Shown: positions 1 through 15,718 of the stretch, one piece after another
How positions within the stretch are numbered: the stretch's first letter is position 1
Layout of the letters: the number at the start of each line of letters is the position of its first letter
DNA from: a virus
Taxonomy: Duplodnaviria; Heunggongvirae; Uroviricota; Caudoviricetes
Strand: one strand, 5' to 3'
DNA length: 15,718 nucleotides
Virus record (IMG/VR): IMGVR_UViG_3300029504_000114
Coordinates: 1-15,718 of that record
The notes under the pieces: model-generated
What the model was told of the DNA's origin: nothing
Databases searched by the model: none
The model's input: only the letters and a program-made list of their open reading frames with translations
Position numbers and translations under genes: made by a program

Positions 1-1053
1 TTACGGGGTAATGCCAACCGCTGCCGCCACTTTGTCGCCACTTGGCAGCGTTGCCAGAGGATTGAAACGGAGCGCCGTTTCCAGATGATCCGGTGCCAGA
101 TGTGCGTAACGCATAGTCATTTTTATATCGTGGTGTCCGAGAATTTTTTGTAAGGCCAGAATGTTTCCACCCGACATCATGAAGTGCGCCGCAAACGTAT
201 GGCGCAGAACGTGTGTGAGTTGACCGCGAGGGAGCACGATAGACGTTTTTTCCATCACGGATAAAAATTGAAAATAGCAGTCTGTGAAGAAATTGAACCC
301 ATCAAGCGCCATGATCTCTTCGTAAAGCTCTTTACTGATAGGGATGCTTCTGTTTTTCTTCCCCTTCGTTCTTACAAAGGTAATTCGGTATTTGGTCACC
401 TGTGAACGAGTAAGATTTACGGCTTCTCGCCAGCGTGCGCCTGTGCTTAAGCATATCTTAACTACCAGTGCCAGAATTGGGTCCTGACGTTTGCAATCAG
501 CCAGTAATTCAACAATCTGCTCATGGGTAAGCCATGCCATCTCTTTTTCTGCGATGGTGAATTTTCGCATGTTCTCCAGTGGGTTCGGATACGACCATTC
601 GCCCAGGCGGGATAGTTCGCTAAAAACACTACTTAGATAGCTTTGCTCCAGGTTAATGGTGACCGGGCTTGCTCCTTTCTTCCATTTCTCGCTGAAGTAG
701 ATCTCACCTGTCAGGCGTTTATCTCGATAGTGGGCAAACATTTTAGAGGTTAGATCAGTTGCAAGGGGATTGCCCAGAGCGTCAACCATCAGCAGCAATT
801 TGTCATAGACATGCTGCCCAGCTGTCAGTGATTTACCATGTAGTTTGAACCATAGCTCAACCACGTCTTTCAGTGTTCGACGATCCACTGATTCTCCCAG
901 CCAGGGCTTTGCTTCGGTTTCTTCCATCGTATGGCGCTCAAAAGCCAGAGCTTCGCCTTTGGTGGCGAATTGTTTACGCACACGACGCCCACTACGTCCG
1001 GCGGGGTAACATTCGCAAAGCCATTTTCCTGTGGTGAGTTTTCGTACTGCCAT
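1..1053 (-). CDS. int: Phage tyrosine integrase (P2/186 Int-like)
   Basis: ORF 1..1131 (-); likely start is the Met of MAVRKLTTGKW at 1053, preceded by GGAGGG. C-terminal catalytic-region features (R...HxxR...Y: LRHTFAAHF..., MRYAHL). Stop TAA at 1-3. Confidence 0.9.
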   Translation of the reverse strand: MAVRKLTTGKWLCECYPAGRSGRRVRKQFATKGEALAFERHTMEETEAKPWLGESVDRRTLKDVVELWFKLHGKSLTAGQHVYDKLLLMVDALGNPLATDLTSKMFAHYRDKRLTGEIYFSEKWKKGASPVTINLEQSYLSSVFSELSRLGEWSYPNPLENMRKFTIAEKEMAWLTHEQIVELLADCKRQDPILALVVKICLSTGARWREAVNLTRSQVTKYRITFVRTKGKKNRSIPISKELYEEIMALDGFNFFTDCYFQFLSVMEKTSIVLPRGQLTHVLRHTFAAHFMMSGGNILALQKILGHHDIKMTMRYAHLAPDHLETALRFNPLATLPSGDKVAAAVGITP

Positions 1054-1239
1054 AAAAAATGCCCTCCAATAGAGAGCATTTTTACTGTATATATAACCAG
1101 TGTCAATGTATGAAATCCTGCGACCATACATCTCACTGAAGCCATAATGAAGTTGGCTATTTTTTGCTATGTGAGTATGTGACTTTTGCGGTTAGCCTGC
1201 GGCTCATTGTTATATTAGGCGCAGATATAAAAGCAAAAT

Positions 1240-1431
1240 TTATCGCGAGTTTTTAGTACAGATTTTTTTTGATTTACTAATAGTTCCATCATTGCAAACG
1301 AACTTTCCATCGGAGGTACAGTGAGAGACACCTCCCTTTTTCCCAGAACAAGGATAATTTTTAGCATAGGTAGTTAGTGGGTTTAATAACAAAGAGCATG
1401 ATAAAACCACAAAAAATACCTTACCAAGCAT
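1240..1431 (-). CDS. Small secreted cysteine-rich protein (signal peptide + ~40 aa mature part with 4 Cys), unknown function; moron candidate
   Basis: Strong RBS (GGGAGGAAA, 5 nt before ATG on minus strand); N-terminal hydrophobic signal-like stretch [23 protein letters not shown]; lies in an AT-rich segment between cI and int. Confidence 0.5.
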
Positions 1432-1446
1432 AGTTTCCTCCCGGTA

Positions 1447-2022
1447 TTACCTAACGTACTTAATTGTTAAACTTATAATTTTCCCAATTATTTCAACATC
1501 TTCTATCTTGCACTCGAAGGCTCTGTTTCCACCTTCAACGAAGATTCTTCCACCGGGTAAACGAGTAATGTCGCGGATTGTTATTTCGCCATCAATACTT
1601 ATTACCCATTTACCGTCACGTATATCATCAAATTCTTTATCACAAATAAATTCAGAATTGTTATCTGTGATGACAAAAGGTTTTTTAAACGTAGAGGGTA
1701 GAAATCCCTTATCAAAAATATAAAAACCGTCTTCACGCAAGGCACCATCAGATAATACATATTTAGCAACTTCCATAGTATTTGTATTACCTGAAGTTTG
1801 CTTTGAACCATGTCCGGTTGTGAGCCAATTAAGCGAGGTGCCCGTTTCAAGGGCGCACTGGATTACCCATTCTGCTGGGAATGAGTCACGCATGTAGCGT
1901 GTGGCGAGTGTACTTTTAGAGATTCCTAAATGATCGCACAACGCCTGTCGAGTTTTGAATCCATAAGCTTCTACCATGCGCTCTATAGCGCCTCGTCCGC
2001 CTTTCTCCAAATTCATGGTCAC
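1447..2022 (-). CDS. cI: CI-type immunity repressor (phage 186 CI-like, ~190 aa)
   Basis: 191 aa, divergent from the early operon; N-terminal HTH-like region (ERMVEAYGFKTRQALCDHLGISKSTLATRYMR) and overall resemblance to 186 CI as recalled; position between int and apl/cox. Confidence 0.8.
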   Translation of the reverse strand: MTMNLEKGGRGAIERMVEAYGFKTRQALCDHLGISKSTLATRYMRDSFPAEWVIQCALETGTSLNWLTTGHGSKQTSGNTNTMEVAKYVLSDGALREDGFYIFDKGFLPSTFKKPFVITDNNSEFICDKEFDDIRDGKWVISIDGEITIRDITRLPGGRIFVEGGNRAFECKIEDVEIIGKIISLTIKYVR

Positions 2023-2040
2023 TCCAAGTGAACTTTTATC

Positions 2041-2069
2041 TTGACGATTTCACTGTGCGATCGTATGTT
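2041..2069 (+). promoter_or_regulatory. Candidate rightward early promoter (pR-like) in the cI / apl switch region
   Basis: TTGACG (2041-2046), 17-bp spacer, TATGTT (2064-2069); inverted GTGAAC...GTTCAC motifs flank it (possible operator). Confidence 0.4.
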
Positions 2070-2141
2070 TATGGTGTTCACAAAATACAAACGATCCGTA
2101 TTCGTCCTGATTAATCATCATTAAACGAGGAATGTTGCATC

Positions 2142-2363
2142 ATGAGACCTAACATTTCAATCACTCTTACCACGCCTCATGTGACTATTGAACGCTATAG
2201 CGAGCTGACAGGGCTGTCCATCGATACCATCAATGACATGTTGGCTGACGGACGCCTTATCCGTCACCGTCTGCGCAAAGATAAAAAACGTGAAAAAGTG
2301 ATGATCAACATAGCAGCCATGACCGTTGATGCGCTTTCAGAATGCAATCTAAACCTTAATTAG
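2142..2363 (+). CDS. Apl/Cox-like small HTH protein (excisionase / early repressor)
   Basis: 73 aa, first gene of the rightward operon divergent from cI; HTH-like segment [21 protein letters not shown]; RBS GAGGA upstream. Confidence 0.6.
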
Positions 2364-2395
2364 TTCGATTCTGAAATACATCAGAGGCATTGACC

Positions 2396-2905
2396 ATGTT
2401 TGATTACCAAGTTTCCAAACATCCACATTTTGATGAAGCCTGTCGTGCATTCGCATTGCGCCACAACCTAGTGCAACTGGCAGAACGTGCAGGCATGAAT
2501 GTGCAGATTCTGCGGAACAAGCTGAACCCAGCTCAACCTCATTTATTAACCGCACCAGAAATCTGGTTGCTTACCGATCTGACTGAAGATTCAACGCTGG
2601 TAGATGGCTTTCTGGCACAGATTCACTGCCTGCCATGTGTACCGATTAATGAGGTGGCAAAAGAGAAACTGCCGCATTACGTCATGAGTGCAACTGCAGA
2701 GATAGGGCGTGTCGCGGCAGGTGCGGTTTCTGGTGATGTAAAAACCAGTGCAGGCCGTCGTGATGCGATCAGCAGCATTAACTCTGTTACACGACTGATG
2801 GCGCTGGCTGCTGTTTCATTGCAGGCCCGTTTACAGGCTAATCCTGCGATGGCGAGTGCAGTTGATACCGTGACTGGCCTCGGTGCTTCATTCGGTTTGC
2901 TGTGA
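2396..2905 (+). CDS. cII: CII-like phage regulatory protein (186 CII family)
   Basis: ORF 2390..2905; start probably MFDYQ at 2396 (RBS CAGAGG). Sequence recalled as close to 186 CII. Confidence 0.8.
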
Positions 2906-2912
2906 GGTGCTT

Positions 2913-3113
2913 ATGCTGACGAAAGAACCATCATTTGCATCGCTGCTGGTAAAACAAAGCCCGGCAATGCACTACGGTCACGGCTGGATCATGGGTGAGG
3001 ATGGTAAACGCTGGCATCCGTGCCGTTCACAAGATGAATTGCTGGCAGAACTATCTACGAAAAAACGGGGGAACAAATGGCTATTGAAGGCGCTGCGGCG
3101 ACTGTTCCATTAA
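2913..3113 (+). CDS. Hypothetical small early protein (occupies the position of 186 fil)
   Basis: ATG at 2913 preceded by GAGGTG; 66 aa; assignment is positional only. Confidence 0.4.
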   Translation: MLTKEPSFASLLVKQSPAMHYGHGWIMGEDGKRWHPCRSQDELLAELSTKKRGNKWLLKALRRLFH

Positions 3114-3418
3114 GCCCCGGTGAACGCCTGAATGGACTTAATCACATAGCGGAATTAAGGGCGAAAGTTTTTGGCCTGAATATTGAGTCAGAGCTTGAGC
3201 GGTTTATTAAAGATATGCGTGATCCACGGGATATCAATAACGAACAAAATAAACGAGCACTGGCAGCCATATTCTTTATGGCAAAAATTCCGGCTGAACG
3301 TCATAGCATCAGCATTAATGAGCTGACCACTGACGAAAAGCGGGAGTTGATTAAAGCAATGAATCATTTTCGTGCAGTGGTGAGCTTATTTCCCAGACGG
3401 CTAACCATGCCGAATTAA
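3077..3418 (+). CDS. Hypothetical early protein (occupies the position of 186 dhr)
   Basis: 113 aa ORF with GGGGGA RBS; overlaps the upstream ORF by 37 nt; no recognisable motif. Confidence 0.5.
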   Translation: MAIEGAAATVPLSPGERLNGLNHIAELRAKVFGLNIESELERFIKDMRDPRDINNEQNKRALAAIFFMAKIPAERHSISINELTTDEKRELIKAMNHFRAVVSLFPRRLTMPN

Positions 3419-3479
3419 CCAACCAATGAAATTAATGGCGTAAACCCGCCGGGCATCCCTTTATCTAAATTCAGGAGAA

Positions 3480-3719
3480 TTGATTATGCGTAATATTGAA
3501 ACCCTCTCGACCAAAACCGGACCGGATGACGCAGGGCTTAATATTTTACTGACAGAGGCTCGTCTGGAAGAACGCCGGGCAAGGGCTGAAGCAATGGCAG
3601 CTCGCCTTGATAGCCTGGCGTGTCATATCACATCCCGCCAGCTAACCCACGTCGAAGCGGCAGAACTGCTTCGTGTGACTGCTGAAGCAATCCAGAACGA
3701 AGCGCAGGAGATCCACTAA
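3480..3719 (+). CDS. Hypothetical phage protein (P2 orf80/81-like position)
   Basis: 79 aa, RBS CAGGAGA; stop overlaps the next start (TAATG). Confidence 0.5.
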   Translation: MIMRNIETLSTKTGPDDAGLNILLTEARLEERRARAEAMAARLDSLACHITSRQLTHVEAAELLRVTAEAIQNEAQEIH

Positions 3720-3946
3720 TGGCTGATGCAATGGATCTCGTACAGCAGCGCGTTGAAGAAGAACGCCAACGCCATATCCGTGCTGCCCGTGCCAAAACGC
3801 CGGGCGTGTCCCGCGTGCTTTGCATTGAGTGTGAAGCGCCAATTCCGCCAGCACGCCGCCGTGCCATTCCGGGTGTGCAGCTTTGCATTACCTGTCAGGA
3901 AATCGCAGAGCTGAAAGGCAAACATTACAACGGAGGTGCTGTATGA
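3719..3946 (+). CDS. TraR/DksA-family C4 zinc-finger protein
   Basis: 75 aa with CIEC...(17 aa)...CITC four-cysteine motif; typical phage TraR-like position upstream of the replication gene. Confidence 0.7.
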   Translation: MADAMDLVQQRVEEERQRHIRAARAKTPGVSRVLCIECEAPIPPARRRAIPGVQLCITCQEIAELKGKHYNGGAV

Positions 3947-4800
3947 GCACCATCCTGAAATGGGCGGGAAATAAAACTGCCATAATGTCCGAACTGAAAA
4001 AACATCTTCCTGCTGGCCCGCGACTGGTTGAACCTTTCGCGGGTTCCTGTGCTGTGATGATGGAGACGGATTATCCCAGCTATCTGGTTGCGGATATTAA
4101 TCCTGATTTAATCAACCTCTATAAAAAGGTTGCCGCTGATTGTGAATCGTTTATATCTCGCGCCAGAGTTTTATTTGAGATCGCAAACAGGGAGGTGGCT
4201 TATTACAACATAAGGCAGGAGTTTAATTACTCAACTGAAATTACTGATTTCATGAAAGCGGTATATTTCCTGTATCTCAATCGTCACGGTTACCGTGGTT
4301 TATGTCGCTATAACAAGAGCGGGCATTTCAACATTCCCTACGGTAATTATAAAAATCCGTATTTCCCTGAAAAAGAAATTCGCGCATTTGCAGAAAAGGC
4401 CCAGCGAGCAACGTTTATCTGCGCCAGCTTTGATGAAACGCTGGCGATGTTGAAGGCGGGGGATGTGGTGTATTGCGATCCGCCGTATGACGGTACGTTT
4501 TCCGGCTATCACACTGACGGCTTCACTGAAGATGACCAGTATCACCTGGCATCTGTTCTTGAACATCGGTCATCAGAAGGACATCCGGTCATTGTTTCTA
4601 ACAGTGACACATCCCTGATCCGTTCGCTGTATCGCAATTTTACTCACCACTACATCAAGGCAAAACGCAGCATCGGTGTGGCAGCTGGCGAGGGTAAATC
4701 AGCAACAGAAATCATTGCTGTTTCCGAGCCGCGCTGCTGGGTGGGATTTGATTATTCGCGTGGCGTGGATAGTTCTGCCGTGTACGGAGTACGTGCATGA
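3943..4800 (+). CDS. dam: DNA adenine methyltransferase (Dam-like, GATC-specific family)
   Basis: Start [11 protein letters not shown] (ATGA overlap with upstream stop); DPPY catalytic motif encoded at 4477-4488; ORF 3883..4800 trimmed to the Met with the coupled start. Confidence 0.85.
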
Positions 4801-7211
4801 GTCATGCCGATATGAACAACTGCTGCGGCTTTAACGAAGCTGCCGCATCGTTCTCATGGAACAGCCCGAAAAAGGCCATTAACCCTTATCTGGACCCGGT
4901 GGAAGTTGCGCCGGTTTCTACGCTTTCAAACCTGATCACTCTGTACGCTGCCGATAACGAGCAGGAACAGCTGCGCCGTGAGGCGCTGAGTGATCAGGTC
5001 TGGGAGCGTTATTTCTTTAATGAATCCCGTGATCCTGTCCAGCGCGAAATGGAACAGGATAAGCTCATTAGTCGGGCAAAGCTGGCGCATGAGCAGCAGC
5101 GTTTTAATCCGGATATGGTCATTCTGGCGGACGTCAACGCCCAGCCTTCCCATATCAGCAAGCCGCTGATGCAACGTATTGAATACTTCAGCAGCCTGGG
5201 CAGGCCAAAGGCTTATTCCCGCTATTTACGTGAGACGATTAAGCCATGTTTGGAACGACTGGAGCATGTACGCGACAGTCAGCTATCTGCATCTTTTCGC
5301 TTTATGGCAAGCCATGAAGGGCTGGACGGCCTGCTGATCCTGCCTGAAATGAGTCAGGATCAGGTGAAACGCCTGTCTACCTTGGTAGCTGCGCATATGA
5401 GTATGTGCCTTGATGCCGCTTGTGGCGATTTGTATGCCACCGATGACGTTAAGCCAGAAGAAATCCGCAATACATGGGAAAGGGTGGCAGCGGAAACCCT
5501 GCGTCTGGATGTCATCCCGCCTGCGTTTGAGCAACTCCGTCGGAAAAGAAACCGCCGTAAACCCGTGCCCTATGAACTCATTCCGGGTTCGCTGGCGCGT
5601 ATGTTGTGCGCCGACTGGTGGTATCGGAAATTATGGAAGATGCGTTGCGAATGGCGGGAAGAGCAGTTGCGTGCAGTCTGCCTTGTCAGCAAAAAAGCAT
5701 CTCCTTATGTCAGCTATGAAGCCGTGATGCATAAACGTGAGCAGCGCCGTAAGTCGCTGGAGTTTTTCCGTTCTCATGAGCTGGTGAACGAAGACGGCGA
5801 CACGCTGGACATGGAGGATGTGGTAAACGCCAGCAGCAGCAACCCAGCGCATCGCCGCAATGAGATGATGGCCTGTGTTAAAGGTCTGGAGCTTATCGCG
5901 GAAATGCGCGGTGACTGCGCCGTTTTCTACACCATCACCTGTCCGTCACGTTTCCATTCCACGCTAAATAACGGCAGGCCCAACCCAACCTGGACAAATG
6001 CGACGGTAAGACAAAGCAGTGATTATCTGGTCGGCATGTTTGCTGCATTTCGTAAGGCGATGCACAAAGCCGGATTGCGGTGGTATGGCGTGCGGGTGGC
6101 TGAGCCGCATCATGACGGTACAGTTCACTGGCACCTGTTGTGTTTTATGCGCAAAAAAGACCGCCGCACCATCACTGCATTACTGCGTAAGTTTGCCATC
6201 CGTGAAGACCGCGAGGAGCTGGGCAATAACACTGGGCCGCGCTTTAAGTCTGAGTTGATTAACCCGCGCAAAGGTACGCCAACAAGCTACATCGCGAAAT
6301 ACATCAGTAAGAACATTGACGGGCGTGGTCTGGCTGGCGAGATCAGCAAGGAAACGGGGAAATCCCTGCGTGATAATGCTGAATACGTTAATGCCTGGGC
6401 GTCTCTGCATCGTGTTCAGCAATTCCGCTTCTTTGGCATTCCGGGGCGTCAGGCTTACCGTGAACTGCGATTGCTGGCTGGTCAGGCGGCAAGGCAACAG
6501 GGGGACAAAAAAGCAGGTGCGCCGGTACTGGATAACCCGCGCCTTGATGCCATTCTGGCTGCTGCTGATGCTGGTTGTTTTGCCACCTACATCATGAAGC
6601 AGGGTGGCGTACTGGTTCCCCGCAAATATCACCTCATCAGAACTGCTTATGAAATCAACGAAGAGCCGACCGCCTATGGCGATCACGGCATTCGTATTTA
6701 TGGCATCTGGTCACCTATTGCAGAGGGCAAGATCTGCACTCATGCCGTGAAGTGGAAAATGGTTCGTAAGGCCGTTGACGTTCAGGAGGCGGCAGCCGAC
6801 CAGGGCGCTTGCGCCCCTTGGACTCGTGGCAATAACTGTCCCCTTGCTGAAAATTTGAACCAACAAGGGAAAGACAAATCAGCTGATGGGGATACCAGAA
6901 CGGACATTACCCGCATGGATGACAAGGAGTTGCACGATTACCTGCACAGTATGAGCAAAAAAGAGCGCCGGGAACTGGCTGCAAGGTTACGCCTGGTGAA
7001 ACCGAAACGGCGTAAAGACTACAAACAGCGAATTACAGACCATCAGCGACAGCAGCTTGTCTATGAGCTGAAGTCCAGAGGATTTGATGGTAGCGAGAAA
7101 GAGGTCGATTTACTCCTTCGCGGCGGCAGTATTCCGTCAGGAGCAGGCCTGCGTATCTTCTATCGGAACCAGCGTTTGCAGGAAGATGATAAGTGGCGGG
7201 ATCTGTATTAA
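4797..7211 (+). CDS. A: Replication initiation protein A (P2 gpA-type rolling-circle endonuclease)
   Basis: 804 aa; motifs [15 protein letters not shown] and [12 protein letters not shown] characteristic of P2/186 gpA; ATGA overlap with dam. Confidence 0.9.
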
Positions 7212-7302
7212 TTACGCGGGTTAACAATTCGTGCTCTTAATAATACCAGGCATATCAGGCTGATGAACGTAAAAAACGTTTTACATCAGTAAGATTATTA
7301 TA

Positions 7303-7322
7303 TACTGTAAATATAAACAGTG
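7303..7322. promoter_or_regulatory. LexA (SOS) box
   Basis: TACTGTAAATATAAACAGTG: CTGT-N8-ACAG at 7305-7320, ~45 bp upstream of the 62-aa ORF; an adjacent partial site ATGTATACAGTA lies at 7326-7337. Confidence 0.6.
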
Positions 7323-7362
7323 GATATGTATACAGTATTGCTTTGGTGTCATAGGAGGAAAG

Positions 7363-7551
7363 ATGCAGGACTATTTTTTGGAGTCTTTGAAGCTCCAGCG
7401 CATTGATTTTTTTCTTAAGCTTGTGGCGGCTAGTGAGTGTAGTGATGAAGAGAAGGGGCTGGCTCTGCAGTGGGTTTCTGAATTGACTGATGAACTCATG
7501 GCAAAAATCAGAACCCACGAATACAACCGCTCAATGGATGTCATCAGCTGA
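7363..7551 (+). CDS. Small protein, possible N-terminal part of a split Tum-like antirepressor
   Basis: 62 aa with strong RBS AGGAGG; directly downstream of the LexA box and upstream of the DinI-like ORF. Confidence 0.45.
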   Translation: MQDYFLESLKLQRIDFFLKLVAASECSDEEKGLALQWVSELTDELMAKIRTHEYNRSMDVIS

Positions 7552-7561
7552 GGTGACTTTT

Positions 7562-7795
7562 ATGCGCATTGAAATAATGATCGATAAAGAGCAGAAGATT
7601 AGCCAGTCTACCCTGGACGCCCTTGAATCCGAGCTTTACCGCAATCTGCGCCCCCTGTATCCCAAAACGGTAATTCGCATTCGCAAAGGTAGCTCTAACG
7701 GGGTGGAACTAACCGGACTGCAACTGGACGAAGAAAGAAAACAAGTGATGAAAATTATGCAGAAGGTGTGGGAAGACGACAGCTGGCTGCATTAA
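7562..7795 (+). CDS. DinI-like protein (Tum C-terminal domain-like)
   Basis: Start MRIEIMIDKEQ at 7562 with RBS GAGGTG; 77 aa; DinI-family pattern (MRIE... near N-terminus, ...WEDDSWLH at C-terminus). Confidence 0.75.
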   Translation: MRIEIMIDKEQKISQSTLDALESELYRNLRPLYPKTVIRIRKGSSNGVELTGLQLDEERKQVMKIMQKVWEDDSWLH

Positions 7796-7930
7796 GAAAC
7801 GTTGCTGGCGTCTGAACTTGCTTCTGGCGTCAGCAAGGTTGAACAACGAGCCCTTGCGAGGCGTTAGCTCTGTAGTGCATGTCTATGCCGCATGAGATCG
7901 CATGATCGTTTGAGGATCGTTTTTGCTAAG

Positions 7931-7954
7931 GCCCGCCAGAACTGGCGGGCTTTT
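7931..7954 (+). terminator. Rho-independent terminator after the tum/dinI-like operon
   Basis: GCCCGCCAG / CTGGCGGGC perfect 9-bp stem followed by TTTTG. Confidence 0.6.
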
Positions 7955-8026
7955 GCGTAGATCATGCAGGTGCATGAAAACCACTACATAAAGCGGGCAG
8001 GCGTGGCGGGGATACGAGCGCGCGCC

Positions 8027-8055
8027 TTGCCTTATATCTATTTGTTCATTAAAAT
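8027..8055 (+). promoter_or_regulatory. Candidate promoter for the retron ncRNA/RT operon
   Basis: TTGCCT (8027-8032), 17-bp spacer, TAAAAT (8050-8055); predicted start near 8062. Confidence 0.3.
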
Positions 8056-8061
8056 CATTAT

Positions 8062-8218
8062 GCTCTTTAGTGTAGGAACATTGGTTCCAGCCGGGTGATT
8101 AGCCAGGCTTAAATTTATTGTCCGGTTTAGGGTTGCGAAAGACACAGATTTCTCCTTCGCATCCCTGCCCGGGGCAGATATGCGAAGGAGAAATCTGTGT
8201 CTTTCGCTGTCTTTAGTG
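8062..8218 (+). ncRNA. Candidate retron msr-msd non-coding RNA (exact ends and a1/a2 unresolved)
   Basis: Non-coding segment directly upstream of the retron-type RT; small stem-loop GGAAC-ATTG-GTTCC (8075-8088) then a 73-nt near-perfect hairpin (8135-8207); bounded by a 9-bp direct repeat TCTTTAGTG (8064-8072 and 8210-8218). Confidence 0.55.
8135..8207. repeat. Long near-perfect inverted repeat / hairpin (candidate msd stem-loop of msDNA)
   Basis: GCGAAAGACACAGATTTCTCCTTCGCAT (8135-8162) is the exact reverse complement of 8180-8207; the centre CTGCCC-G-GGGCAG is itself palindromic. Confidence 0.9.
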
Positions 8219-8273
8219 AAGAGTCAAAGCGCTATGTAAAGTTGCATAGCGCTTTGGTTTTAAGAGGGGTTAT

Positions 8274-9209
8274 ATGCAACTAACTTCTAAAATTATCAGT
8301 AAGTTTAATTATAATAGATTAGCTTTCCAATTACTTTTAAATGAGGCCCCCAAAAAATATAAAGTTTATTATATTCCTAAACGTGGCGCAGGTTTTCGGG
8401 TGATAGCTCAGCCGACAAAGGAACTAAAAAACGTACAGAGATTTATAGTATCTTTGCTACAGCCAAAGCTGCCTGTTCATCATAAGGCAATGGCATATGA
8501 ATATAAAAAAAGTATTAAAGATAATGCATTGTTGCATAAAGATAATAATTATATTCTTAAAATGGATTTTCAGAACTTCTTTAACAAAATTAAACCTGAT
8601 ATATTTTTCTCGAAACTTGAGAACACAGGGCTGAAATTGGATTCATTTGATGAGAACACCCTACGTAATTTGCTTTTTTGGCGTCCGGGAAAAAAGAGAA
8701 GTACAACGTTGATATTAAGTGTAGGGGCGCCAAGCTCACCATTTATTAGTAATTTTGTTATGTATGACTTTGACAAGAGTCTTGATGATTGGTGCCGTAA
8801 CAATGGTATCACTTATTCAAGGTATGCAGATGATATAACTTTTTCAACTAATATTAAGGATATATTGTGCAGGGTTCCTAAGGTGGTAAAAAAAATGTTG
8901 TCGCTCCATGTTCCCGGTCTATCAATCAATGAATCTAAAACAATTTTTACATCGATGGCTCATAATCGGCACGTGACTGGTGTAACACTTACACCTCAGG
9001 GCAATTTATCAATTGGTCGCGATCGTAAAAGGATGCTGTTTGCAAAGATTCATAAATATTCTTTGGGACTCTTATCTTCCGAAGAAATAAATAAAACCAA
9101 AGGGATGATTGCGTTTGCAAATTATTTGGAGGGTGATTTTTTATTAAGGTTACAAAAAAAATATGGTTGTGAGTTAATAACTAAGTTCCTGATGGAAGGA
9201 AACAAATAA
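8274..9209 (+). CDS. Retron-type reverse transcriptase
   Basis: 311 aa; RT motifs YYIPKRGAGFRVI, LKMDFQNFF, VGAPSSP, YSRYADDITFS (YADD at 8823-8834) and the retron-typical NRHVTGV (VTG) motif; RBS AAGAGGGG. Confidence 0.9.
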   Translation: MQLTSKIISKFNYNRLAFQLLLNEAPKKYKVYYIPKRGAGFRVIAQPTKELKNVQRFIVSLLQPKLPVHHKAMAYEYKKSIKDNALLHKDNNYILKMDFQNFFNKIKPDIFFSKLENTGLKLDSFDENTLRNLLFWRPGKKRSTTLILSVGAPSSPFISNFVMYDFDKSLDDWCRNNGITYSRYADDITFSTNIKDILCRVPKVVKKMLSLHVPGLSINESKTIFTSMAHNRHVTGVTLTPQGNLSIGRDRKRMLFAKIHKYSLGLLSSEEINKTKGMIAFANYLEGDFLLRLQKKYGCELITKFLMEGNK

Positions 9210-10843
9210 TGATAAATAAAATGAATTTAGAGACTTGCTATGTTGATTTTTTAGAGTTGGAATCACATGTGATAAACGAGGATTATTTGAAGGAGTCTGT
9301 TGAGCTTCAAAAGCTAATATCTACTTTAAATGAGAGTAAGTTTCATTTAAATAAAATAGGTATACATGATTTTAAACGGATAAGAGAACTACAGATTTCT
9401 TTAGAAGATGATTTGACTGTTTTTGTCGGGGATAACGGATTCGGTAAAAGCACTATTTTGGATGCAATAGCAATTGTTTTGAGTTGGTTGAGATCAAATA
9501 TTGAAAAGGAGAGTAAGCCTGGTACTTATATTAAAAGCCATGAAGTTAATAACTCTGTTGATGTTGAGTATGCATCAATTGATGCAAATATAAAACTCAA
9601 GGACTTTAATACCAGTATTTTGATTACTAAAGCGAAAGAGGGGGCATATTATTCTAGAAATAATGAATTGTTGGAGGTAAAAAAACTTGCAAGTATTTAT
9701 AGACTTGTGAATAAATATGTTGATAATGCAAGCTTGCCTTTGATGGCATATTATTCTATTGCGCGTTCTTATATAGGCGGTGGGGTTGATAGGAAAAGAA
9801 AAAATGCTAAAACTAAAACTGTATGGTCAAAATTCGATGTGTATGATGAAATCGAGTTTGACAGAAATGATTTTACCGATTTTTTTCAATGGCTTGTATT
9901 TCTTCATAACAGAGCTTCACAAGAGAAATTGAGTGAGTCACAAACGACAATCAATGCGTTATTTTCAGATATTCAGAGTTTGAAAGCAACATTAACTCAA
10001 CTATCTGCGATTGATAATATTGATTCAACAGTTATAAAAGGTTTAGAGCTTTCGCTTAAAGAAAAATTGAACTACATGAAATCTCTGCAATCAGGAGAAC
10101 ATAAGTTTAATAATGCAGTATCACTTTATGATAGTGTTATAAATACCATTCTAAAGTTCTTGCCTGAATTTCAGTGGATTAAGCTTGTTTATGGTGATGA
10201 TGATTATAAGATTATCCTTAAAAAAGGAGAGGTTGAATTAGATATTCAACAGTTGTCTCAAGGTGAGAAAACTATATTTACTTTAGTTGGTGATTTGGCT
10301 CGACGTTTAATTTTACTTAATCCTAATTTATCTAATCCTCTATTGGGATATGGGATTGTTTTAATTGATGAAATTGATTTGCATTTGCATCCGCAATGGC
10401 AACAGACAATTATTGAGCGTTTGACATCTACATTCCCAAATGTTCAATTTGTAATTACTACCCATAGCCCACAGGTTTTATCCACTGTTAGCTCTCGTTC
10501 AGTGCGTATTCTACAGGAAGTGGAAGTAGATGGTGTTAATGATTTGATAGTGTCTCACCCCGACTATCAAATAAAAGGTGTTAGTAATCAGGATGCACTT
10601 TTATATGGAATGAGAACTGATCCTATACCCTCTACTAAAGAAAATGGTTGGCTTGAAGAATATAAAAAATTGGTTGAGCTTAATCGTTATAGCAGTGACG
10701 AGGCTCTTTTGTTAAGAGAAAAAGTTATTAAACATTTCGGATTAGACCATCCTTTAGTTCAAGAGTGTGATGATCTTATATCTGTTTTGGAGTTCAAAAA
10801 TAAGATAAATCAGCACTTTTCTGGAAGTAAGGATGTAAAATGA
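9209..10843 (+). CDS. ABC/SMC-type ATPase (PtuA-like retron effector ATPase)
   Basis: 544 aa; Walker A GDNGFGKST (9428-9454), signature-like LSQGEK, Walker B VLIDEIDLHLH, H-loop-like ITTHSP; start overlaps the RT stop (TAATG). Confidence 0.85.
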   Translation: MINKMNLETCYVDFLELESHVINEDYLKESVELQKLISTLNESKFHLNKIGIHDFKRIRELQISLEDDLTVFVGDNGFGKSTILDAIAIVLSWLRSNIEKESKPGTYIKSHEVNNSVDVEYASIDANIKLKDFNTSILITKAKEGAYYSRNNELLEVKKLASIYRLVNKYVDNASLPLMAYYSIARSYIGGGVDRKRKNAKTKTVWSKFDVYDEIEFDRNDFTDFFQWLVFLHNRASQEKLSESQTTINALFSDIQSLKATLTQLSAIDNIDSTVIKGLELSLKEKLNYMKSLQSGEHKFNNAVSLYDSVINTILKFLPEFQWIKLVYGDDDYKIILKKGEVELDIQQLSQGEKTIFTLVGDLARRLILLNPNLSNPLLGYGIVLIDEIDLHLHPQWQQTIIERLTSTFPNVQFVITTHSPQVLSTVSSRSVRILQEVEVDGVNDLIVSHPDYQIKGVSNQDALLYGMRTDPIPSTKENGWLEEYKKLVELNRYSSDEALLLREKVIKHFGLDHPLVQECDDLISVLEFKNKINQHFSGSKDVK

Positions 10844-11523
10844 AATATCTATCTAGGCAAATGCCAGGGCCTTCCGTTCTTAATAAATTTGACTATAGGA
10901 GGGATGATTGGAATTCCCTATCATCAAATGATAAAAAAGAAATATGGGAAGAAATAATAAAAATGCAAGGTAAATTATGTGCTTATTGCGAGAAAAAAAT
11001 AGAGCATCATAAAAGTGGTGGCAAAAATAAAGTTGAGAGGCATATTGAGCATTTTTACAGGAAAAGTTATTACAAAAATTTAACTTTCGAGTGGTCTAAT
11101 TTGTTTGGCTCATGTGGTGAGCCGCAAAGGTGTGGGTTTTATAAGGATAAGCAAAAATATAACGATGATGATTTAATTAAAGCTGATAGACAAAATCCAG
11201 ATGTTTTTTTCCATTTTTTGGAAAATGGTGATGTTCATATTAGAGAAGGCTTGAATGAGAAAGAACACAAAATGGCAGAGGTTACGTTAAGAGTATTTAA
11301 CTTAAACCCGTCCTCAGGAGGAGTCAAGGCGGAAAGAAGACGTGCAATAGAATTAAGCATGACATTAATAAAGGAACTGGTCGGATGTGCATCTCAGCTT
11401 ATTGAATCAGGATGTGAAATTGAAGATGTTAGATCTATGGTCTTTGATGAGTTTAAAAAGAATGTAAAAGATAGATGCTTTACCACTGCGATAAAGCATG
11501 TTTTTGAGAATAGAATGCCTTAA
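10840..11523 (+). CDS. HNH endonuclease (PtuB-like retron effector nuclease)
   Basis: 227 aa; CAYC...HHKSGGKNKVERHIEHF...NL...SCGEPQRC HNH/zinc-finger pattern; ATGA overlap with the ATPase stop indicates translational coupling. Confidence 0.85.
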   Translation: MKYLSRQMPGPSVLNKFDYRRDDWNSLSSNDKKEIWEEIIKMQGKLCAYCEKKIEHHKSGGKNKVERHIEHFYRKSYYKNLTFEWSNLFGSCGEPQRCGFYKDKQKYNDDDLIKADRQNPDVFFHFLENGDVHIREGLNEKEHKMAEVTLRVFNLNPSSGGVKAERRRAIELSMTLIKELVGCASQLIESGCEIEDVRSMVFDEFKKNVKDRCFTTAIKHVFENRMP

Positions 11524-11546
11524 AGGTTAGAGGGATGTATATATAA

Positions 11547-12160
11547 TTAATCTATATTATATTCTGAGAAATTGATAATATGCATCCCTATCCACTGATT
11601 AAATTCATGGATTTTTTTTTGTAGAGGTACTAATTCATTTGTCACAAAAACCTTACTAGCTTTCTCCACATCCCCAAAACCCCCAACATTATTAGGCATT
11701 ATCCCCATCATCTGTGGCGGAACGCGATGTGCTGCCATCATGTCATCGCGGCTGACATTTTTGATATTCAGAAACTCATCCTTCGCCGCAACTTCTGACA
11801 AAGGGATGATCTGAAGGCCGTCCTTTTTGCCATTAGGCGAGTACATAAACAGGTTGCGGAAGTTGCCTGGACCTTTGGCGCTTTTCATCGCGTTGCGGAG
11901 ATTGTTCACATCCTCCTGATTCTGCGCGGCGTCGGTCATGTACATGATGAAGCCTGCATGGCTGCCGTTGATGTAATACTTACGGCGGAACAGCGTGGCA
12001 GACTCGTTGAGCAGGGCGGATGGAATGGCAGAAAGATAGCCTGGCAGGCCGTAGATCTCCTGGTTGATGTCCGGTTCCATCAGATGAAAAATGCTGCCTT
12101 TCGTGAACTGATACGGCTGGGTTGTCATACCGTATTGCACAAACCAGTAGGTACCCGCGA
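11547..12160 (-). pseudogene. Portal protein (P2 gpQ-like) fragment lacking its N-terminal part; 3' end possibly altered by the cargo junction
   Basis: Portal-like sequence from MTTQPYQFTKG onward (ATG at 12126-12128) toward lower coordinates; the upstream part of ORF 11547..12347 is antisense to the D' fragment and not portal-like. Junction coordinate approximate. Confidence 0.6.
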
Positions 12161-12554
12161 ACCTGCGAAGAAAGAAAGCACCACGGTGAAGCGTAAGCGC
12201 AGAACTAAGAAGCAGAAGAAAGAGCCAGAAGCGAAGCAGGGCGATTACCTGGTGGGTACGGATGAAAACGTGCTGGTACTTAATCGCACTTATGCCAACC
12301 GGAGCAACGCCGAACGAGCGGCGAAAATGCAGTGGGAACGCCTGCAACGCGGCGTTGCGTCATTCTCGCTACAACTGGCAGAAGGGCGGGCAGATCTCTA
12401 CACGGAAATGCCAGTGAAAGTCAGTGGCTTTAAACAGCCGATAGATGATGCGGAATGGACCATTACGACTCTGACGCATACCATCAGCCCGGATAACGGT
12501 TTTACGACCAGTCTGGAGCTTGAAGTGAGGATTGATGATTTCGAAATGGAATGA
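12160..12554 (+). pseudogene. Tail protein D (P2 gpD-like) C-terminal fragment
   Basis: C-terminal ~130 aa of ORF 11958..12554 (...LNRTYANRSNAERAAKMQWERLQRGV...FTTSLELEVRIDDFEME) resembles gpD C-terminus as recalled; N-terminal 65 aa of the ORF is antisense to the portal fragment. Junction approximate. Confidence 0.55.
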
Positions 12555-12644
12555 TTCTTCGCAATGGAGAACTTTTAAGTTTGCAAAATGGAATAATGCG
12601 GTATCATTATTGTGAATTTAGCAAAAATGGGGAGAACTCGAAAA

Positions 12645-12863
12645 ATGATGATTTGCCCACTGTGTGGAAGTGCCGCCCATACTCGCAGCAGTTTTCAGGT
12701 ATCTTCATTGACCAAAGAGCGTTACAACCAGTGCCAGAACATTAACTGCAGCCATACTTTTGTTACCCATGAAACTTTTGTTCGTTCGATTGCAACGCCA
12801 AAAGAGTCAAATCCGGTTCAGCCGCATCCAATGAAATCAGGACAGGTGGCGCTCTCTCTTTGA
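12645..12863 (+). CDS. ogr: Ogr/Delta-family zinc-finger late transcription activator
   Basis: Start MMICPLCGSAAHTRSS (ATG 12645, RBS GGGGAGA); CPLC...(Ogr-type) ...CQNINCSHTF zinc-finger pattern; ~72 aa. Confidence 0.8.
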   Translation: MMICPLCGSAAHTRSSFQVSSLTKERYNQCQNINCSHTFVTHETFVRSIATPKESNPVQPHPMKSGQVALSL

Positions 12864-12943
12864 CGCTGCCGCCATTTTGTCGCCATCGTTAAAAAACAGT
12901 GTTTCTAACATCATGATTTTAAACAGCTTAAATTTCAGGCAAC

Positions 12944-12986
12944 AAAAAACCCATCAACCTTGAACCGAAATGGCGGGGTTGATGGG
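12944..12986 (-). terminator. Rho-independent terminator on the minus strand downstream of ybjL
   Basis: CCCATCAACC (12950-12959) / GGTTGATGGG (12977-12986) 10-bp stem; on the minus strand it is followed by a T6 run (plus-strand A6 at 12944-12949). Confidence 0.5.
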
Positions 12987-13098
12987 CTCCACAAAATGGG
13001 GACATCAAAGAAAAGCAGTGGCACTAATTAAGACTGATGCCCTGCGGAAAAGTTCTGCGGTTGTGCAAAAAAATTTCATTTTCAGGGCAACTTCAGTT

Positions 13099-14784
13099 TT
13101 ATCCTAATCCTGGCCATACCATGACGATGATTGTCCCTGCCAGCGTCAGCAGGACGTTGGCGATTGCATAGGTGCCCGCATAGCCCAGCGCCGGGATGTT
13201 ACTGCGAGCTGTATCACTGATGATCTCCATTGCCGGCGCGCAGGTACGTGCGCCCATCATTGCGCCGAACAACAGCGCGCGGTTCATTCGCAATACATAA
13301 GCACCGAACAAGAAACAGATAACCACGGGCACCAGACTGACAATCAATCCGGCAATCAACATCTGACCGCCAATCGCGCCCAGGCCGTTATTAATACCGC
13401 TACCGGCGCTCAGACCAACGCCTGCCATAAACACCATCAAGCCGAACTCTTTCACCATGCTTAATGCACCCTGCGGAATGTAACCGAAGGTCGGGTGGTT
13501 AGCACGCATAAAGCCCAGCATAATTCCGGCGAATAACAACCCGGCAGCGTTCCCCATGCCGAAACTGAATGTGCTGAACTGGAAGGTGATCATCCCGATC
13601 ATCAGCCCAATAACAAAGAAGGCGCAGAATGCCAGCAGGTCAGTGACCTGGCTGTGAATCGAGATAAAGCCGATGCGATCGGCGATGGTTTTTACGCGGC
13701 GGGCATCGCCGCTGACTTGTAAAACGTCACCTTTGTTAAGCACGACGTTGTCATCTATCGGCATCTCAATCTGGCTACGAATGACGCGGTTAAGGAAGCA
13801 ACCGTGATCGGTCAACTTCAGTTGTGCGAGACGTTTACCTACAGCGTTATGGTTTTTAACGACCACTTCTTCAGTGACGATACGCATGTCGAGAAGGTCA
13901 CGATCGAAAACTTCTTTACCGTTACGGAAGCTGGGATCGAGTCGGGCATGGGCGTCGGGATAGCCTACCAACGCTATTTCATCGCCCATTTGTAGCACGG
14001 CATCACCGTCTGGATTTGCCAGAATCCCGTTACGTCGAATACGTTCAATGTAGCAGCCGGTTTGTCGATAAATACCCAGTTCACGCAGATTTTTGCCGTC
14101 GGTCCAGGCCACCAGTTCCGGGCCGACGCGATAGGCGCGGATCACCGGTAAATAAACCTTACGGTTGGCATCAGTGTCCAGGCCACGTTCGCGGGCGATT
14201 TGCTGGGCGCTGGTCTGTAAGTCCTGATGCTGCAATTTCGGCAAGTAACGCGCACCAACAATCAAACTCACCAGACCGATTAAATAGGTTAAGGCATACC
14301 CGAGGCTCAGATTATCCAGTGCCAGTGAGAGCTGCCTGCTTTCCATGCCGGAATGACGCAGTGTATCGCCAGCACCGACCAGAACCGGTGTCGACGTCAT
14401 AGAGCCTGCTAACATACCGGCCGTCAGGCCAATATCCCAGCCAAACAGCTTACCTAACCCTAAGGCGATCACCAGCGCACTGCCAACCATCACCAGTGCT
14501 AACATTAGGTAATTTTTCCCATCGCGAAAAAAAATGGAAAAAAAGTTCGGTCCGGCTTCGACCCCGACGCAGAAAATAAACAGCATAAAGCCAAGATTAA
14601 GCGCATCGGTGTTAATGCTGAAATGTTGTTGGCCTAATAACAGCGATACGACTAAAACGCCAATGGAATTACCCAGTTGGATCGAACCAAGTCGTAACTT
14701 TCCGAGACATAGCCCAAGCGCGAGGACCACAAATAATAACAGAATGTAATTCCCATTTAACAATTCGGCGACGTTTATATTCAC
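13099..14784 (-). CDS. ybjL: Putative transporter YbjL (AAE family, with two RCK/TrkA-C-like domains)
   Basis: 561 aa; starts [24 protein letters not shown] and matches E. coli YbjL as recalled; host gene. Confidence 0.9.
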
Positions 14785-15053
14785 GGAGGCTAACTTCTTG
14801 TTTACTAGTAAGCTGTTGAAAGAAATGGTAATTTACGATAATGTTTTTTACCAGAATTCAGGGCGCAGATTCATTCAGCGCACCTAAACGATAGTAAAGT
14901 AACAATATATTTTACTAGTGTAATCACATTAGGTATCAACGGCTATATGAATTGCGTTGGCCTATATTAGCATGGAATGCGAAGCGGCTTTATCTTACTG
15001 AACGCCACACTGGCGAAAAATGTGTTCGATAGACGCAGTGTCAGGAGGAACGA

Positions 15054-15431
15054 GTGAAACATAAACAACGTTGGGCGGGGGCAATCTGCTGTTTTGTCCT
15101 CTTCATTGTGGTGTGCCTTTTTCTGGCGACGCACATGAAAGGCGCTTTTCGGGCTGCCGGGCATCCTGAAATCGGCTTGCTATTTTTCATTCTTCCTGGA
15201 GCAGTCGCCAGCTTCTTTTCACAGCGTAGAGAAGTCCTGAAACCTCTGTTTGGCGCAATGCTGGCGGCACCCTGTTCGATGCTCATTATGCGGCTGTTTT
15301 TTTCACCGACGCGCTCATTCTGGCAAGAGCTGGCATGGTTACTAAGCGCGGTGTTCTGGTGTGCGCTGGGGGCACTGTGTTTCTTATTTATCAGTAGTTT
15401 GTTTAAACCACAGCACAGAAAAAATCAGTAA
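15054..15431 (+). CDS. ybjM: Inner membrane protein YbjM
   Basis: 125 aa hydrophobic protein, GTG start with RBS CAGGAGG; matches E. coli YbjM as recalled. Confidence 0.8.
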   Translation: MKHKQRWAGAICCFVLFIVVCLFLATHMKGAFRAAGHPEIGLLFFILPGAVASFFSQRREVLKPLFGAMLAAPCSMLIMRLFFSPTRSFWQELAWLLSAVFWCALGALCFLFISSLFKPQHRKNQ

Positions 15432-15451
15432 AGCCCTCAACGCGAGGGCTT
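15431..15451. terminator. Hairpin between convergent ybjM and grxA (possible bidirectional terminator)
   Basis: AAGCCCTC / GAGGGCTT 8-bp stem with 5-nt loop directly after the ybjM stop. Confidence 0.45.
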
Positions 15452-15460
15452 GTCAGACGA

Positions 15461-15718
15461 TCAGGCGTCCAGATTTTCTTTCACCCATGCAGCAAAATCG
15501 GTATAGCCGCCGATATGTTGCTGATCGACAAAAATCTGCGGCACGGTTTCTACGGGTTTACCTGCCTTTTGTTGTAGATCTTCTTTAGTGATCCCTTCCG
15601 CACGAATATCTACATACTGATACTGAAAATCATCGCGTTCATTGCTCAATTTCTCAGCCAGATCTTTTGCACGCACACAGTAAGGGCAACCCGAACGACC
15701 AAAAATAACGGTTTGCAT
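15461..15718 (-). CDS. grxA: Glutaredoxin 1
   Basis: 85 aa with CPYC active site (MQTVIFGRSGCPYCVRAK...); start codon at the last three bases of the window. Confidence 0.9.
   Translation of the reverse strand: MQTVIFGRSGCPYCVRAKDLAEKLSNERDDFQYQYVDIRAEGITKEDLQQKAGKPVETVPQIFVDQQHIGGYTDFAAWVKENLDA

Follow-up and report, generated by a model that had tools for sequence, protein, structure and literature searches.

Small exported proteins that phages use to exclude other phages include Cor of phi80 and N15, Llp of T5, and Sp of T4. Among cellular proteins, YdcA of E. coli K-12 was predicted to be periplasmic (PMC11340327), and E. coli W became sensitive to 300 mM 3-hydroxypropionate when ydcA, which the same paper reports to be induced by acid through YdcI, was deleted (PMC7642389). 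Dis2, a stoichiometric T4SS component consisting of two lobes with five disulfides (PMC8486379), has been described as Legionella-specific and without structural relatives (PMC8486379, PMC12716638), and it is dispensable (PMC12716638). In P2, a minor defence hotspot has been located "between integrase and primase" (PMC13586616). We analyzed a small prophage gene whose product belongs to the YdcA family and is probably related to Dis2, and which lies, as cargo, directly behind a repressor gene.

The window, by which we mean the whole stretch of 15,718 nucleotides that was analyzed (positions 1 to 15,718 of IMG/VR record IMGVR_UViG_3300029504_000114), comes from a degraded E. coli prophage remnant of the 186/P2 type. 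The host genes rybB, ybjL, and ybjM flank the remnant on the side covered by the window, and rcdA lies just outside in identical loci. The ORF list confirmed a gene, here called ydcA-like, at positions 1240-1431 of the minus strand, with an ATG start and a 63-aa pre-protein as its product. The features of this region are as follows.

1..1053, minus strand: P2/186-type tyrosine integrase gene, the last of cI-ydcA-int (Pfam Int_N and Phage_integrase; RefSeq).
1055..1083, minus strand: int leader hairpin with a 13-bp stem, part of the int module and not of the cargo.
1113..1239, minus strand: 3' untranslated tail of the cargo segment, which folds to a stem, with no clear intrinsic terminator.
1240..1431, minus strand: ydcA-like gene (63-aa pre-protein), stop codon at 1240-1242 (NF007463, phrog_6000, RefSeq, dN/dS).
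1243..1362, minus strand: predicted mature peptide of 40 aa, pI 9.6, net charge about +7, with the pattern C-x9-C-x7-C-x11-C.
1363..1431, minus strand: part coding for the predicted signal peptide, residues 1-23 (hydropathy, -3/-1 rule, 35-sequence alignment).
1432..1446, minus strand: cI-ydcA intercistronic gap of 15 nt, promoter and terminator absent (sequence and promoter/terminator scan).
1437..1442, minus strand: Shine-Dalgarno sequence GGGAGG, 5 nt upstream of the ATG, read from the sequence.
1447..2022, minus strand: 186-type CI repressor gene, the first lysogenic cistron (Pfam Phage_CI_repr and Phage_CI_C; RefSeq), which in RefSeq starts at the ATG at 2016.

The ydcA-like protein matched the NCBIfam model NF007463 (PRK10040.1-2) over residues 5-63 with 116.1 bits against a cutoff of 93 (E = 4.2e-34), and phrog_6000 with E = 4.6e-34. 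PF27300:YdcA is recorded on its homologues, including a cluster representative with 97% identity; the Pfam-A copy that we used did not contain PF27300, and owing to that absence it gave only a sub-threshold GULLO2-like match. The exact protein is WP_001321204.1 in RefSeq, where it bears the label "YdcA family protein". The earlier note had not recognized the family; YdcA (PF27300, NF007463) is, however, already catalogued, WP_001321204.1 is a known member, and the name is the one that RefSeq uses for this very protein. We found no mention of WP_001321204 or PF27300 in the literature. The protein is a paralogue of chromosomal E. coli YdcA (b1419), encoded between trg and cybB on the core chromosome, and the cores of the two are about 79% identical. 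Three other names led nowhere: a link to the lpg1681 family was noise (NCBIfam E = 0.11; three of the 35 homologues matched, with a best E of 0.066), no basis was found for the UniRef name "Conjugal transfer protein", and no evidence of relatedness was found for the gene called "ydcA" in the gonococcal island.

The exact protein occurs on at least 1000 contigs, and its relatives are encoded by at least 525 IMG/VR contigs. The segment is present in 650 of the 5426 complete E. coli genomes (about 12%), always in the order cI-ydcA-int, and the gene is also found in full-length prophages of about 36-38 kb. The earlier note named the absence or disruption of the ORF in all related prophages, together with the lack of a compositional signal, as a refuting finding; the ORF was intact in all 80 IMG/VR loci. 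With dN/dS values of 0.025-0.066 at dS of 0.19-0.31 among the prophage variants, the ORF is under strong purifying selection. Six 63-aa copies from E. coli prophages, whose ORFs differ from that of the window by 0-13 nt, were identical from N25 onward (NYPCS...NSR), and their first mature residue was K or R. The family as a whole is mostly stand-alone and very conserved in sequence, and its genes lie on both chromosomes and plasmids in many Proteobacteria. High conservation of the mature peptide extends to genera that are far apart, and 297 of 306 domain instances have four Cys. A profile search of a set of 5.8 billion proteins yielded no domain architectures, because the best 120 of its 893 matches were all stand-alone. 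The identity of this gene as a YdcA-family member and its conservation are, in our judgment, practically certain.

The first 23 residues were predicted to form a Sec signal peptide that is cleaved by SPase I after Ala23, on the basis of hydropathy, the -3/-1 rule, and the alignment. The predicted signal peptide runs from MLGK through a 12-residue hydrophobic core (Kyte-Doolittle values up to 2.7) to NPLTTYA/K, so that T occupies position -3 and A position -1 of the cleavage site (T-Y-A/K). Across the 35 homologues, the Ala at -1 was conserved at 90% or more and the remainder of the signal region was variable; the conserved core begins at this Ala, directly after the signal peptide. A fifth Cys, C12, lies within the signal peptide and is not conserved. 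A lipoprotein reading was rejected because C12 is too near the N-terminus, has a Lys within the eight residues before it, and is not conserved, and because the family cleaves at the conserved Ala. The mature product is lysine-rich, with a calculated mass of 4264.8 Da when reduced and about 4261 Da after the loss of 4 H, and every one of its four Cys is conserved; as predicted from the sequence, these four invariant residues should form two periplasmic disulfides. The invariant or nearly invariant columns were C28, C38, C46, C58, K32, G33, G34, F44, G49, S52, S54, and K55, and the motifs GKKGG and CNDG-x-S-x-SK are present, with the four conserved Cys, in a domain of about 35 residues. An AF2 model of the mature peptide showed a small beta-hairpin core with a mean pLDDT of 79, and the peptide has no catalytic features. 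Thus the small cysteine-rich ORF of 63 aa described in the earlier note, with its signal-like N-terminus and four Cys in the mature part, was confirmed, and the same was true of its strong RBS (GGGAGG, 5 nt before the ATG) and of its orientation, cI, the ORF, and int all lying on the minus strand.

The cI stop codon, TAA at 1447-1449, is separated by the 15-nt gap from the ATG of the ydcA-like gene. The stretch from cI to the ORF has no sigma-70-like promoter, and the minus strand has no intrinsic terminator downstream of the ORF. The spacing from cI to ydcA was constant in all of the 76 IMG/VR loci in which the three genes are present together. GGAGG at the same spacing was kept in four of five compared copies with a 15-nt gap, the fifth having the weaker GGGAGA, and the KAP-linked copies L009 and L017 have a different, longer leader with AAGGA. 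From this layout, the ydcA-like gene appears to be read from the cI transcript as the second lysogenic cistron. Since the 15-nt gap has neither promoter nor terminator, cells that make CI should export the peptide constitutively, carriers of the degraded remnant included, and we consider co-expression with cI, together with export of the peptide, highly probable. Downstream of the gene, the RNA fold of 1040-1250 had a z-score of -3.4. The int leader hairpin sequesters the int SD, GGAGGG, and a U-run lies just upstream of the int ATG. The hairpin region is conserved with the int modules of Klebsiella and E. coli phages, and the part homologous to int modules from other phages ends at window positions 1111-1113. 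No known sRNA lies in the 3' tail, since a search of Rfam with window positions 900-2200 at E<=1 gave zero matches.

In 186-type phages, the interval from cI to int is a site of variable cargo. It is 69 nt long and holds no gene in a Yersinia phage, carries PD-Lambda-1 in vB_EcoM-813R9, is filled by a 349-aa ORF in another relative, and in other prophages contains ydcA together with the KAP NTPase PDC-S20. The ydcA gene remains attached to cI even where other cargo sits downstream, and in Haemophilus phage HP2 an unannotated ydcA homologue has an ATG that overlaps the cI stop. The ORF, called "inserted" in the earlier note, is not a recent isolated insertion, given this tight linkage to cI in several lineages, HP2 among them. 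The moron layout proposed there holds in that the gene is cargo at a position whose content differs from one related phage to the next; unlike a classical moron, however, the ydcA-like gene lacks its own promoter and its own terminator. The claim that the segment is AT-rich relative to its flanks was likewise only half right. The segment noted (1132-1446) has a GC content of 37.1% and the ORF itself one of 34.9% (GC3 of 0.30), against 48.5% for int and 45% for the whole window; the C-terminal domain of cI (1447-1770), in contrast, has 34.3%, and it is the HTH half of cI alone that reaches 47.6%. The AT-rich block also spans the C-terminal domain. Among the 315-nt windows of the whole stretch, 23% are equally AT-rich. 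A scan of PADLOC-DB at E<=0.01 found zero families for the ydcA-like protein; the scan works, since neighbours in the same window strongly matched the retron I-A models. Both HP2 and a lambdoid prophage have, beside ydcA, a gene for a secreted OB-fold (tRNA_anti-like) protein. A chromosomal ydcA (locus L022) has a neighbour of 251 aa, which is unrelated to the OB-fold proteins encoded beside ydcA in HP2 and locus L031.

The top PDB sequence match of the ydcA-like protein was Dis2, with E = 4.7e-5 when the signal-peptide columns were included and E = 0.054 with the mature domain only; the former value is inflated by the signal peptide, so that the link rests on the convergence of several weak tests. 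A comparison with the Dis2 lobes by hhalign gave a probability of 88.6% and E = 2.6e-6, Foldseek ranked Dis2 first (TMq of 0.62), and a Dis2 homologue carries the PF27300 tag. The lobes also share the pattern C-x-K-x-GG-[VI]-x-x-C...G-x-x-VCN[DN]G-x-x-S with YdcA. We regard homology between the YdcA domain and the Dis2 lobes of the Legionella Dot/Icm machine as probable; what this link supplies is a fold and a place in the cell rather than a mechanism.

The YdcA domain was also found fused, at the N-terminus, to exported nucleases of the SNase, Endonuclease_NS, and PLDc_2 (PLD-type) families. These fusions are rare, with a few metagenomic contigs each, and the YdcA-SNase fusions are cargo in the tail regions of P2-like phages. 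One T6SS cluster includes a gene for a protein with a YdcA domain, and a YdcA-VasL fusion was seen, the VasL-type fusions looking partly like frameshift artefacts. The mean net charge of the domain is +4.4, and the nuclease-fused domains, at -2 to +3, are not cationic. The idea of a cationic DNA clamp was rejected because SNase-fused domains have a net charge of -2, which indicates that charge is not the conserved feature. The non-cationic nuclease-fused domains also weaken a simple DNA-binding reading, and an anchoring role fits equally well.

The explanation that we favour is that the gene is prophage cargo for a periplasmic binding module, expressed in lysogens and bringing about a lysogenic conversion of the envelope; as a whole, we hold this to be an even proposition. 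The YdcA-family pre-protein would be made constitutively in lysogens from the cI-ydcA-int operon and would be cleaved after Ala23 to a 40-residue periplasmic peptide with two disulfides, which may work through occupancy alone, binding a target in the periplasm as a free-standing module. A domain of this kind, about 35 residues long, probably makes up both lobes of Dis2, next to the outer membrane; it also forms the N-terminal part of exported nucleases of the SNase, Endonuclease_NS, and PLD types and recurs within a T6SS cluster. The conversion could then consist of interference with foreign DNA or phage entering via the periplasm. That the peptide is a binding module acting in the periplasm seems somewhat likelier than not, and the exclusion of DNA or phage entry as the selected benefit is speculative, possible but doubtful. 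The mean net charge of +4.4 and the OB-fold neighbours in HP2 and the lambdoid prophage are further points in favour of a binding module; against the explanation stand the dispensability of Dis2 (PMC12716638), the rarity of the nuclease fusions, and the zero families found in PADLOC-DB. Conservation across genera and the existence of a core paralogue fit a housekeeping role in the envelope better than a phage-specific exclusion factor. In its broadest form, the proposal would make the YdcA domain an unrecognized, widespread periplasmic targeting or binding module for DNA, a cell-wall ligand, or an outer-membrane-proximal ligand, deployed by temperate phages to block foreign DNA, which we regard as unlikely. 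The domain would then be common to Legionella Dis2, exported phage-borne nucleases, and T6SS-associated proteins. The phages concerned are 186/P2-type, HP2, lambdoid, and Moraxella and Acinetobacter siphophages, which would deploy it from lysogeny or cargo sites. The DNA blocked in the periplasm would be that of superinfecting phages, or transforming or conjugative DNA.

The high identity of the mature core to chromosomal YdcA at the trg-cybB locus suggests another benefit, namely that the prophage supplies a second, constitutive YdcA copy against acid, organic-acid, or periplasmic stress, and so raises the fitness of the lysogen rather than excluding phages. The 3-hydroxypropionate sensitivity of the ydcA deletion in E. 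coli W and the reported acid induction through YdcI (PMC7642389), as well as the mostly stand-alone, widespread, and very conserved occurrence of the family in Proteobacteria, agree with such stress tolerance. The 3-hydroxypropionate phenotype is, however, a single report without complementation or mechanism, and stress tolerance would leave unexplained the nuclease fusions, the T4SS and T6SS contexts, and the repeated placement of the gene at phage cargo sites where defence genes are otherwise found; we judge it somewhat unlikely. The links to secretion systems could instead mean that the peptide docks on an outer-membrane-proximal complex and thereby masks a phage receptor or modulates secretion. 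The Dis2 lobes, to which the YdcA domain is probably homologous, contact DotK, DotC, and DotD near the outer membrane, a YdcA-domain protein lies inside a T6SS cluster, and the YdcA-VasL fusion points in the same direction. Small exported receptor blockers of prophages, such as Cor and Llp, provide a precedent. Candidate docking partners are a secretin, a pilus, a T6SS, a porin, or a receptor, the model being Dis2 on the Dot/Icm outer-membrane cap. But T4SS and T6SS genes are absent from the window, the ydcA-like protein lacks the lipobox of Cor and Llp, the VasL-type fusions partly resemble frameshift artefacts, and the sequence hardly changes between hosts whose surface machines differ, which speaks against a protein partner specific to one host. 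We consider docking of this kind quite improbable.

A mature product that is small, cationic (pI 9.6), and disulfide-rich, from a type of gene that is often on mobile elements, would also suit a secreted, bacteriocin-like antimicrobial peptide, or an immunity peptide that counters such a toxin in the periplasm, as the earlier note had proposed. No adjoining immunity, export, or lysis partner gene was present in any context examined, however, and a Sec signal alone leaves the product in the periplasm of the producer; neither the core chromosomal paralogue in E. coli nor the nuclease fusions and the Dis2 membership fit a toxin. We consider an antimicrobial or immunity function very improbable. 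The AT-rich and partly non-coding spacer of a degraded prophage, finally, is where a chance ORF or a decaying, functionless passenger might be expected, and this is already refuted by the conservation data: the family match at E = 4e-34, dN/dS of about 0.03-0.07, residues unchanged from N25 in copies with 8-13 nt differences across the full ORF, and intact ORFs in 80 of 80 viral loci, as well as the presence of the gene in full-length prophages.

Of the complete E. coli genomes, about one in eight carry ydcA behind a prophage repressor gene, among them those of the laboratory strains E. coli B/BL21(DE3) and ATCC 8739 (in BL21(DE3) and ATCC 8739 the gene is 99.7-100% identical), and because of this position all carriers should export a 4.3-kDa peptide to the periplasm. 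Three links are not drawn in the papers that we read: the probable homology of the YdcA domain to the Dis2 lobes, its N-terminal fusion to three unrelated families of exported nucleases that are themselves phage cargo, and its repeated presence at cargo sites of unrelated temperate phages. Together, they make the function approachable by simple assays. If the peptide is an exclusion factor or a DNA- or cell-wall-binding module, it would represent a very small, single-gene system of prophage-encoded host protection and would open a first way into the function of Dis2 and E. coli YdcA; should it be no more than a paralogue for stress tolerance, this would be ordinary lysogenic conversion.

Like the ydcA-like protein, Cor, Llp, and Sp are small, phage-encoded, exported, and envelope-acting, and Cor is also found at phage cargo positions; to our knowledge, there is no detectable sequence similarity between them. 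The YdcA family is much better conserved than receptor-specific blockers, and some of its members are encoded on chromosomes and resemble housekeeping proteins. Cargo and defence genes at the P2/186 hotspots likewise occupy a variable interval between conserved genes (PMC9122126, Rousset et al. 2022; PMC13586616). The ydcA-like gene resembles them in being AT-rich and in its predicted expression in lysogens, and differs from hotspot defence genes in matching no known defence family in PADLOC. Dis2 (Lpg0823; PDB 7MUC/7MUD) and YdcA are both small, disulfide-pinned, and periplasmic, as predicted for YdcA. Dis2 has two lobes and five disulfides and is part of a T4SS, whereas the prophage protein has a single lobe with four Cys and two predicted disulfides, in a window that contains no T4SS genes. 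The closest counterpart is chromosomal E. coli YdcA, which has the same architecture of a signal peptide and a four-Cys core of about 35 residues and shares the core PCSGxKGG[VI]SHC...GKFVCNDG[ST]ISxSKKxC with the prophage protein. The prophage copy fits the sub-model NF007463 best and not the K-12 model NF007462 (68 bits against a cutoff of 118). Whereas chromosomal ydcA is reported to be regulated by acid and YdcI, the prophage copy is wired into the cI operon and should therefore be constitutive in lysogens.

The ydcA-like gene is located directly behind cI and carries its own translation signal.

1240–1431, minus strand: ydcA-like ORF in the window ORF list, encoding a 63-aa protein
1429–1431, minus strand: ATG of the ORF
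1437–1442, minus strand: Shine-Dalgarno sequence GGGAGG, 5 nt before the ATG
1447–1449, minus strand: cI stop codon, 15 nt ahead of the ATG

The N-terminus of the product combined a single Lys with a hydrophobic core of 12 residues and a T-Y-A|K site that obeyed the -3/-1 rule. In an alignment of 35 homologues, the N-terminal segment was free to vary and the Ala at -1 and all residues downstream were kept, which is the usual mark of a cleaved signal peptide. The predicted mature 40-mer had four Cys, all conserved among homologues, a pI of 9.6, and a net charge of approximately +7. The strong ribosome-binding site, signal-peptide-like N-terminus, and four mature cysteines described in the earlier note were thus borne out. 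A lipoprotein reading was rejected because the fifth Cys, in the signal peptide, was non-conserved and outside any lipobox context. A consensus scan of the minus strand gave no sigma-70-like promoter 5' of the ORF start, and the sole match in the ORF area (1427–1398) was inside the ORF. No minus-strand intrinsic terminator was found 3' of the ORF, and no Rfam family matched the ORF region.

The family was not recognized at first reading; the homology search gave a clear match to YdcA. NCBIfam NF007463 matched the product with 116 bits (curated cutoff, 93; E = 4e-34), phrog_6000 also matched, RefSeq WP_001321204.1, which is this protein, was already named "YdcA family protein", and Pfam PF27300, named YdcA, was annotated on homologues. 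Gene and family are already catalogued, and this is therefore not a new kind of element. The chromosomal E. coli YdcA (57 aa, trg-cybB locus) has a core approximately 79% identical to the prophage protein. It has been predicted to be periplasmic, with function unknown (PMC11340327); E. coli W became sensitive to 300 mM 3-hydroxypropionate when ydcA was deleted, and the chromosomal gene was reported to be acid-induced via YdcI (PMC7642389). A mature-domain HMM identified 333 cluster representatives among 1.84 billion proteins, mostly stand-alone proteins of 55–100 aa, with some tandem repeats.

The ORF is a real gene, and the reading that it has no function is essentially excluded. The identical protein was encoded on at least 1000 contigs, and the 315-nt segment was present in 650 of 5426 complete E. 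coli genomes (590 at full length), including E. coli B/BL21 derivatives, BL21(DE3) and ATCC 8739. Relatives were encoded on at least 525 IMG/VR viral contigs. The earlier note had considered that the ORF might be absent or disrupted in all related prophages; it was intact in all of the best 80 of these loci, and the cI-ydcA-int spacing was unchanged in 76, the other four being cut by contig ends. Between diverged prophage copies, dN/dS was 0.025–0.066 at dS 0.19–0.31, and the rare amino-acid changes were confined to the signal peptide or the first mature residue.

A P2/186-type integrase gene, with its stop codon at the window start, comes first, after which the gene order is cI, apl/cox, cII, fil, Dam methylase, and replication endonuclease A. 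Distal to endonuclease A are a DinI-like gene and the following features.

8274–11523, plus strand: complete retron type I-A defence system with three protein genes
8274–9209, plus strand: retron reverse transcriptase
9209–10843, plus strand: retron PtuA-like ATPase
10840–11523, plus strand: retron HNH/PtuB-like nuclease
11547–12347, minus strand: truncated portal gene, 266 aa, partial Phage_portal match
12941–13019, minus strand: host rybB (RF00110), directly after the truncated portal gene
12941–15431: host genes rybB, ybjL, and ybjM, directly beyond the truncated portal gene

From this gene content, the immediate passage from a truncated portal gene to host genes, and the identical DNA adjoining rcdA in many E. 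coli chromosomes, the element is a 186-like prophage remnant of approximately 12.4 kb whose late genes are gone. In E. coli B/BL21, the remnant has undergone further deletion and includes a fused cII-A pseudogene. The retron occupies the GpA-GpQ hotspot known from P2-like phages; its region is the AT-richest part of the window, with GC down to 28%.

The segment had been described as AT-rich relative to both flanking genes. This held against int (37.1% GC for 1132–1446 versus 48.5%) but not against the cI C-terminal domain (34.3%). Since the latter value is like that of the ORF (34.9%), the AT-rich block comprises the cI C-terminal domain and the ORF, and it is not unusual within the window (45% GC overall), where 23% of equal-sized windows match the AT-richness of the segment. 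A sharp GC step was seen inside cI, between the C-terminal domain (1447–1770, 34%) and the HTH domain (1771–2022, 48%), which suggests a mosaic junction in the repressor gene, with ydcA and the C-terminal domain moving as a unit.

Similarity to the int modules of other phages ended at 1111–1113; the cargo segment therefore spans approximately 1113–1446, close to the insert bounds of 1132–1446 first proposed. The content of the cI-int interval varied among 186-type phages.

Yersinia phage: 69 nt, without a gene
Klebsiella phage 4LV2017: 349-aa ORF
vB_EcoM-813R9 (L011): PD-Lambda-1 in place of ydcA (E = 3e-120)
E. coli prophages L008, L009, and L017–L021: ydcA, then KAP NTPase PDC-S20 (E = 2.6e-171)

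The KAP NTPase, when present, was downstream of ydcA, which stayed attached to cI. The 15-nt gap and Shine-Dalgarno sequence were repeated in close E. coli copies, one of which had the weaker GGGAGA; the KAP-linked copies of L009 and L017 had a different, longer leader. In Haemophilus phage HP2, with a CI of only 32% identity, there is an unannotated homologue of ydcA.

L001 (HP2) 2920–3102 = NC_003315.1 2486–2668, minus strand: ydcA homologue, 60 aa, its ATG overlapping the cI stop (TAATG)

Downstream of this homologue come orf1(S), which encodes a secreted tRNA_anti-like OB-fold protein, and then int; a tblastn search for the ORF found HP2 and phage S2 and no further Haemophilus phage record. 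The variable interval, with ydcA nevertheless kept attached to cI, supports the identification of ydcA as cargo in the lysogeny operon. The proposed moron layout was accordingly retained as to cargo at a variable site, but a classical autonomous moron was rejected because neither a promoter nor a terminator of its own was found. Carrying such defence candidates as PDC-S20 or PD-Lambda-1, the cI-int interval in 186-type prophages acts like a small hotspot for defence genes within the lysogeny operon. Among the minor hotspots for defence genes in P2-like phages, a recent survey named the site "between integrase and primase" (PMC13586616). Two further features precede int.

1055–1083, minus strand: 13-bp hairpin, AAAAAUGCUCUCU-AUU-GGAGGGCAUUUUU, pairing the int Shine-Dalgarno sequence
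1078–1106: promoter-like site TTGACA-17-AAAAAT, overlapping the hairpin

The hairpin ends in a U-run just ahead of the int ATG and resembles a terminator or translational attenuator that would restrict int expression from the cI transcript.

YdcA-family genes also occurred among tail genes of Moraxella and Acinetobacter phages, on small Psychrobacter and larger Acinetobacter and Rhizobium plasmids, plainly on chromosomes in some cases, and in lambdoid prophages, where they lie between Q and the lysis genes but on the other strand, once with an HP2 OB-fold homologue alongside. Rare fusions placed a YdcA domain directly after the signal peptide of SNase (two clusters), Endonuclease_NS-type, and PLD-type nucleases.

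L032 4001–4669 and L033 4001–4630 (metagenomic contigs): YdcA-SNase fusions (signal peptide, YdcA domain, thermonuclease), cargo in the tail-gene region of P2-like phages
L037 4926–5327 (Citrobacter IncF plasmid NZ_CP053574.1): gene for a 133-aa YdcA-domain protein, flanked by tssE and a GIY-YIG nuclease gene within a T6SS cluster

The SNase fusion genes adjoin GpU, GpD, and tape-measure genes. The T6SS cluster has a VasL-domain gene near the YdcA-domain gene, and Enterobacter relatives of the plasmid protein appear as YdcA-VasL fusions, some of which look frameshifted. The YdcA domain was usually cationic (mean net charge +4.4; 82% of instances at least +3); nuclease-fused domains were not (-2 to +3).

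The sole solved structure resembling the YdcA domain was Dis2 (Lpg0823) of the Legionella Dot/Icm outer-membrane cap. Dis2 ranked first in a PDB sequence search (E = 4.7e-5 with signal-peptide columns, 0.054 without them) and in Foldseek with both AF2 models (TMq 0.62 for the mature-only model; E-values approximately 1). Comparison with a Dis2-lobe alignment by hhalign gave a probability of 88.6% (E = 2.6e-6, 26 columns), and PF27300 was pre-annotated on a Dis2 homologue. Taken together, the Dis2 resemblance, nuclease fusions, and charge data make the domain look like a small periplasmic module for binding or anchoring, stabilised by disulfides. Its candidate ligands are nucleic acid, the cell wall or outer membrane, or protein.

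The conserved gene behind cI would very probably be co-transcribed with cI from the lysogenic promoter and translated from its own Shine-Dalgarno sequence, and the product would very probably be exported by Sec, cleaved after Ala23, and oxidized to two disulfides. Because the mature peptide has no catalytic features, the free domain probably works through occupancy of a conserved ligand in the periplasm. How the lysogen gains is speculative: hindered entry of foreign DNA or phage is possible though doubtful, and is proposed because the gene shares cargo sites with defence genes and the domain recurs in phage-borne exported nucleases. The main rival, a stress-tolerance role as reported for chromosomal YdcA, is rather unlikely, although the very high cross-genus conservation and the core chromosomal paralogue fit it better than exclusion. 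A role in docking to a machine or receptor appears improbable, and a toxin or immunity peptide, also named in the earlier note, very improbable.

The Dis2 link, nuclease fusions, and repeated capture by unrelated temperate phages are modestly interesting and easily testable. Dis2 itself has two similar lobes with five disulfides, lies near the outer membrane, and has been described as specific to Legionella, with no structural relatives, and as not required for T4SS assembly (PMC8486379, PMC12716638).

Follow-up and report, generated by a model that had tools for sequence, protein, structure and literature searches.

An orphan Dam-family DNA methyltransferase gene in the early-operon slot before the replication gene A of a P2/186-like prophage lineage

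Phages P1 and T4 carry their own Dam enzymes (Dmt in P1), phage-encoded GATC methylases without a partner nuclease. Like the lineage described below, neither phage is known to avoid GATC, and in P1 Dam methylation controls the cleavage of pac. E. coli Dam is the product of a housekeeping gene, and the roles of its residues K9, Y119, N120, L122, R124, P134, and Y138 in GATC recognition have been described (PMC4417163). With high-copy DNA, host Dam becomes limiting (bioRxiv 10.1101/2020.06.22.160242), and the counter-selection of GATC in enterobacteriophages via MutH and under-methylation is established (PMC5014478, with McClelland 1984 and Deschavanne and Radman 1991 cited there). In phage 186, the gene just 5' of the replication gene A (orf84) overlaps A by 4 nt, and according to the annotation of the 186 record, translation through the end of orf84 is apparently required for translation of the A protein. 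The closest described systems are Salmonella phage RE-2010 (ELPhiS00010), Klebsiella phage 4LV2017, and other phages of the Felsduovirus type, in which a dam gene of 858 bp has genes for a DUF2732 protein, a zinc-finger protein, and gpA as its neighbours, with overlaps of 1 nt, 4 nt, and 4 nt. Here we analysed a stretch of 15,718 nucleotides, positions 1 to 15,718 of the IMG/VR virus record IMGVR_UViG_3300029504_000114 (the window), which carries a gene of this type.

In the window, four genes on the + strand are chained by overlapping stop and start codons. The first is a DUF2732 family gene at 3486..3719 (Pfam PF10809, 1e-28), a homologue of P2 Orf80 and of 186 AVT79_gp34; comparison of the records indicated that it is annotated likewise in 186, P2, and PSP3. 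The first-pass annotation described it as a hypothetical ORF of 79 aa. The ORF is there, and that length counts from a TTG at 3480; from the ATG at 3486 the protein has 77 aa. Its stop codon (3717-3719) shares one nucleotide with the ATG (3719-3721) of the next gene, which gives a TAATG junction at 3717..3721. This second gene, at 3719..3946, encodes a TraR/DksA-type C4 zinc-finger protein of 75 aa (Pfam PF01258, zf-dskA_traR, 3e-11; NCBIfam TIGR02419, 65.8 bits, cut-off 59.7); its homologues are Orf82 of P2 and, in 186, AVT79_gp33, a zinc-finger gene of the DksA-like type. The sequence ATGA at 3943-3946 joins it to dam (3943..4800, 285 aa), and a second ATGA at 4797-4800 joins dam to the gene for the replication endonuclease gpA (4797..7211, 804 aa). 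This rolling-circle initiator is recognized by Pfam PF05840 (Phage_GPA, 2e-127), is named 'replication endonuclease' in RefSeq, and is 35% identical to the A protein of 186. All three overlaps, which had been proposed earlier, could be read directly in the sequence. None of the four ORFs contains an internal stop codon, and a Shine-Dalgarno-type GGAG or GGAGG is present 6-9 nt 5' of each of the four starts, within the preceding ORF.

Based on Pfam matches, the gene order in the window is int, CI, apl, cII, fil, DUF5347, DUF2732, zinc finger, Dam, A, and DinI/Tum. Apart from the slot between the zinc-finger gene and A, this is the order found in 186, P2, and PSP3; the record of ENT90 was also compared. 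Both the order and the overlapping codons, which are the norm across the annotated early operons of P2 and 186, are those of a P2/186-like (Peduoviridae) early lytic operon, and the earlier assignment of dam to the early/replication operon is thus confirmed. A consensus scan identified a candidate pR-like early lytic promoter (TTGACG-17-TATGTT) on the + strand at 2041..2069, in the switch region between CI and apl, a position that matches that of pR between cI and apl in phage 186. Between this candidate promoter and A, the same type of scan found no + strand promoter-like site or strong terminator that separates dam from the early operon. The operon position of dam, together with its overlaps, is a real and conserved feature and not the result of chance.

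The protein encoded at 3943..4800 is clearly a Dam-family enzyme, as had been suggested, and a D12-class N6-adenine DNA methyltransferase. It matches Pfam PF02086 (MethyltransfD12) with 1e-76 and 258.5 bits (cut-off 22) over residues 7-244, covering all 253 profile positions, and the 'dam' model TIGR00571 with 321.9 bits (cut-off 114.85). Its score of 288.6 bits against NF008152, the NCBIfam equivalog of the host Dam, is under the cut-off of 441, indicating that this is a phage paralogue and not the host enzyme. It shares the fold family with E. coli Dam (structures 2g1p and 4gol, E=1e-73) but is only 47% identical to it and, unlike the host housekeeping gene, is phage borne and predicted to be under a lytic promoter. 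The catalytic motif IV is kept (D179-P-P-Y182, aligned to D181-P-P-Y184 of E. coli Dam), and six of the seven residues with which the E. coli enzyme reads GATC are identical (K6, Y117, L120, R122, P132, and Y136, corresponding to K9, Y119, L122, R124, P134, and Y138); at the seventh position, N120 is replaced by R118. The 5-residue loop that follows DPPY in E. coli Dam is missing. The AdoMet-binding motif I reads F32-A-G-S-C36 instead of F-x-G-x-G, with Cys in place of the last Gly and with the Phe and the first Gly unchanged. As the FAGSC variant is common to the cluster of 4038 sequences to which this protein belongs, its spread suggests that the Cys is tolerated. The other phage enzymes are distant in sequence and have other genomic settings: identity to the dmt product of the P1-like phage RCS47 is 36%, and the match to the T4 Dam structures has E=5e-18. 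The genes adjoining dam encode the zinc-finger protein and gpA, and no nuclease family was found by Pfam in the early operon, which confirms that this Dam is an orphan. Its homology and the GATC composition discussed below both predict that the enzyme is specific for GATC.

This Dam is typical of one large P2/186-like temperate lineage, which consists of the Felsduovirus-type phages and of a prophage type that carries E. coli retrons and which spans Escherichia, Salmonella, Klebsiella, and Yersinia. The gene is present in 1239 of 5426 complete E. coli genomes (23%), the dam region was found in 58 phage records, and the cluster of 4038 members was formed at 90% protein identity. The Dam copies of RE-2010, of 4LV2017-type phages, and of Kp4845-2 have 96.5-98.9% protein identity to that of the window, and over a 1.5-kb region the 30 best records showed 96.8-97.7% DNA identity. 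The layout with identical overlaps has already been annotated in RE-2010, in E. coli FORC_082, and in K. pneumoniae Kp52145, the last in a published table of Klebsiella prophages. We found nothing substantial that distinguishes the dam region of the window from those of RE-2010 and 4LV2017; the differences lie in the surrounding prophage, which in the window is without morphogenesis genes and has an Ec78-type retron as its cargo. The arrangement is therefore already known from reference phages, from RefSeq, and from a published prophage table, and the novelty implied by the first-pass annotation does not hold.

The retron cassette of the window extends from about 8030 to 11523 and is of the Ec78 type, with an msr/msd region, a reverse transcriptase (RT; 8274-9209), PtuA (9209-10843), and PtuB (10840-11523). 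At the gathering thresholds of Rfam, no retron ncRNA family was matched in the window, and only RybB was. The cassette lies between a cos-like core at 8000 and the portal gene. It begins beyond cos, and dam (3943-4800) is outside it, in agreement with the statement that this dam is not retron cargo. The same statement contrasted the gene with the Dam classically described in association with a retron of a 186-like phage, and this contrast probably fails. Hsu, Inouye, and Inouye (1990) reportedly found Dam activity for the corresponding ORF of Ec67. A 285-aa member of the 90%-identity cluster of the window Dam bears the name 'retron EC67 DNA adenine methylase', and the gene at the apl position of this operon corresponds to 'ORFA in retron EC67'. 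What was called 'retron Ec67' is a whole prophage of 34 kb with 26-bp flanking repeats (PMC7826664), and PMC6868368, where it cites Dodd and Egan 1996, has the element as related to 186. Its retron is placed between cos and a packaging gene, as in the window, but it encodes an RT-endonuclease fusion instead of an Ec78-type RT with PtuA and PtuB. An Ec67-type RT (about 586 aa) was absent from 84 related loci, where Ec78-type RTs, an Ec86-like RT, and other RT-like ORFs are found instead. As this early 'retron' was an entire prophage, the 'retron-associated Dam' of the literature and the Dam of the early operon are most probably one and the same gene, a positional identity that we infer from secondary sources and from the name of the cluster member.

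The slot between the zinc-finger gene and A is a variable and non-essential position within the CI-repressed early lytic operon, and its contents differ among P2-like phages. Phage 186 and some contigs have a PAPS-reductase-like gene there, and Salmonella phage SW3 has a Dcm, with two further methylases near it. In some relatives both types are present, in the order Dam, PAPS-reductase-like gene, A. A complete dam is present in 76 related viral contigs. Of these, 59 have the ATGA between dam and A, and the other 17 have an extra gene between the two, which in the example that was checked (L051) is chained by 4-nt overlaps. A Dam that is only 50% identical to that of the window overlaps A by 4 nt in a phage of another genus, ESSI2_ev040. 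The 4-nt overlap of dam with A resembles that of orf84 with A in 186, the difference being that the upstream gene of 186 is PAPS-reductase-like and follows two other genes. By analogy, translation of dam and A may be coupled. The A start of the window has its own GGAG 7 nt upstream and, as each of the chained starts has its own Shine-Dalgarno sequence, independent initiation is possible as well.

Dam-encoding and Dam-less relatives differ strongly in their GATC content. The pooled GATC O/E was 0.81 in 82 Dam-encoding loci, compared to 0.33 in 82 186-like loci and 0.24 in 81 P2-like loci, whereas other 4-base palindromes had O/E values of 0.88-0.93 in the three groups alike. Among 13 individual phages, from about a dozen genera or unassigned lineages and with kinship ignored in the statistics, all six that encode Dam had values of 0.77-1.04 and all seven without it (P2, 186, PSP3, and others) had values of 0.19-0.65, so that the two ranges are disjoint; five of the Dam-less phages were covered over 9-12 kb each, and a methylase elsewhere in those genomes would escape this comparison. 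The depletion in Dam-less relatives is two- to five-fold and reaches about 30-fold within the A gene of P2. The window as a whole is neither enriched in nor depleted of GATC, with 55 sites observed and 60-71 expected. The correlation of GATC frequency with the presence of Dam reflects relaxed counter-selection. It fits with a GATC methylase that maintains methylation of the phage DNA as it replicates and is compatible with MutH, SeqA, or restriction as the pressure that is relieved.

Our preferred explanation, to which we give a probability of roughly 0.7, is that the window encodes an orphan GATC Dam, typical of its lineage and located in the early-operon slot before A, that boosts methylation of the replicating phage DNA. 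The gene would be transcribed from the early promoter only once CI repression is lifted and would be translated in relay with its neighbours, with ribosomes that finish dam reinitiating at the start of A, as the annotation of 186 indicates for orf84 and A. During rolling-circle replication, the phage enzyme would supplement the limiting host Dam, and newly made phage DNA would become fully GATC methylated. Full methylation would lift the cost of unmethylated and hemimethylated GATC sites, which may consist of MutH nicking, SeqA binding, or methylation-sensitive restriction, and this would account for the normal GATC density seen here and for its avoidance in relatives without Dam. As all natural hosts are Dam+, the benefit of a phage Dam must be quantitative. 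The earlier suggestion that the enzyme could protect phage DNA thus gains indirect support, which comes from the GATC frequencies of Dam-encoding and Dam-less relatives.

It is also conceivable, though quite unlikely, that the benefit lies in anti-restriction, with pre-emptive methylation shielding injected or replicating DNA from methylation-sensitive GATC cutters of the DpnII/MboI type, or in growth in hosts with little Dam. Phage Dam enzymes have been described as anti-restriction factors against type II systems (bioRxiv 10.1101/2020.06.22.160242), the lineage covers several host genera, and the other genes found in the slot before A, such as the Dcm of SW3 and the PAPS-reductase-like genes of 186 and some contigs, also have to do with DNA modification. 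However, all the hosts have their own Dam, so virion DNA is already GATC methylated at entry. Moreover, Dam-less relatives avoid GATC in identical Dam+ hosts, which points to a pressure that acts during intracellular replication, and which the literature ascribes to MutH and under-methylation (PMC5014478).

Regulatory timing through a few GATC sites, as with Dam at P1 pac, would be another role for the enzyme, in packaging or in the lytic switch; the first-pass annotation mentioned timing as well. We consider it unlikely as the main function, and it is compatible with our preferred explanation. There are two candidate sites, a conserved GATC pair beside cos and a GATC adjoining the -10 hexamer of the candidate early promoter. 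The cos-like core (GGCGTGGCGGGGATACGAG, 8000..8018, + strand), which matches a pattern found in 80 loci, resembles the annotated cosR end of P2 (GGCGAGGCGGGGAAAGCAC) and ends the early/SOS region. About 85-96 nt to its left, two GATC sites 11 bp apart (GATCgtttgagGATC, 7904..7918) form a candidate methylation-sensitive element. They are the central pair of four GATC sites within 65 bp left of the core (7896-7963), and at least four sites occur in only 0.26% of 130-nt windows of the related loci. Of 80 related loci, in which 47 distinct flanking sequences occur, 97% retain one site of the pair and 100% the other. The corresponding stretch (the last 130 nt) of 186, PSP3, and P2 has 0, 1, and 0 GATC sites, respectively, and no pair; for 186 and P2 this is uninformative, because they avoid GATC everywhere. 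Two further GATC sites are located in the 120-bp switch region, one of them (2059-2062) one base 5' of the predicted -10 hexamer. On the other hand, the related loci are close relatives with a mean 4-mer conservation of 0.81, so that 97-100% conservation of the pair corresponds only to the 79th-100th percentile of non-coding 4-mers. Only 54-59% of the loci retain the outer two of the four sites, and, the pair near cos apart, GATC sites are in general no better conserved across relatives than other 4-mers. For P2-like phages, no experiment that connects Dam to the cleavage of cos is known to us. That methylation of the 7904/7915 pair, and possibly of the -10 GATC, acts as a replication-coupled timer of cos cleavage, packaging, or the lytic switch, in a slot dedicated to DNA modification that ties modification to the amount of initiator, is speculative and rather improbable.

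The window prophage itself is a deletion remnant, in which a junction at 12152/12153 fuses the portal gene to the 3' part of gene D and no head, lysis, or tail gene is left. With these morphogenesis genes lost, dam has no role in phage propagation at this locus and is probably a silent passenger here. A stronger version of this view is that the gene is decaying or co-opted by the host and is either inactive or, through leaky expression, alters host methylation or interacts with the retron next to it. The remnant state of the prophage agrees with this, as do Dam::gpD fusion proteins in other E. coli strains (P0008, P0009, and P0093), which represent further decay of the same element, and Retron-Sen2 is triggered by Dam over-expression via GATC in its msDNA (bioRxiv 10.1101/2020.06.22.160242). 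We nevertheless regard this version as very unlikely. The dam ORF is intact and 97-99% identical to copies in functional phages, and it is located downstream of an intact CI repressor gene and should therefore be silent in the lysogen. The msr/msd region of the resident retron is without GATC, so that triggering of this retron by the resident Dam, as for Retron-Sen2, can be rejected for the GATC route. GATC is absent from the window from 7964 to 9020, which is also expected by chance over such a length.

As a discovery, this locus is of little value, since earlier annotations already cover the gene and its family as well as where it lies and how it overlaps its neighbours. What can be corrected is a misreading, as the 'retron-associated Dam' of the literature is most probably this early-operon gene. 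If the timer idea proved to be true, the slot coupled to gpA, which is occupied by Dam, Dcm, or PAPS-reductase-like genes depending on the relative, would be a 'DNA-modification' position. P2-like phages with and without Dam share hosts, and they offer a natural comparison for work on the forces behind GATC avoidance in phages.

The 15.7-kb window is a piece of E. coli chromosome in which a 186/Fels-2-like prophage adjoins rybB and ybjL. Nearly all complete E. coli genomes match part of it by megablast, with strain FORC_082 as the top match (1-12156 at 98.2%), and integration was between rcdA and rybB/ybjL, in the 19-min region where the Ec67 element is reported to lie. Genes were assigned with Pfam, NCBIfam and Rfam and from the RefSeq annotation of matching genomes. 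The integrase (1-1053) and the 186-type CI repressor (1447-2022) lie on the minus strand. The plus strand carries the apl-position gene (2142-2363), cII (2390-2905), fil (2883-3113), DUF5347 (3077-3418), DUF2732 (3486-3719), a TraR/DksA zinc finger gene (3719-3946), the Dam-family methyltransferase gene dam (3943-4800) and A, encoding the replication endonuclease gpA (4797-7211). These are followed on the same strand by a 62-aa ORF (7363-7551), a DinI-like Tum homologue (DinI/Tum, 7563-7795), a terminator-like hairpin (about 7929-7955) and a cos-like core (8000-8018). The 62-aa ORF 5' of the Tum homologue repeats the pattern of tumA/tumB of PSP3, and a promoter of the LexA-controlled p95 type would be expected upstream.

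Only a deletion remnant of the prophage is left. Its portal gene is truncated (11547-12153, minus strand); the 3' 607 bp run at 12152/12153 straight into the 3' part of tail gene D (12153-12554, plus strand), and the head (capsid), lysis and tail genes are all gone. An ogr-like gene follows (about 12645-12863, plus strand). The RybB sRNA gene (12941-13019, minus strand; Rfam RF00110, 105 bits) lies just beyond the right end of the prophage, adjoining ybjL (13099-14784, minus strand). Other E. coli strains carry different deletions at this locus, including some that produce Dam::gpD fusion proteins (P0008, P0009 and P0093). In the window dam is intact, has an intact CI gene upstream of it and is probably a silent passenger.

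The four ORFs across 3486-7211 are all intact, and reading of the sequence bore out the chain of stop/start overlaps claimed by the first-pass annotation: TAATG between DUF2732 and the zinc finger (3717-3721), ATGA between the zinc finger and dam (3943-3946) and ATGA between dam and A (4797-4800). The first of these ORFs had been described as 79 aa long; that length counts from a TTG at 3480, whereas the RefSeq start is the ATG at 3486 (77 aa). Each of the four starts has GGAG or GGAGG 6-9 nt upstream, and a consensus scan of the plus strand from the candidate early promoter (2041-2069) to gpA turned up nothing promoter-like in between.

The assignment to the Dam family was also correct. The product covers the Pfam MethyltransfD12 domain entirely (1e-76) and scores 321.9 bits against NCBIfam TIGR00571 'dam' (cut-off 114.85), and its closest solved structures are those of E. 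coli Dam (E=1e-73, 47% identity), followed by DpnM and T4 Dam. Against the host-Dam equivalog model it reaches 288.6 (cut-off 441), so it is not the host orthologue; flanked by a zinc-finger gene and gpA, it counts as an orphan methylase. Six residues with which EcoDam reads GATC (K9, Y119, L122, R124, P134 and Y138; PMC4417163) are all kept, as is the catalytic DPPY. EcoDam N120 is replaced by R118, motif I is FAGSC, and the five-residue loop that follows DPPY in EcoDam is missing.

P2-like phages share the order DUF2732, zinc finger, variable slot, A and differ in what the slot contains. It holds Orf83 (DUF5405) in P2, gp35 in PSP3 and nothing in ENT90; in 186 it holds an exonuclease-like gene, a DUF5405 gene and orf84 (PAPS-reductase-like), all 'not essential'. 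In ESSI2_ev040 it contains a Dam 50% identical to that of the window, with a 4-nt overlap with A. In Salmonella SW3 (L086; 3392-5522 and 8546-9238) the slot gene is Dcm, overlapping A; two genes upstream lies a Dam-family gene, and a third methylase follows A. Genes of the DNA-modification type are often found in front of gpA, and one locus (L059, 3346-4176) has a 276-aa ORF without an assigned family there. The ATGA overlap of dam and A is present in 59 of 76 close relatives with a complete dam; the remaining 17 have an extra gene in between, which in the one example checked (L051, 4925-5935) is PAPS-reductase-like and chained by 4-nt overlaps. According to the 186 record, 'translation to end of orf84 appears necessary for translation of A protein', and a terminator early in A is active when A is untranslated. 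For the 186 operon, coupling of the slot gene to A is therefore documented, and by analogy we infer that dam may be translationally coupled to A in the window.

The feature is an ordinary one and has been described before. Annotation of Salmonella phage RE-2010 (4557-4790, 4790-5017, 5014-5871 and 5868-8282) and of FORC_082 in RefSeq shows these four genes with identical overlaps, and a published gene table for a prophage of K. pneumoniae Kp52145 has the same arrangement, with a methylase of 858 bp and an endonuclease of 2415 bp (PMC7826664). Matches to the 1.5-kb region were found in 58 phage records; in 45 the match spans 80% or more of its length, and in 35 identity is 95-99%. Among the best 30 of the 58, the annotated records name the gene DNA adenine methylase. 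It occurs in 1239 of 5426 complete E. coli genomes, and the 90%-identity protein cluster has 4038 members.

One member of that cluster bears the name 'retron EC67 DNA adenine methylase'. A relative with the same Dam-A arrangement (L073) carries an RT-family ORF of 320 aa (9465-10427), which we take to be Ec86-like, between cos and portal. What was called the Ec67 'retron' in 1990 was an element of 34 kb flanked by 26-bp repeats, and 'ORFA in retron EC67' matches a 222-bp gene directly after the repressor, the apl position of a window-type operon (PMC7826664). The true Ec67 retron replaces the DNA from cos to the packaging-gene terminator of a 186-related prophage, according to Dodd and Egan (1996) as cited in PMC6868368. 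Together these points suggest that the classical retron-associated Dam is most probably this same early-operon gene, and that the contrast originally drawn between the two probably does not hold.

The window has retron cargo of its own, a complete Ec78-type cassette (Retron-Eco7-like, type I-A; 8030-11523) that separates the cos core from the portal gene. A long hairpin in the msr/msd region (about 8128-8207) is followed on the plus strand by the RT (8274-9209; NCBIfam retron St85 family, 321 bits), the PtuA ATPase (9209-10843; 471.8 bits, slightly below the equivalog cut-off of 500) and the HNH protein PtuB (10840-11523). GC content is 0.35 in the cassette versus 0.50 in the early operon. Another relative (L070, 4468-5442), whose dam is cut by the contig end, has in this slot an ORF of 324 aa that contains an RT-like Y-x-D-D motif; L070 and L073 share the gpA type of the window, and other relatives carry non-retron cargo there. 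The cos-portal position is thus a defence-gene hot spot. Retron-Sen2 is triggered by Dam over-expression through methylated GATC in its msDNA (bioRxiv 10.1101/2020.06.22.160242). There is no GATC between 7964 and 9020 of the window, as chance would often give, so the msr/msd region lacks the site and this route from the resident Dam to the resident retron is closed.

Elsewhere, four GATC sites lie inside 65 bp just left of cos (7896-7963), around the terminator-like hairpin. The central pair (7904/7915, 11 bp apart) is kept in 97% and 100% of 80 relatives with 47 distinct flanking sequences, and the outer two in only 54-59%. The corresponding stretch has no GATC in 186 and P2 and one in PSP3; at positions matched by eye to the central pair, P2 has GATT and TAAG. 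Two further sites (within 2059-2096) fall in the 120-bp CI/apl switch region, one of them a single base 5' of TATGTT, the predicted -10 of the early promoter, and both are kept in at least 96% of relatives covering the region. At other sites in the relatives, GATC is no more conserved than other 4-mers. This leaves room for a P1-pac-like timing role of methylation, and no test here demands one.

The other role proposed for the enzyme, protection of phage DNA, was a reasonable guess and gains indirect support from GATC frequency. Pooled observed/expected ratios (maximal-order Markov expectation; raw, with kinship ignored) were 0.81 over the locus and 0.83 within A for loci with a window-like gpA, all Dam-encoding (n=82), compared to 0.33 and 0.31 for Dam-less loci with a 186-like gpA (n=82) and 0.24 and 0.03 for Dam-less loci with a P2-like gpA (n=81), where the A genes together contain 23 GATC against 762 expected (L005-L084 compared with Dam-less L089-L248, L004, L087 and L088). 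The remaining 4-base palindromes were unaffected (0.88-0.93 in all three groups). Thirteen phages representing roughly a dozen genera or unassigned lineages, kinship again ignored, separate completely by Dam carriage: RE-2010 (0.81), MLG42 (0.77), SW3 (1.04), Kp4850-1 (0.94), Kp4871-3 (0.89) and ESSI2_ev040 (1.01) encode Dam, whereas 186 (0.19), P2 (0.33), PSP3 (0.35), Kp4886-2 (0.35), YenM_324 (0.47), 569R5 (0.58) and ENT90 (0.65) do not, five of the Dam-less values coming from 9-12 kb each. Counter-selection of GATC in enterobacteriophages has long been observed and is ascribed to the action of MutH on phage DNA that is under-methylated (PMC5014478), and host Dam is limiting for high-copy DNA (bioRxiv 10.1101/2020.06.22.160242). 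On the simplest reading of these sequence comparisons, the phage Dam acts on GATC and would keep replicating phage DNA methylated, which would lift the counter-selection, whichever pressure is relieved.

Follow-up and report, generated by a model that had tools for sequence, protein, structure and literature searches.

The window, by which we mean the whole 15,718-nucleotide stretch of DNA that was analysed, carries what is most probably the SOS operon of a 186/Fels-2-like prophage in its two-gene form, tumA–tumB, in which LexA would keep the promoter silent and TumA would act as an antirepressor of the CI repressor (we put the probability of this reading at roughly 0.85). The sequence anatomy of the module, the homology of both of its open reading frames (ORFs) to Tum, the conservation of its promoter and operator and the presence of a 186-type CI are all established in the window. 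The module is not new, having been described for phages PSP3 and Fels-2, and it occurs here in its most common form. Its discovery value is small, as this is the textbook SOS switch of 186-like phages with a split form that is already on record. The additions made here are modest, namely a double operator of the colicin type, a covariation between TumA and the N-terminal domain of CI, and a LexA-like box before the integrase gene.

The window holds a 186/Fels-2-like (Peduoviridae) prophage, which is inserted between rcdA and the sRNA gene rybB. Its left arm comprises the integrase gene int (1-1131, minus strand) and the gene for a 186-type CI repressor with HTH and CI_C domains (1447-2022, minus strand; PF07022, E=2.8e-33, and PF16452, E=2e-28), after which come, in order, the genes for Apl/Cox, CII, Fil, a DUF5347 protein, a DUF2732 protein, a DksA-like protein and a methylase, and then the gene for replication protein A (gpA; 4797-7211; PF05840, E=1.6e-127). 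The module is situated downstream of gene A, in a P2/186-like genome with a 186-type CI, as is characteristic of Tum modules of the 186 type, and the gene order int-cI / apl-cII-fil-...-A-[LexA box]-ORF62-DinI is the same as that of 186 and Fels-2.

Upstream of the first ORF, the DNA reads as a sigma-70 promoter with a -10 hexamer overlapped by a LexA site. The predicted -35 hexamer, TTTACA (7280-7285, plus strand), aligns with the annotated -35 of the 186 promoter p95, and the -10 hexamer TACTGT (7303-7308, plus strand), 17 bp away, doubles as the first six bases of a putative 20-mer LexA box, TACTGTAAATATAAACAGTG (7303-7322, plus strand). The core of this first box, CTGTAAATATAAACAG (7305-7320, plus strand), is predicted from its sequence and is the sole occurrence of CTGT-N8-ACAG in the window, where 0.15 would be expected by chance; on its own the 16-mer is weak evidence for a LexA box, because at least one such match was found in 28 of 200 shuffles. 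The 20-mer agrees with the LexA consensus at 17 of its 20 positions, and an equal match was obtained in none of the 200 shuffles. The decisive support for the predicted promoter and operator is comparative. When the region upstream of the first ORF was aligned across nine diverged P2/186-like phages (mean column identity 51%), 17 columns were invariant, of which 14 make up TT.ACA, TACTGT and CAGT with fixed spacing and the remaining three are isolated upstream positions. The curated record of 186 annotates the aligned elements as the -35, the -10 and the LexA site of p95, ‘SOS-dependent transcription of SOS operon’. Rfam gave no match inside the tumA/tumB module.

A second predicted LexA box, GTGGATATGTATACAG (7320-7335, plus strand), follows directly, so that two 16-nt boxes, 7305-7320 and 7320-7335, appear to have one base pair in common. 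Box 2 carries GTGG where CTGT is expected, and colicin operators do likewise. Over 37 nt, the operator shares 89% identity with the DNA just in front of the colicin Y gene, and CTGTA.ATA.AA.CAGTGG.TAT.T.TACAGTATT is invariant in an alignment with the colicin E1 operator. The ColE1 and colicin Y operators have the same 33-nt architecture, CTGT-N8-(A/C)CAG-TGG-N8-ACAG, with one base common to both boxes, whereas their promoter context and downstream gene are unlike those of the phage module. By this resemblance the operator in the window is a colicin-type pair of overlapping SOS boxes. Colicin operators with overlapping SOS boxes are bound cooperatively by two LexA dimers and repression is very tight, with no detectable basal expression from operators of this double-box design (PMC2994835). 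In the nine-phage alignment, box 2 is kept in the Fels-2-type group and missing from 186 and ESSI-2, and the double operator would suggest, by analogy with the colicins, an induction threshold higher than that of 186.

The first gene of the operon, here called ORF62 or tumA (7363-7551, plus strand), encodes a protein of 62 amino acids that is predicted to be the antirepressor, and its ribosome binding site, read from the sequence as AGGAGG (7353-7358, plus strand), lies four bases upstream of the ORF and is kept in six relatives. Differences among six relatives are distributed over the three codon positions as 86/63/280 in ORF62 and 115/57/390 in the DinI-like ORF that follows it; that they fall mainly at third positions indicates that both ORFs are under purifying selection and are real genes. 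Two minus-strand ORFs, 7255-7518 and 7371-7544, were rejected as genes on the grounds that their frames are not kept open in the relatives. ORF62 falls into an annotation gap: it is a ‘hypothetical protein’ in RefSeq and lacks a Pfam match, neither it nor the DinI-like ORF has a family in PADLOC, and the PHROG that it matches (phrog_698, E=3.6e-38) is listed as of unknown function.

Pairwise BLASTP of ORF62 against 186 Tum gave no match, and it is at the level of profiles that the relationship appears. A profile made from the ORF62 family only, run with hmmsearch, scores 33.9 bits on residues 6-48 of 186 Tum, where the best of 2000 shuffles reached 7.9, and 35-43 bits on stand-alone 186-type ‘Tum protein’ sequences, while hhalign comparison of ORF62 with 186-type Tum family alignments gives a probability of 97.6% (E=4.5e-12). 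Six residues, E7, R13, C26, A34, E40 and L41, are nearly invariant in both the ORF62 and the 186-type Tum families. From these profile matches and cross-family invariant residues, ORF62 is identified as a homologue of the N-terminal half of 186 Tum. Its family forms 66 representative clusters among 1.84 billion proteins, nearly all of them stand-alone proteins of 55-75 aa, and diverse members display the motif LQRI.L..RLVA...C...DKELAL.WI.EL. No convincing fusion of an ORF62-type N-terminus to DinI was found among these 66 clusters. The long matches there represent either extensions at the N-terminus or chimeric fragments, and complete or partial fusions were observed only in the 186-type family. 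AlphaFold2 models ORF62 as a hairpin of two helices, formed by residues 5-23 and 28-61 (pLDDT 87.8), whose turn contains the conserved Cys. A phmmer search of ORF62 against PDB sequences gave no match at E<=10, and a Foldseek search of the model against the PDB was uninformative, returning generic helical hairpins only (E>1).

The second gene, tumB (7562-7795, plus strand), begins with an ATG at 7562-7564 behind the ribosome binding site GAGGTG (7550-7555, plus strand), which overlaps the tumA stop codon, and encodes a 77-aa protein of the DinI type. It covers the whole PF06183 DinI profile (positions 1-63 of 63; E=6.6e-23; 81.3 bits, the Pfam gathering score being 24.2), matches E. coli DinI (PDB 1GHH) over residues 1-75 (E=2.7e-6) and is 41% identical, end to end, to residues 71-145 of 186 Tum (E=3e-24). 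An in-frame extension of this ORF to 101 aa, starting at 7490, was discarded, as it has no ribosome binding site and both the homologues and RefSeq start at ATG 7562.

In 186, Tum is one polypeptide of 146 aa with an internal ribosome binding site and GTG start for the DinI-like part, whereas in the window the first ORF ends at a TGA (7549-7551) and, after a 10-nt gap, translation would begin anew from a separate ribosome binding site and ATG. The stop, the gap and the new start place the locus in the split tumA/tumB subtype and not in the fused 186 form; its two adjacent same-strand ORFs, one of about 60 aa and one 77-aa DinI-like, stand behind one LexA-boxed promoter. A preliminary description of this DNA had proposed a near-consensus LexA box at 7305-7320 on the likely promoter, a 62-aa ORF with a strong ribosome binding site, a 77-aa DinI-like protein, and a Tum module split into these two ORFs. 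Each of these proposals holds, the first at the level of sequence, by the 17/20 match, the p95 layout and the nine-phage invariance, and the last by the position, the p95-like promoter, the matching of both halves and the 186-type CI. Alignment of the two ORFs with 186 Tum, which the same description had suggested as a check, assigns the DinI-like ORF to residues 71-145 and ORF62 to residues 6-48, the latter by profile only.

The closest relatives of the module are found in the prophages and phages of the Fels-2 type. ORF62 is 98.4% identical to STM2728 of Fels-2 and 88.7% identical to orf10 of SopEPhi, and its counterpart in many P2-like phages of Klebsiella is 100% identical. The DinI-like protein of the window is identical to the DinI-family protein of Fels-2, which is annotated as similar to ‘TumB [PsP3]’, and the translation of PSP3 TumB is, by eye, closely similar to it. 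In the PSP3 record (GenBank AY135486) tumA is described as ‘similar to 5' end 186 tum; UV induction of prophage’ and tumB as ‘similar to dinI and 3' end of 186 tum’, and Lemire et al., in 2011, stated that a stop codon splits tum in Fels-2 and PSP3 (PMC3121763). STM2728/STM2726.1 of Fels-2 and tumA/tumB of PSP3 occupy the same site after gene A, with a LexA-boxed promoter and ORFs of about 60 and 77 aa. The downstream cargo differs, Fels-2 having a gene in the orf97 position where the window has a retron, and the prophage of the window, unlike Fels-2 and PSP3, has no structural genes. PSP3 TumA is a third sequence type, with about 25% identity to ORF62 over 40 aligned residues, and is paired with a different CI. 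That the upstream PSP3 gene encodes the antirepressor is stated by Lemire et al. with reference to Bunny et al. (2002) and to a personal communication by G. Christie; as told there, the antirepressor role of a stand-alone TumA goes back to this personal communication, relayed in two papers (PMC3121763). A literature search on PSP3 TumA and TumB by name returned nothing relevant. Expression of SopEPhi Tum has been used in vivo as a read-out of the SOS response.

The likeness to 186 extends to the promoter geometry of p95-tum (-35 TTCACA in 186 versus TTTACA here, with the -10 TACTGT forming the left half of the LexA box), to an N-terminal antirepressor segment followed by a C-terminal DinI-like segment, to the 186-type CI, and to a terminator with an accessory gene slot beyond it. 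Apart from the fusion, 186 differs in having one LexA box where the window has two, and the N-terminal segments are only about 22% identical. Phages of the ESSI-2 type have a tumA-like gene behind a LexA box without a dinI partner, which supports the view that TumA can stand alone as a self-sufficient antirepressor. A more distant parallel is provided by the gfoA and gftA operons of the Gifsy prophages, which belong to lambdoid prophages of Salmonella and place a DinI homologue and a small antirepressor of a non-cleavable repressor together under LexA control (PMC3121763). In these operons, however, dinI comes first, the antirepressor and repressor belong to unrelated families, and the phage is lambdoid.

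As to which of the two arrangements is the usual one, of 5426 complete E. coli genomes 1125 contain the module (7270-7800), the E. coli B derivative NEBExpress_Iq among them, and 42 contain DNA of the 186-type tum, which is full length in five. The 186-type N-terminal family likewise consists mostly of stand-alone proteins, of 63-78 aa. These counts, the dominance of stand-alone proteins and the internal start in 186 indicate that the two-gene form is the norm and the fused gene of 186 the exception. The split does not set this locus apart; it has been published for both Fels-2 and PSP3, and it predominates in E. coli.

No phage CI in our collection is more than 53.5% identical to the CI of the window, and a mismatched pair of TumA and CI is thus conceivable. 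The divergence is distributed unevenly: compared with the CIs of phages whose TumA is identical or almost so, the window's CI shows 69-78% identity in the N-terminal domain and 30-40% in the C-terminal domain. When the CIs of phages in this set (four with a 100% identical TumA, and vB_EcoM-813R9 at about 90%) were compared with each other, the N-terminal HTH domains were 65-85% and the C-terminal domains 25-47% identical. Across nine phages with four TumA types, which give 36 non-independent pairs, the identity of TumA correlates with that of the CI N-terminal domain with a Spearman coefficient of 0.90, compared to 0.19 for the C-terminal domain. The N-terminal domains are in general the more conserved, and, with a recognition helix that hardly varies within the group, these CIs may not represent different immunity types. 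That the TumA type follows the N-terminal domain suggests that TumA docks on the DNA-binding domain of CI, which would fit the known effect of Tum on operator binding; we regard this as a lead.

The sequence of events that we propose is taken, as regards LexA control and antirepressor action, from 186 Tum, with antirepressor activity drawn also from the upstream gene of PSP3. In 186, p95-tum is sufficient for derepression of pR by UV, through sequestration of CI (PMC7708051). In an undamaged cell, LexA would sit on the double operator, covering the -10, the start site expected from the example of 186 p95 and the early transcribed region, and the promoter would be silent. DNA damage would lead to RecA-stimulated self-cleavage of LexA and open the promoter. 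TumA, a 62-aa helical hairpin, would then bind the non-cleavable 186-type CI stoichiometrically, most likely at its conserved N-terminal DNA-binding domain, and remove it from the lytic promoter; with CI sequestered, the early lytic operon would be derepressed. TumB, as a member of the DinI family, probably modulates the activity of the RecA filament and in this way may tune or limit the SOS signal, although deletion of the dinI homologue in Gifsy prophages had no detectable effect on induction (PMC3121763). We infer, then, the activity of the module in the prophage of the window, the docking site on CI and the role of TumB.

How far this sequence of events could run in the window depends on the state of the prophage. 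To the right of the retron are a truncated portal gene, a gpD fragment, ogr, RybB (12941-13019, minus strand), ybjL and grxA. As far as 12153, a position within the portal gene, the window runs collinear with the prophage of E. coli FORC_082, and collinearity resumes at the end of gene D, from which it follows that all the structural genes have been deleted; the deletion is also visible in the profile matches, as portal and gpD fragments. This copy of the prophage is defective: with everything from the portal gene to gene D gone, virions cannot be made, and induction could do no more than relieve repression of the early genes (apl, cII, fil, A) and set off excision or replication.

With that deletion in mind, the module may be a relic, induced in the SOS response with effects at the level of the host only, such as DinI-like modulation of RecA, or toxicity mediated by Fil and A, excision or curing, or it may act through TumA in trans on the CIs of other resident P2-like prophages. 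We hold the odds of this to be somewhat below even. In E. coli B the lineage to which the prophage belongs has also decayed, with cII and A reduced to pseudogenes but ORF62 and dinI intact. Action in trans is made plausible by the pairing of an identical TumA with CIs that are only 25-47% identical in the C-terminal domain, and antirepressor crosstalk between prophages has been documented for Gifsy and Fels-1 (PMC3121763). On the other hand, the window has intact ORFs for int, CI, Apl, CII, A, TumA and TumB, and an operator without mutations relative to Fels-2. The relic and the operative LexA–TumA–CI switch are, moreover, not exclusive of each other, because the molecular mechanism would be the same.

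A bolder extension of the switch can be considered, in which the Fels-2 type would depart meaningfully from the 186 paradigm: the double operator would raise the SOS threshold considerably, TumA would disable many CI variants through their HTH domain, and a separate LexA-boxed promoter would supply the integrase during induction. We offer this combination tentatively and think it rather doubtful as a whole. Its third element refers to a second LexA-like box that is predicted in front of int, at the site 1078-1106; a literature search for LexA-controlled integrase promoters in P2-like phages returned nothing relevant. If the combination were true, one near-invariant TumA allele could cross-induce co-resident P2-like prophages in spite of their divergent CI C-terminal domains. 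A further long shot is that residual read-through would make the cargo of the hotspot behind the module, here a retron, weakly responsive to SOS.

This cargo begins shortly after tumB, and the preliminary description had placed one terminator in between. Two stem-loops are in fact present, of which one bears that label: the stem-loop directly after tumB (7798-7840, plus strand) has no U tract, whereas the GC-rich hairpin of 11 bp at about 7928-7957 (plus strand), which is followed by UUUU, is terminator-like, occupies the position of t95a in 186 and is the likely end of the SOS operon. Beyond it come a retron promoter-like site, TTGCCT-17-TAAAAT (8027-8055), just before the match to msr (8062-8126; 45.9 bits, which is below the Rfam gathering score), then the msd region (8128-8265) and the genes for the retron reverse transcriptase (RT_I-A; 8274-9209; E=4.9e-131), the PtuA ATPase (9209-10843; E=1.7e-193) and the PtuB HNH protein (10840-11523; E=1.5e-117). 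The retron is of the Ec78 type (type I-A), is on the same strand, lies 270 bp downstream of tumB and occupies the slot of the orf97-position gene of Fels-2. The interval between gene A and the portal gene is a defence hotspot of P2 phages, with retrons among its cargo (PMC9122126), and by its content and position the Ec78-type retron is cargo in this gpA-portal hotspot, a neighbour of tumAB that appears to have its own promoter-like site behind the terminator.

The same description had called SOS read-through into the retron conceivable. In its strong form, the SOS promoter would read through the terminator after tumB and make msr-msd, the reverse transcriptase and PtuAB inducible by DNA damage, as with orf97 in 186, where t95a is annotated as partial and the downstream orf97 is part of the p95 transcript. 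The shared strand, the short distance and the orf97-position slot favour such coupling, as does a U tract of only four residues. Against it, the 11-bp hairpin belongs to the conserved phage backbone, which many E. coli prophages have in common to about 8025, past the hairpin, whatever the cargo; the retron has a separate promoter-like site just ahead of msr; and the retron is present in only 4 of the approximately 1100-1300 E. coli genomes that bear the module, so that any coupling would be incidental. Read-through is conceivable, but we consider it improbable; nothing here calls for it, and it is unlikely to be important.

Least credible, and in our estimate very improbable, is that ORF62 is an unrelated small regulator, the ‘levan regulatory (domain) protein’ of some UniRef and phage records, with the DinI-like gene alone as the functional SOS product: the lack of a Pfam or PADLOC family, the unknown PHROG function and the negative BLASTP against 186 Tum would allow it, but the profile comparisons tie ORF62 to the N-terminal half of Tum with strong statistics, the six nearly invariant residues are common to both families, the position, promoter and partner gene are those of PSP3 tumA, and the name ‘levan regulatory protein’, used for a protein of this kind, is without any sequence support.

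With ORF62 read as TumA, this 62-aa gene probably serves to induce the P2-like prophages of roughly a fifth of complete E. coli genomes, E. coli B laboratory strains included. The double operator and the covariation of TumA with CI yield predictions on the induction threshold and on antirepressor docking that would be cheap to follow up. The module also marks the upstream border of the gpA-portal defence hotspot, and so helps to delimit its cargo, which is of the Ec78 type in the window and is retron Ec86, in the same slot of the same prophage lineage, in E. coli B. The record of SopEPhi, for its part, mentions a ‘DinI-like protein in retron EC67’.

The promoter of tumA–tumB, the gene pair encoding the predicted antirepressor TumA and a DinI-like protein, carries two overlapping SOS boxes (7303–7335) arranged as a colicin-type pair, which together form the tum operator. 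The operator that immediately precedes the colicin Y gene is 89% identical to it over 37 nt, and that of colicin E1 can also be aligned with it. Col plasmids and Fels-2-type phages could have inherited this shared operator design from one ancestral sequence, or could have arrived at it by convergence.

A second LexA-box-like site is found on the minus strand at 1078–1106, upstream of the integrase gene int (ATG at 1051). Its 20-mer, which on the plus strand (1083–1102) reads TACTGTATATATAACCAGTG, matches the LexA consensus at 17 of 20 positions and in the minus-strand reading takes the form CTGG-N8-ACAG; it is flanked by a perfect –35 element, TTGACA, and by AAAAAT, and is about 30 nt ahead of the integrase start codon. 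Two Klebsiella phages, 4LV2017 and KP12, and the E. coli phage 813R9 also retain the site, with a variable N8 core and with different genes upstream. This LexA-like site suggests that the int promoter is under SOS control; a literature search for LexA-controlled integrase promoters in P2-like phages returned nothing relevant.

Although TumA (7363–7551) is 98–100% identical to many of its phage counterparts, no sequenced phage encodes a close relative of the 186-type repressor CI (1447–2022, minus strand), the presumed target of TumA; the best phage match to this CI is 53.5% identical. Across phages, CI identity is 65–85% in the N-terminal domain versus 25–47% in the C-terminal domain.

Immediately after tumB, the DinI-like gene, there is a 230 bp non-coding stretch (7796–8025) that is about 99% conserved in many E. 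coli prophages, independently of the cargo downstream. It is predicted to fold into two strong hairpins, with a better fold than all 200 of 200 shuffled sequences (z = –3.7), and is without a match in Rfam. In the window, the cargo is a complete type I-A (Ec78-like) retron occupying 8027–11523, which begins with a promoter-like site (8027–8055) followed by the msr (8062–8126; a match to Rfam family RF00170 at 45.9 bits, short of the gathering score) and the msd region (8128–8265), with the RT, PtuA and PtuB genes then following in that order. The msd region, which contains a 36-nt inverted repeat (8135–8207), matches Rfam family STnc400 at 73 bits, just below the gathering score of 80, and this family may simply be a retron msd.

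A cryptic prophage of the E. coli B lineage, seen in NEBExpress_Iq (locus L026, 4593–8074), occupies the same rcdA site, encodes a protein closely similar to the window's 62-residue TumA and an identical DinI-like protein (one RefSeq accession covers both), and holds retron Ec86 (St85 family) in the cargo hotspot between gene A and the portal gene. As this prophage has tumA and tumB counterparts, the BL21 laboratory lineage could be a ready test bed for the tumA/tumB switch.

The prophage in the window is a remnant retaining the regulatory and replication arm and the retron. At 11547–12863 a deletion has brought the portal gene up against the 3′-terminal part of gene D; homology to the prophage of E. 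coli FORC_082 stops within the portal gene, at 12153, and ogr (12612–12863) is the sole gene remaining between the deletion and the attachment site adjoining rybB (12941–13019, minus strand). The position of rybB fits an insertion of the prophage at the 3′ end of that sRNA gene, with rcdA on one side and ybjL on the other.

What the first reader, a model, noticed from the sequence alone, without database searches (positions are those of the whole stretch)
7960..11700. Retron sits as AT-rich cargo in the variable slot between the replication/tum region and the portal end
Base composition visibly shifts to AT-rich from about 8030 to about 11640, covering the ncRNA, RT, ATPase and HNH. The slot corresponds to where P2 carries tin/old, a known site for exchangeable anti-phage cargo. 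The right edge of the cargo appears to run into the 3' end of the portal remnant, with no cos-like GC-rich sequence between the HNH stop (11523) and the portal ORF stop (11547). The insertion therefore seems to have replaced cos and the native portal 3' end.
Basis: partly seen in the sequence, partly recalled or inferred. Interest (0 to 1): 0.6.

Follow-up and report, generated by a model that had tools for sequence, protein, structure and literature searches.

The report
Known retron in phage cos–portal slot
An already characterised anti-phage retron (the E. coli FORC 82 type I-A retron) sits in the long-known variable slot between the DNA-packaging site (cos) and the portal gene of a decayed 186/Fels-2-like prophage; cos is intact just upstream of the retron, not lost, so the finding is real but ordinary.

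Summary
The AT-rich block is real: GC is 0.336 over 8026-11546, against at least 0.447 in every other 3.5 kb stretch of the window. It holds a complete type I-A retron: msr-msd ncRNA, RT, PtuA ATPase and PtuB HNH. This is the published E. coli FORC 82 retron (PDB 9n69).

The cohesive-end sequence GGCGTGGCGGGGATACGAG lies at 8000-8018, upstream of the retron, inside a conserved 150-bp cos island (7876-8025). All 14 related loci lose similarity to the window within a few bases of 8025.

The cargo therefore lies between cos and the portal gene. That is the slot described for retrons Ec67 and Ec86 (Dodd & Egan 1996), and BL21's Ec86 occupies it here. P2 tin/old and 186 orf97 lie on the other side of cos.

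The portal 3' end is full length and collinear with P2 Q and 186 W. Its last ~40 codons are AT-rich, hypervariable and travel with the cargo. A homologous-recombination crossover maps to 11662-11678.

The portal is separately truncated at its 5' end by a strain-specific deletion that joins it to gpD.

Verdict: already known, low interest.

The parts
7490..7795 (+). DinI/Tum-like gene, the last backbone gene before the cos region
   Evidence: Pfam DinI, E 1.3e-22. Annotated as a DinI-like family protein in relatives. A perfect LexA-box consensus lies at 7305-7320 upstream of the operon.
7867..7876 (.). Empty upstream cargo sub-slot on the gpA side of cos, positionally equivalent to P2 tin/old and 186 orf97
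   Evidence: In L007, L008, L011, L012 and L013 homology to the window breaks at 7867/7868 and resumes at 7873-7876, with extra genes in between. In L010 and L014 it breaks at 7793 and resumes at 7877. P2 tin/old and 186 orf97 lie on this side of cos.
7876..8025 (+). Conserved 150-bp cos island: hairpin plus T-run (7931-7954), a core shared with the P2 and 186 right ends, the 19-nt cohesive-end sequence, and CGCGCGC
   Evidence: 84-100% identical in all related loci, whatever cargo flanks it. The core from about -37 to +26 aligns with the 186 and P2 cos junctions. GC is 0.56.
8000..8018 (+). Cohesive-end sequence GGCGTGGCGGGGATACGAG (cosN equivalent)
   Evidence: The first 13 nt are identical to the annotated 186 cos at 1-19. 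Salmonella phage SEN8's record begins with exactly this 19-mer plus CGCGCGC, annotated 'putative cos site'. The SEN8 and EtG records end at the base equivalent to window 7999. Fels-2 has the same sequence.
8027..8055 (+). Promoter-like site TTGCCT-17-TAAAAT at the start of the cargo, just upstream of msr
   Evidence: Consensus scan. This is a single match, no more than chance would give, so its role as the retron promoter is inferred from position only.
8062..8265 (+). Retron ncRNA (msr 8062-8126; msd long hairpin 8135-8207; 3' hairpin to about 8257)
   Evidence: Rfam msr E 7.6e-7 and STnc400 (msd-like) E 4.7e-14. RNA fold -108.6 kcal/mol, z = -10.9.
8274..9209 (+). Retron reverse transcriptase, type I-A
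   Evidence: 311/311 identical to PDB 9n69 chain E. NCBIfam retron_St85_RT 321 bits. PADLOC RT_I-A 435 bits.
9209..10843 (+). PtuA SMC-family ATPase effector
   Evidence: PDB 9n69_A, 1190 bits over residues 2-544. PADLOC PtuA and ATPase_I-A. NCBIfam PtuA 472 bits, below that model's cut-off of 500.
10840..11523 (+). PtuB HNH nuclease effector
   Evidence: PDB 9n69_F, 526 bits over 1-227. NCBIfam PtuB 161 bits, above the cut-off of 150. PADLOC PtuB and HNH_I-A.
11547..11678 (-). Cargo-linked portal 3' tail (last ~44 codons): AT-rich, hypervariable between cargo types, but collinear with P2 Q and 186 W
   Evidence: GC 0.31 and GC3 0.27. Aligns with P2 and 186 to the stop codon. Between relatives, nt identity is 0.45-0.59 here against about 0.9 upstream. 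This allele occurs at >=99% only in the 4 retron-bearing genomes of 5,426. There are 0-1 mismatches to the other retron loci.
11662..11678 (.). Interval containing the right-hand homologous-recombination crossover of the window's mosaic
   Evidence: The window equals FORC_082 (same cargo) up to 11678 and then diverges by 8%. The window equals BS15R-A and Combat2C1 (other cargo) with 0 mismatches from 11662 to 12153.
11679..12156 (-). Portal body remnant (backbone allele). The portal's 5' ~140 codons are missing.
   Evidence: Pfam Phage_portal. 100% identical to the portals of BS15R-A and Combat2C1. Homology to full-length portals stops at 12156.
12152..12554 (+). gpD (late control D / VgrG-like) C-terminal remnant, joined to the portal remnant by a deletion with a 5-nt overlap (12152-12156)
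   Evidence: Pfam Phage_GPD. BLAST segments abut at 12152/12156. No complete E. coli genome has this joint as one contiguous piece.

Best explanation
The window is a decayed 186/Fels-2-like (Peduoviridae) prophage at the E. coli rcdA/ybjL site. [quoted passage not shown]

Shown:
- cos is retained at 8000-8018 inside a conserved 150-bp island.
- The variable cargo begins 7 bp after the cohesive-end sequence (8026) and runs into the last ~40 codons of the convergently transcribed portal gene.
- The block 'cos island + retron + portal tail' is found on different backbones.
- The window is a recombinant. Its cargo block matches FORC_082 and its portal body matches prophages that carry another cargo. 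The crossover lies in 11662-11678.

Inferred:
- Cargo is exchanged between related phages and prophages by homologous recombination, using the conserved cos island or left flank and the conserved portal body as arms.
- The sharp left edge reflects the limit of sequence required for cos function.
- The divergent AT-rich portal tail reflects long-term linkage to non-homologous cargo alleles.

Taken from the literature for the identical proteins:
- The msDNA made by the RT scaffolds and restrains PtuA4-PtuB.
- Phage nucleases degrade the msDNA, which releases the HNH nuclease to cleave tRNA-Ser and arrest translation.
- The system defends against T3 and T5.

A later deletion specific to this strain removed the late genes from the portal 5' part to gpD. 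The prophage is therefore defective, while the defence operon remains intact.
For: Composition.

Gene identities. ncRNA.

cos:
- The motif and its flanks are conserved in 14 related loci.
- It aligns with the annotated cos of 186 and P2.
- Phage records are linearised exactly at window-equivalent 7999/8000.

Slot:
- The left break is at 8024-8029 in every locus, and similarity resumes at 11569-11644.
- P2 and 186 have only about 170 bp with a terminator between cos and the portal.
- SEN8, Fels-2 and BL21's Ec86 prophage carry cargo in this slot.
- IMG/VR contigs carry this retron next to a full portal, terminase, scaffold and capsid genes.

Recombination.

Literature:
- PMC9122126 (the gpA-gpQ cos-proximal defence hotspot, including retrons).
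- PMC12475279 (mechanism of the FORC 82 retron).
Against: - Function of this particular cos variant has not been demonstrated. SEN8's feature is labelled 'putative', and the 19-mer differs from 186's at 4 positions.
- The left-hand crossover could not be resolved, because the backbone is a fine mosaic.
- All loci found with this retron are close relatives within one phage lineage, so only one clear transfer event (the window's) is documented.
- The promoter call at 8027-8055 is no better than chance.
- Hitchhiking is not a tested explanation for the AT-richness of the portal tail.
Confidence: 0.9

Rival explanations
1. One reading: insertion of the retron deleted cos and overwrote the native portal 3' end, so the packaging functions at this junction were destroyed by the insertion.
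For: Nothing cos-like lies in the 23 nt between the HNH stop and the portal stop. The AT-rich composition extends into the portal ORF. In P2 and 186, cos does lie within 200 bp of the portal stop.
Against: cos is present at 8000-8018 with its conserved flanks. The portal reading frame continues to a normal stop and aligns with P2 Q and 186 W to the end. The same retron and junctions occur next to complete portal, terminase, scaffold and capsid genes. Named phages SEN8 and Fels-2 have the same layout.
Confidence: 0.03
2. The retron inserted itself, by RT-mediated retrotransposition or a site-specific or transposon-like event aimed at this site, rather than being swapped in by homologous recombination.
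For: The left edge is razor sharp, at the same place in all loci. Retrons encode an RT.
Against: Unrelated, RT-less cargoes (PIN, TIR, AIPR and others) share exactly the same left edge, so the phage sets the edge, not the cargo. There is no integrase or transposase in the cargo. There are no flanking direct repeats beyond chance 7-mers. The right edge is a graded zone inside homologous portal sequence, and the mapped crossover lies within conserved sequence.
Confidence: 0.03
3. The original capture of foreign DNA at this position happened by illegitimate end-joining at terminase-cut cos ends. The left virion end lies immediately beside the slot. Homologous recombination only spreads the result afterwards.
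For: Cargo starts only 7 bp after the cohesive-end sequence in every locus. P4 satellites also have their hotspot next to cos (PMC9122126).
Against: The junction is at +26, not at a cut position (0 or +19). The +20 to +26 GCGCGC is also conserved in P2 and 186, which have no cargo, and that fits functional constraint better. There is no direct evidence either way for primary acquisition events.
Confidence: 0.1
4. The AT-rich, hypervariable portal tail is not passive hitchhiking. It is selected, for example to diversify a portal surface recognised by defence systems, or to provide cargo-specific termination or regulation for the convergent operons.
For: Amino-acid identity in the tail falls to 0.29-0.48 while a structural pattern (NELxPLQ..W..I.F..Y) is kept. 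A terminator-like hairpin for the portal strand lies inside ptuB at 11499-11475. Tail GC3 (0.27) matches the cargo rather than the portal.
Against: Third-position identity also collapses (0.36-0.41), as expected from old linked divergence rather than protein-level selection alone. No functional data exist. Linkage next to a non-homologous block explains the pattern without selection.
Confidence: 0.1

Closest known systems
E. coli FORC 82 type I-A retron (PDB 9n69/9n6b/9n6c; George et al. 2025, PMC12475279)
   Same: The RT is 311/311 identical. PtuA and PtuB are near-identical (1190 and 526 bits). The DNA differs from the FORC_082 locus at 2 positions between 7426 and 11678. Operon order is the same: ncRNA-RT-ATPase-HNH.
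   Different: The surrounding prophage differs. The portal-body allele is another one (8% divergent), and a different internal deletion is present (portal joined to gpD at 12152-12156).
Retron Ec78 (Retron-Eco7) and Ec83 (Eco4), the canonical type I-A retrons with PtuAB effectors
   Same: Same architecture and families: RT_I-A, PtuA, PtuB. RefSeq names the HNH gene 'retron Ec78 anti-phage system effector PtuB'.
   Different: It is a distant relative, not Ec78 itself. Against the Ec78 structures the RT scores about 282-288 bits, compared with 698 for the identical FORC 82 chain. PtuA scores about 256 against 1190 and PtuB about 112-123 against 526. The reported tRNA target also differs: tRNA-Ser for FORC 82 (PMC12475279) and tRNA-Tyr for Eco7 (abstract of PMC12673091).
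Retrons Ec86 (E. coli B) and Ec67 in a 186-related prophage, replacing DNA between cos and the packaging-gene terminator (Dodd & Egan 1996, cited in PMC6868368 and PMC5694545)
   Same: For Ec86 in BL21(DE3) this was tested directly. It sits in the same prophage family at the same ybjL chromosomal site, with the same cos 19-mer plus CGCGCGC followed by cargo. The RT stop is 17 nt from the portal stop, and homology to the window breaks at the same places.
   Different: The cargo is a different retron type: an effector plus RT in the St85/II-A style, against RT plus PtuA plus PtuB. Ec67 itself was not examined here.
P2 tin/old and 186 orf97 (the gpA-gpQ 'cos-proximal' defence hotspot of Rousset et al. 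2022, PMC9122126)
   Same: Same gpA-to-gpQ interval, adjacent to cos, carrying exchangeable anti-phage genes. Retrons are listed among the systems at this hotspot.
   Different: tin/old and orf97 lie on the gpA side of cos, at the right end of the virion DNA. The retron lies on the portal side, at the left end. In the window the tin/old-equivalent sub-slot is empty.

Membership tests
Retron type I-A (Ec78/Ec83/FORC 82 class) | Retron-clade reverse transcriptase of subtype I-A | tested here: met
   PADLOC RT_I-A is the best hit at 435 bits. NCBIfam retron_St85_RT scores 321 bits against a cut-off of 235. The protein is identical to PDB 9n69_E.
Retron type I-A (Ec78/Ec83/FORC 82 class) | msr-msd ncRNA immediately upstream of the RT, with a long msd hairpin | tested here: met
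   Rfam msr E 7.6e-7, at 45.9 bits against a gathering score of 52. STnc400 (msd-like) scores 73 bits against 80. The fold has z = -10.9 with a 28-bp msd stem. Both Rfam hits fall below the curated thresholds, so the call rests on position, structure and identity to the published locus.
Retron type I-A (Ec78/Ec83/FORC 82 class) | PtuA SMC/AAA ATPase and PtuB HNH nuclease encoded downstream of the RT | tested here: met
   PADLOC PtuA at 643 bits and ATPase_I-A at 504; PtuB at 389 and HNH_I-A at 192. NCBIfam PtuB is above its cut-off; PtuA at 472 is just below its cut-off of 500. Matches to PDB 9n69 chains A and F.
Retron type I-A (Ec78/Ec83/FORC 82 class) | Production of msDNA and anti-phage activity | not testable with these tools
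   Reported for the identical FORC 82 system: msDNA of about 90 nt, defence against T3 and T5 (PMC12475279). Not measured for this strain.
Retron Ec78 (Eco7) sensu stricto | Near-identity of RT, PtuA and PtuB to the Ec78 proteins | tested here: not met
   Scores against the Ec78 structure chains are 282-288, about 256 and 112-123 bits. Scores against the FORC 82 chains are 698, 1190 and 526 bits. It is the same subtype but a different retron.
P2/186-like (Peduoviridae) prophage | Backbone gene order: int, cI, (apl/cII/fil), A, tum/DinI, cos, portal Q, ..., D, ogr | tested here: met
   Pfam Int_N/Phage_integrase, Phage_GPA, DinI, Phage_portal and Phage_GPD. Collinear with annotated relatives. 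The late genes between portal and D are deleted.
cos-to-portal (cosL-gpQ) cargo hotspot of P2-like phages | Cargo lies between the cohesive-end site and the 3' end of the portal gene | tested here: met
   cos is at 8000-8018, cargo at 8026-11546 and the portal stop at 11547.
cos-to-portal (cosL-gpQ) cargo hotspot of P2-like phages | Different, unrelated gene sets at the same position in related phages with conserved flanks | tested here: met
   Thirteen loci carry 12 different cargoes with the same left break and a right break in the portal tail.
Functional P2-type cos site | 19-nt 5' cohesive ends generated by terminase at this sequence; sufficiency for packaging | not testable with these tools
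   Sequence evidence only: homology to the annotated 186 and P2 cos and flanks, and phage records linearised at this point.

The most novel reading that the evidence does not exclude
The last ~40 codons of the portal gene are a functional part of the exchangeable defence module. Each cargo type would then bring its own AT-rich portal C-terminal tail because the tail matters, for example to diversify a portal surface sensed by defence systems or to supply cargo-specific termination for the convergent operons. The alternative is that the tail is merely dragged along by linkage. The physical co-transfer itself is shown here. Only the functional reading is speculative.
Probability: 0.1. Interest if true: 0.5.

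Novelty: already known. Interest (0 to 1): 0.15.

Why it matters
Both components are already in the literature. The retron has a solved structure and a described mechanism. The cos-to-portal slot has been recognised as a site where retrons and other accessory genes replace DNA since 1996, and as a defence hotspot since 2022.

The value of this check is corrective:
- It shows where cos really is.
- It shows that the gpA-gpQ 'hotspot' consists of two sub-slots on either side of a 150-bp cos island.
- It shows that the right-hand exchange boundary lies inside the portal ORF, so annotation pipelines that delimit cargo by gene boundaries will misplace it.

The 17-nt crossover interval is a tidy worked example of how defence cargo moves between prophage backbones, including into one that later decayed.

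Tried and rejected
1. Searching the window for the P2 cohesive-end 19-mer with up to 3 mismatches found nothing. The local variant differs at 5 positions from P2 and 4 from 186. It was found by eye and then with the core GGCGNGGCGGGG.
2. A search for target-site duplications between the left zone (7986-8060) and the right zone (11501-11720) gave only two 7-mers, which is chance level.
3. The genome-contig scan with PtuB returned only a 27%-identical Nostoc homologue, which says nothing about this locus.
4. The viral-contig scan found four loci with the identical retron, all on closely related backbones. They became informative only once mismatches were mapped.
5. A search for the window's portal/gpD deletion joint in 5,426 genomes found no contiguous match. 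So whether cargo exchange came before or after the deletion cannot be settled.
6. The left-hand crossover could not be mapped. The gpA-tum region is a fine-scale mosaic with no perfect donor.
7. The terminator scan did not flag the GCCCGCCAG/CTGGCGGGC hairpin plus T-run at 7931-7954, which is visible in the sequence. I do not claim it is equivalent to 186 t95b, because the positions differ.
8. Filing the system as 'retron Ec78', as the RefSeq product name suggests, was rejected after comparison with the solved Ec78 chains.

Full report
**Observation.** The compositional discontinuity is real and strong. GC is 0.336 for 8026-11546, 0.483 to the left and 0.491 to the right. None of 100 other 3.5-kb windows in the sequence falls below 0.447. 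In 60-nt windows GC falls from 0.57 to 0.37 between 7990 and 8020, and recovers from 0.32 to 0.50 between 11610 and 11670. GC3 is 0.25-0.31 for the three cargo genes and 0.27 for the last 51 portal codons. It is 0.67 for the rest of the portal remnant and 0.57 for gpA.

**Content of the block.**
- ncRNA: msr at 8062-8126 and an msd-type hairpin at 8128-8265 (Rfam E-values 7.6e-7 and 4.7e-14, both just under the gathering scores). The fold has z = -10.9.
- RT: 8274-9209.
- ATPase: 9209-10843.
- HNH protein: 10840-11523.

**Context.** The window is a 186/Fels-2-like prophage between rcdA and ybjL. The layout is:
- integrase (1-1131, minus strand)
- cI (1447-2022, minus strand)
- Dam-like methylase
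- gpA (4797-7211)
- a small ORF plus a DinI/Tum-like gene (7363-7795)
- the cargo
- a portal remnant (11547-12156, minus strand)
- a gpD remnant (12152-12554)
- ogr (about 12645-12863)
- ybjL (13099-14784, minus strand)

. Many E. coli genomes carry decayed versions of this prophage with different internal deletions and different cargo: PIN, TIR, AIPR, ComF-type, Hypoth_Ymh, an RNA-binding protein, and other retrons.

**Where cos is.** That gap is indeed only 23 nt. But window 8000-8018 reads GGCGTGGCGGGGATACGAG. Its first 13 nt equal the annotated cohesive end of 186, and it differs from 186 at 4 positions.

- The core from about -37 to +26 (TCATGCA..TGCAT.AAAACC....A.AAG.GGGC[A/G] GGCG.GGCGGGGA.......GCGCGC) aligns with the cos junctions of 186 and P2.
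- The same 19-mer, the same upstream core and the following CGCGCGC occur in all related loci examined.
- Salmonella phage SEN8's record starts with exactly this sequence, annotated as a putative cos site.
- The SEN8 and Erwinia phage EtG records end at the base equivalent to window 7999.
- Fels-2 has the same sequence.

cos is therefore retained, upstream of the retron. Its function in this lineage is inferred from homology and was not tested.

**Junctions.** Against 14 related loci, similarity to the window stops at 8024-8029, 7 bp after the 19-mer. It resumes at 11569-11644, inside the portal ORF. A second break occurs at 7867/7876, or at 7793/7877 in two Klebsiella phages. There, several relatives carry extra genes between the DinI-like gene and cos. 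This defines a conserved 150-bp cos island (7876-8025) with a variable sub-slot on each side.

P2 tin/old and 186 orf97 occupy the gpA-side sub-slot, which is empty in the window. The retron occupies the portal-side sub-slot. In P2 and 186 that sub-slot holds only about 170 bp with the tQ or tW terminator. No direct repeats beyond chance 7-mers flank the cargo.

[quoted passage not shown] It is also described as a hotspot 'between cosL and the gpQ homolog' (PMC5694545).

I confirmed this directly for Ec86. In BL21(DE3) the Ec86 effector and RT lie in the same prophage family at the same ybjL site. They follow the identical cos 19-mer plus CGCGCGC, and the RT stop is 17 nt from the portal stop. 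Rousset et al. 2022 (PMC9122126) treat the whole gpA-gpQ interval as one cos-proximal defence hotspot that includes retrons.

SEN8 and Fels-2 carry cargo in the same position. IMG/VR contigs L015 and L018 carry this very retron beside a full portal (343 aa), terminase gpP (588 aa), scaffold and capsid genes. The arrangement is therefore compatible with an intact packaging module.

**The portal 3' end.** The window's portal C-terminus is collinear with P2 Q and 186 W up to the stop, following the pattern NELxPLQ....N.W....I.F..Y. It is not truncated or overwritten by unrelated sequence.

In this lineage, however, the last ~30-40 codons are AT-rich and hypervariable. Across portal codons 21-300, relatives are 88-96% identical at the nucleotide level and about 99% at the protein level, with GC near 0.5. 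In codons 321-350 identity falls to 45-59% (nt) and 29-48% (aa), third-position identity falls to 0.36-0.41, and GC falls to 0.28. P2 and 186 keep GC 0.43-0.59 there. The window's tail allele occurs at >=99% identity only in the four retron-bearing genomes of 5,426. All other tails are at most about 80% identical.

**Recombination.**
- Against five loci with the same retron (FORC_082 and four IMG/VR contigs), the window has 0-1 differences in the cos island and 0-1 in the portal tail, and only a handful in the retron genes. The exception is L016, which has 52 differing alignment columns in PtuA.
- At 11679 divergence jumps abruptly to about 8% (37 differences in 478 nt). The differences are mostly spaced in multiples of three.
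- Conversely, three genomes have a portal body 100% identical to the window's. Two of them (BS15R-A and Combat2C1) were examined. They have apparently intact prophages with a different two-gene cargo.
- Compared with BS15R-A, the window's tail is highly divergent up to 11661 and then shows no mismatch from 11662 to 12153.

The window is thus a recombinant. Its cos island, retron and portal tail match the FORC_082 type, and its portal body matches the BS15R-A type. The crossover lies within 11662-11678, in the first well-conserved stretch after the variable tail. On the left, the window equals FORC_082 from 7426 onward, but the backbone further left is a fine mosaic and no donor could be identified.

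The replacement is an allelic swap by homologous recombination, not damage.

**Identity and mechanism of the cargo.**
- The RT is 311/311 identical to PDB 9n69 chain E. PtuA and PtuB match chains A and F at 1190 and 526 bits.
[quoted passage not shown] FORC_082 was also the best genomic hit.
- Scores against the canonical Ec78 and Ec83 structures are far lower (RT 269-288 bits). The RefSeq-style label 'retron Ec78 ... PtuB' therefore indicates the subtype, not the retron.

Per that paper, the RT-made msDNA scaffolds four ATPase subunits and the HNH nuclease. Phage nucleases degrade the msDNA, and the released HNH cleaves tRNA-Ser and arrests translation. The system protects against T3 and T5 (and the abstract). 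I take this mechanism from the literature and did not test it here.

**Decay.** Homology to full-length portals ends at 12156, and homology to gpD begins at 12152. A deletion with a 5-nt overlap therefore removed the portal's 5' ~140 codons and all late genes up to the C-terminal part of gpD. No complete E. coli genome shares this joint. The prophage is defective, but the retron operon is intact.

**Verdict.** The system and its location are both already known. The only mildly new point is descriptive: the exchange unit includes the cos island and the last ~40 portal codons, and one crossover was mapped to 17 nt. Interest is low.

Noticed in passing
window 7305-7320: A perfect LexA-box consensus (CTGTAAATATAAACAG) lies about 45 nt upstream of the 62-aa ORF (7363-7551) and the DinI/Tum-like gene. 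This resembles the SOS-controlled p95-tum operon of 186. The motif count over the whole window is not above chance (4 found, 4.3 expected), so only the position is suggestive.
   Followed up: partly
window 11475-11499 (minus strand): A terminator-like hairpin (11 pairs, then a T-rich tail) lies inside the 3' end of ptuB, about 48 nt downstream of the portal stop on the portal's strand. It may terminate the portal/terminase operon in place of the tQ or tW terminator that P2 and 186 have between the portal and cos. Other cargo variants have a GC-rich hairpin in the cargo-portal spacer instead (alignment A1).
   Followed up: no
window 1000-2000: A second AT-rich stretch (GC 0.34-0.37) covers a 63-aa ORF (1240-1431, minus strand) and the cI repressor gene (GC 0.40, GC3 0.34). 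It is also the most divergent part relative to FORC_082 (65 mismatches per kb, against 0-10 per 500 nt nearby). This suggests a different immunity allele or another small variable locus between int and cI.
   Followed up: no
window 12152-12156: The deletion joint between the portal remnant and the gpD remnant has a 5-nt overlap. It is not found as a contiguous sequence in any of 5,426 complete E. coli genomes. Other strains at the same site have different deletion endpoints (for example 699-nt portal remnants in L008 and L013).
   Followed up: yes
L016 (IMG/VR UViG_3300014527_000045), PtuA region equivalent to window 9210-10843: This otherwise near-identical retron locus shows 52 mismatch or indel columns within PtuA, while RT and PtuB show 0-1. 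This points to a localised indel, a recombined segment or an assembly error in the ATPase gene.
   Followed up: no
window 3883-4800: The prophage backbone encodes a DNA adenine methylase upstream of gpA. The Fels-2 homologue is annotated as similar to the 'retron Ec67 DNA adenine methylase'. So the Dam gene historically attributed to retron Ec67 appears to be a backbone gene of this phage family.
   Followed up: no
L001 (FORC_082) 15308-16108: The FORC_082 prophage, which carries the same retron, also has a TIR-domain gene inserted among truncated terminase and baseplate genes. This is a second putative defence cargo at another position in the decayed prophage.
   Followed up: no

Follow-up and report, generated by a model that had tools for sequence, protein, structure and literature searches.

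A short, wobble-paired a1/a2 stem in the msr-msd RNA of a type I-A retron in a P2-like prophage

The locus described here raises the question whether a long hairpin upstream of a reverse transcriptase (RT) gene is the msd of a retron, and where, if it is, the a1/a2 inverted repeats are to be found that should flank it. A first-pass annotation, which was made from the sequence alone, had proposed a candidate msr-msd at 8062-8218 of the window (by which we mean the whole stretch of 15,718 nt that was analysed), but had found no canonical a1/a2 around the hairpin. This left it with two alternatives: either a1/a2 are short or imperfect in this case, or the boundaries of the non-coding RNA (ncRNA) differ from the classical layout. 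Our analysis speaks for the first. With a probability of about 95%, the region 8062-8224, probably continuing to ~8260, is the msr-msd ncRNA gene of the E. coli FORC 82 type I-A retron, which has been characterised before.

The retron and its prophage setting

The window is a P2-like prophage, whose genes include the following:

1-1131, - strand: integrase
1447-2022, - strand: CI repressor
3883-4800: Dam methylase
4797-7211: replication protein A
8274-9209, + strand: retron reverse transcriptase (Pfam RVT_1; PADLOC RT_I-A, 4.9e-131; PDB 9n69_E)
9209-10843, + strand: PtuA-type SMC-family ATPase effector (PADLOC PtuA, 1.7e-193; ATPase_I-A, 1.2e-151)
10840-11523, + strand: PtuB-type HNH nuclease effector, 227 aa (PADLOC PtuB, 1.5e-117; HNH_I-A, 3.7e-57)

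Judged from these matches, the combination of RT, PtuA and PtuB is that of a type I-A retron. In the 2020 classification by Mestre et al., this type is set apart by a retron RT of clade 1 that has a PtuA-like ATPase and a PtuB-like HNH nuclease encoded after it. The RT is identical in 311/311 amino acids to chain E of PDB 9n69, and both effectors find their full-length top matches in the same entry (PtuA with 9n69_A, residues 2-544, 1189.7 bits; PtuB with 9n69_F, residues 1-227, 525.8 bits). At the DNA level, positions 7950-8300 are 100% identical to E. coli FORC_082. The retron in the window is a published anti-phage element for which cryo-EM structures and a mechanism exist already, and it brings no new biology; it is the same element as the FORC 82 retron, the chromosomal setting being the sole difference. 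Among 5,426 complete E. coli genomes, only 4 contain the stretch 7950-8300 at full length; diverged relatives are present in another 4 (DNA search to ~65% identity).

The FORC 82 retron was described by George et al. (Nat Commun 2025, PMC12475279; structures PDB 9N69, 9N6B and 9N6C), where a covariance model placed the ncRNA upstream of the RT. The ncRNA was divided into SL-1, SL-2, SL-3 (a stem in which the 5' end meets the 3' end), a 'clamp' and a termination sequence, and G8, beside A7, was given as the priming guanosine. If nucleotide 1 is set at 8063 of the window, A7 corresponds to 8069 and G8 to 8070, as in the published ncRNA. The purified complex contained msDNA of ~90 nt, as estimated on a gel, and RNA of ~40 nt, and degradation of the msDNA by phage flap nucleases was reported to free the HNH nuclease, leading to depletion of tRNA-Ser (PMC12475279). 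In the window, the ncRNA adjoins the RT on the same strand, with a2 ending at 8224 and the RT starting at 8274. No credible ORF was found across 7960-8273; small ORFs of 28-44 aa over the ncRNA region were set aside as mechanical, the conservation pattern being structural.

Some observations concern the surroundings of the retron. Three type I-A retrons, whose RTs are 56-60% identical, occupy the same slot in E. coli P2-like prophages (4797-11523 in the window, and the loci L014 and L015). The slot is flanked by replication and dinI-like genes on one side and by the portal gene on the other, and it appears to be an exchangeable hotspot for defence genes. Downstream of the dinI-like gene, 7925-7956 holds a GC-rich hairpin (GCCCGCCAG / CTGGCGGGC) followed by TTTTGC, which looks like a terminator that shields the retron promoter from upstream transcription. 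The far side (11547-13100) holds a truncated portal gene of 266 aa, which passes into late-control D / ogr-like sequence; RybB (12941-13019, 105 bits) and then ybjL lie beyond the truncated portal region. Whereas FORC_082 carries its retron within a full P2-like prophage, the late region of the window is largely missing before RybB and ybjL, and most late genes appear to have been lost from this prophage and the retron to have been retained. The 11547-13100 junction is fully covered by none of the complete E. coli genomes in the collection.

The a1/a2 stem, the msd hairpin and the transcript ends

The ncRNA and its flanks can be divided into the following features:

8027-8055, + strand: promoter-like site TTGCCT-17-TAAAAT, the sole promoter-like site found on this strand
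8062-8069, + strand: a1 inverted repeat GCUCUUUA, 5' end of the msr (MFE fold, helix search, 34 relatives)
8064-8072, + strand: direct-repeat copy 1, spanning a1's 3' part, the branching G and 2 nt more
8070, + strand: predicted branching (priming) guanosine, G in 34/34 relatives
8075-8088, + strand: msr stem-loop 1, GGAAC AUUG GUUCC (MFE fold), of variable length and poorly aligned among relatives
8089-8109, + strand: msr stem-loop 2, the conserved handle and core of the Rfam msr match (pairing in 100% of cells across 34 sequences; one compensatory pair, UA/CG)
8110-8119, + strand: conserved linker or 'clamp', UAAAUUUAUU
8120-8215, + strand: msd template in register with Retron-Eco7; predicted msdDNA of 96 nt, 5'-TAAAGACAGCGAAAG to CCGGAC-3'
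8135-8207, + strand: msd hairpin of 73 nt (28 bp, 2x2 internal loop, 5 bp, 3-nt loop)
8210-8218, + strand: direct-repeat copy 2, spanning the bases that are templated first, the opposing G and nt 1-2 of a2
8216, + strand: opposing guanosine, located across from the branching G where the a1:a2 stem ends, G in 34/34 relatives
8217-8224, + strand: a2 inverted repeat UGAAGAGU (MFE fold, helix search, 34 relatives)
8225-8256, + strand: hairpin after a2, 14-15 bp, then GUUUU (repeat search, fold, relatives, STnc400 match)

Folding of 8040-8280 as RNA gave -111.1 kcal/mol, compared with a shuffle mean of -62.5 (z = -11.2; 0 of 200 shuffles were as good). In this MFE fold, 8062-8069 pairs with 8217-8224, and G8070 is left unpaired opposite G8216. 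The a1:a2 stem has 8 bp, two of which are G·U (U8068·G8218 and G8062·U8224), which is why no exact inverted repeat is visible around the hairpin. The earlier failure to find a1/a2 was thus correct with respect to exact repeats, but a helix containing wobble pairs is present. The family consensus of a2 is UAAAGAGC, from which the window deviates with G at 8218 and U at 8224, each deviation yielding one of the two G·U pairs.

On the window sequence alone, this helix does not stand out. Between the flanks, 4 helices of at least 8 bp were found where 4.1 are expected by shuffling, which places a1/a2 at chance level, and in a helix search that allowed G·U pairs, three 9-bp helices outranked it. The search therefore contained the a1/a2 helix without singling it out, which explains why a reader lacking comparative data missed it. 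For the same reason, the helix was tested across relatives, and its support is comparative. A 9-bp helix between 8049-8057 and 8255-8263 was rejected, since its 5' strand would share bases with the -10 hexamer and precede the predicted start.

Relatives were collected from an RT search of genome contigs, from a scan of IMG/VR with the msr pattern GCCAGRCTNNAANTTATTG and from two diverged E. coli loci. Only those with an RT downstream were kept, such that about half of the IMG/VR matches were discarded, and 34 distinct ncRNAs were aligned, with a1 anchored on CTTTAG. Among these, 98.9% of the a1/a2 cells are paired, and three of the eight pairs are compensatory. The outer pairs illustrate this, with counts of GC 20, GU 6, AU 3 and UA 3 at one position, CG 29, UA 4 and UG 1 at another, and UA 21, UG 8 and CG 5 at a third. 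For the structure as a whole, the observed covariation was reached by 0 of 500 shuffles, and sliding the partners by 1-3 columns lowered pairing from 90% to 40-45%. With a1/a2 recognised as a short 8-bp stem, the layout of the ncRNA is classical: a1, branching G, msr, msd and a2 follow one another in the usual order. Of the two alternatives given at the outset, it is therefore the first, a short and imperfect a1/a2, that holds, and the second can be abandoned.

The hairpin enclosed by this stem had been described accurately, to the base, by the first-pass annotation: its arms at 8135-8162 (GCGAAAGACACAGATTTCTCCTTCGCAT) and 8180-8207 are exact reverse complements. An inverted-repeat search extended them to 8135-8170 / 8172-8207 (36 nt, 94% complementary). 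In the 34 relatives, 93% of the msd stem cells are paired, with compensatory change at 25 of 29 pairs. Folding of the reverse complement of 8120-8215 as DNA gave -41.1 kcal/mol (z = -14.0). The hairpin had been taken for an msd of 70-80 nt. It is indeed the core of the msd, but the template is longer than that; by the Eco7 register it would comprise 8120-8215 and give rise to an msDNA of ~96 nt, or 92 nt if trimmed. This prediction agrees with the ~90 nt estimated on gels for the FORC 82 complex (PMC12475279). The 5' end of the msDNA is expected at TAAAGACAG (trimming of four bases in the manner of Eco7 would shift it to GACAG), and 8120-8125 would form the terminal RNA-DNA heteroduplex according to the same register. 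On the msr side, stem-loop 2 is bound by the RT thumb in the published structures (PMC12673091, PMC12475279), and TTATTG at 8115-8120 is invariant in the family.

With respect to the length of the hairpin, L070:3166-3292 corresponds to L015:4002-4176 minus a 48-nt tip of the msd hairpin, the two ncRNAs being otherwise identical, and the deletion falls between the halves of the palindrome, at GAATTC. In L013, the msd hairpin has just 17 nt. These two cases are natural or assembly-derived length variation in the msDNA 'scaffold'.

Covariance-model searches found two Rfam families matching along the full length of their models, msr (RF00170) at 8062-8126 (45.9 bits, gathering score 52, E = 5.4e-7) and STnc400 (RF02058) at 8128-8265 (73 bits, gathering score 80, E = 3.3e-14). 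Since both matches lie below the gathering scores, a default scan is silent at the retron ncRNA: across the whole window it returned RybB only, and the retron models surface with E-value thresholds only. The default thresholds of Rfam thus miss the retron ncRNA of this window entirely. The proposal of an msr-msd upstream of the RT is nevertheless borne out by its published identity, its fold and its covariation in the 34 relatives.

The start of the transcript had been equated with the first copy of a 9-bp direct repeat. The promoter-like site at 8027-8055 predicts a start near 8062/8063, two bases ahead of this copy. A TANNNT hexamer that ends 4-9 nt upstream of a1 is found in 32 of the 34 relatives, compared with 6 of 34 at a control offset, which argues that transcription start at the a1 edge is a feature of the family. 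At the other end, the position of a2 (8217-8224) moves the 3' boundary from 8218 to at least 8224, and the transcript probably continues through 8225-8256. At this site after a2, a stable hairpin is present in nearly all 34 relatives, with no relation in sequence, and in about half of these it has a T-rich tail. In the window, the hairpin and its GUUUU precede the Shine-Dalgarno sequence of the RT (AAGAGGGG) and its ATG at 8274, and they probably constitute a leaky terminator, or the ncRNA's 3' end, before the RT ribosome-binding site. The conserved hairpin together with the STnc400 evidence supports a primary ncRNA of ~200 nt with a leaky terminator, which would probably extend from its predicted 5' end at 8062 to its predicted 3' end at ~8260. 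A further observation at this site is a perfect 9-nt complementarity (AGTTGCATA / TATGCAACT) between 8240-8248, in the loop and 3' arm of the hairpin after a2, and 8273-8281, at the RT start codon. The match may be due to chance, or in transcripts that read through it could serve to cover the start codon.

The direct repeat and other readings of the region

The 9-bp direct repeat had also been described as bracketing the unit. Its copies are exact at 8064-8072 and 8210-8218 (TCTTTAGTG; a third, unrelated copy lies at 15582), but the true brackets of the ncRNA are a1 and a2. In 9.6% of mononucleotide shuffles of 8040-8280, at least one 9-mer is repeated, so that the repeat is not significant on its own. 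Its core, CUUUAG before both Gs (that is, a repeat of at least 6 nt), is found in 16 of the 34 relatives, and the remaining 18 share 1-4 nt. The full 9 nt occur only in the window and in L023; in the window, they depend on a U instead of the usual C after the branching G, and on a G instead of the usual A at position 2 of a2. We read the direct repeat as two conserved priming-site motifs, CUUUAG before each G, whose resemblance is due to chance, and not as a boundary marker. A target-site duplication was rejected, since the repeat encloses the msr-msd without the RT and the effectors and its copies are internal conserved motifs of the ncRNA.

It is conceivable, though unlikely, that the direct repeat is functional. 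Since 8210-8215 repeats a1's 3' half, the first six bases of the msDNA (TAAAGA) mimic a2 and could pair with a1 once RNase H has cleared away the template, and this could aid the displacement of a1:a2 or set up the 5' processing, which in Eco7 is attributed to ExoVII. The 16 relatives in which a repeat of at least 6 nt ends on both Gs are in line with this, as are matching variants that occur in both copies in two lineages (TTCTTTAG in L023 and L075; TCCTTTAG in L051 and L074). Furthermore, the Eco7 structure lacks the first 4 nt of the msdDNA, and a cleavage site for ExoVII is marked at this place (PMC12673091). Copies from the same sequence are identical at 5.03 of 9 positions on average, compared with 4.74 for shuffled partners, a value that 11 of 5000 shuffles reach in a test that ignores shared ancestry. 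However, since 18 of the 34 relatives have a repeat of 1-4 nt only (for instance ATCAATG in L002 and ATCTGAG in L008), the repeat cannot be required. Moreover, copy 2 includes the foot of the msd stem, where 8210-8212 (UCU) is paired with 8130-8132 (GGG) and where C and U fit equally well, such that C/T variation in this copy is neutral for pairing. The length of 9 nt in the window also hinges on the two lineage-specific substitutions mentioned above, and chance yields a repeated 9-mer in roughly one of ten shuffles.

Slightly less likely again is a more specific proposal, namely that the quasi-palindrome UCUUUA-G-UGAAGA centred on the opposing G, which amounts to the direct repeat, is itself under selection, the 5' end of the msDNA being a DNA copy of a2. 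If this were true, the msDNA 5' end would replace a2 on a1 after synthesis and thereby direct 5' processing or release in those type I-A and II-A1 lineages that carry it.

Two further readings would deny that the region encodes a retron RNA, and both are very improbable. According to the first, the 73-nt hairpin is a transcription terminator, or an operator or similar protein-binding palindrome of the prophage, and has nothing to do with the RT. A long perfect palindrome that is intergenic in a P2-like prophage and is followed by a T-containing stretch (CTGTCTTT) might suggest as much. However, the upstream operon has a GC-rich hairpin and T-run of its own (7925-7956), and the 73-nt hairpin sits downstream of a conserved promoter-like site and is enclosed by the covarying a1/a2 stem. 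Its sequence varies freely while pairing is maintained without G·U, and it accompanies retron RTs in unrelated genomes, among them those of Vibrio, Shewanella and Methylococcaceae.

According to the second reading, the ncRNA acts in trans as a small regulatory RNA like STnc400; in its favour, STnc400, the best match in Rfam, carries the description of a gammaproteobacterial sRNA. In Salmonella, STnc400 was mapped between STM3844 and STM3845, with a precursor of ~190 nt and a product of ~55 nt, but STM3845 and STM3846 are part of the St-85 retron, from whose msr-msd msDNA is made, and STnc400 therefore appears to be the St-85 ncRNA. The Rfam 'STnc400 sRNA' family appears to represent the msd half plus terminator of St-85-type retron ncRNAs. 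Types I-A and II-A1 share one ncRNA-RT module. The label is a matter of naming and does not denote a different function.

Proposed msDNA synthesis and comparison with other retrons

From the sequence and the comparison with characterised retrons, we propose the following course of events for the msr-msd ncRNA. Transcription would begin at the 5' edge of a1, driven by the promoter-like site at 8027-8055. The a1 repeat (8062-8069) would then pair with a2 (8217-8224), setting G8070 opposite G8216. The RT would grip msr stem-loop 2 (8089-8109), prime from the 2'-OH of G8070 and copy the template from 8215 back to ~8120, where the linker (8110-8119) would block the active site and bring synthesis to a stop. 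The resulting DNA of ~96 nt would contain a 33-bp hairpin, the reverse complement of 8135-8207. For the subsequent steps we rely on published work, according to which the DNA hairpin would scaffold four PtuA ATPases and the PtuB HNH nuclease in an inactive state, until phage flap nucleases (the T3 exonuclease, D15 of T5) cut the DNA, the nuclease is freed, tRNA is cleaved and the infection aborts.

The closest comparison is with Retron-Eco7 (Ec78), likewise of type I-A, whose operon is organised alike with ncRNA, RT, PtuA and PtuB (PMC12673091, PMC12819146). In Eco7, the a1:a2 stem ends at the branching G0, which opposes G127; SL2 spans +18 to +39 and the linker +40 to +49, with A47 blocking the active site and U49 flipped out, and +50 to +55 form a terminal RNA-DNA heteroduplex of 6 bp (PMC12673091). 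The templated part covers nucleotides 1-77, of which the first four are cut off at the drawn ExoVII site (PMC12673091). The window shares this plan, with SL2 at +19 to +39 and with A at +47 (8117) and U at +49 (8119), in agreement with A(-47) and U(-49) of Eco7. The Eco7 msDNA, like that of FORC 82, is a scaffold that is cut by the phage nuclease D15. The two elements differ in the distance from the branching G to the opposing G (146 nt in the window, 127 in Eco7), in the length of the msDNA (~96 nt as predicted here, 77 nt in Eco7) and in the reported tRNA target, which is Ser for FORC 82 and Tyr for Ec78. The Ec78 RT chains score 281-288 bits with the RT of the window, compared with 698 for the FORC 82 chain, and Ec78 thus is a sister element of another lineage; none of the 8 E. 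coli genomes that matched with at least 65% identity has an Ec78-like ncRNA.

The ncRNA-RT module is also common to St-85 / Sen2 of type II-A1, which is covered by the Rfam models STnc400 and msr. In the window, the alignment with the STnc400 model takes in the msd hairpin, a2 and the hairpin behind it, and shows many compensatory differences. The effector, in contrast, is an NDT-like toxin in St-85 / Sen2 and PtuAB in the window. Retron-Eco1 (Ec86) has the same order of a1, branching G, msr stem-loops, msd hairpin and a2, and the same termination mechanism, although its RT is distant from that of the window (98.5 bits). The a1/a2 of Ec86 are longer and form an exact repeat.

In sum, a reader with nothing but the sequence located the retron ncRNA correctly, and the sole puzzle that was left, the whereabouts of a1/a2, is settled by a stem that is short and wobble-paired. 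The wobble pairs also tell something about the level at which the two helices are maintained. Across the 34 sequences, 18 G·U cells occur in the 8-bp a1/a2 helix, compared with 1 in the conserved msd stem. A G·U pair in RNA turns into mismatched C·A once it is copied into cDNA, and the counts are therefore in line with an msd stem that is selected as DNA and an a1/a2 helix that is selected as RNA. The scarcity of G·U in the msd relative to a1/a2 is thus a simple computational signature of DNA-level as opposed to RNA-level selection.

Follow-up and report, generated by a model that had tools for sequence, protein, structure and literature searches.

A hairpin abutting a2 is a probable leaky terminator between the non-coding RNA and the reverse transcriptase gene of an Ec78-like retron

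A hairpin at 8225-8256 separates the non-coding RNA (ncRNA) of an Ec78-like retron from its reverse transcriptase (RT) gene. We read it as the 3′-terminal stem-loop of the ncRNA transcription unit and as a leaky intrinsic terminator, or attenuator, and put the probability of this reading at roughly 0.6. The hairpin abuts a2, keeps its structure without keeping its sequence among related loci, is followed in the family by a U-rich tail, and has the Shine-Dalgarno (SD) sequence and the ATG of the RT gene behind it. Judging from the sequence, transcript 3′ ends would fall at the hairpin, termination there would be partial, and the two together would set the stoichiometry. All coordinates refer to the window, the whole 15,718-nucleotide stretch of viral DNA that was analysed.

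The retron cassette and its non-coding RNA

The window retron is the type I-A (Ec78-like) retron of Escherichia coli FORC_082, carried in a P2-like prophage. Positions 7950-8300 are 100% identical to E. coli FORC_082, and the RT is 100% identical to chain E of PDB entry 9n69. The FORC_082 type I-A retron has a solved cryo-EM structure (PMC12475279), and because the strain matches we attribute 9n69 to that paper. The gene content is that of type I-A, with an msr-msd ncRNA upstream of the RT, and a PtuA-type ATPase and the PtuB HNH nuclease downstream of it (Table 1); a Pfam scan of the PtuB open reading frame (ORF), 10840-11523, returned no match. The RT stop and PtuA start overlap by 1 nt (9207-9211) and PtuA and PtuB by 4 nt (10840-10843), and these overlapping stop and start codons suggest that RT, PtuA and PtuB are translationally coupled. 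Within the P2-like prophage, the gene A/DinI-like region lies on one side of the cassette and the portal gene on the other.

Table 1. Coordinates of the retron cassette, its ncRNA and the hairpin region in the window
Feature	Coordinates	Strand	Basis and details
Promoter-like site, TTGCCT, 17 nt, TAAAAT	8027-8055	+	Consensus scan; predicted start ~8062
msr part of ncRNA	8062-8126	+	Rfam RF00170 match
a1, GCUCUUUA	8062-8069	+	Pairs with a2 in the MFE fold; branching G at 8070
msd hairpin, template of msDNA stem-loop	8135-8207	+	Inverted repeat, 36-nt arms, 94% complementary; inside RF02058 alignment
a2, UGAAGAGU	8217-8224	+	Pairs with a1; opposing G at 8216
Hairpin	8225-8256	+	5′ arm 8225-8236 CAAAGCGCTATG, loop 8237-8244 TAAAGTTG (or 8239-8242), 3′ arm 8245-8256 CATAGCGCTTTG
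Short terminator-like tail, G8257 and UUUU 8258-8261	8257-8261	+	Sequence
SD-like AAGAGGGG of RT gene	8262-8269	+	Sequence
Retron reverse transcriptase, 311 aa	8274-9209	+	Pfam RVT_1, E = 3.7e-30; FORC_082 annotation: retron St85-family RT
PtuA-like SMC/ABC ATPase effector	9209-10843	+	Pfam AAA_15, AAA_21, SMC_N
PtuB HNH nuclease effector	10840-11523	+	ptuB annotation (RefSeq) in matching FORC_082 locus

A consensus scan points to a putative promoter just upstream of the ncRNA (Table 1), and the scan of the + strand from 7700 to 8400 found no promoter-like site besides this one. The ATG of the RT gene, at 8274, is separated from the end of the hairpin stem by 17 nt. Since this interval is too short for a promoter and none was detected, RT, PtuA and PtuB must be expressed by transcription that reads through the hairpin.

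The RF00170 (msr) model aligns in full at the 5′ end of the ncRNA with 45.9 bits, short of the gathering score of 52 (E = 3e-7). In the MFE fold of 8040-8275, a1 and a2 are paired with each other and G8070 faces G8216. The same geometry, UUA-G with 8-nt IRa1/IRa2 and priming G8, is described in the papers on Ec78/Eco7 and FORC82. It is also widespread among related loci, where, of 135 searched for a1/a2, 123 have all 8 pairs and 134 have a G before a2.

The first base of the hairpin, 8225, comes directly after the last base of a2, 8224, and the hairpin is therefore not a2. The original prediction had allowed that it might belong to the ncRNA 3′ end, possibly as a non-canonical a2. The first part of this idea holds in that the element is probably the 3′-terminal hairpin of the primary transcript; the second does not, as the canonical 8-nt a1/a2 with its two G residues is intact and the hairpin arms pair mutually. 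The sole complementarity of a hairpin arm to the 5′ region, between 8049-8057 and 8255-8263, is AT-rich, 89% complementary, and located upstream of the predicted transcription start.

Structure of the hairpin and its tail

Sequence and folding agree with the element as first described: the two 12-nt arms are perfectly complementary and form a 12-bp stem with an 8-nt loop, followed by GTTTTA and then the RT ribosome-binding site. Its placing between the msd hairpin and that ribosome-binding site was also correct, and can be stated more exactly, as the hairpin starts one base past a2. Two additional pairs, U8237-G8244 and A8238-U8243, can narrow the loop to AAGU, giving 14 bp with a 4-nt loop, and an inverted-repeat search returned arms of 15 nt (8225-8239 and 8242-8256) that are 93% complementary.

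By RNAfold, positions 8215-8270 reach -23.4 kcal/mol in an extended fold of 19 bp, and the best single hairpin at the window locus (L003 of the survey below) has an energy of -20.2 kcal/mol. The same segment, dinucleotide-shuffled 200 times, gave a mean of -9.85 kcal/mol (sd 2.29), which corresponds to z = -5.92 for the native sequence; 0 of 200 shuffles equalled the hairpin fold. Throughout the 15.7-kb window, the hairpin is the sole perfect stem of at least 10 bp with a loop of 3-10 nt, and mononucleotide shuffles of the whole window yielded 0-2 stems of at least 9 bp. Shuffles, controls and the window-wide stem count together rule out a chance origin.

With a stem of 12-14 bp and a loop of 4-8 nt, the hairpin has the stem-loop of an intrinsic terminator. 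The tail reads G, UUUU and AAG, a tract of just 4 U, and a terminator rule requiring at least 5 T in the 8 nt after the stem makes no call here. A TransTermHP-style tail score, for which the cutoff is -2.5, was re-implemented; the window hairpin passes with -3.05. In the extended fold, the tail (8257-8261) can also pair with AGAGU of a2. Elsewhere in the window, the DinI-like ORF is followed by a terminator-like hairpin (7927-7953, GGCCCGCCAGAACTGGCGGGC then TTTTG), which likewise has just four T and was likewise missed by the terminator scan.

The hairpin is conserved in position and variable in sequence

Viral and metagenome contigs were scanned with the conserved msr motif, and a1/a2 and the RT ORF were located for each match. 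The resulting survey set comprised 112 non-redundant loci, of which 98 also encode a PtuA homologue. We scored a locus as carrying the hairpin when a compact structure (<=45 nt) of -12 kcal/mol or better occurred within 60 nt after a2. By this measure the hairpin is present in 90% of the 112 loci, compared with 2.7% of windows placed inside the RT gene and 3.6% of shuffles, and the median best energy after a2 is -17.6 kcal/mol, against -6.8 and -5.6 in these controls (p about 1e-32). An earlier metric, the longest perfect stem with a loop of <=10 nt, gave 54% against 2-5% in controls, and misses bulged or long-loop hairpins. An earlier threshold of -10 kcal/mol with hairpins of up to 70 nt was too lax, with 14 of 40 ORF controls passing.

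Across the family, the offset from a2 to the hairpin has a median of 2 nt (range 0-11, and 17 nt in locus L015), and the median distance from the hairpin end to the RT start codon is 17 nt. From position -1 to +4 relative to the 3′ end of the stem, the T frequency is 0.64-0.75; the first two positions of the stem show an excess of A, and G is most frequent at +8 to +10, counted from the stem, where the SD sequence lies. The hairpins themselves vary widely, with stems of 7-23 bp, loops of 3-14 nt and no conserved nucleotides, and their sequences are unrelated between clades. Within the clade AAGCCCAAGAGC...GCTCTTGGGCTTTTTT, a subclade alignment contains compensatory double changes at 9 of 10 stem pairs. 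A viral contig near-identical to the window (L020) differs by one A-to-G in the 3′ arm, and pairing is kept as G-U. The E. coli N10 and M37H retron variants, which occupy the same prophage slot, have the ncRNA in common with the window up to ~8223 and then diverge fully; a hairpin follows a2 in both, ATGCTCGCTGCAA/TTGCAGCGAGCAT in N10 and GGCCCGC-GCAA-GCGGGCC in M37H. In N10 (L001 4277-5260), the RefSeq ATG of the RT, at 4277, sits in the 5′ arm of the hairpin, 1 nt after a2; the true start probably lies further downstream.

At least 5 T of 8 are found at the stem 3′ end in 71 of 104 family hairpins (about 70%). Textbook intrinsic terminators follow a2 in close relatives (L017, GAGCCCGG...CCGGGCTTTTTTACAGG); in ECNB21-M121, GAGCCCGG...CCGGGC is followed by TTTTTTA. 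About 29% of family hairpins, including those of N10, M37H and canonical Ec78, have <=4 T of 8. These U-tract-poor hairpins form the more stable group (median -20.2 versus -16.5 kcal/mol, p = 7e-5), so a hairpin persists even at loci where canonical termination looks weak. Stable hairpins of this kind may have a second role besides termination. Loci with a hairpin and no U-tract include L001, L002, L016, L128 and L035.

The hairpin also extends to distant relatives. Where RTs are 45-50% identical, it occurs after a2 in 9 of 10 foldable loci; this set includes Vibrio cholerae, Shewanella benthica, Cellvibrio, Methylococcaceae and Thiotrichaceae. The Ketobacter locus (L006), one of the 10 distant loci folded upstream of the RT start, has no hairpin after a2.

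Relationship to the small RNA family STnc400

In a permissive Rfam scan, the RF02058 (STnc400) model aligned to 8128-8265 on the + strand over its entire length (model 1-125 of 125) with 73.0 bits and E = 1.7e-14. The gathering score of 80 is not reached, which makes the window sequence a divergent relative below the curated threshold. The RF02058 consensus runs from an msd hairpin through CUAGUAAAGAGU (a2) to a second hairpin and a U/A-rich tail. The second hairpin lands on 8225-8256, and the three elements align with high posterior probability. Window and STnc400 thus have the same architecture, but the sequence of the hairpin is wholly different. The model also aligns to the Ec78 and V. cholerae (Vc95) loci. 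Rfam divides the window ncRNA between RF00170 (msr) and RF02058 (labelled sRNA), both scoring below their gathering scores.

STnc400 was found by deep sequencing in Salmonella Typhimurium, in the 196-nt interval between STM3844 and STM3845, and Northern blots detected a ~190-nt precursor, seen faintly, and a product of ~55 nt; there was no Hfq enrichment (PMC2515195). The nearby gene STM3846 encodes the St85 retron RT (PMC4569332), and from this location beside the RT gene we infer that STnc400 is the transcript of the Sen2 ncRNA. The interval from 8062 to ~8261 in the window measures 200 nt, comparable to the ~190-nt STnc400 species, whose length fits, by analogy, a transcript that begins at a1 and extends to the post-a2 hairpin. 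The Northern was made with a different retron, Sen2, in which the next gene, STM3845, is a toxin gene, whereas in the window the next gene is the RT. In St85-type retron ncRNAs, the half made up of msd, a2 and terminator appears to correspond to STnc400, and an orphan Rfam sRNA family would in this way be linked to retrons. Neither the Rfam family description nor the literature examined mentions a retron link or a function of the hairpin for STnc400.

Comparison with known systems

Canonical Retron-Eco7 (Ec78), of E. coli ECONIH5, has the same operon as the window, with ncRNA, RT, PtuA and PtuB in this order. Between its a2 and RT we found GCCCGGCGC-AAAT-GCGCCGGGC followed by CATTTTC, a hairpin placed like that of the window, 3 nt after a2 and 17 nt before the ATG, with a T4 tail. 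Its 9-bp all-G/C stem and AAAT loop have no sequence similarity to the window hairpin. The Eco7 RT is itself distant: in a phmmer comparison, the window RT matches the Ec78 RT in the PDB with E about 7e-85, against 1e-209 for itself. In the Ec78 structural papers, the ncRNA is given as 144 nt ending at IRa2, and the hairpin is unmentioned.

Retron-Eco1 (Ec86) has the same msr-msd-RT order and occupies a P2-like prophage slot beside the portal gene. There, 6 nt (ACTTTC) separate a2 from the first following ATG, leaving no room for a hairpin. We take this ATG to be the published start of the Ec86 RT; RefSeq annotates a later start. As the Ec86 gap holds no hairpin, we regard the element as a trait of the Ec78/St85-type ncRNA clade and not of retrons in general.

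The element resembles intra-operon attenuators in that a stable stem-loop and a U-run lie between a highly expressed upstream RNA and promoterless downstream genes. It also resembles intrinsic terminators in the A-rich 5′ flank and U-rich 3′ tail of the family. It differs in its short U-tract (4), and gives no sign of a regulated antiterminator structure, leader peptide or ligand sensor. The structural papers on Ec78, Eco7 and FORC82, the retron classification paper and a retron review make no mention of the hairpin or of an msd-RT terminator, and targeted literature searches for such a terminator returned no description. The element is most likely ordinary in kind, of the intra-operon intrinsic-terminator type, but undiscussed in the retron literature searched.

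A model for expression of the cassette and its alternatives

We propose that transcription starts at ~8062 and proceeds through msr, msd and a2. Most RNA polymerases would stop at the hairpin and its U4 tract, at ~8258-8262, giving a ncRNA of ~200 nt in which the hairpin would shield a2 from 3′ exonucleases. Polymerases that read through would make the RT-PtuA-PtuB mRNA, in which the RT ribosome-binding site starts 6 nt past the stem. The ncRNA, as template of the antitoxin msDNA, would then be more abundant than the message for RT and toxin, which appear to be translationally coupled. An attenuator setting the ncRNA:RT ratio was among the roles first suggested for the hairpin, and it is the one that the comparison of loci favours: the hairpin is conserved in position and variable in sequence, ~70% of the family have T-rich tails, and close relatives have textbook terminators. 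Its placement, the SD and ATG that follow it and the parallel with STnc400 point the same way.

Several observations run against a terminator. The U-tract is just 4 U after a G, and escapes the terminator rule; about 29% of family hairpins have <=4 T of 8; the STnc400 Northern comes from Sen2, with its other gene order; the RF02058 match lies under the gathering score (73 versus 80); and retron papers treat the cassette as one polycistronic unit, with no terminator mentioned. The last of these would fit an alternative in which a single cassette-long RNA is trimmed by nucleases and the hairpin is a 3′-end stability or processing element, acting as an exonuclease block or RNase III site, such that a discrete ncRNA with intact a2 accumulates. 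The same 29% of relatives, whose strong hairpins lack a U-tract and are the most stable ones, speak for this alternative, as do stems that in some cases reach 14-22 bp. Against it, a clear U-tract is seen in most relatives together with an A-rich 5′ flank, features typical of intrinsic terminators that an exonuclease block does not need, and stems of 7-9 bp (M37H, Ec78) are poor RNase III substrates. We consider it unlikely, although it is the alternative we take most seriously. A conditional gate, going beyond a passive leaky terminator, would have phage infection alter read-through or ncRNA 3′-end stability, for example where the phage acts on RNases, on Rho/Nus factors or on RNA polymerase. 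The stronger hairpins without a U-tract, about 29%, leave room for such a non-termination function; we hold the gate to be improbable. If it did operate, the retron would use transcription to adjust the balance between antitoxin template and toxin.

Two further readings place the function of the hairpin in reverse transcription or in translation. The hairpin might stack coaxially on the 8-bp a1/a2 helix, or bind the RT, and so aid priming at G8070. The 0-nt gap between a2 and the stem in the window, the short median offset in the family (2 nt) and the longer a1/a2 stems used in engineered Ec78 ncRNAs would be in keeping with this. An RT-binding element had also been suggested at the outset, and this idea fares poorly, since sequence, loop (3-14 nt), stem length (7-23 bp) and distance from a2 all vary and no nucleotides are conserved. 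Published ncRNAs stop at a2, that of Ec78 (144 nt) at IRa2; ncRNA transcribed on its own from a U6 promoter supported editing; and assembly of the FORC82 complex used a predicted ncRNA that had been cloned separately. The U6-driven and FORC82 constructs presumably lacked the hairpin. The cryo-EM maps lack both the a1/a2 region and all that lies 3′ of it, and the complexes contain no part of the hairpin. A helper role in reverse transcription therefore seems very improbable to us. Slightly less probable still is a translational switch, in which pairing of the loop and 3′ arm with the RT start would decide access to the start codon. Positions 8240-8248 (AGTTGCATA, the loop and the start of the 3′ arm) are perfectly complementary over 9 bp to 8273-8281 (TATGCAACT, at the RT start codon), and the duplex, at -13.7 kcal/mol, stands out from shuffled start regions (z = -2.97). 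The family has no such tendency, with a median z of -0.12 over 89 loci and 9% below -2, and the competing 9-bp duplex is much less stable than the 12-14 bp hairpin, which is also transcribed first.

If the leaky-terminator reading is right, Ec78/FORC82-type ncRNAs form their own short, probably abundant transcription unit of ~200 nt, and the RT and PtuAB toxin depend on read-through, a simple means of holding antitoxin template above toxin. For a defence system whose structure is well studied, the hairpin would change the transcription map. It also bears on retron engineering, where ncRNA designs usually stop at a2 and msDNA yield varies with the ncRNA:RT ratio.

The prophage slot

The stretch 7950-8031 of the window is P2 backbone common to ~1280 E. 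coli records. Homology ends at ~8031, at the -35 hexamer of the retron promoter-like site, and this point marks the left edge of a variable cargo slot. The slot holds at least 3 different Ec78-like retrons, of the window, N10 and M37H types. On the other side of the cassette, the portal-like ORF at 11547-12347 on the - strand has just 266 aa in the ORF list, and the chromosomal sRNA gene RybB (12941-13019, - strand, 105 bits) follows after a further ~600 nt. The prophage could be a remnant with its end near the portal-like ORF and RybB.

Follow-up and report, generated by a model that had tools for sequence, protein, structure and literature searches.

Three uninterrupted open reading frames follow one another on the plus strand of the 15,718-nucleotide stretch of DNA analysed here (the window), and encode a reverse transcriptase (RT), an ATPase and a nuclease of HNH type, Table 1. 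At the RT/ATPase junction, AAATAATGATA, one base is common to the TAA stop and the ATG start, and at the ATPase/HNH junction, AAAATGAAA, an ATGA provides an overlap of 4 bases; these overlaps imply that the genes are co-translated. The GC content across the three frames is 31-35%. A sequence-only reading had described three coupled genes at 8274-11523, and its coordinates proved exact, with all the motifs and overlaps that it quoted present; the combined pattern of motifs, reading frames and profile matches lies far beyond chance. As the extent of the system, that interval is correct for the genes but too short, since the promoter-like site and the non-coding RNA (ncRNA) upstream (~8027-8256) were left outside it.

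Table 1 Features of the retron locus. Positions are nucleotides of the window, except for protein motifs, which are given in residues of the protein concerned
Feature	Position	Strand	Details and basis
Whole retron cargo cassette	8026..11586	+	Lacking in strain VE-V11-M's P2-like prophage, which is homologous elsewhere
Sigma-70-like promoter match (candidate)	8027..8055	+	TTGCCT, 17-nt spacer, TAAAAT; 9/12 consensus matches; consensus scan
Retron ncRNA, msr then msd	8063..8224 (approx.)	+	Rfam matches, fold, FORC 82 identity
a1 inverted repeat, GCTCTTTA	8062..8069	+	Pairs with a2; MFE fold and two-sequence consensus fold
Predicted branching (priming) guanosine	8070	+	Unpaired, directly 3' of a1, UUAGU context
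Two msr stem-loops	8075-8088 and 8089-8109	+	MFE and consensus folds
Long msd hairpin, predicted template of the msDNA 'harpoon'	8135..8207	+	28 bp lower stem and apical stem
a2 inverted repeat, TGAAGAGT	8217..8224	+	Pairs with a1; MFE fold and two-sequence consensus fold
Extra hairpin, then GGTTTT	8225..8256	+	14-15 bp; follows the ncRNA and precedes the ribosome-binding site of the RT
RT gene	8274-9209	+	311 aa; ORF list
ATPase gene	9209-10843	+	544 aa; ORF list
HNH gene	10840-11523	+	227 aa; ORF list
RT motifs	84-88, 184-187, 234-236		NAXXH (NALLH), YADD, VTG
ATPase motifs	74-82, 349-353, 385-394, 417-421, 454		Walker A GDNGFGKST, ABC signature LSQGE, Walker B LIDEIDLHLH (D387), H-loop TTHSP, Q454
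HNH motifs	47, 68-71		CAYCE, HIEH (catalytic H71)

The identity of the three proteins was established from profile and structure matches. For the RT, the best PADLOC model was RT_I-A (E 4.9e-131) and the Pfam family was RVT_1 (E 3.7e-30); the top PDB matches were all retron RTs, with group II intron RTs appearing only at E ~1e-9 or weaker, and the protein is 100% identical to PDB 9n69_E and to FORC_082 WP_032289563.1. The second protein matched the PADLOC models PtuA (1.7e-193) and ATPase_I-A (1.2e-151) as well as the Pfam families AAA_15, AAA_21 and SMC_N, and is, as judged from these matches, a PtuA-type ABC/SMC-family ATPase. It agrees with 9n69_A at 543 of 544 residues, the sole difference being G156E, and strain 98208 has the identical allele. 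The HNH protein, for which no Pfam family was found at E 0.01 or better, was identified through PADLOC (PtuB 1.5e-117, HNH_I-A 3.7e-57) and through the PDB, where it is 100% identical to 9n69_F. The residues mutated in PMC12475279 (ATPase D387, Q454 and V73; HNH H71 and G44) carry the same numbers here. An RT with YADD, NAXXH and VTG, an adjacent PtuA-like ATPase and a PtuB-like HNH in third place together constitute, by protein sequence, a retron of type I-A in the classification of Mestre et al. (2020, PMC7736814). The RT plus Septu-like (PtuA/PtuB-type) architecture read from the raw sequence is thus supported, with RT_I-A, ATPase_I-A/PtuA and HNH_I-A/PtuB as the best PADLOC models, and the profile search that the same reading had proposed as a check places the RT with retron models.

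The arrangement directly upstream of the RT is likewise that of a type I-A retron, with an msr-msd region closed by a1 and a2 and an unpaired G8070. The Rfam msr model matches 8062-8126 (45.9 bits, E 1.7e-05; under the gathering score of 52) and STnc400, an msd-type model, matches 8128-8265 (73 bits, E 1e-12; under the gathering score of 80), while matches to the Rfam families mir-2068 and UCA1 were set aside as chance. The fold of the ncRNA has a z-score of -11.2, and the segment 8040-8273 shows zero mismatches to FORC 82. The ends given in Table 1 derive from the fold and from published numbering: the 5' end was chosen such that the branching guanosine becomes G8 of PMC12475279, which names the priming site as A7 and G8, and the 3' end is that of the a2 repeat. 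The context of G8070 aligns to the UUAGC consensus of the Rfam msr, whose conserved stem is matched by the second of the two stem-loops. In the msd hairpin, the inverted repeat has 36-nt arms that are 94% complementary, and relative to the retron of strain N10 it carries three compensatory double changes.

The promoter-like site is placed such that transcription would begin at ~8062-8063, where the ncRNA has its 5' end. Sigma-70-like matches are overall rarer in this region than in shuffled sequence, and we consider the site a plausible candidate, called by consensus match; the FORC 82 construct is described in PMC12475279 as functional from native promoters within ~550 bp upstream. The extra hairpin falls inside the STnc400 model, and strain N10 has a hairpin of different sequence at the equivalent position. 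A run of only 4 T after this hairpin kept the terminator scan from calling it. One could speculate that, as a partial terminator or a site of processing, it governs how much ncRNA there is relative to RT and effector, and that G156E in addition shifts the ease of triggering, although we regard this combination as unlikely.

Since the PtuA and PtuB models rank top for genes 2 and 3, and the effector module, an ABC/SMC ATPase that holds the HNH in its C-terminal claw, is homologous to stand-alone Septu (PtuA/PtuB, PDB 8EE4 / 8EEA), with claw and HNH structurally close to it, the locus could in principle be a DNA-degrading Septu system that happens to adjoin an unrelated RT, from a group II intron, a DGR or a DRT. 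Septu itself, however, lacks RT, ncRNA and msDNA, its HNH has been reported to act as a DNase, and its sequence match to the present proteins is weak (PtuB E 4.6e-05). Here, retron models give the RT its best scores, the RT overlaps the start codon of the ATPase in a manner that implies co-translation, and the msr-msd ncRNA lies immediately before it. In the published FORC 82 work, RT, msDNA, ATPase and HNH co-purify and DNA degradation was not seen (PMC12475279). We therefore reject a stand-alone Septu beside an unrelated RT, to which we attach next to no probability.

Among known systems, the closest is the type I-A retron of E. coli FORC 82, the strain from which this retron was first characterised. 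Comparing 8040-11530 of the window with the FORC_082 chromosome, 3489 of 3491 nucleotides match; the two loci share gene order and overlaps and have identical ncRNA, RT and HNH, and of the two bases that differ, one is a synonymous change in the RT gene and the other produces E156 in place of G156 in the ATPase. The sequence leaves us highly confident that the locus is an intact type I-A retron of the FORC 82 type, and thus one that is already known. Other relatives are more distant. In Ec83 (PDB 9E8Z) and in the PDB 22ET retron, a retron RT was solved with a PtuA-type ATPase, with PtuB chains listed for 22ET, but the Ec83 RT reaches 269 bits against 698 for 9N69 and the 22ET RT is ~48% identical. 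A second type I-A retron, found in E. coli N10 and 23CRST038, has an ncRNA region ~84% identical in both strains, and in N10 it sits at this very P2 hotspot with its genes in the same order, with the msd hairpin preserved by its compensatory changes, whereas the N10 proteins are only 55-60% identical.

The reading from raw sequence had suspected an Ec78-type element, which holds for the type and not for Ec78 itself. Ec78 (Retron-Eco7; type I-A; PDB 9L7P, 9KJX, 9VHE; Azam et al. 2024, PMC11555353) has the same parts, ncRNA, RT, PtuA and PtuB, the same PADLOC type and the same logic, in which msDNA restrains PtuAB, phage nucleases are the trigger and tRNA cleavage is the output. Its chains are moreover the next-best PDB matches behind 9N69 and 22ET, and the RefSeq name of the HNH is 'retron Ec78 anti-phage system effector HNH endonuclease PtuB'. 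Ec78 acts on tRNA-Tyr, and T5 evades it by means of tRNA-Tyr plus ORF75; if the locus were Ec78 itself, it would cleave tRNA-Tyr and be countered by the tRNA-Tyr and Rad/ORF75 of T5. Yet near-identity to the Ec78 proteins is not what we find: the RT is ~50% and the HNH ~44% identical, and the ATPase match has 258 bits, compared with 1190 bits for 9N69. The FORC 82 HNH, identical to the one encoded here, depletes tRNA-Ser, and neither the T5 tRNAs nor ORF75 overcome it (PMC12475279). On these grounds of identity, score and target we reject Ec78 itself as extremely improbable.

For the FORC 82 retron, both the structure and the mechanism have been described (George et al., Nat Commun 2025, PMC12475279; PDB 9N69, 9N6B, 9N6C). 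This retron protects against T3 and T5, and the protection is abolished by ATPase D387A or HNH H71A. Its RT and ncRNA, identical to those encoded here, were found by experiment to yield an msDNA of ~90 nt, which in the cryo-EM complex acts as a scaffold for four ATPases, a single RT and a single HNH. The msDNA is degraded by nucleases of T3, T5 and T7, among them phage flap nucleases, and the HNH then cleaves tRNA-Ser, which becomes depleted, and arrests translation. The notion that an RT-msDNA complex restrains the ATPase-nuclease until infection, put forward from the raw sequence, has thus been shown experimentally for an operon virtually identical to the present one.

By analogy with that near-identical operon, we infer the following course for the present copy. 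A promoter just upstream would give rise to a transcript of the msr-msd ncRNA and the three genes, and the RT, priming at the 2'-OH of branching G8070, would copy the msd hairpin into msDNA of ~90 nt. This msDNA would thread two homodimers of the PtuA-type ATPase, joined by one RT and one HNH (PtuB), in a complex of ~364 kDa that would keep the nuclease harmless. Upon infection, phage flap or 5'-3' exonucleases (T3 exonuclease, T5 D15) would degrade the msDNA, and the HNH would then cleave tRNA-Ser, leading to a stop in translation and arrest of phage replication (growth arrest or abortive infection). The step in which loss of msDNA would release or activate the HNH is a presumed one. The output of the effector would accordingly be cleavage of tRNA-Ser, rather than DNA degradation as in Septu or cleavage of tRNA-Tyr as in Ec78. 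Nothing in the sequence argues against an explanation of the FORC 82 type.

The retron lies between a DinI-like gene and the portal gene of a P2-like prophage whose insertion site is the 3' end of rybB, the same position as in the P2-like prophage of FORC 82. The two backbones are 98.2% identical, with heavier deletions in the present one, which is without nearly all structural genes and has a deletion junction at ~12152/12153. In a blastn comparison of the window, homology with the prophage of strain VE-V11-M ends at 8025 and restarts at 11587, and GC drops to 31-35% along the intervening cassette (~33% overall). The cassette is cargo in the variable hotspot of a decayed P2-like prophage. Given the loss of structural genes, and given that G156E adds a negative charge close to residues that bind msDNA (position 156, G in the characterised ATPase, is four residues from the msDNA-contacting N151/N152), one could imagine a silent relic, disabled by the substitution or by lost regulation.

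Several observations speak against such a relic. Over 3.5 kb there are 2 substitutions, and the three reading frames, the ncRNA and the promoter-like region have all stayed intact. Strain 98208 carries E156 as well, and there the annotated head, lysis and early tail genes of the prophage are intact in the ~9 kb covered on each side of the retron. In PMC12475279, single alanine substitutions at msDNA-contact residues of FORC 82 leave defence unaffected, YADD mutants of the RT are toxic, and inactivation of the RT or the scaffold is toxic when the effector remains active. Since an unrestrained effector is toxic there and the effector is intact here, a working antitoxin arm is implied. We thus reject an inactivated relic as very unlikely, and retain an intact retron of the FORC 82 type.

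This type of retron is rare: among 5426 complete genomes of E. coli, 4 carry it. A megablast of 8040-11530 against the phage collection gave no match, which indicates that the element is not in a deposited phage genome at ~85% identity or more. Because the structure has been solved and the triggers and target already identified, the biological addition made here is small. The analysis does illustrate that a reading of raw sequence alone can recognise a real defence system, and it places another natural copy of a rare retron on record. It also reveals this retron to be exchangeable cargo at the P2-like prophage hotspot, kept even once the structural genes were lost.

The retron is a system already known in detail, with atomic structures solved for proteins identical to its own. 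Its RT and HNH proteins are 100% identical to PDB chains 9n69_E and 9n69_F over all 311 and all 227 residues, respectively, and residues 2-544 of the ATPase are identical to 9n69_A save for residue 156 (E in the window, G in the chain). The system studied in the paper on this structure is the type I-A retron of E. coli FORC 82 (George et al., Nat Commun 2025, PMC12475279). By megablast with window 8040-11530, the cassette was found in only four of 5426 complete E. coli genomes, including FORC_082, which matches at 99.9% identity. A base-by-base comparison with the FORC_082 chromosome gave 2 differences in 3491 nt, of which the one at 8915 is synonymous, in the RT gene, and the one at 9675 causes ATPase G156E, the sole amino-acid difference from the FORC 82 system; the 234 nt upstream of the RT carry none. 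The ATPase allele of strain 98208 equals that of the window, E156 included. Residue 156 lies four residues past N151/N152, which contact the msDNA. Since the residues that the authors mutated (ATPase V73, D387 and Q454; HNH G44 and H71) carry the same numbers in the window, the gene starts are the same as in FORC 82.

The sequence-only reading had suspected an Ec78-type element. This holds for the retron type, which Ec78 (Retron-Eco7) shares, but we rejected identity as Ec78 itself, with RT and HNH identities of about 50% and 44%; Ec78 PtuA matches the window ATPase with 258 bits, compared with 1190 bits for the 9N69 ATPase. Several further Ec78/Eco7 structures have been published. As described in PMC12475279, Ec78 depletes tRNA-Tyr whereas the FORC 82 retron targets tRNA-Ser, and evasion via T5 tRNA-Tyr and ORF75 works against Ec78 but not against the FORC 82 retron.

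The initial observation of an RT joined to a Septu-like PtuA/PtuB pair is confirmed, and its interpretation supported. All three plus-strand ORFs were recovered at exactly the coordinates proposed, with both quoted overlaps read at their junctions: TAATG between RT and ATPase, where stop and start have one base in common, and ATGA between ATPase and HNH, where they overlap by four. Every motif quoted was located in the translations, which by residue contain NAXXH (NALLH, 84-88; a second retron-specific motif alongside VTG), YADD (184) and VTG (234) in the RT, GDNGFGKST (74), LSQGE (349), LIDEIDLHLH (385) and TTHSP (417) in the ATPase, and CAYCE (47) and HIEH (68-71) in the HNH protein. The top PADLOC models were RT_I-A (4.9e-131) for the RT, PtuA (1.7e-193; ATPase_I-A 1.2e-151) for the ATPase and PtuB (1.5e-117; HNH_I-A 3.7e-57) for the HNH protein. 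Pfam assigned RVT_1 to the RT and AAA_15, AAA_21 and SMC_N to the ATPase, and the Pfam search found no family for the HNH protein.

The operon as first delimited held the three genes correctly and omitted the retron ncRNA, which lies upstream of them. Window 8055-8272 folds with -108.6 kcal/mol (z-score -11.2). Strain N10 carries a related type I-A retron whose ncRNA shares about 84% identity with that of the window, and three double compensatory changes in its msd stem support the msd hairpin. The priming guanosine is numbered G8, preceded by A7 (PMC12475279), which places the ncRNA 5' end at 8063, and the promoter-like match has the right spacing for an RNA start there. The template from the a2 side to the msr end, which we infer to be about 90 nt long, agrees with the msDNA size observed experimentally for FORC 82, likewise about 90 nt (PMC12475279). 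The hairpin following the a2 repeat is included in the Rfam STnc400 model, has a counterpart of different sequence at the equivalent place in N10 (about 5190-5216 of the N10 comparison stretch, L004), and may serve as a partial terminator or else in processing or stability. The RefSeq RT of N10 (L004 5187-6170) is annotated as 327 aa, starting inside this hairpin; because translation from an ATG at about 5233 yields the MQL N-terminus seen in the window RT, the true start probably lies some 15 codons downstream of the annotated one.

Features of the window around and within the retron
Feature	Position	Strand	Basis or remark
Prophage backbone	1-8025 and 11587-12940		
Dam methylase	3883-4800		
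Replication endonuclease (gpA-like)	4797-7211		
DinI-like gene	about 7562-7795		
Two GC-rich inverted repeats	7798-7840 and 7925-7956		after DinI-like gene
Promoter-like match	8027-8055	+	TTGCCT, 17-nt spacer, TAAAAT; consensus match only
msr (Rfam)	8062-8126	+	45.9 bits, E 1.7e-05; slightly under gathering score
a1/a2 stem	8062-8069 with 8217-8224	+	fold and two-sequence consensus fold
Unpaired G	8070	+	directly after a1; same folds
Two msr stem-loops	8075-8109	+	same folds
STnc400, msd-type model (Rfam)	8128-8265	+	73 bits, E 1e-12; slightly under gathering score
Long msd hairpin	8135-8207	+	folds; independently, inverted-repeat search
Hairpin, 14-15 bp	8225-8256		CAAAGCGCTATGTAA / TTGCATAGCGCTTTG then GGTTTT; between a2 repeat and RT ribosome-binding site
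Retron RT	8274-9209	+	311 aa ORF
PtuA-type ATPase	9209-10843	+	544 aa ORF
PtuB-type HNH nuclease	10840-11523	+	227 aa ORF
Deletion junction	about 12152/12153		portal 3' part (-) joined to late-control D 3' part (+)
RybB sRNA gene	12941-13019	-	105 bits, over gathering score

The window contains the remains of a P2-like prophage between rcdA and rybB/ybjL, which starts with integrase, CI repressor, early genes, Dam methylase and replication endonuclease and ends with the DinI-like gene, the retron, the fused portal and late-control D remnants, and ogr; the long ORFs at 11547-12347 (-) and 11958-12554 (+) are chimeric remnants. It appears to have integrated at the rybB 3' end, since the last 14 nt of RybB (AACAAAAAACCCAT, window 12941-12954) recur by rcdA at the other prophage end (413-426 of L002, the VE-V11-M stretch), where about 1.5e-4 chance 14-mer matches are expected between the two compared stretches. 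GC content is 31-35% over the retron genes, against about 45-55% in the flanks, and the cargo limits were set at 8026-11586 by alignment to VE-V11-M, which has the same backbone. Ahead of it, the repeat at 7925-7956 (GCTAAGGCCCGCCAG / CTGGCGGGCTTTTGC) resembles an intrinsic terminator closing the prophage early operon before the cassette. The content of this slot, which follows the DinI-like gene and precedes the portal gene, differs between strains: a TIGR02391-family gene in VE-V11-M (L002 8854-10005) and, in N10 (L004 5187-8457), a distinct type I-A retron with proteins 55-60% identical to those of the window. FORC_082 has a TIR-domain gene slightly further on, past the portal gene (14267-15067 of its stretch, L001). 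Strain 98208 carries this same retron within a P2-like prophage that has another integrase and whose head, lysis and early tail genes are annotated intact (roughly 9 kb each side of the retron). Lying between replication genes and portal gene, the retron slot is presumably the equivalent of tin/old in P2, a region known in P2-like phages as a hotspot for defence genes.

The mechanism has been shown for the FORC 82 retron, and we infer it for the window copy. The FORC 82 operon is reported to protect MG1655 from T3 and T5 but not T4 or T7, and ATPase D387A or HNH H71A abolishes defence (PMC12475279). Because RT active-site mutants could be cloned only with the effector also mutated, RT and msDNA form an antitoxin arm, in line with the restraint of the effector first proposed. 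By cryo-EM, the head of the complex consists of RT and part of the ncRNA, a harpoon-like msDNA threads two ATPase homodimers, and a claw of ATPase C-terminal helices holds one HNH (PMC12475279). According to the same source, the msDNA is degraded by T3 exonuclease, the site of T3 escape mutations, and by the flap nucleases of T5 and T7, all of which bring about a growth arrest that depends on the HNH; activation depletes all four tRNA-Ser species, T5 tRNA-Ser being likewise cleaved, without DNA degradation. In the window copy, RT and msDNA would likewise keep the effector in check until phage nucleases degrade the msDNA, whereupon the active HNH would deplete tRNA-Ser and arrest growth, leaving DNA undegraded.
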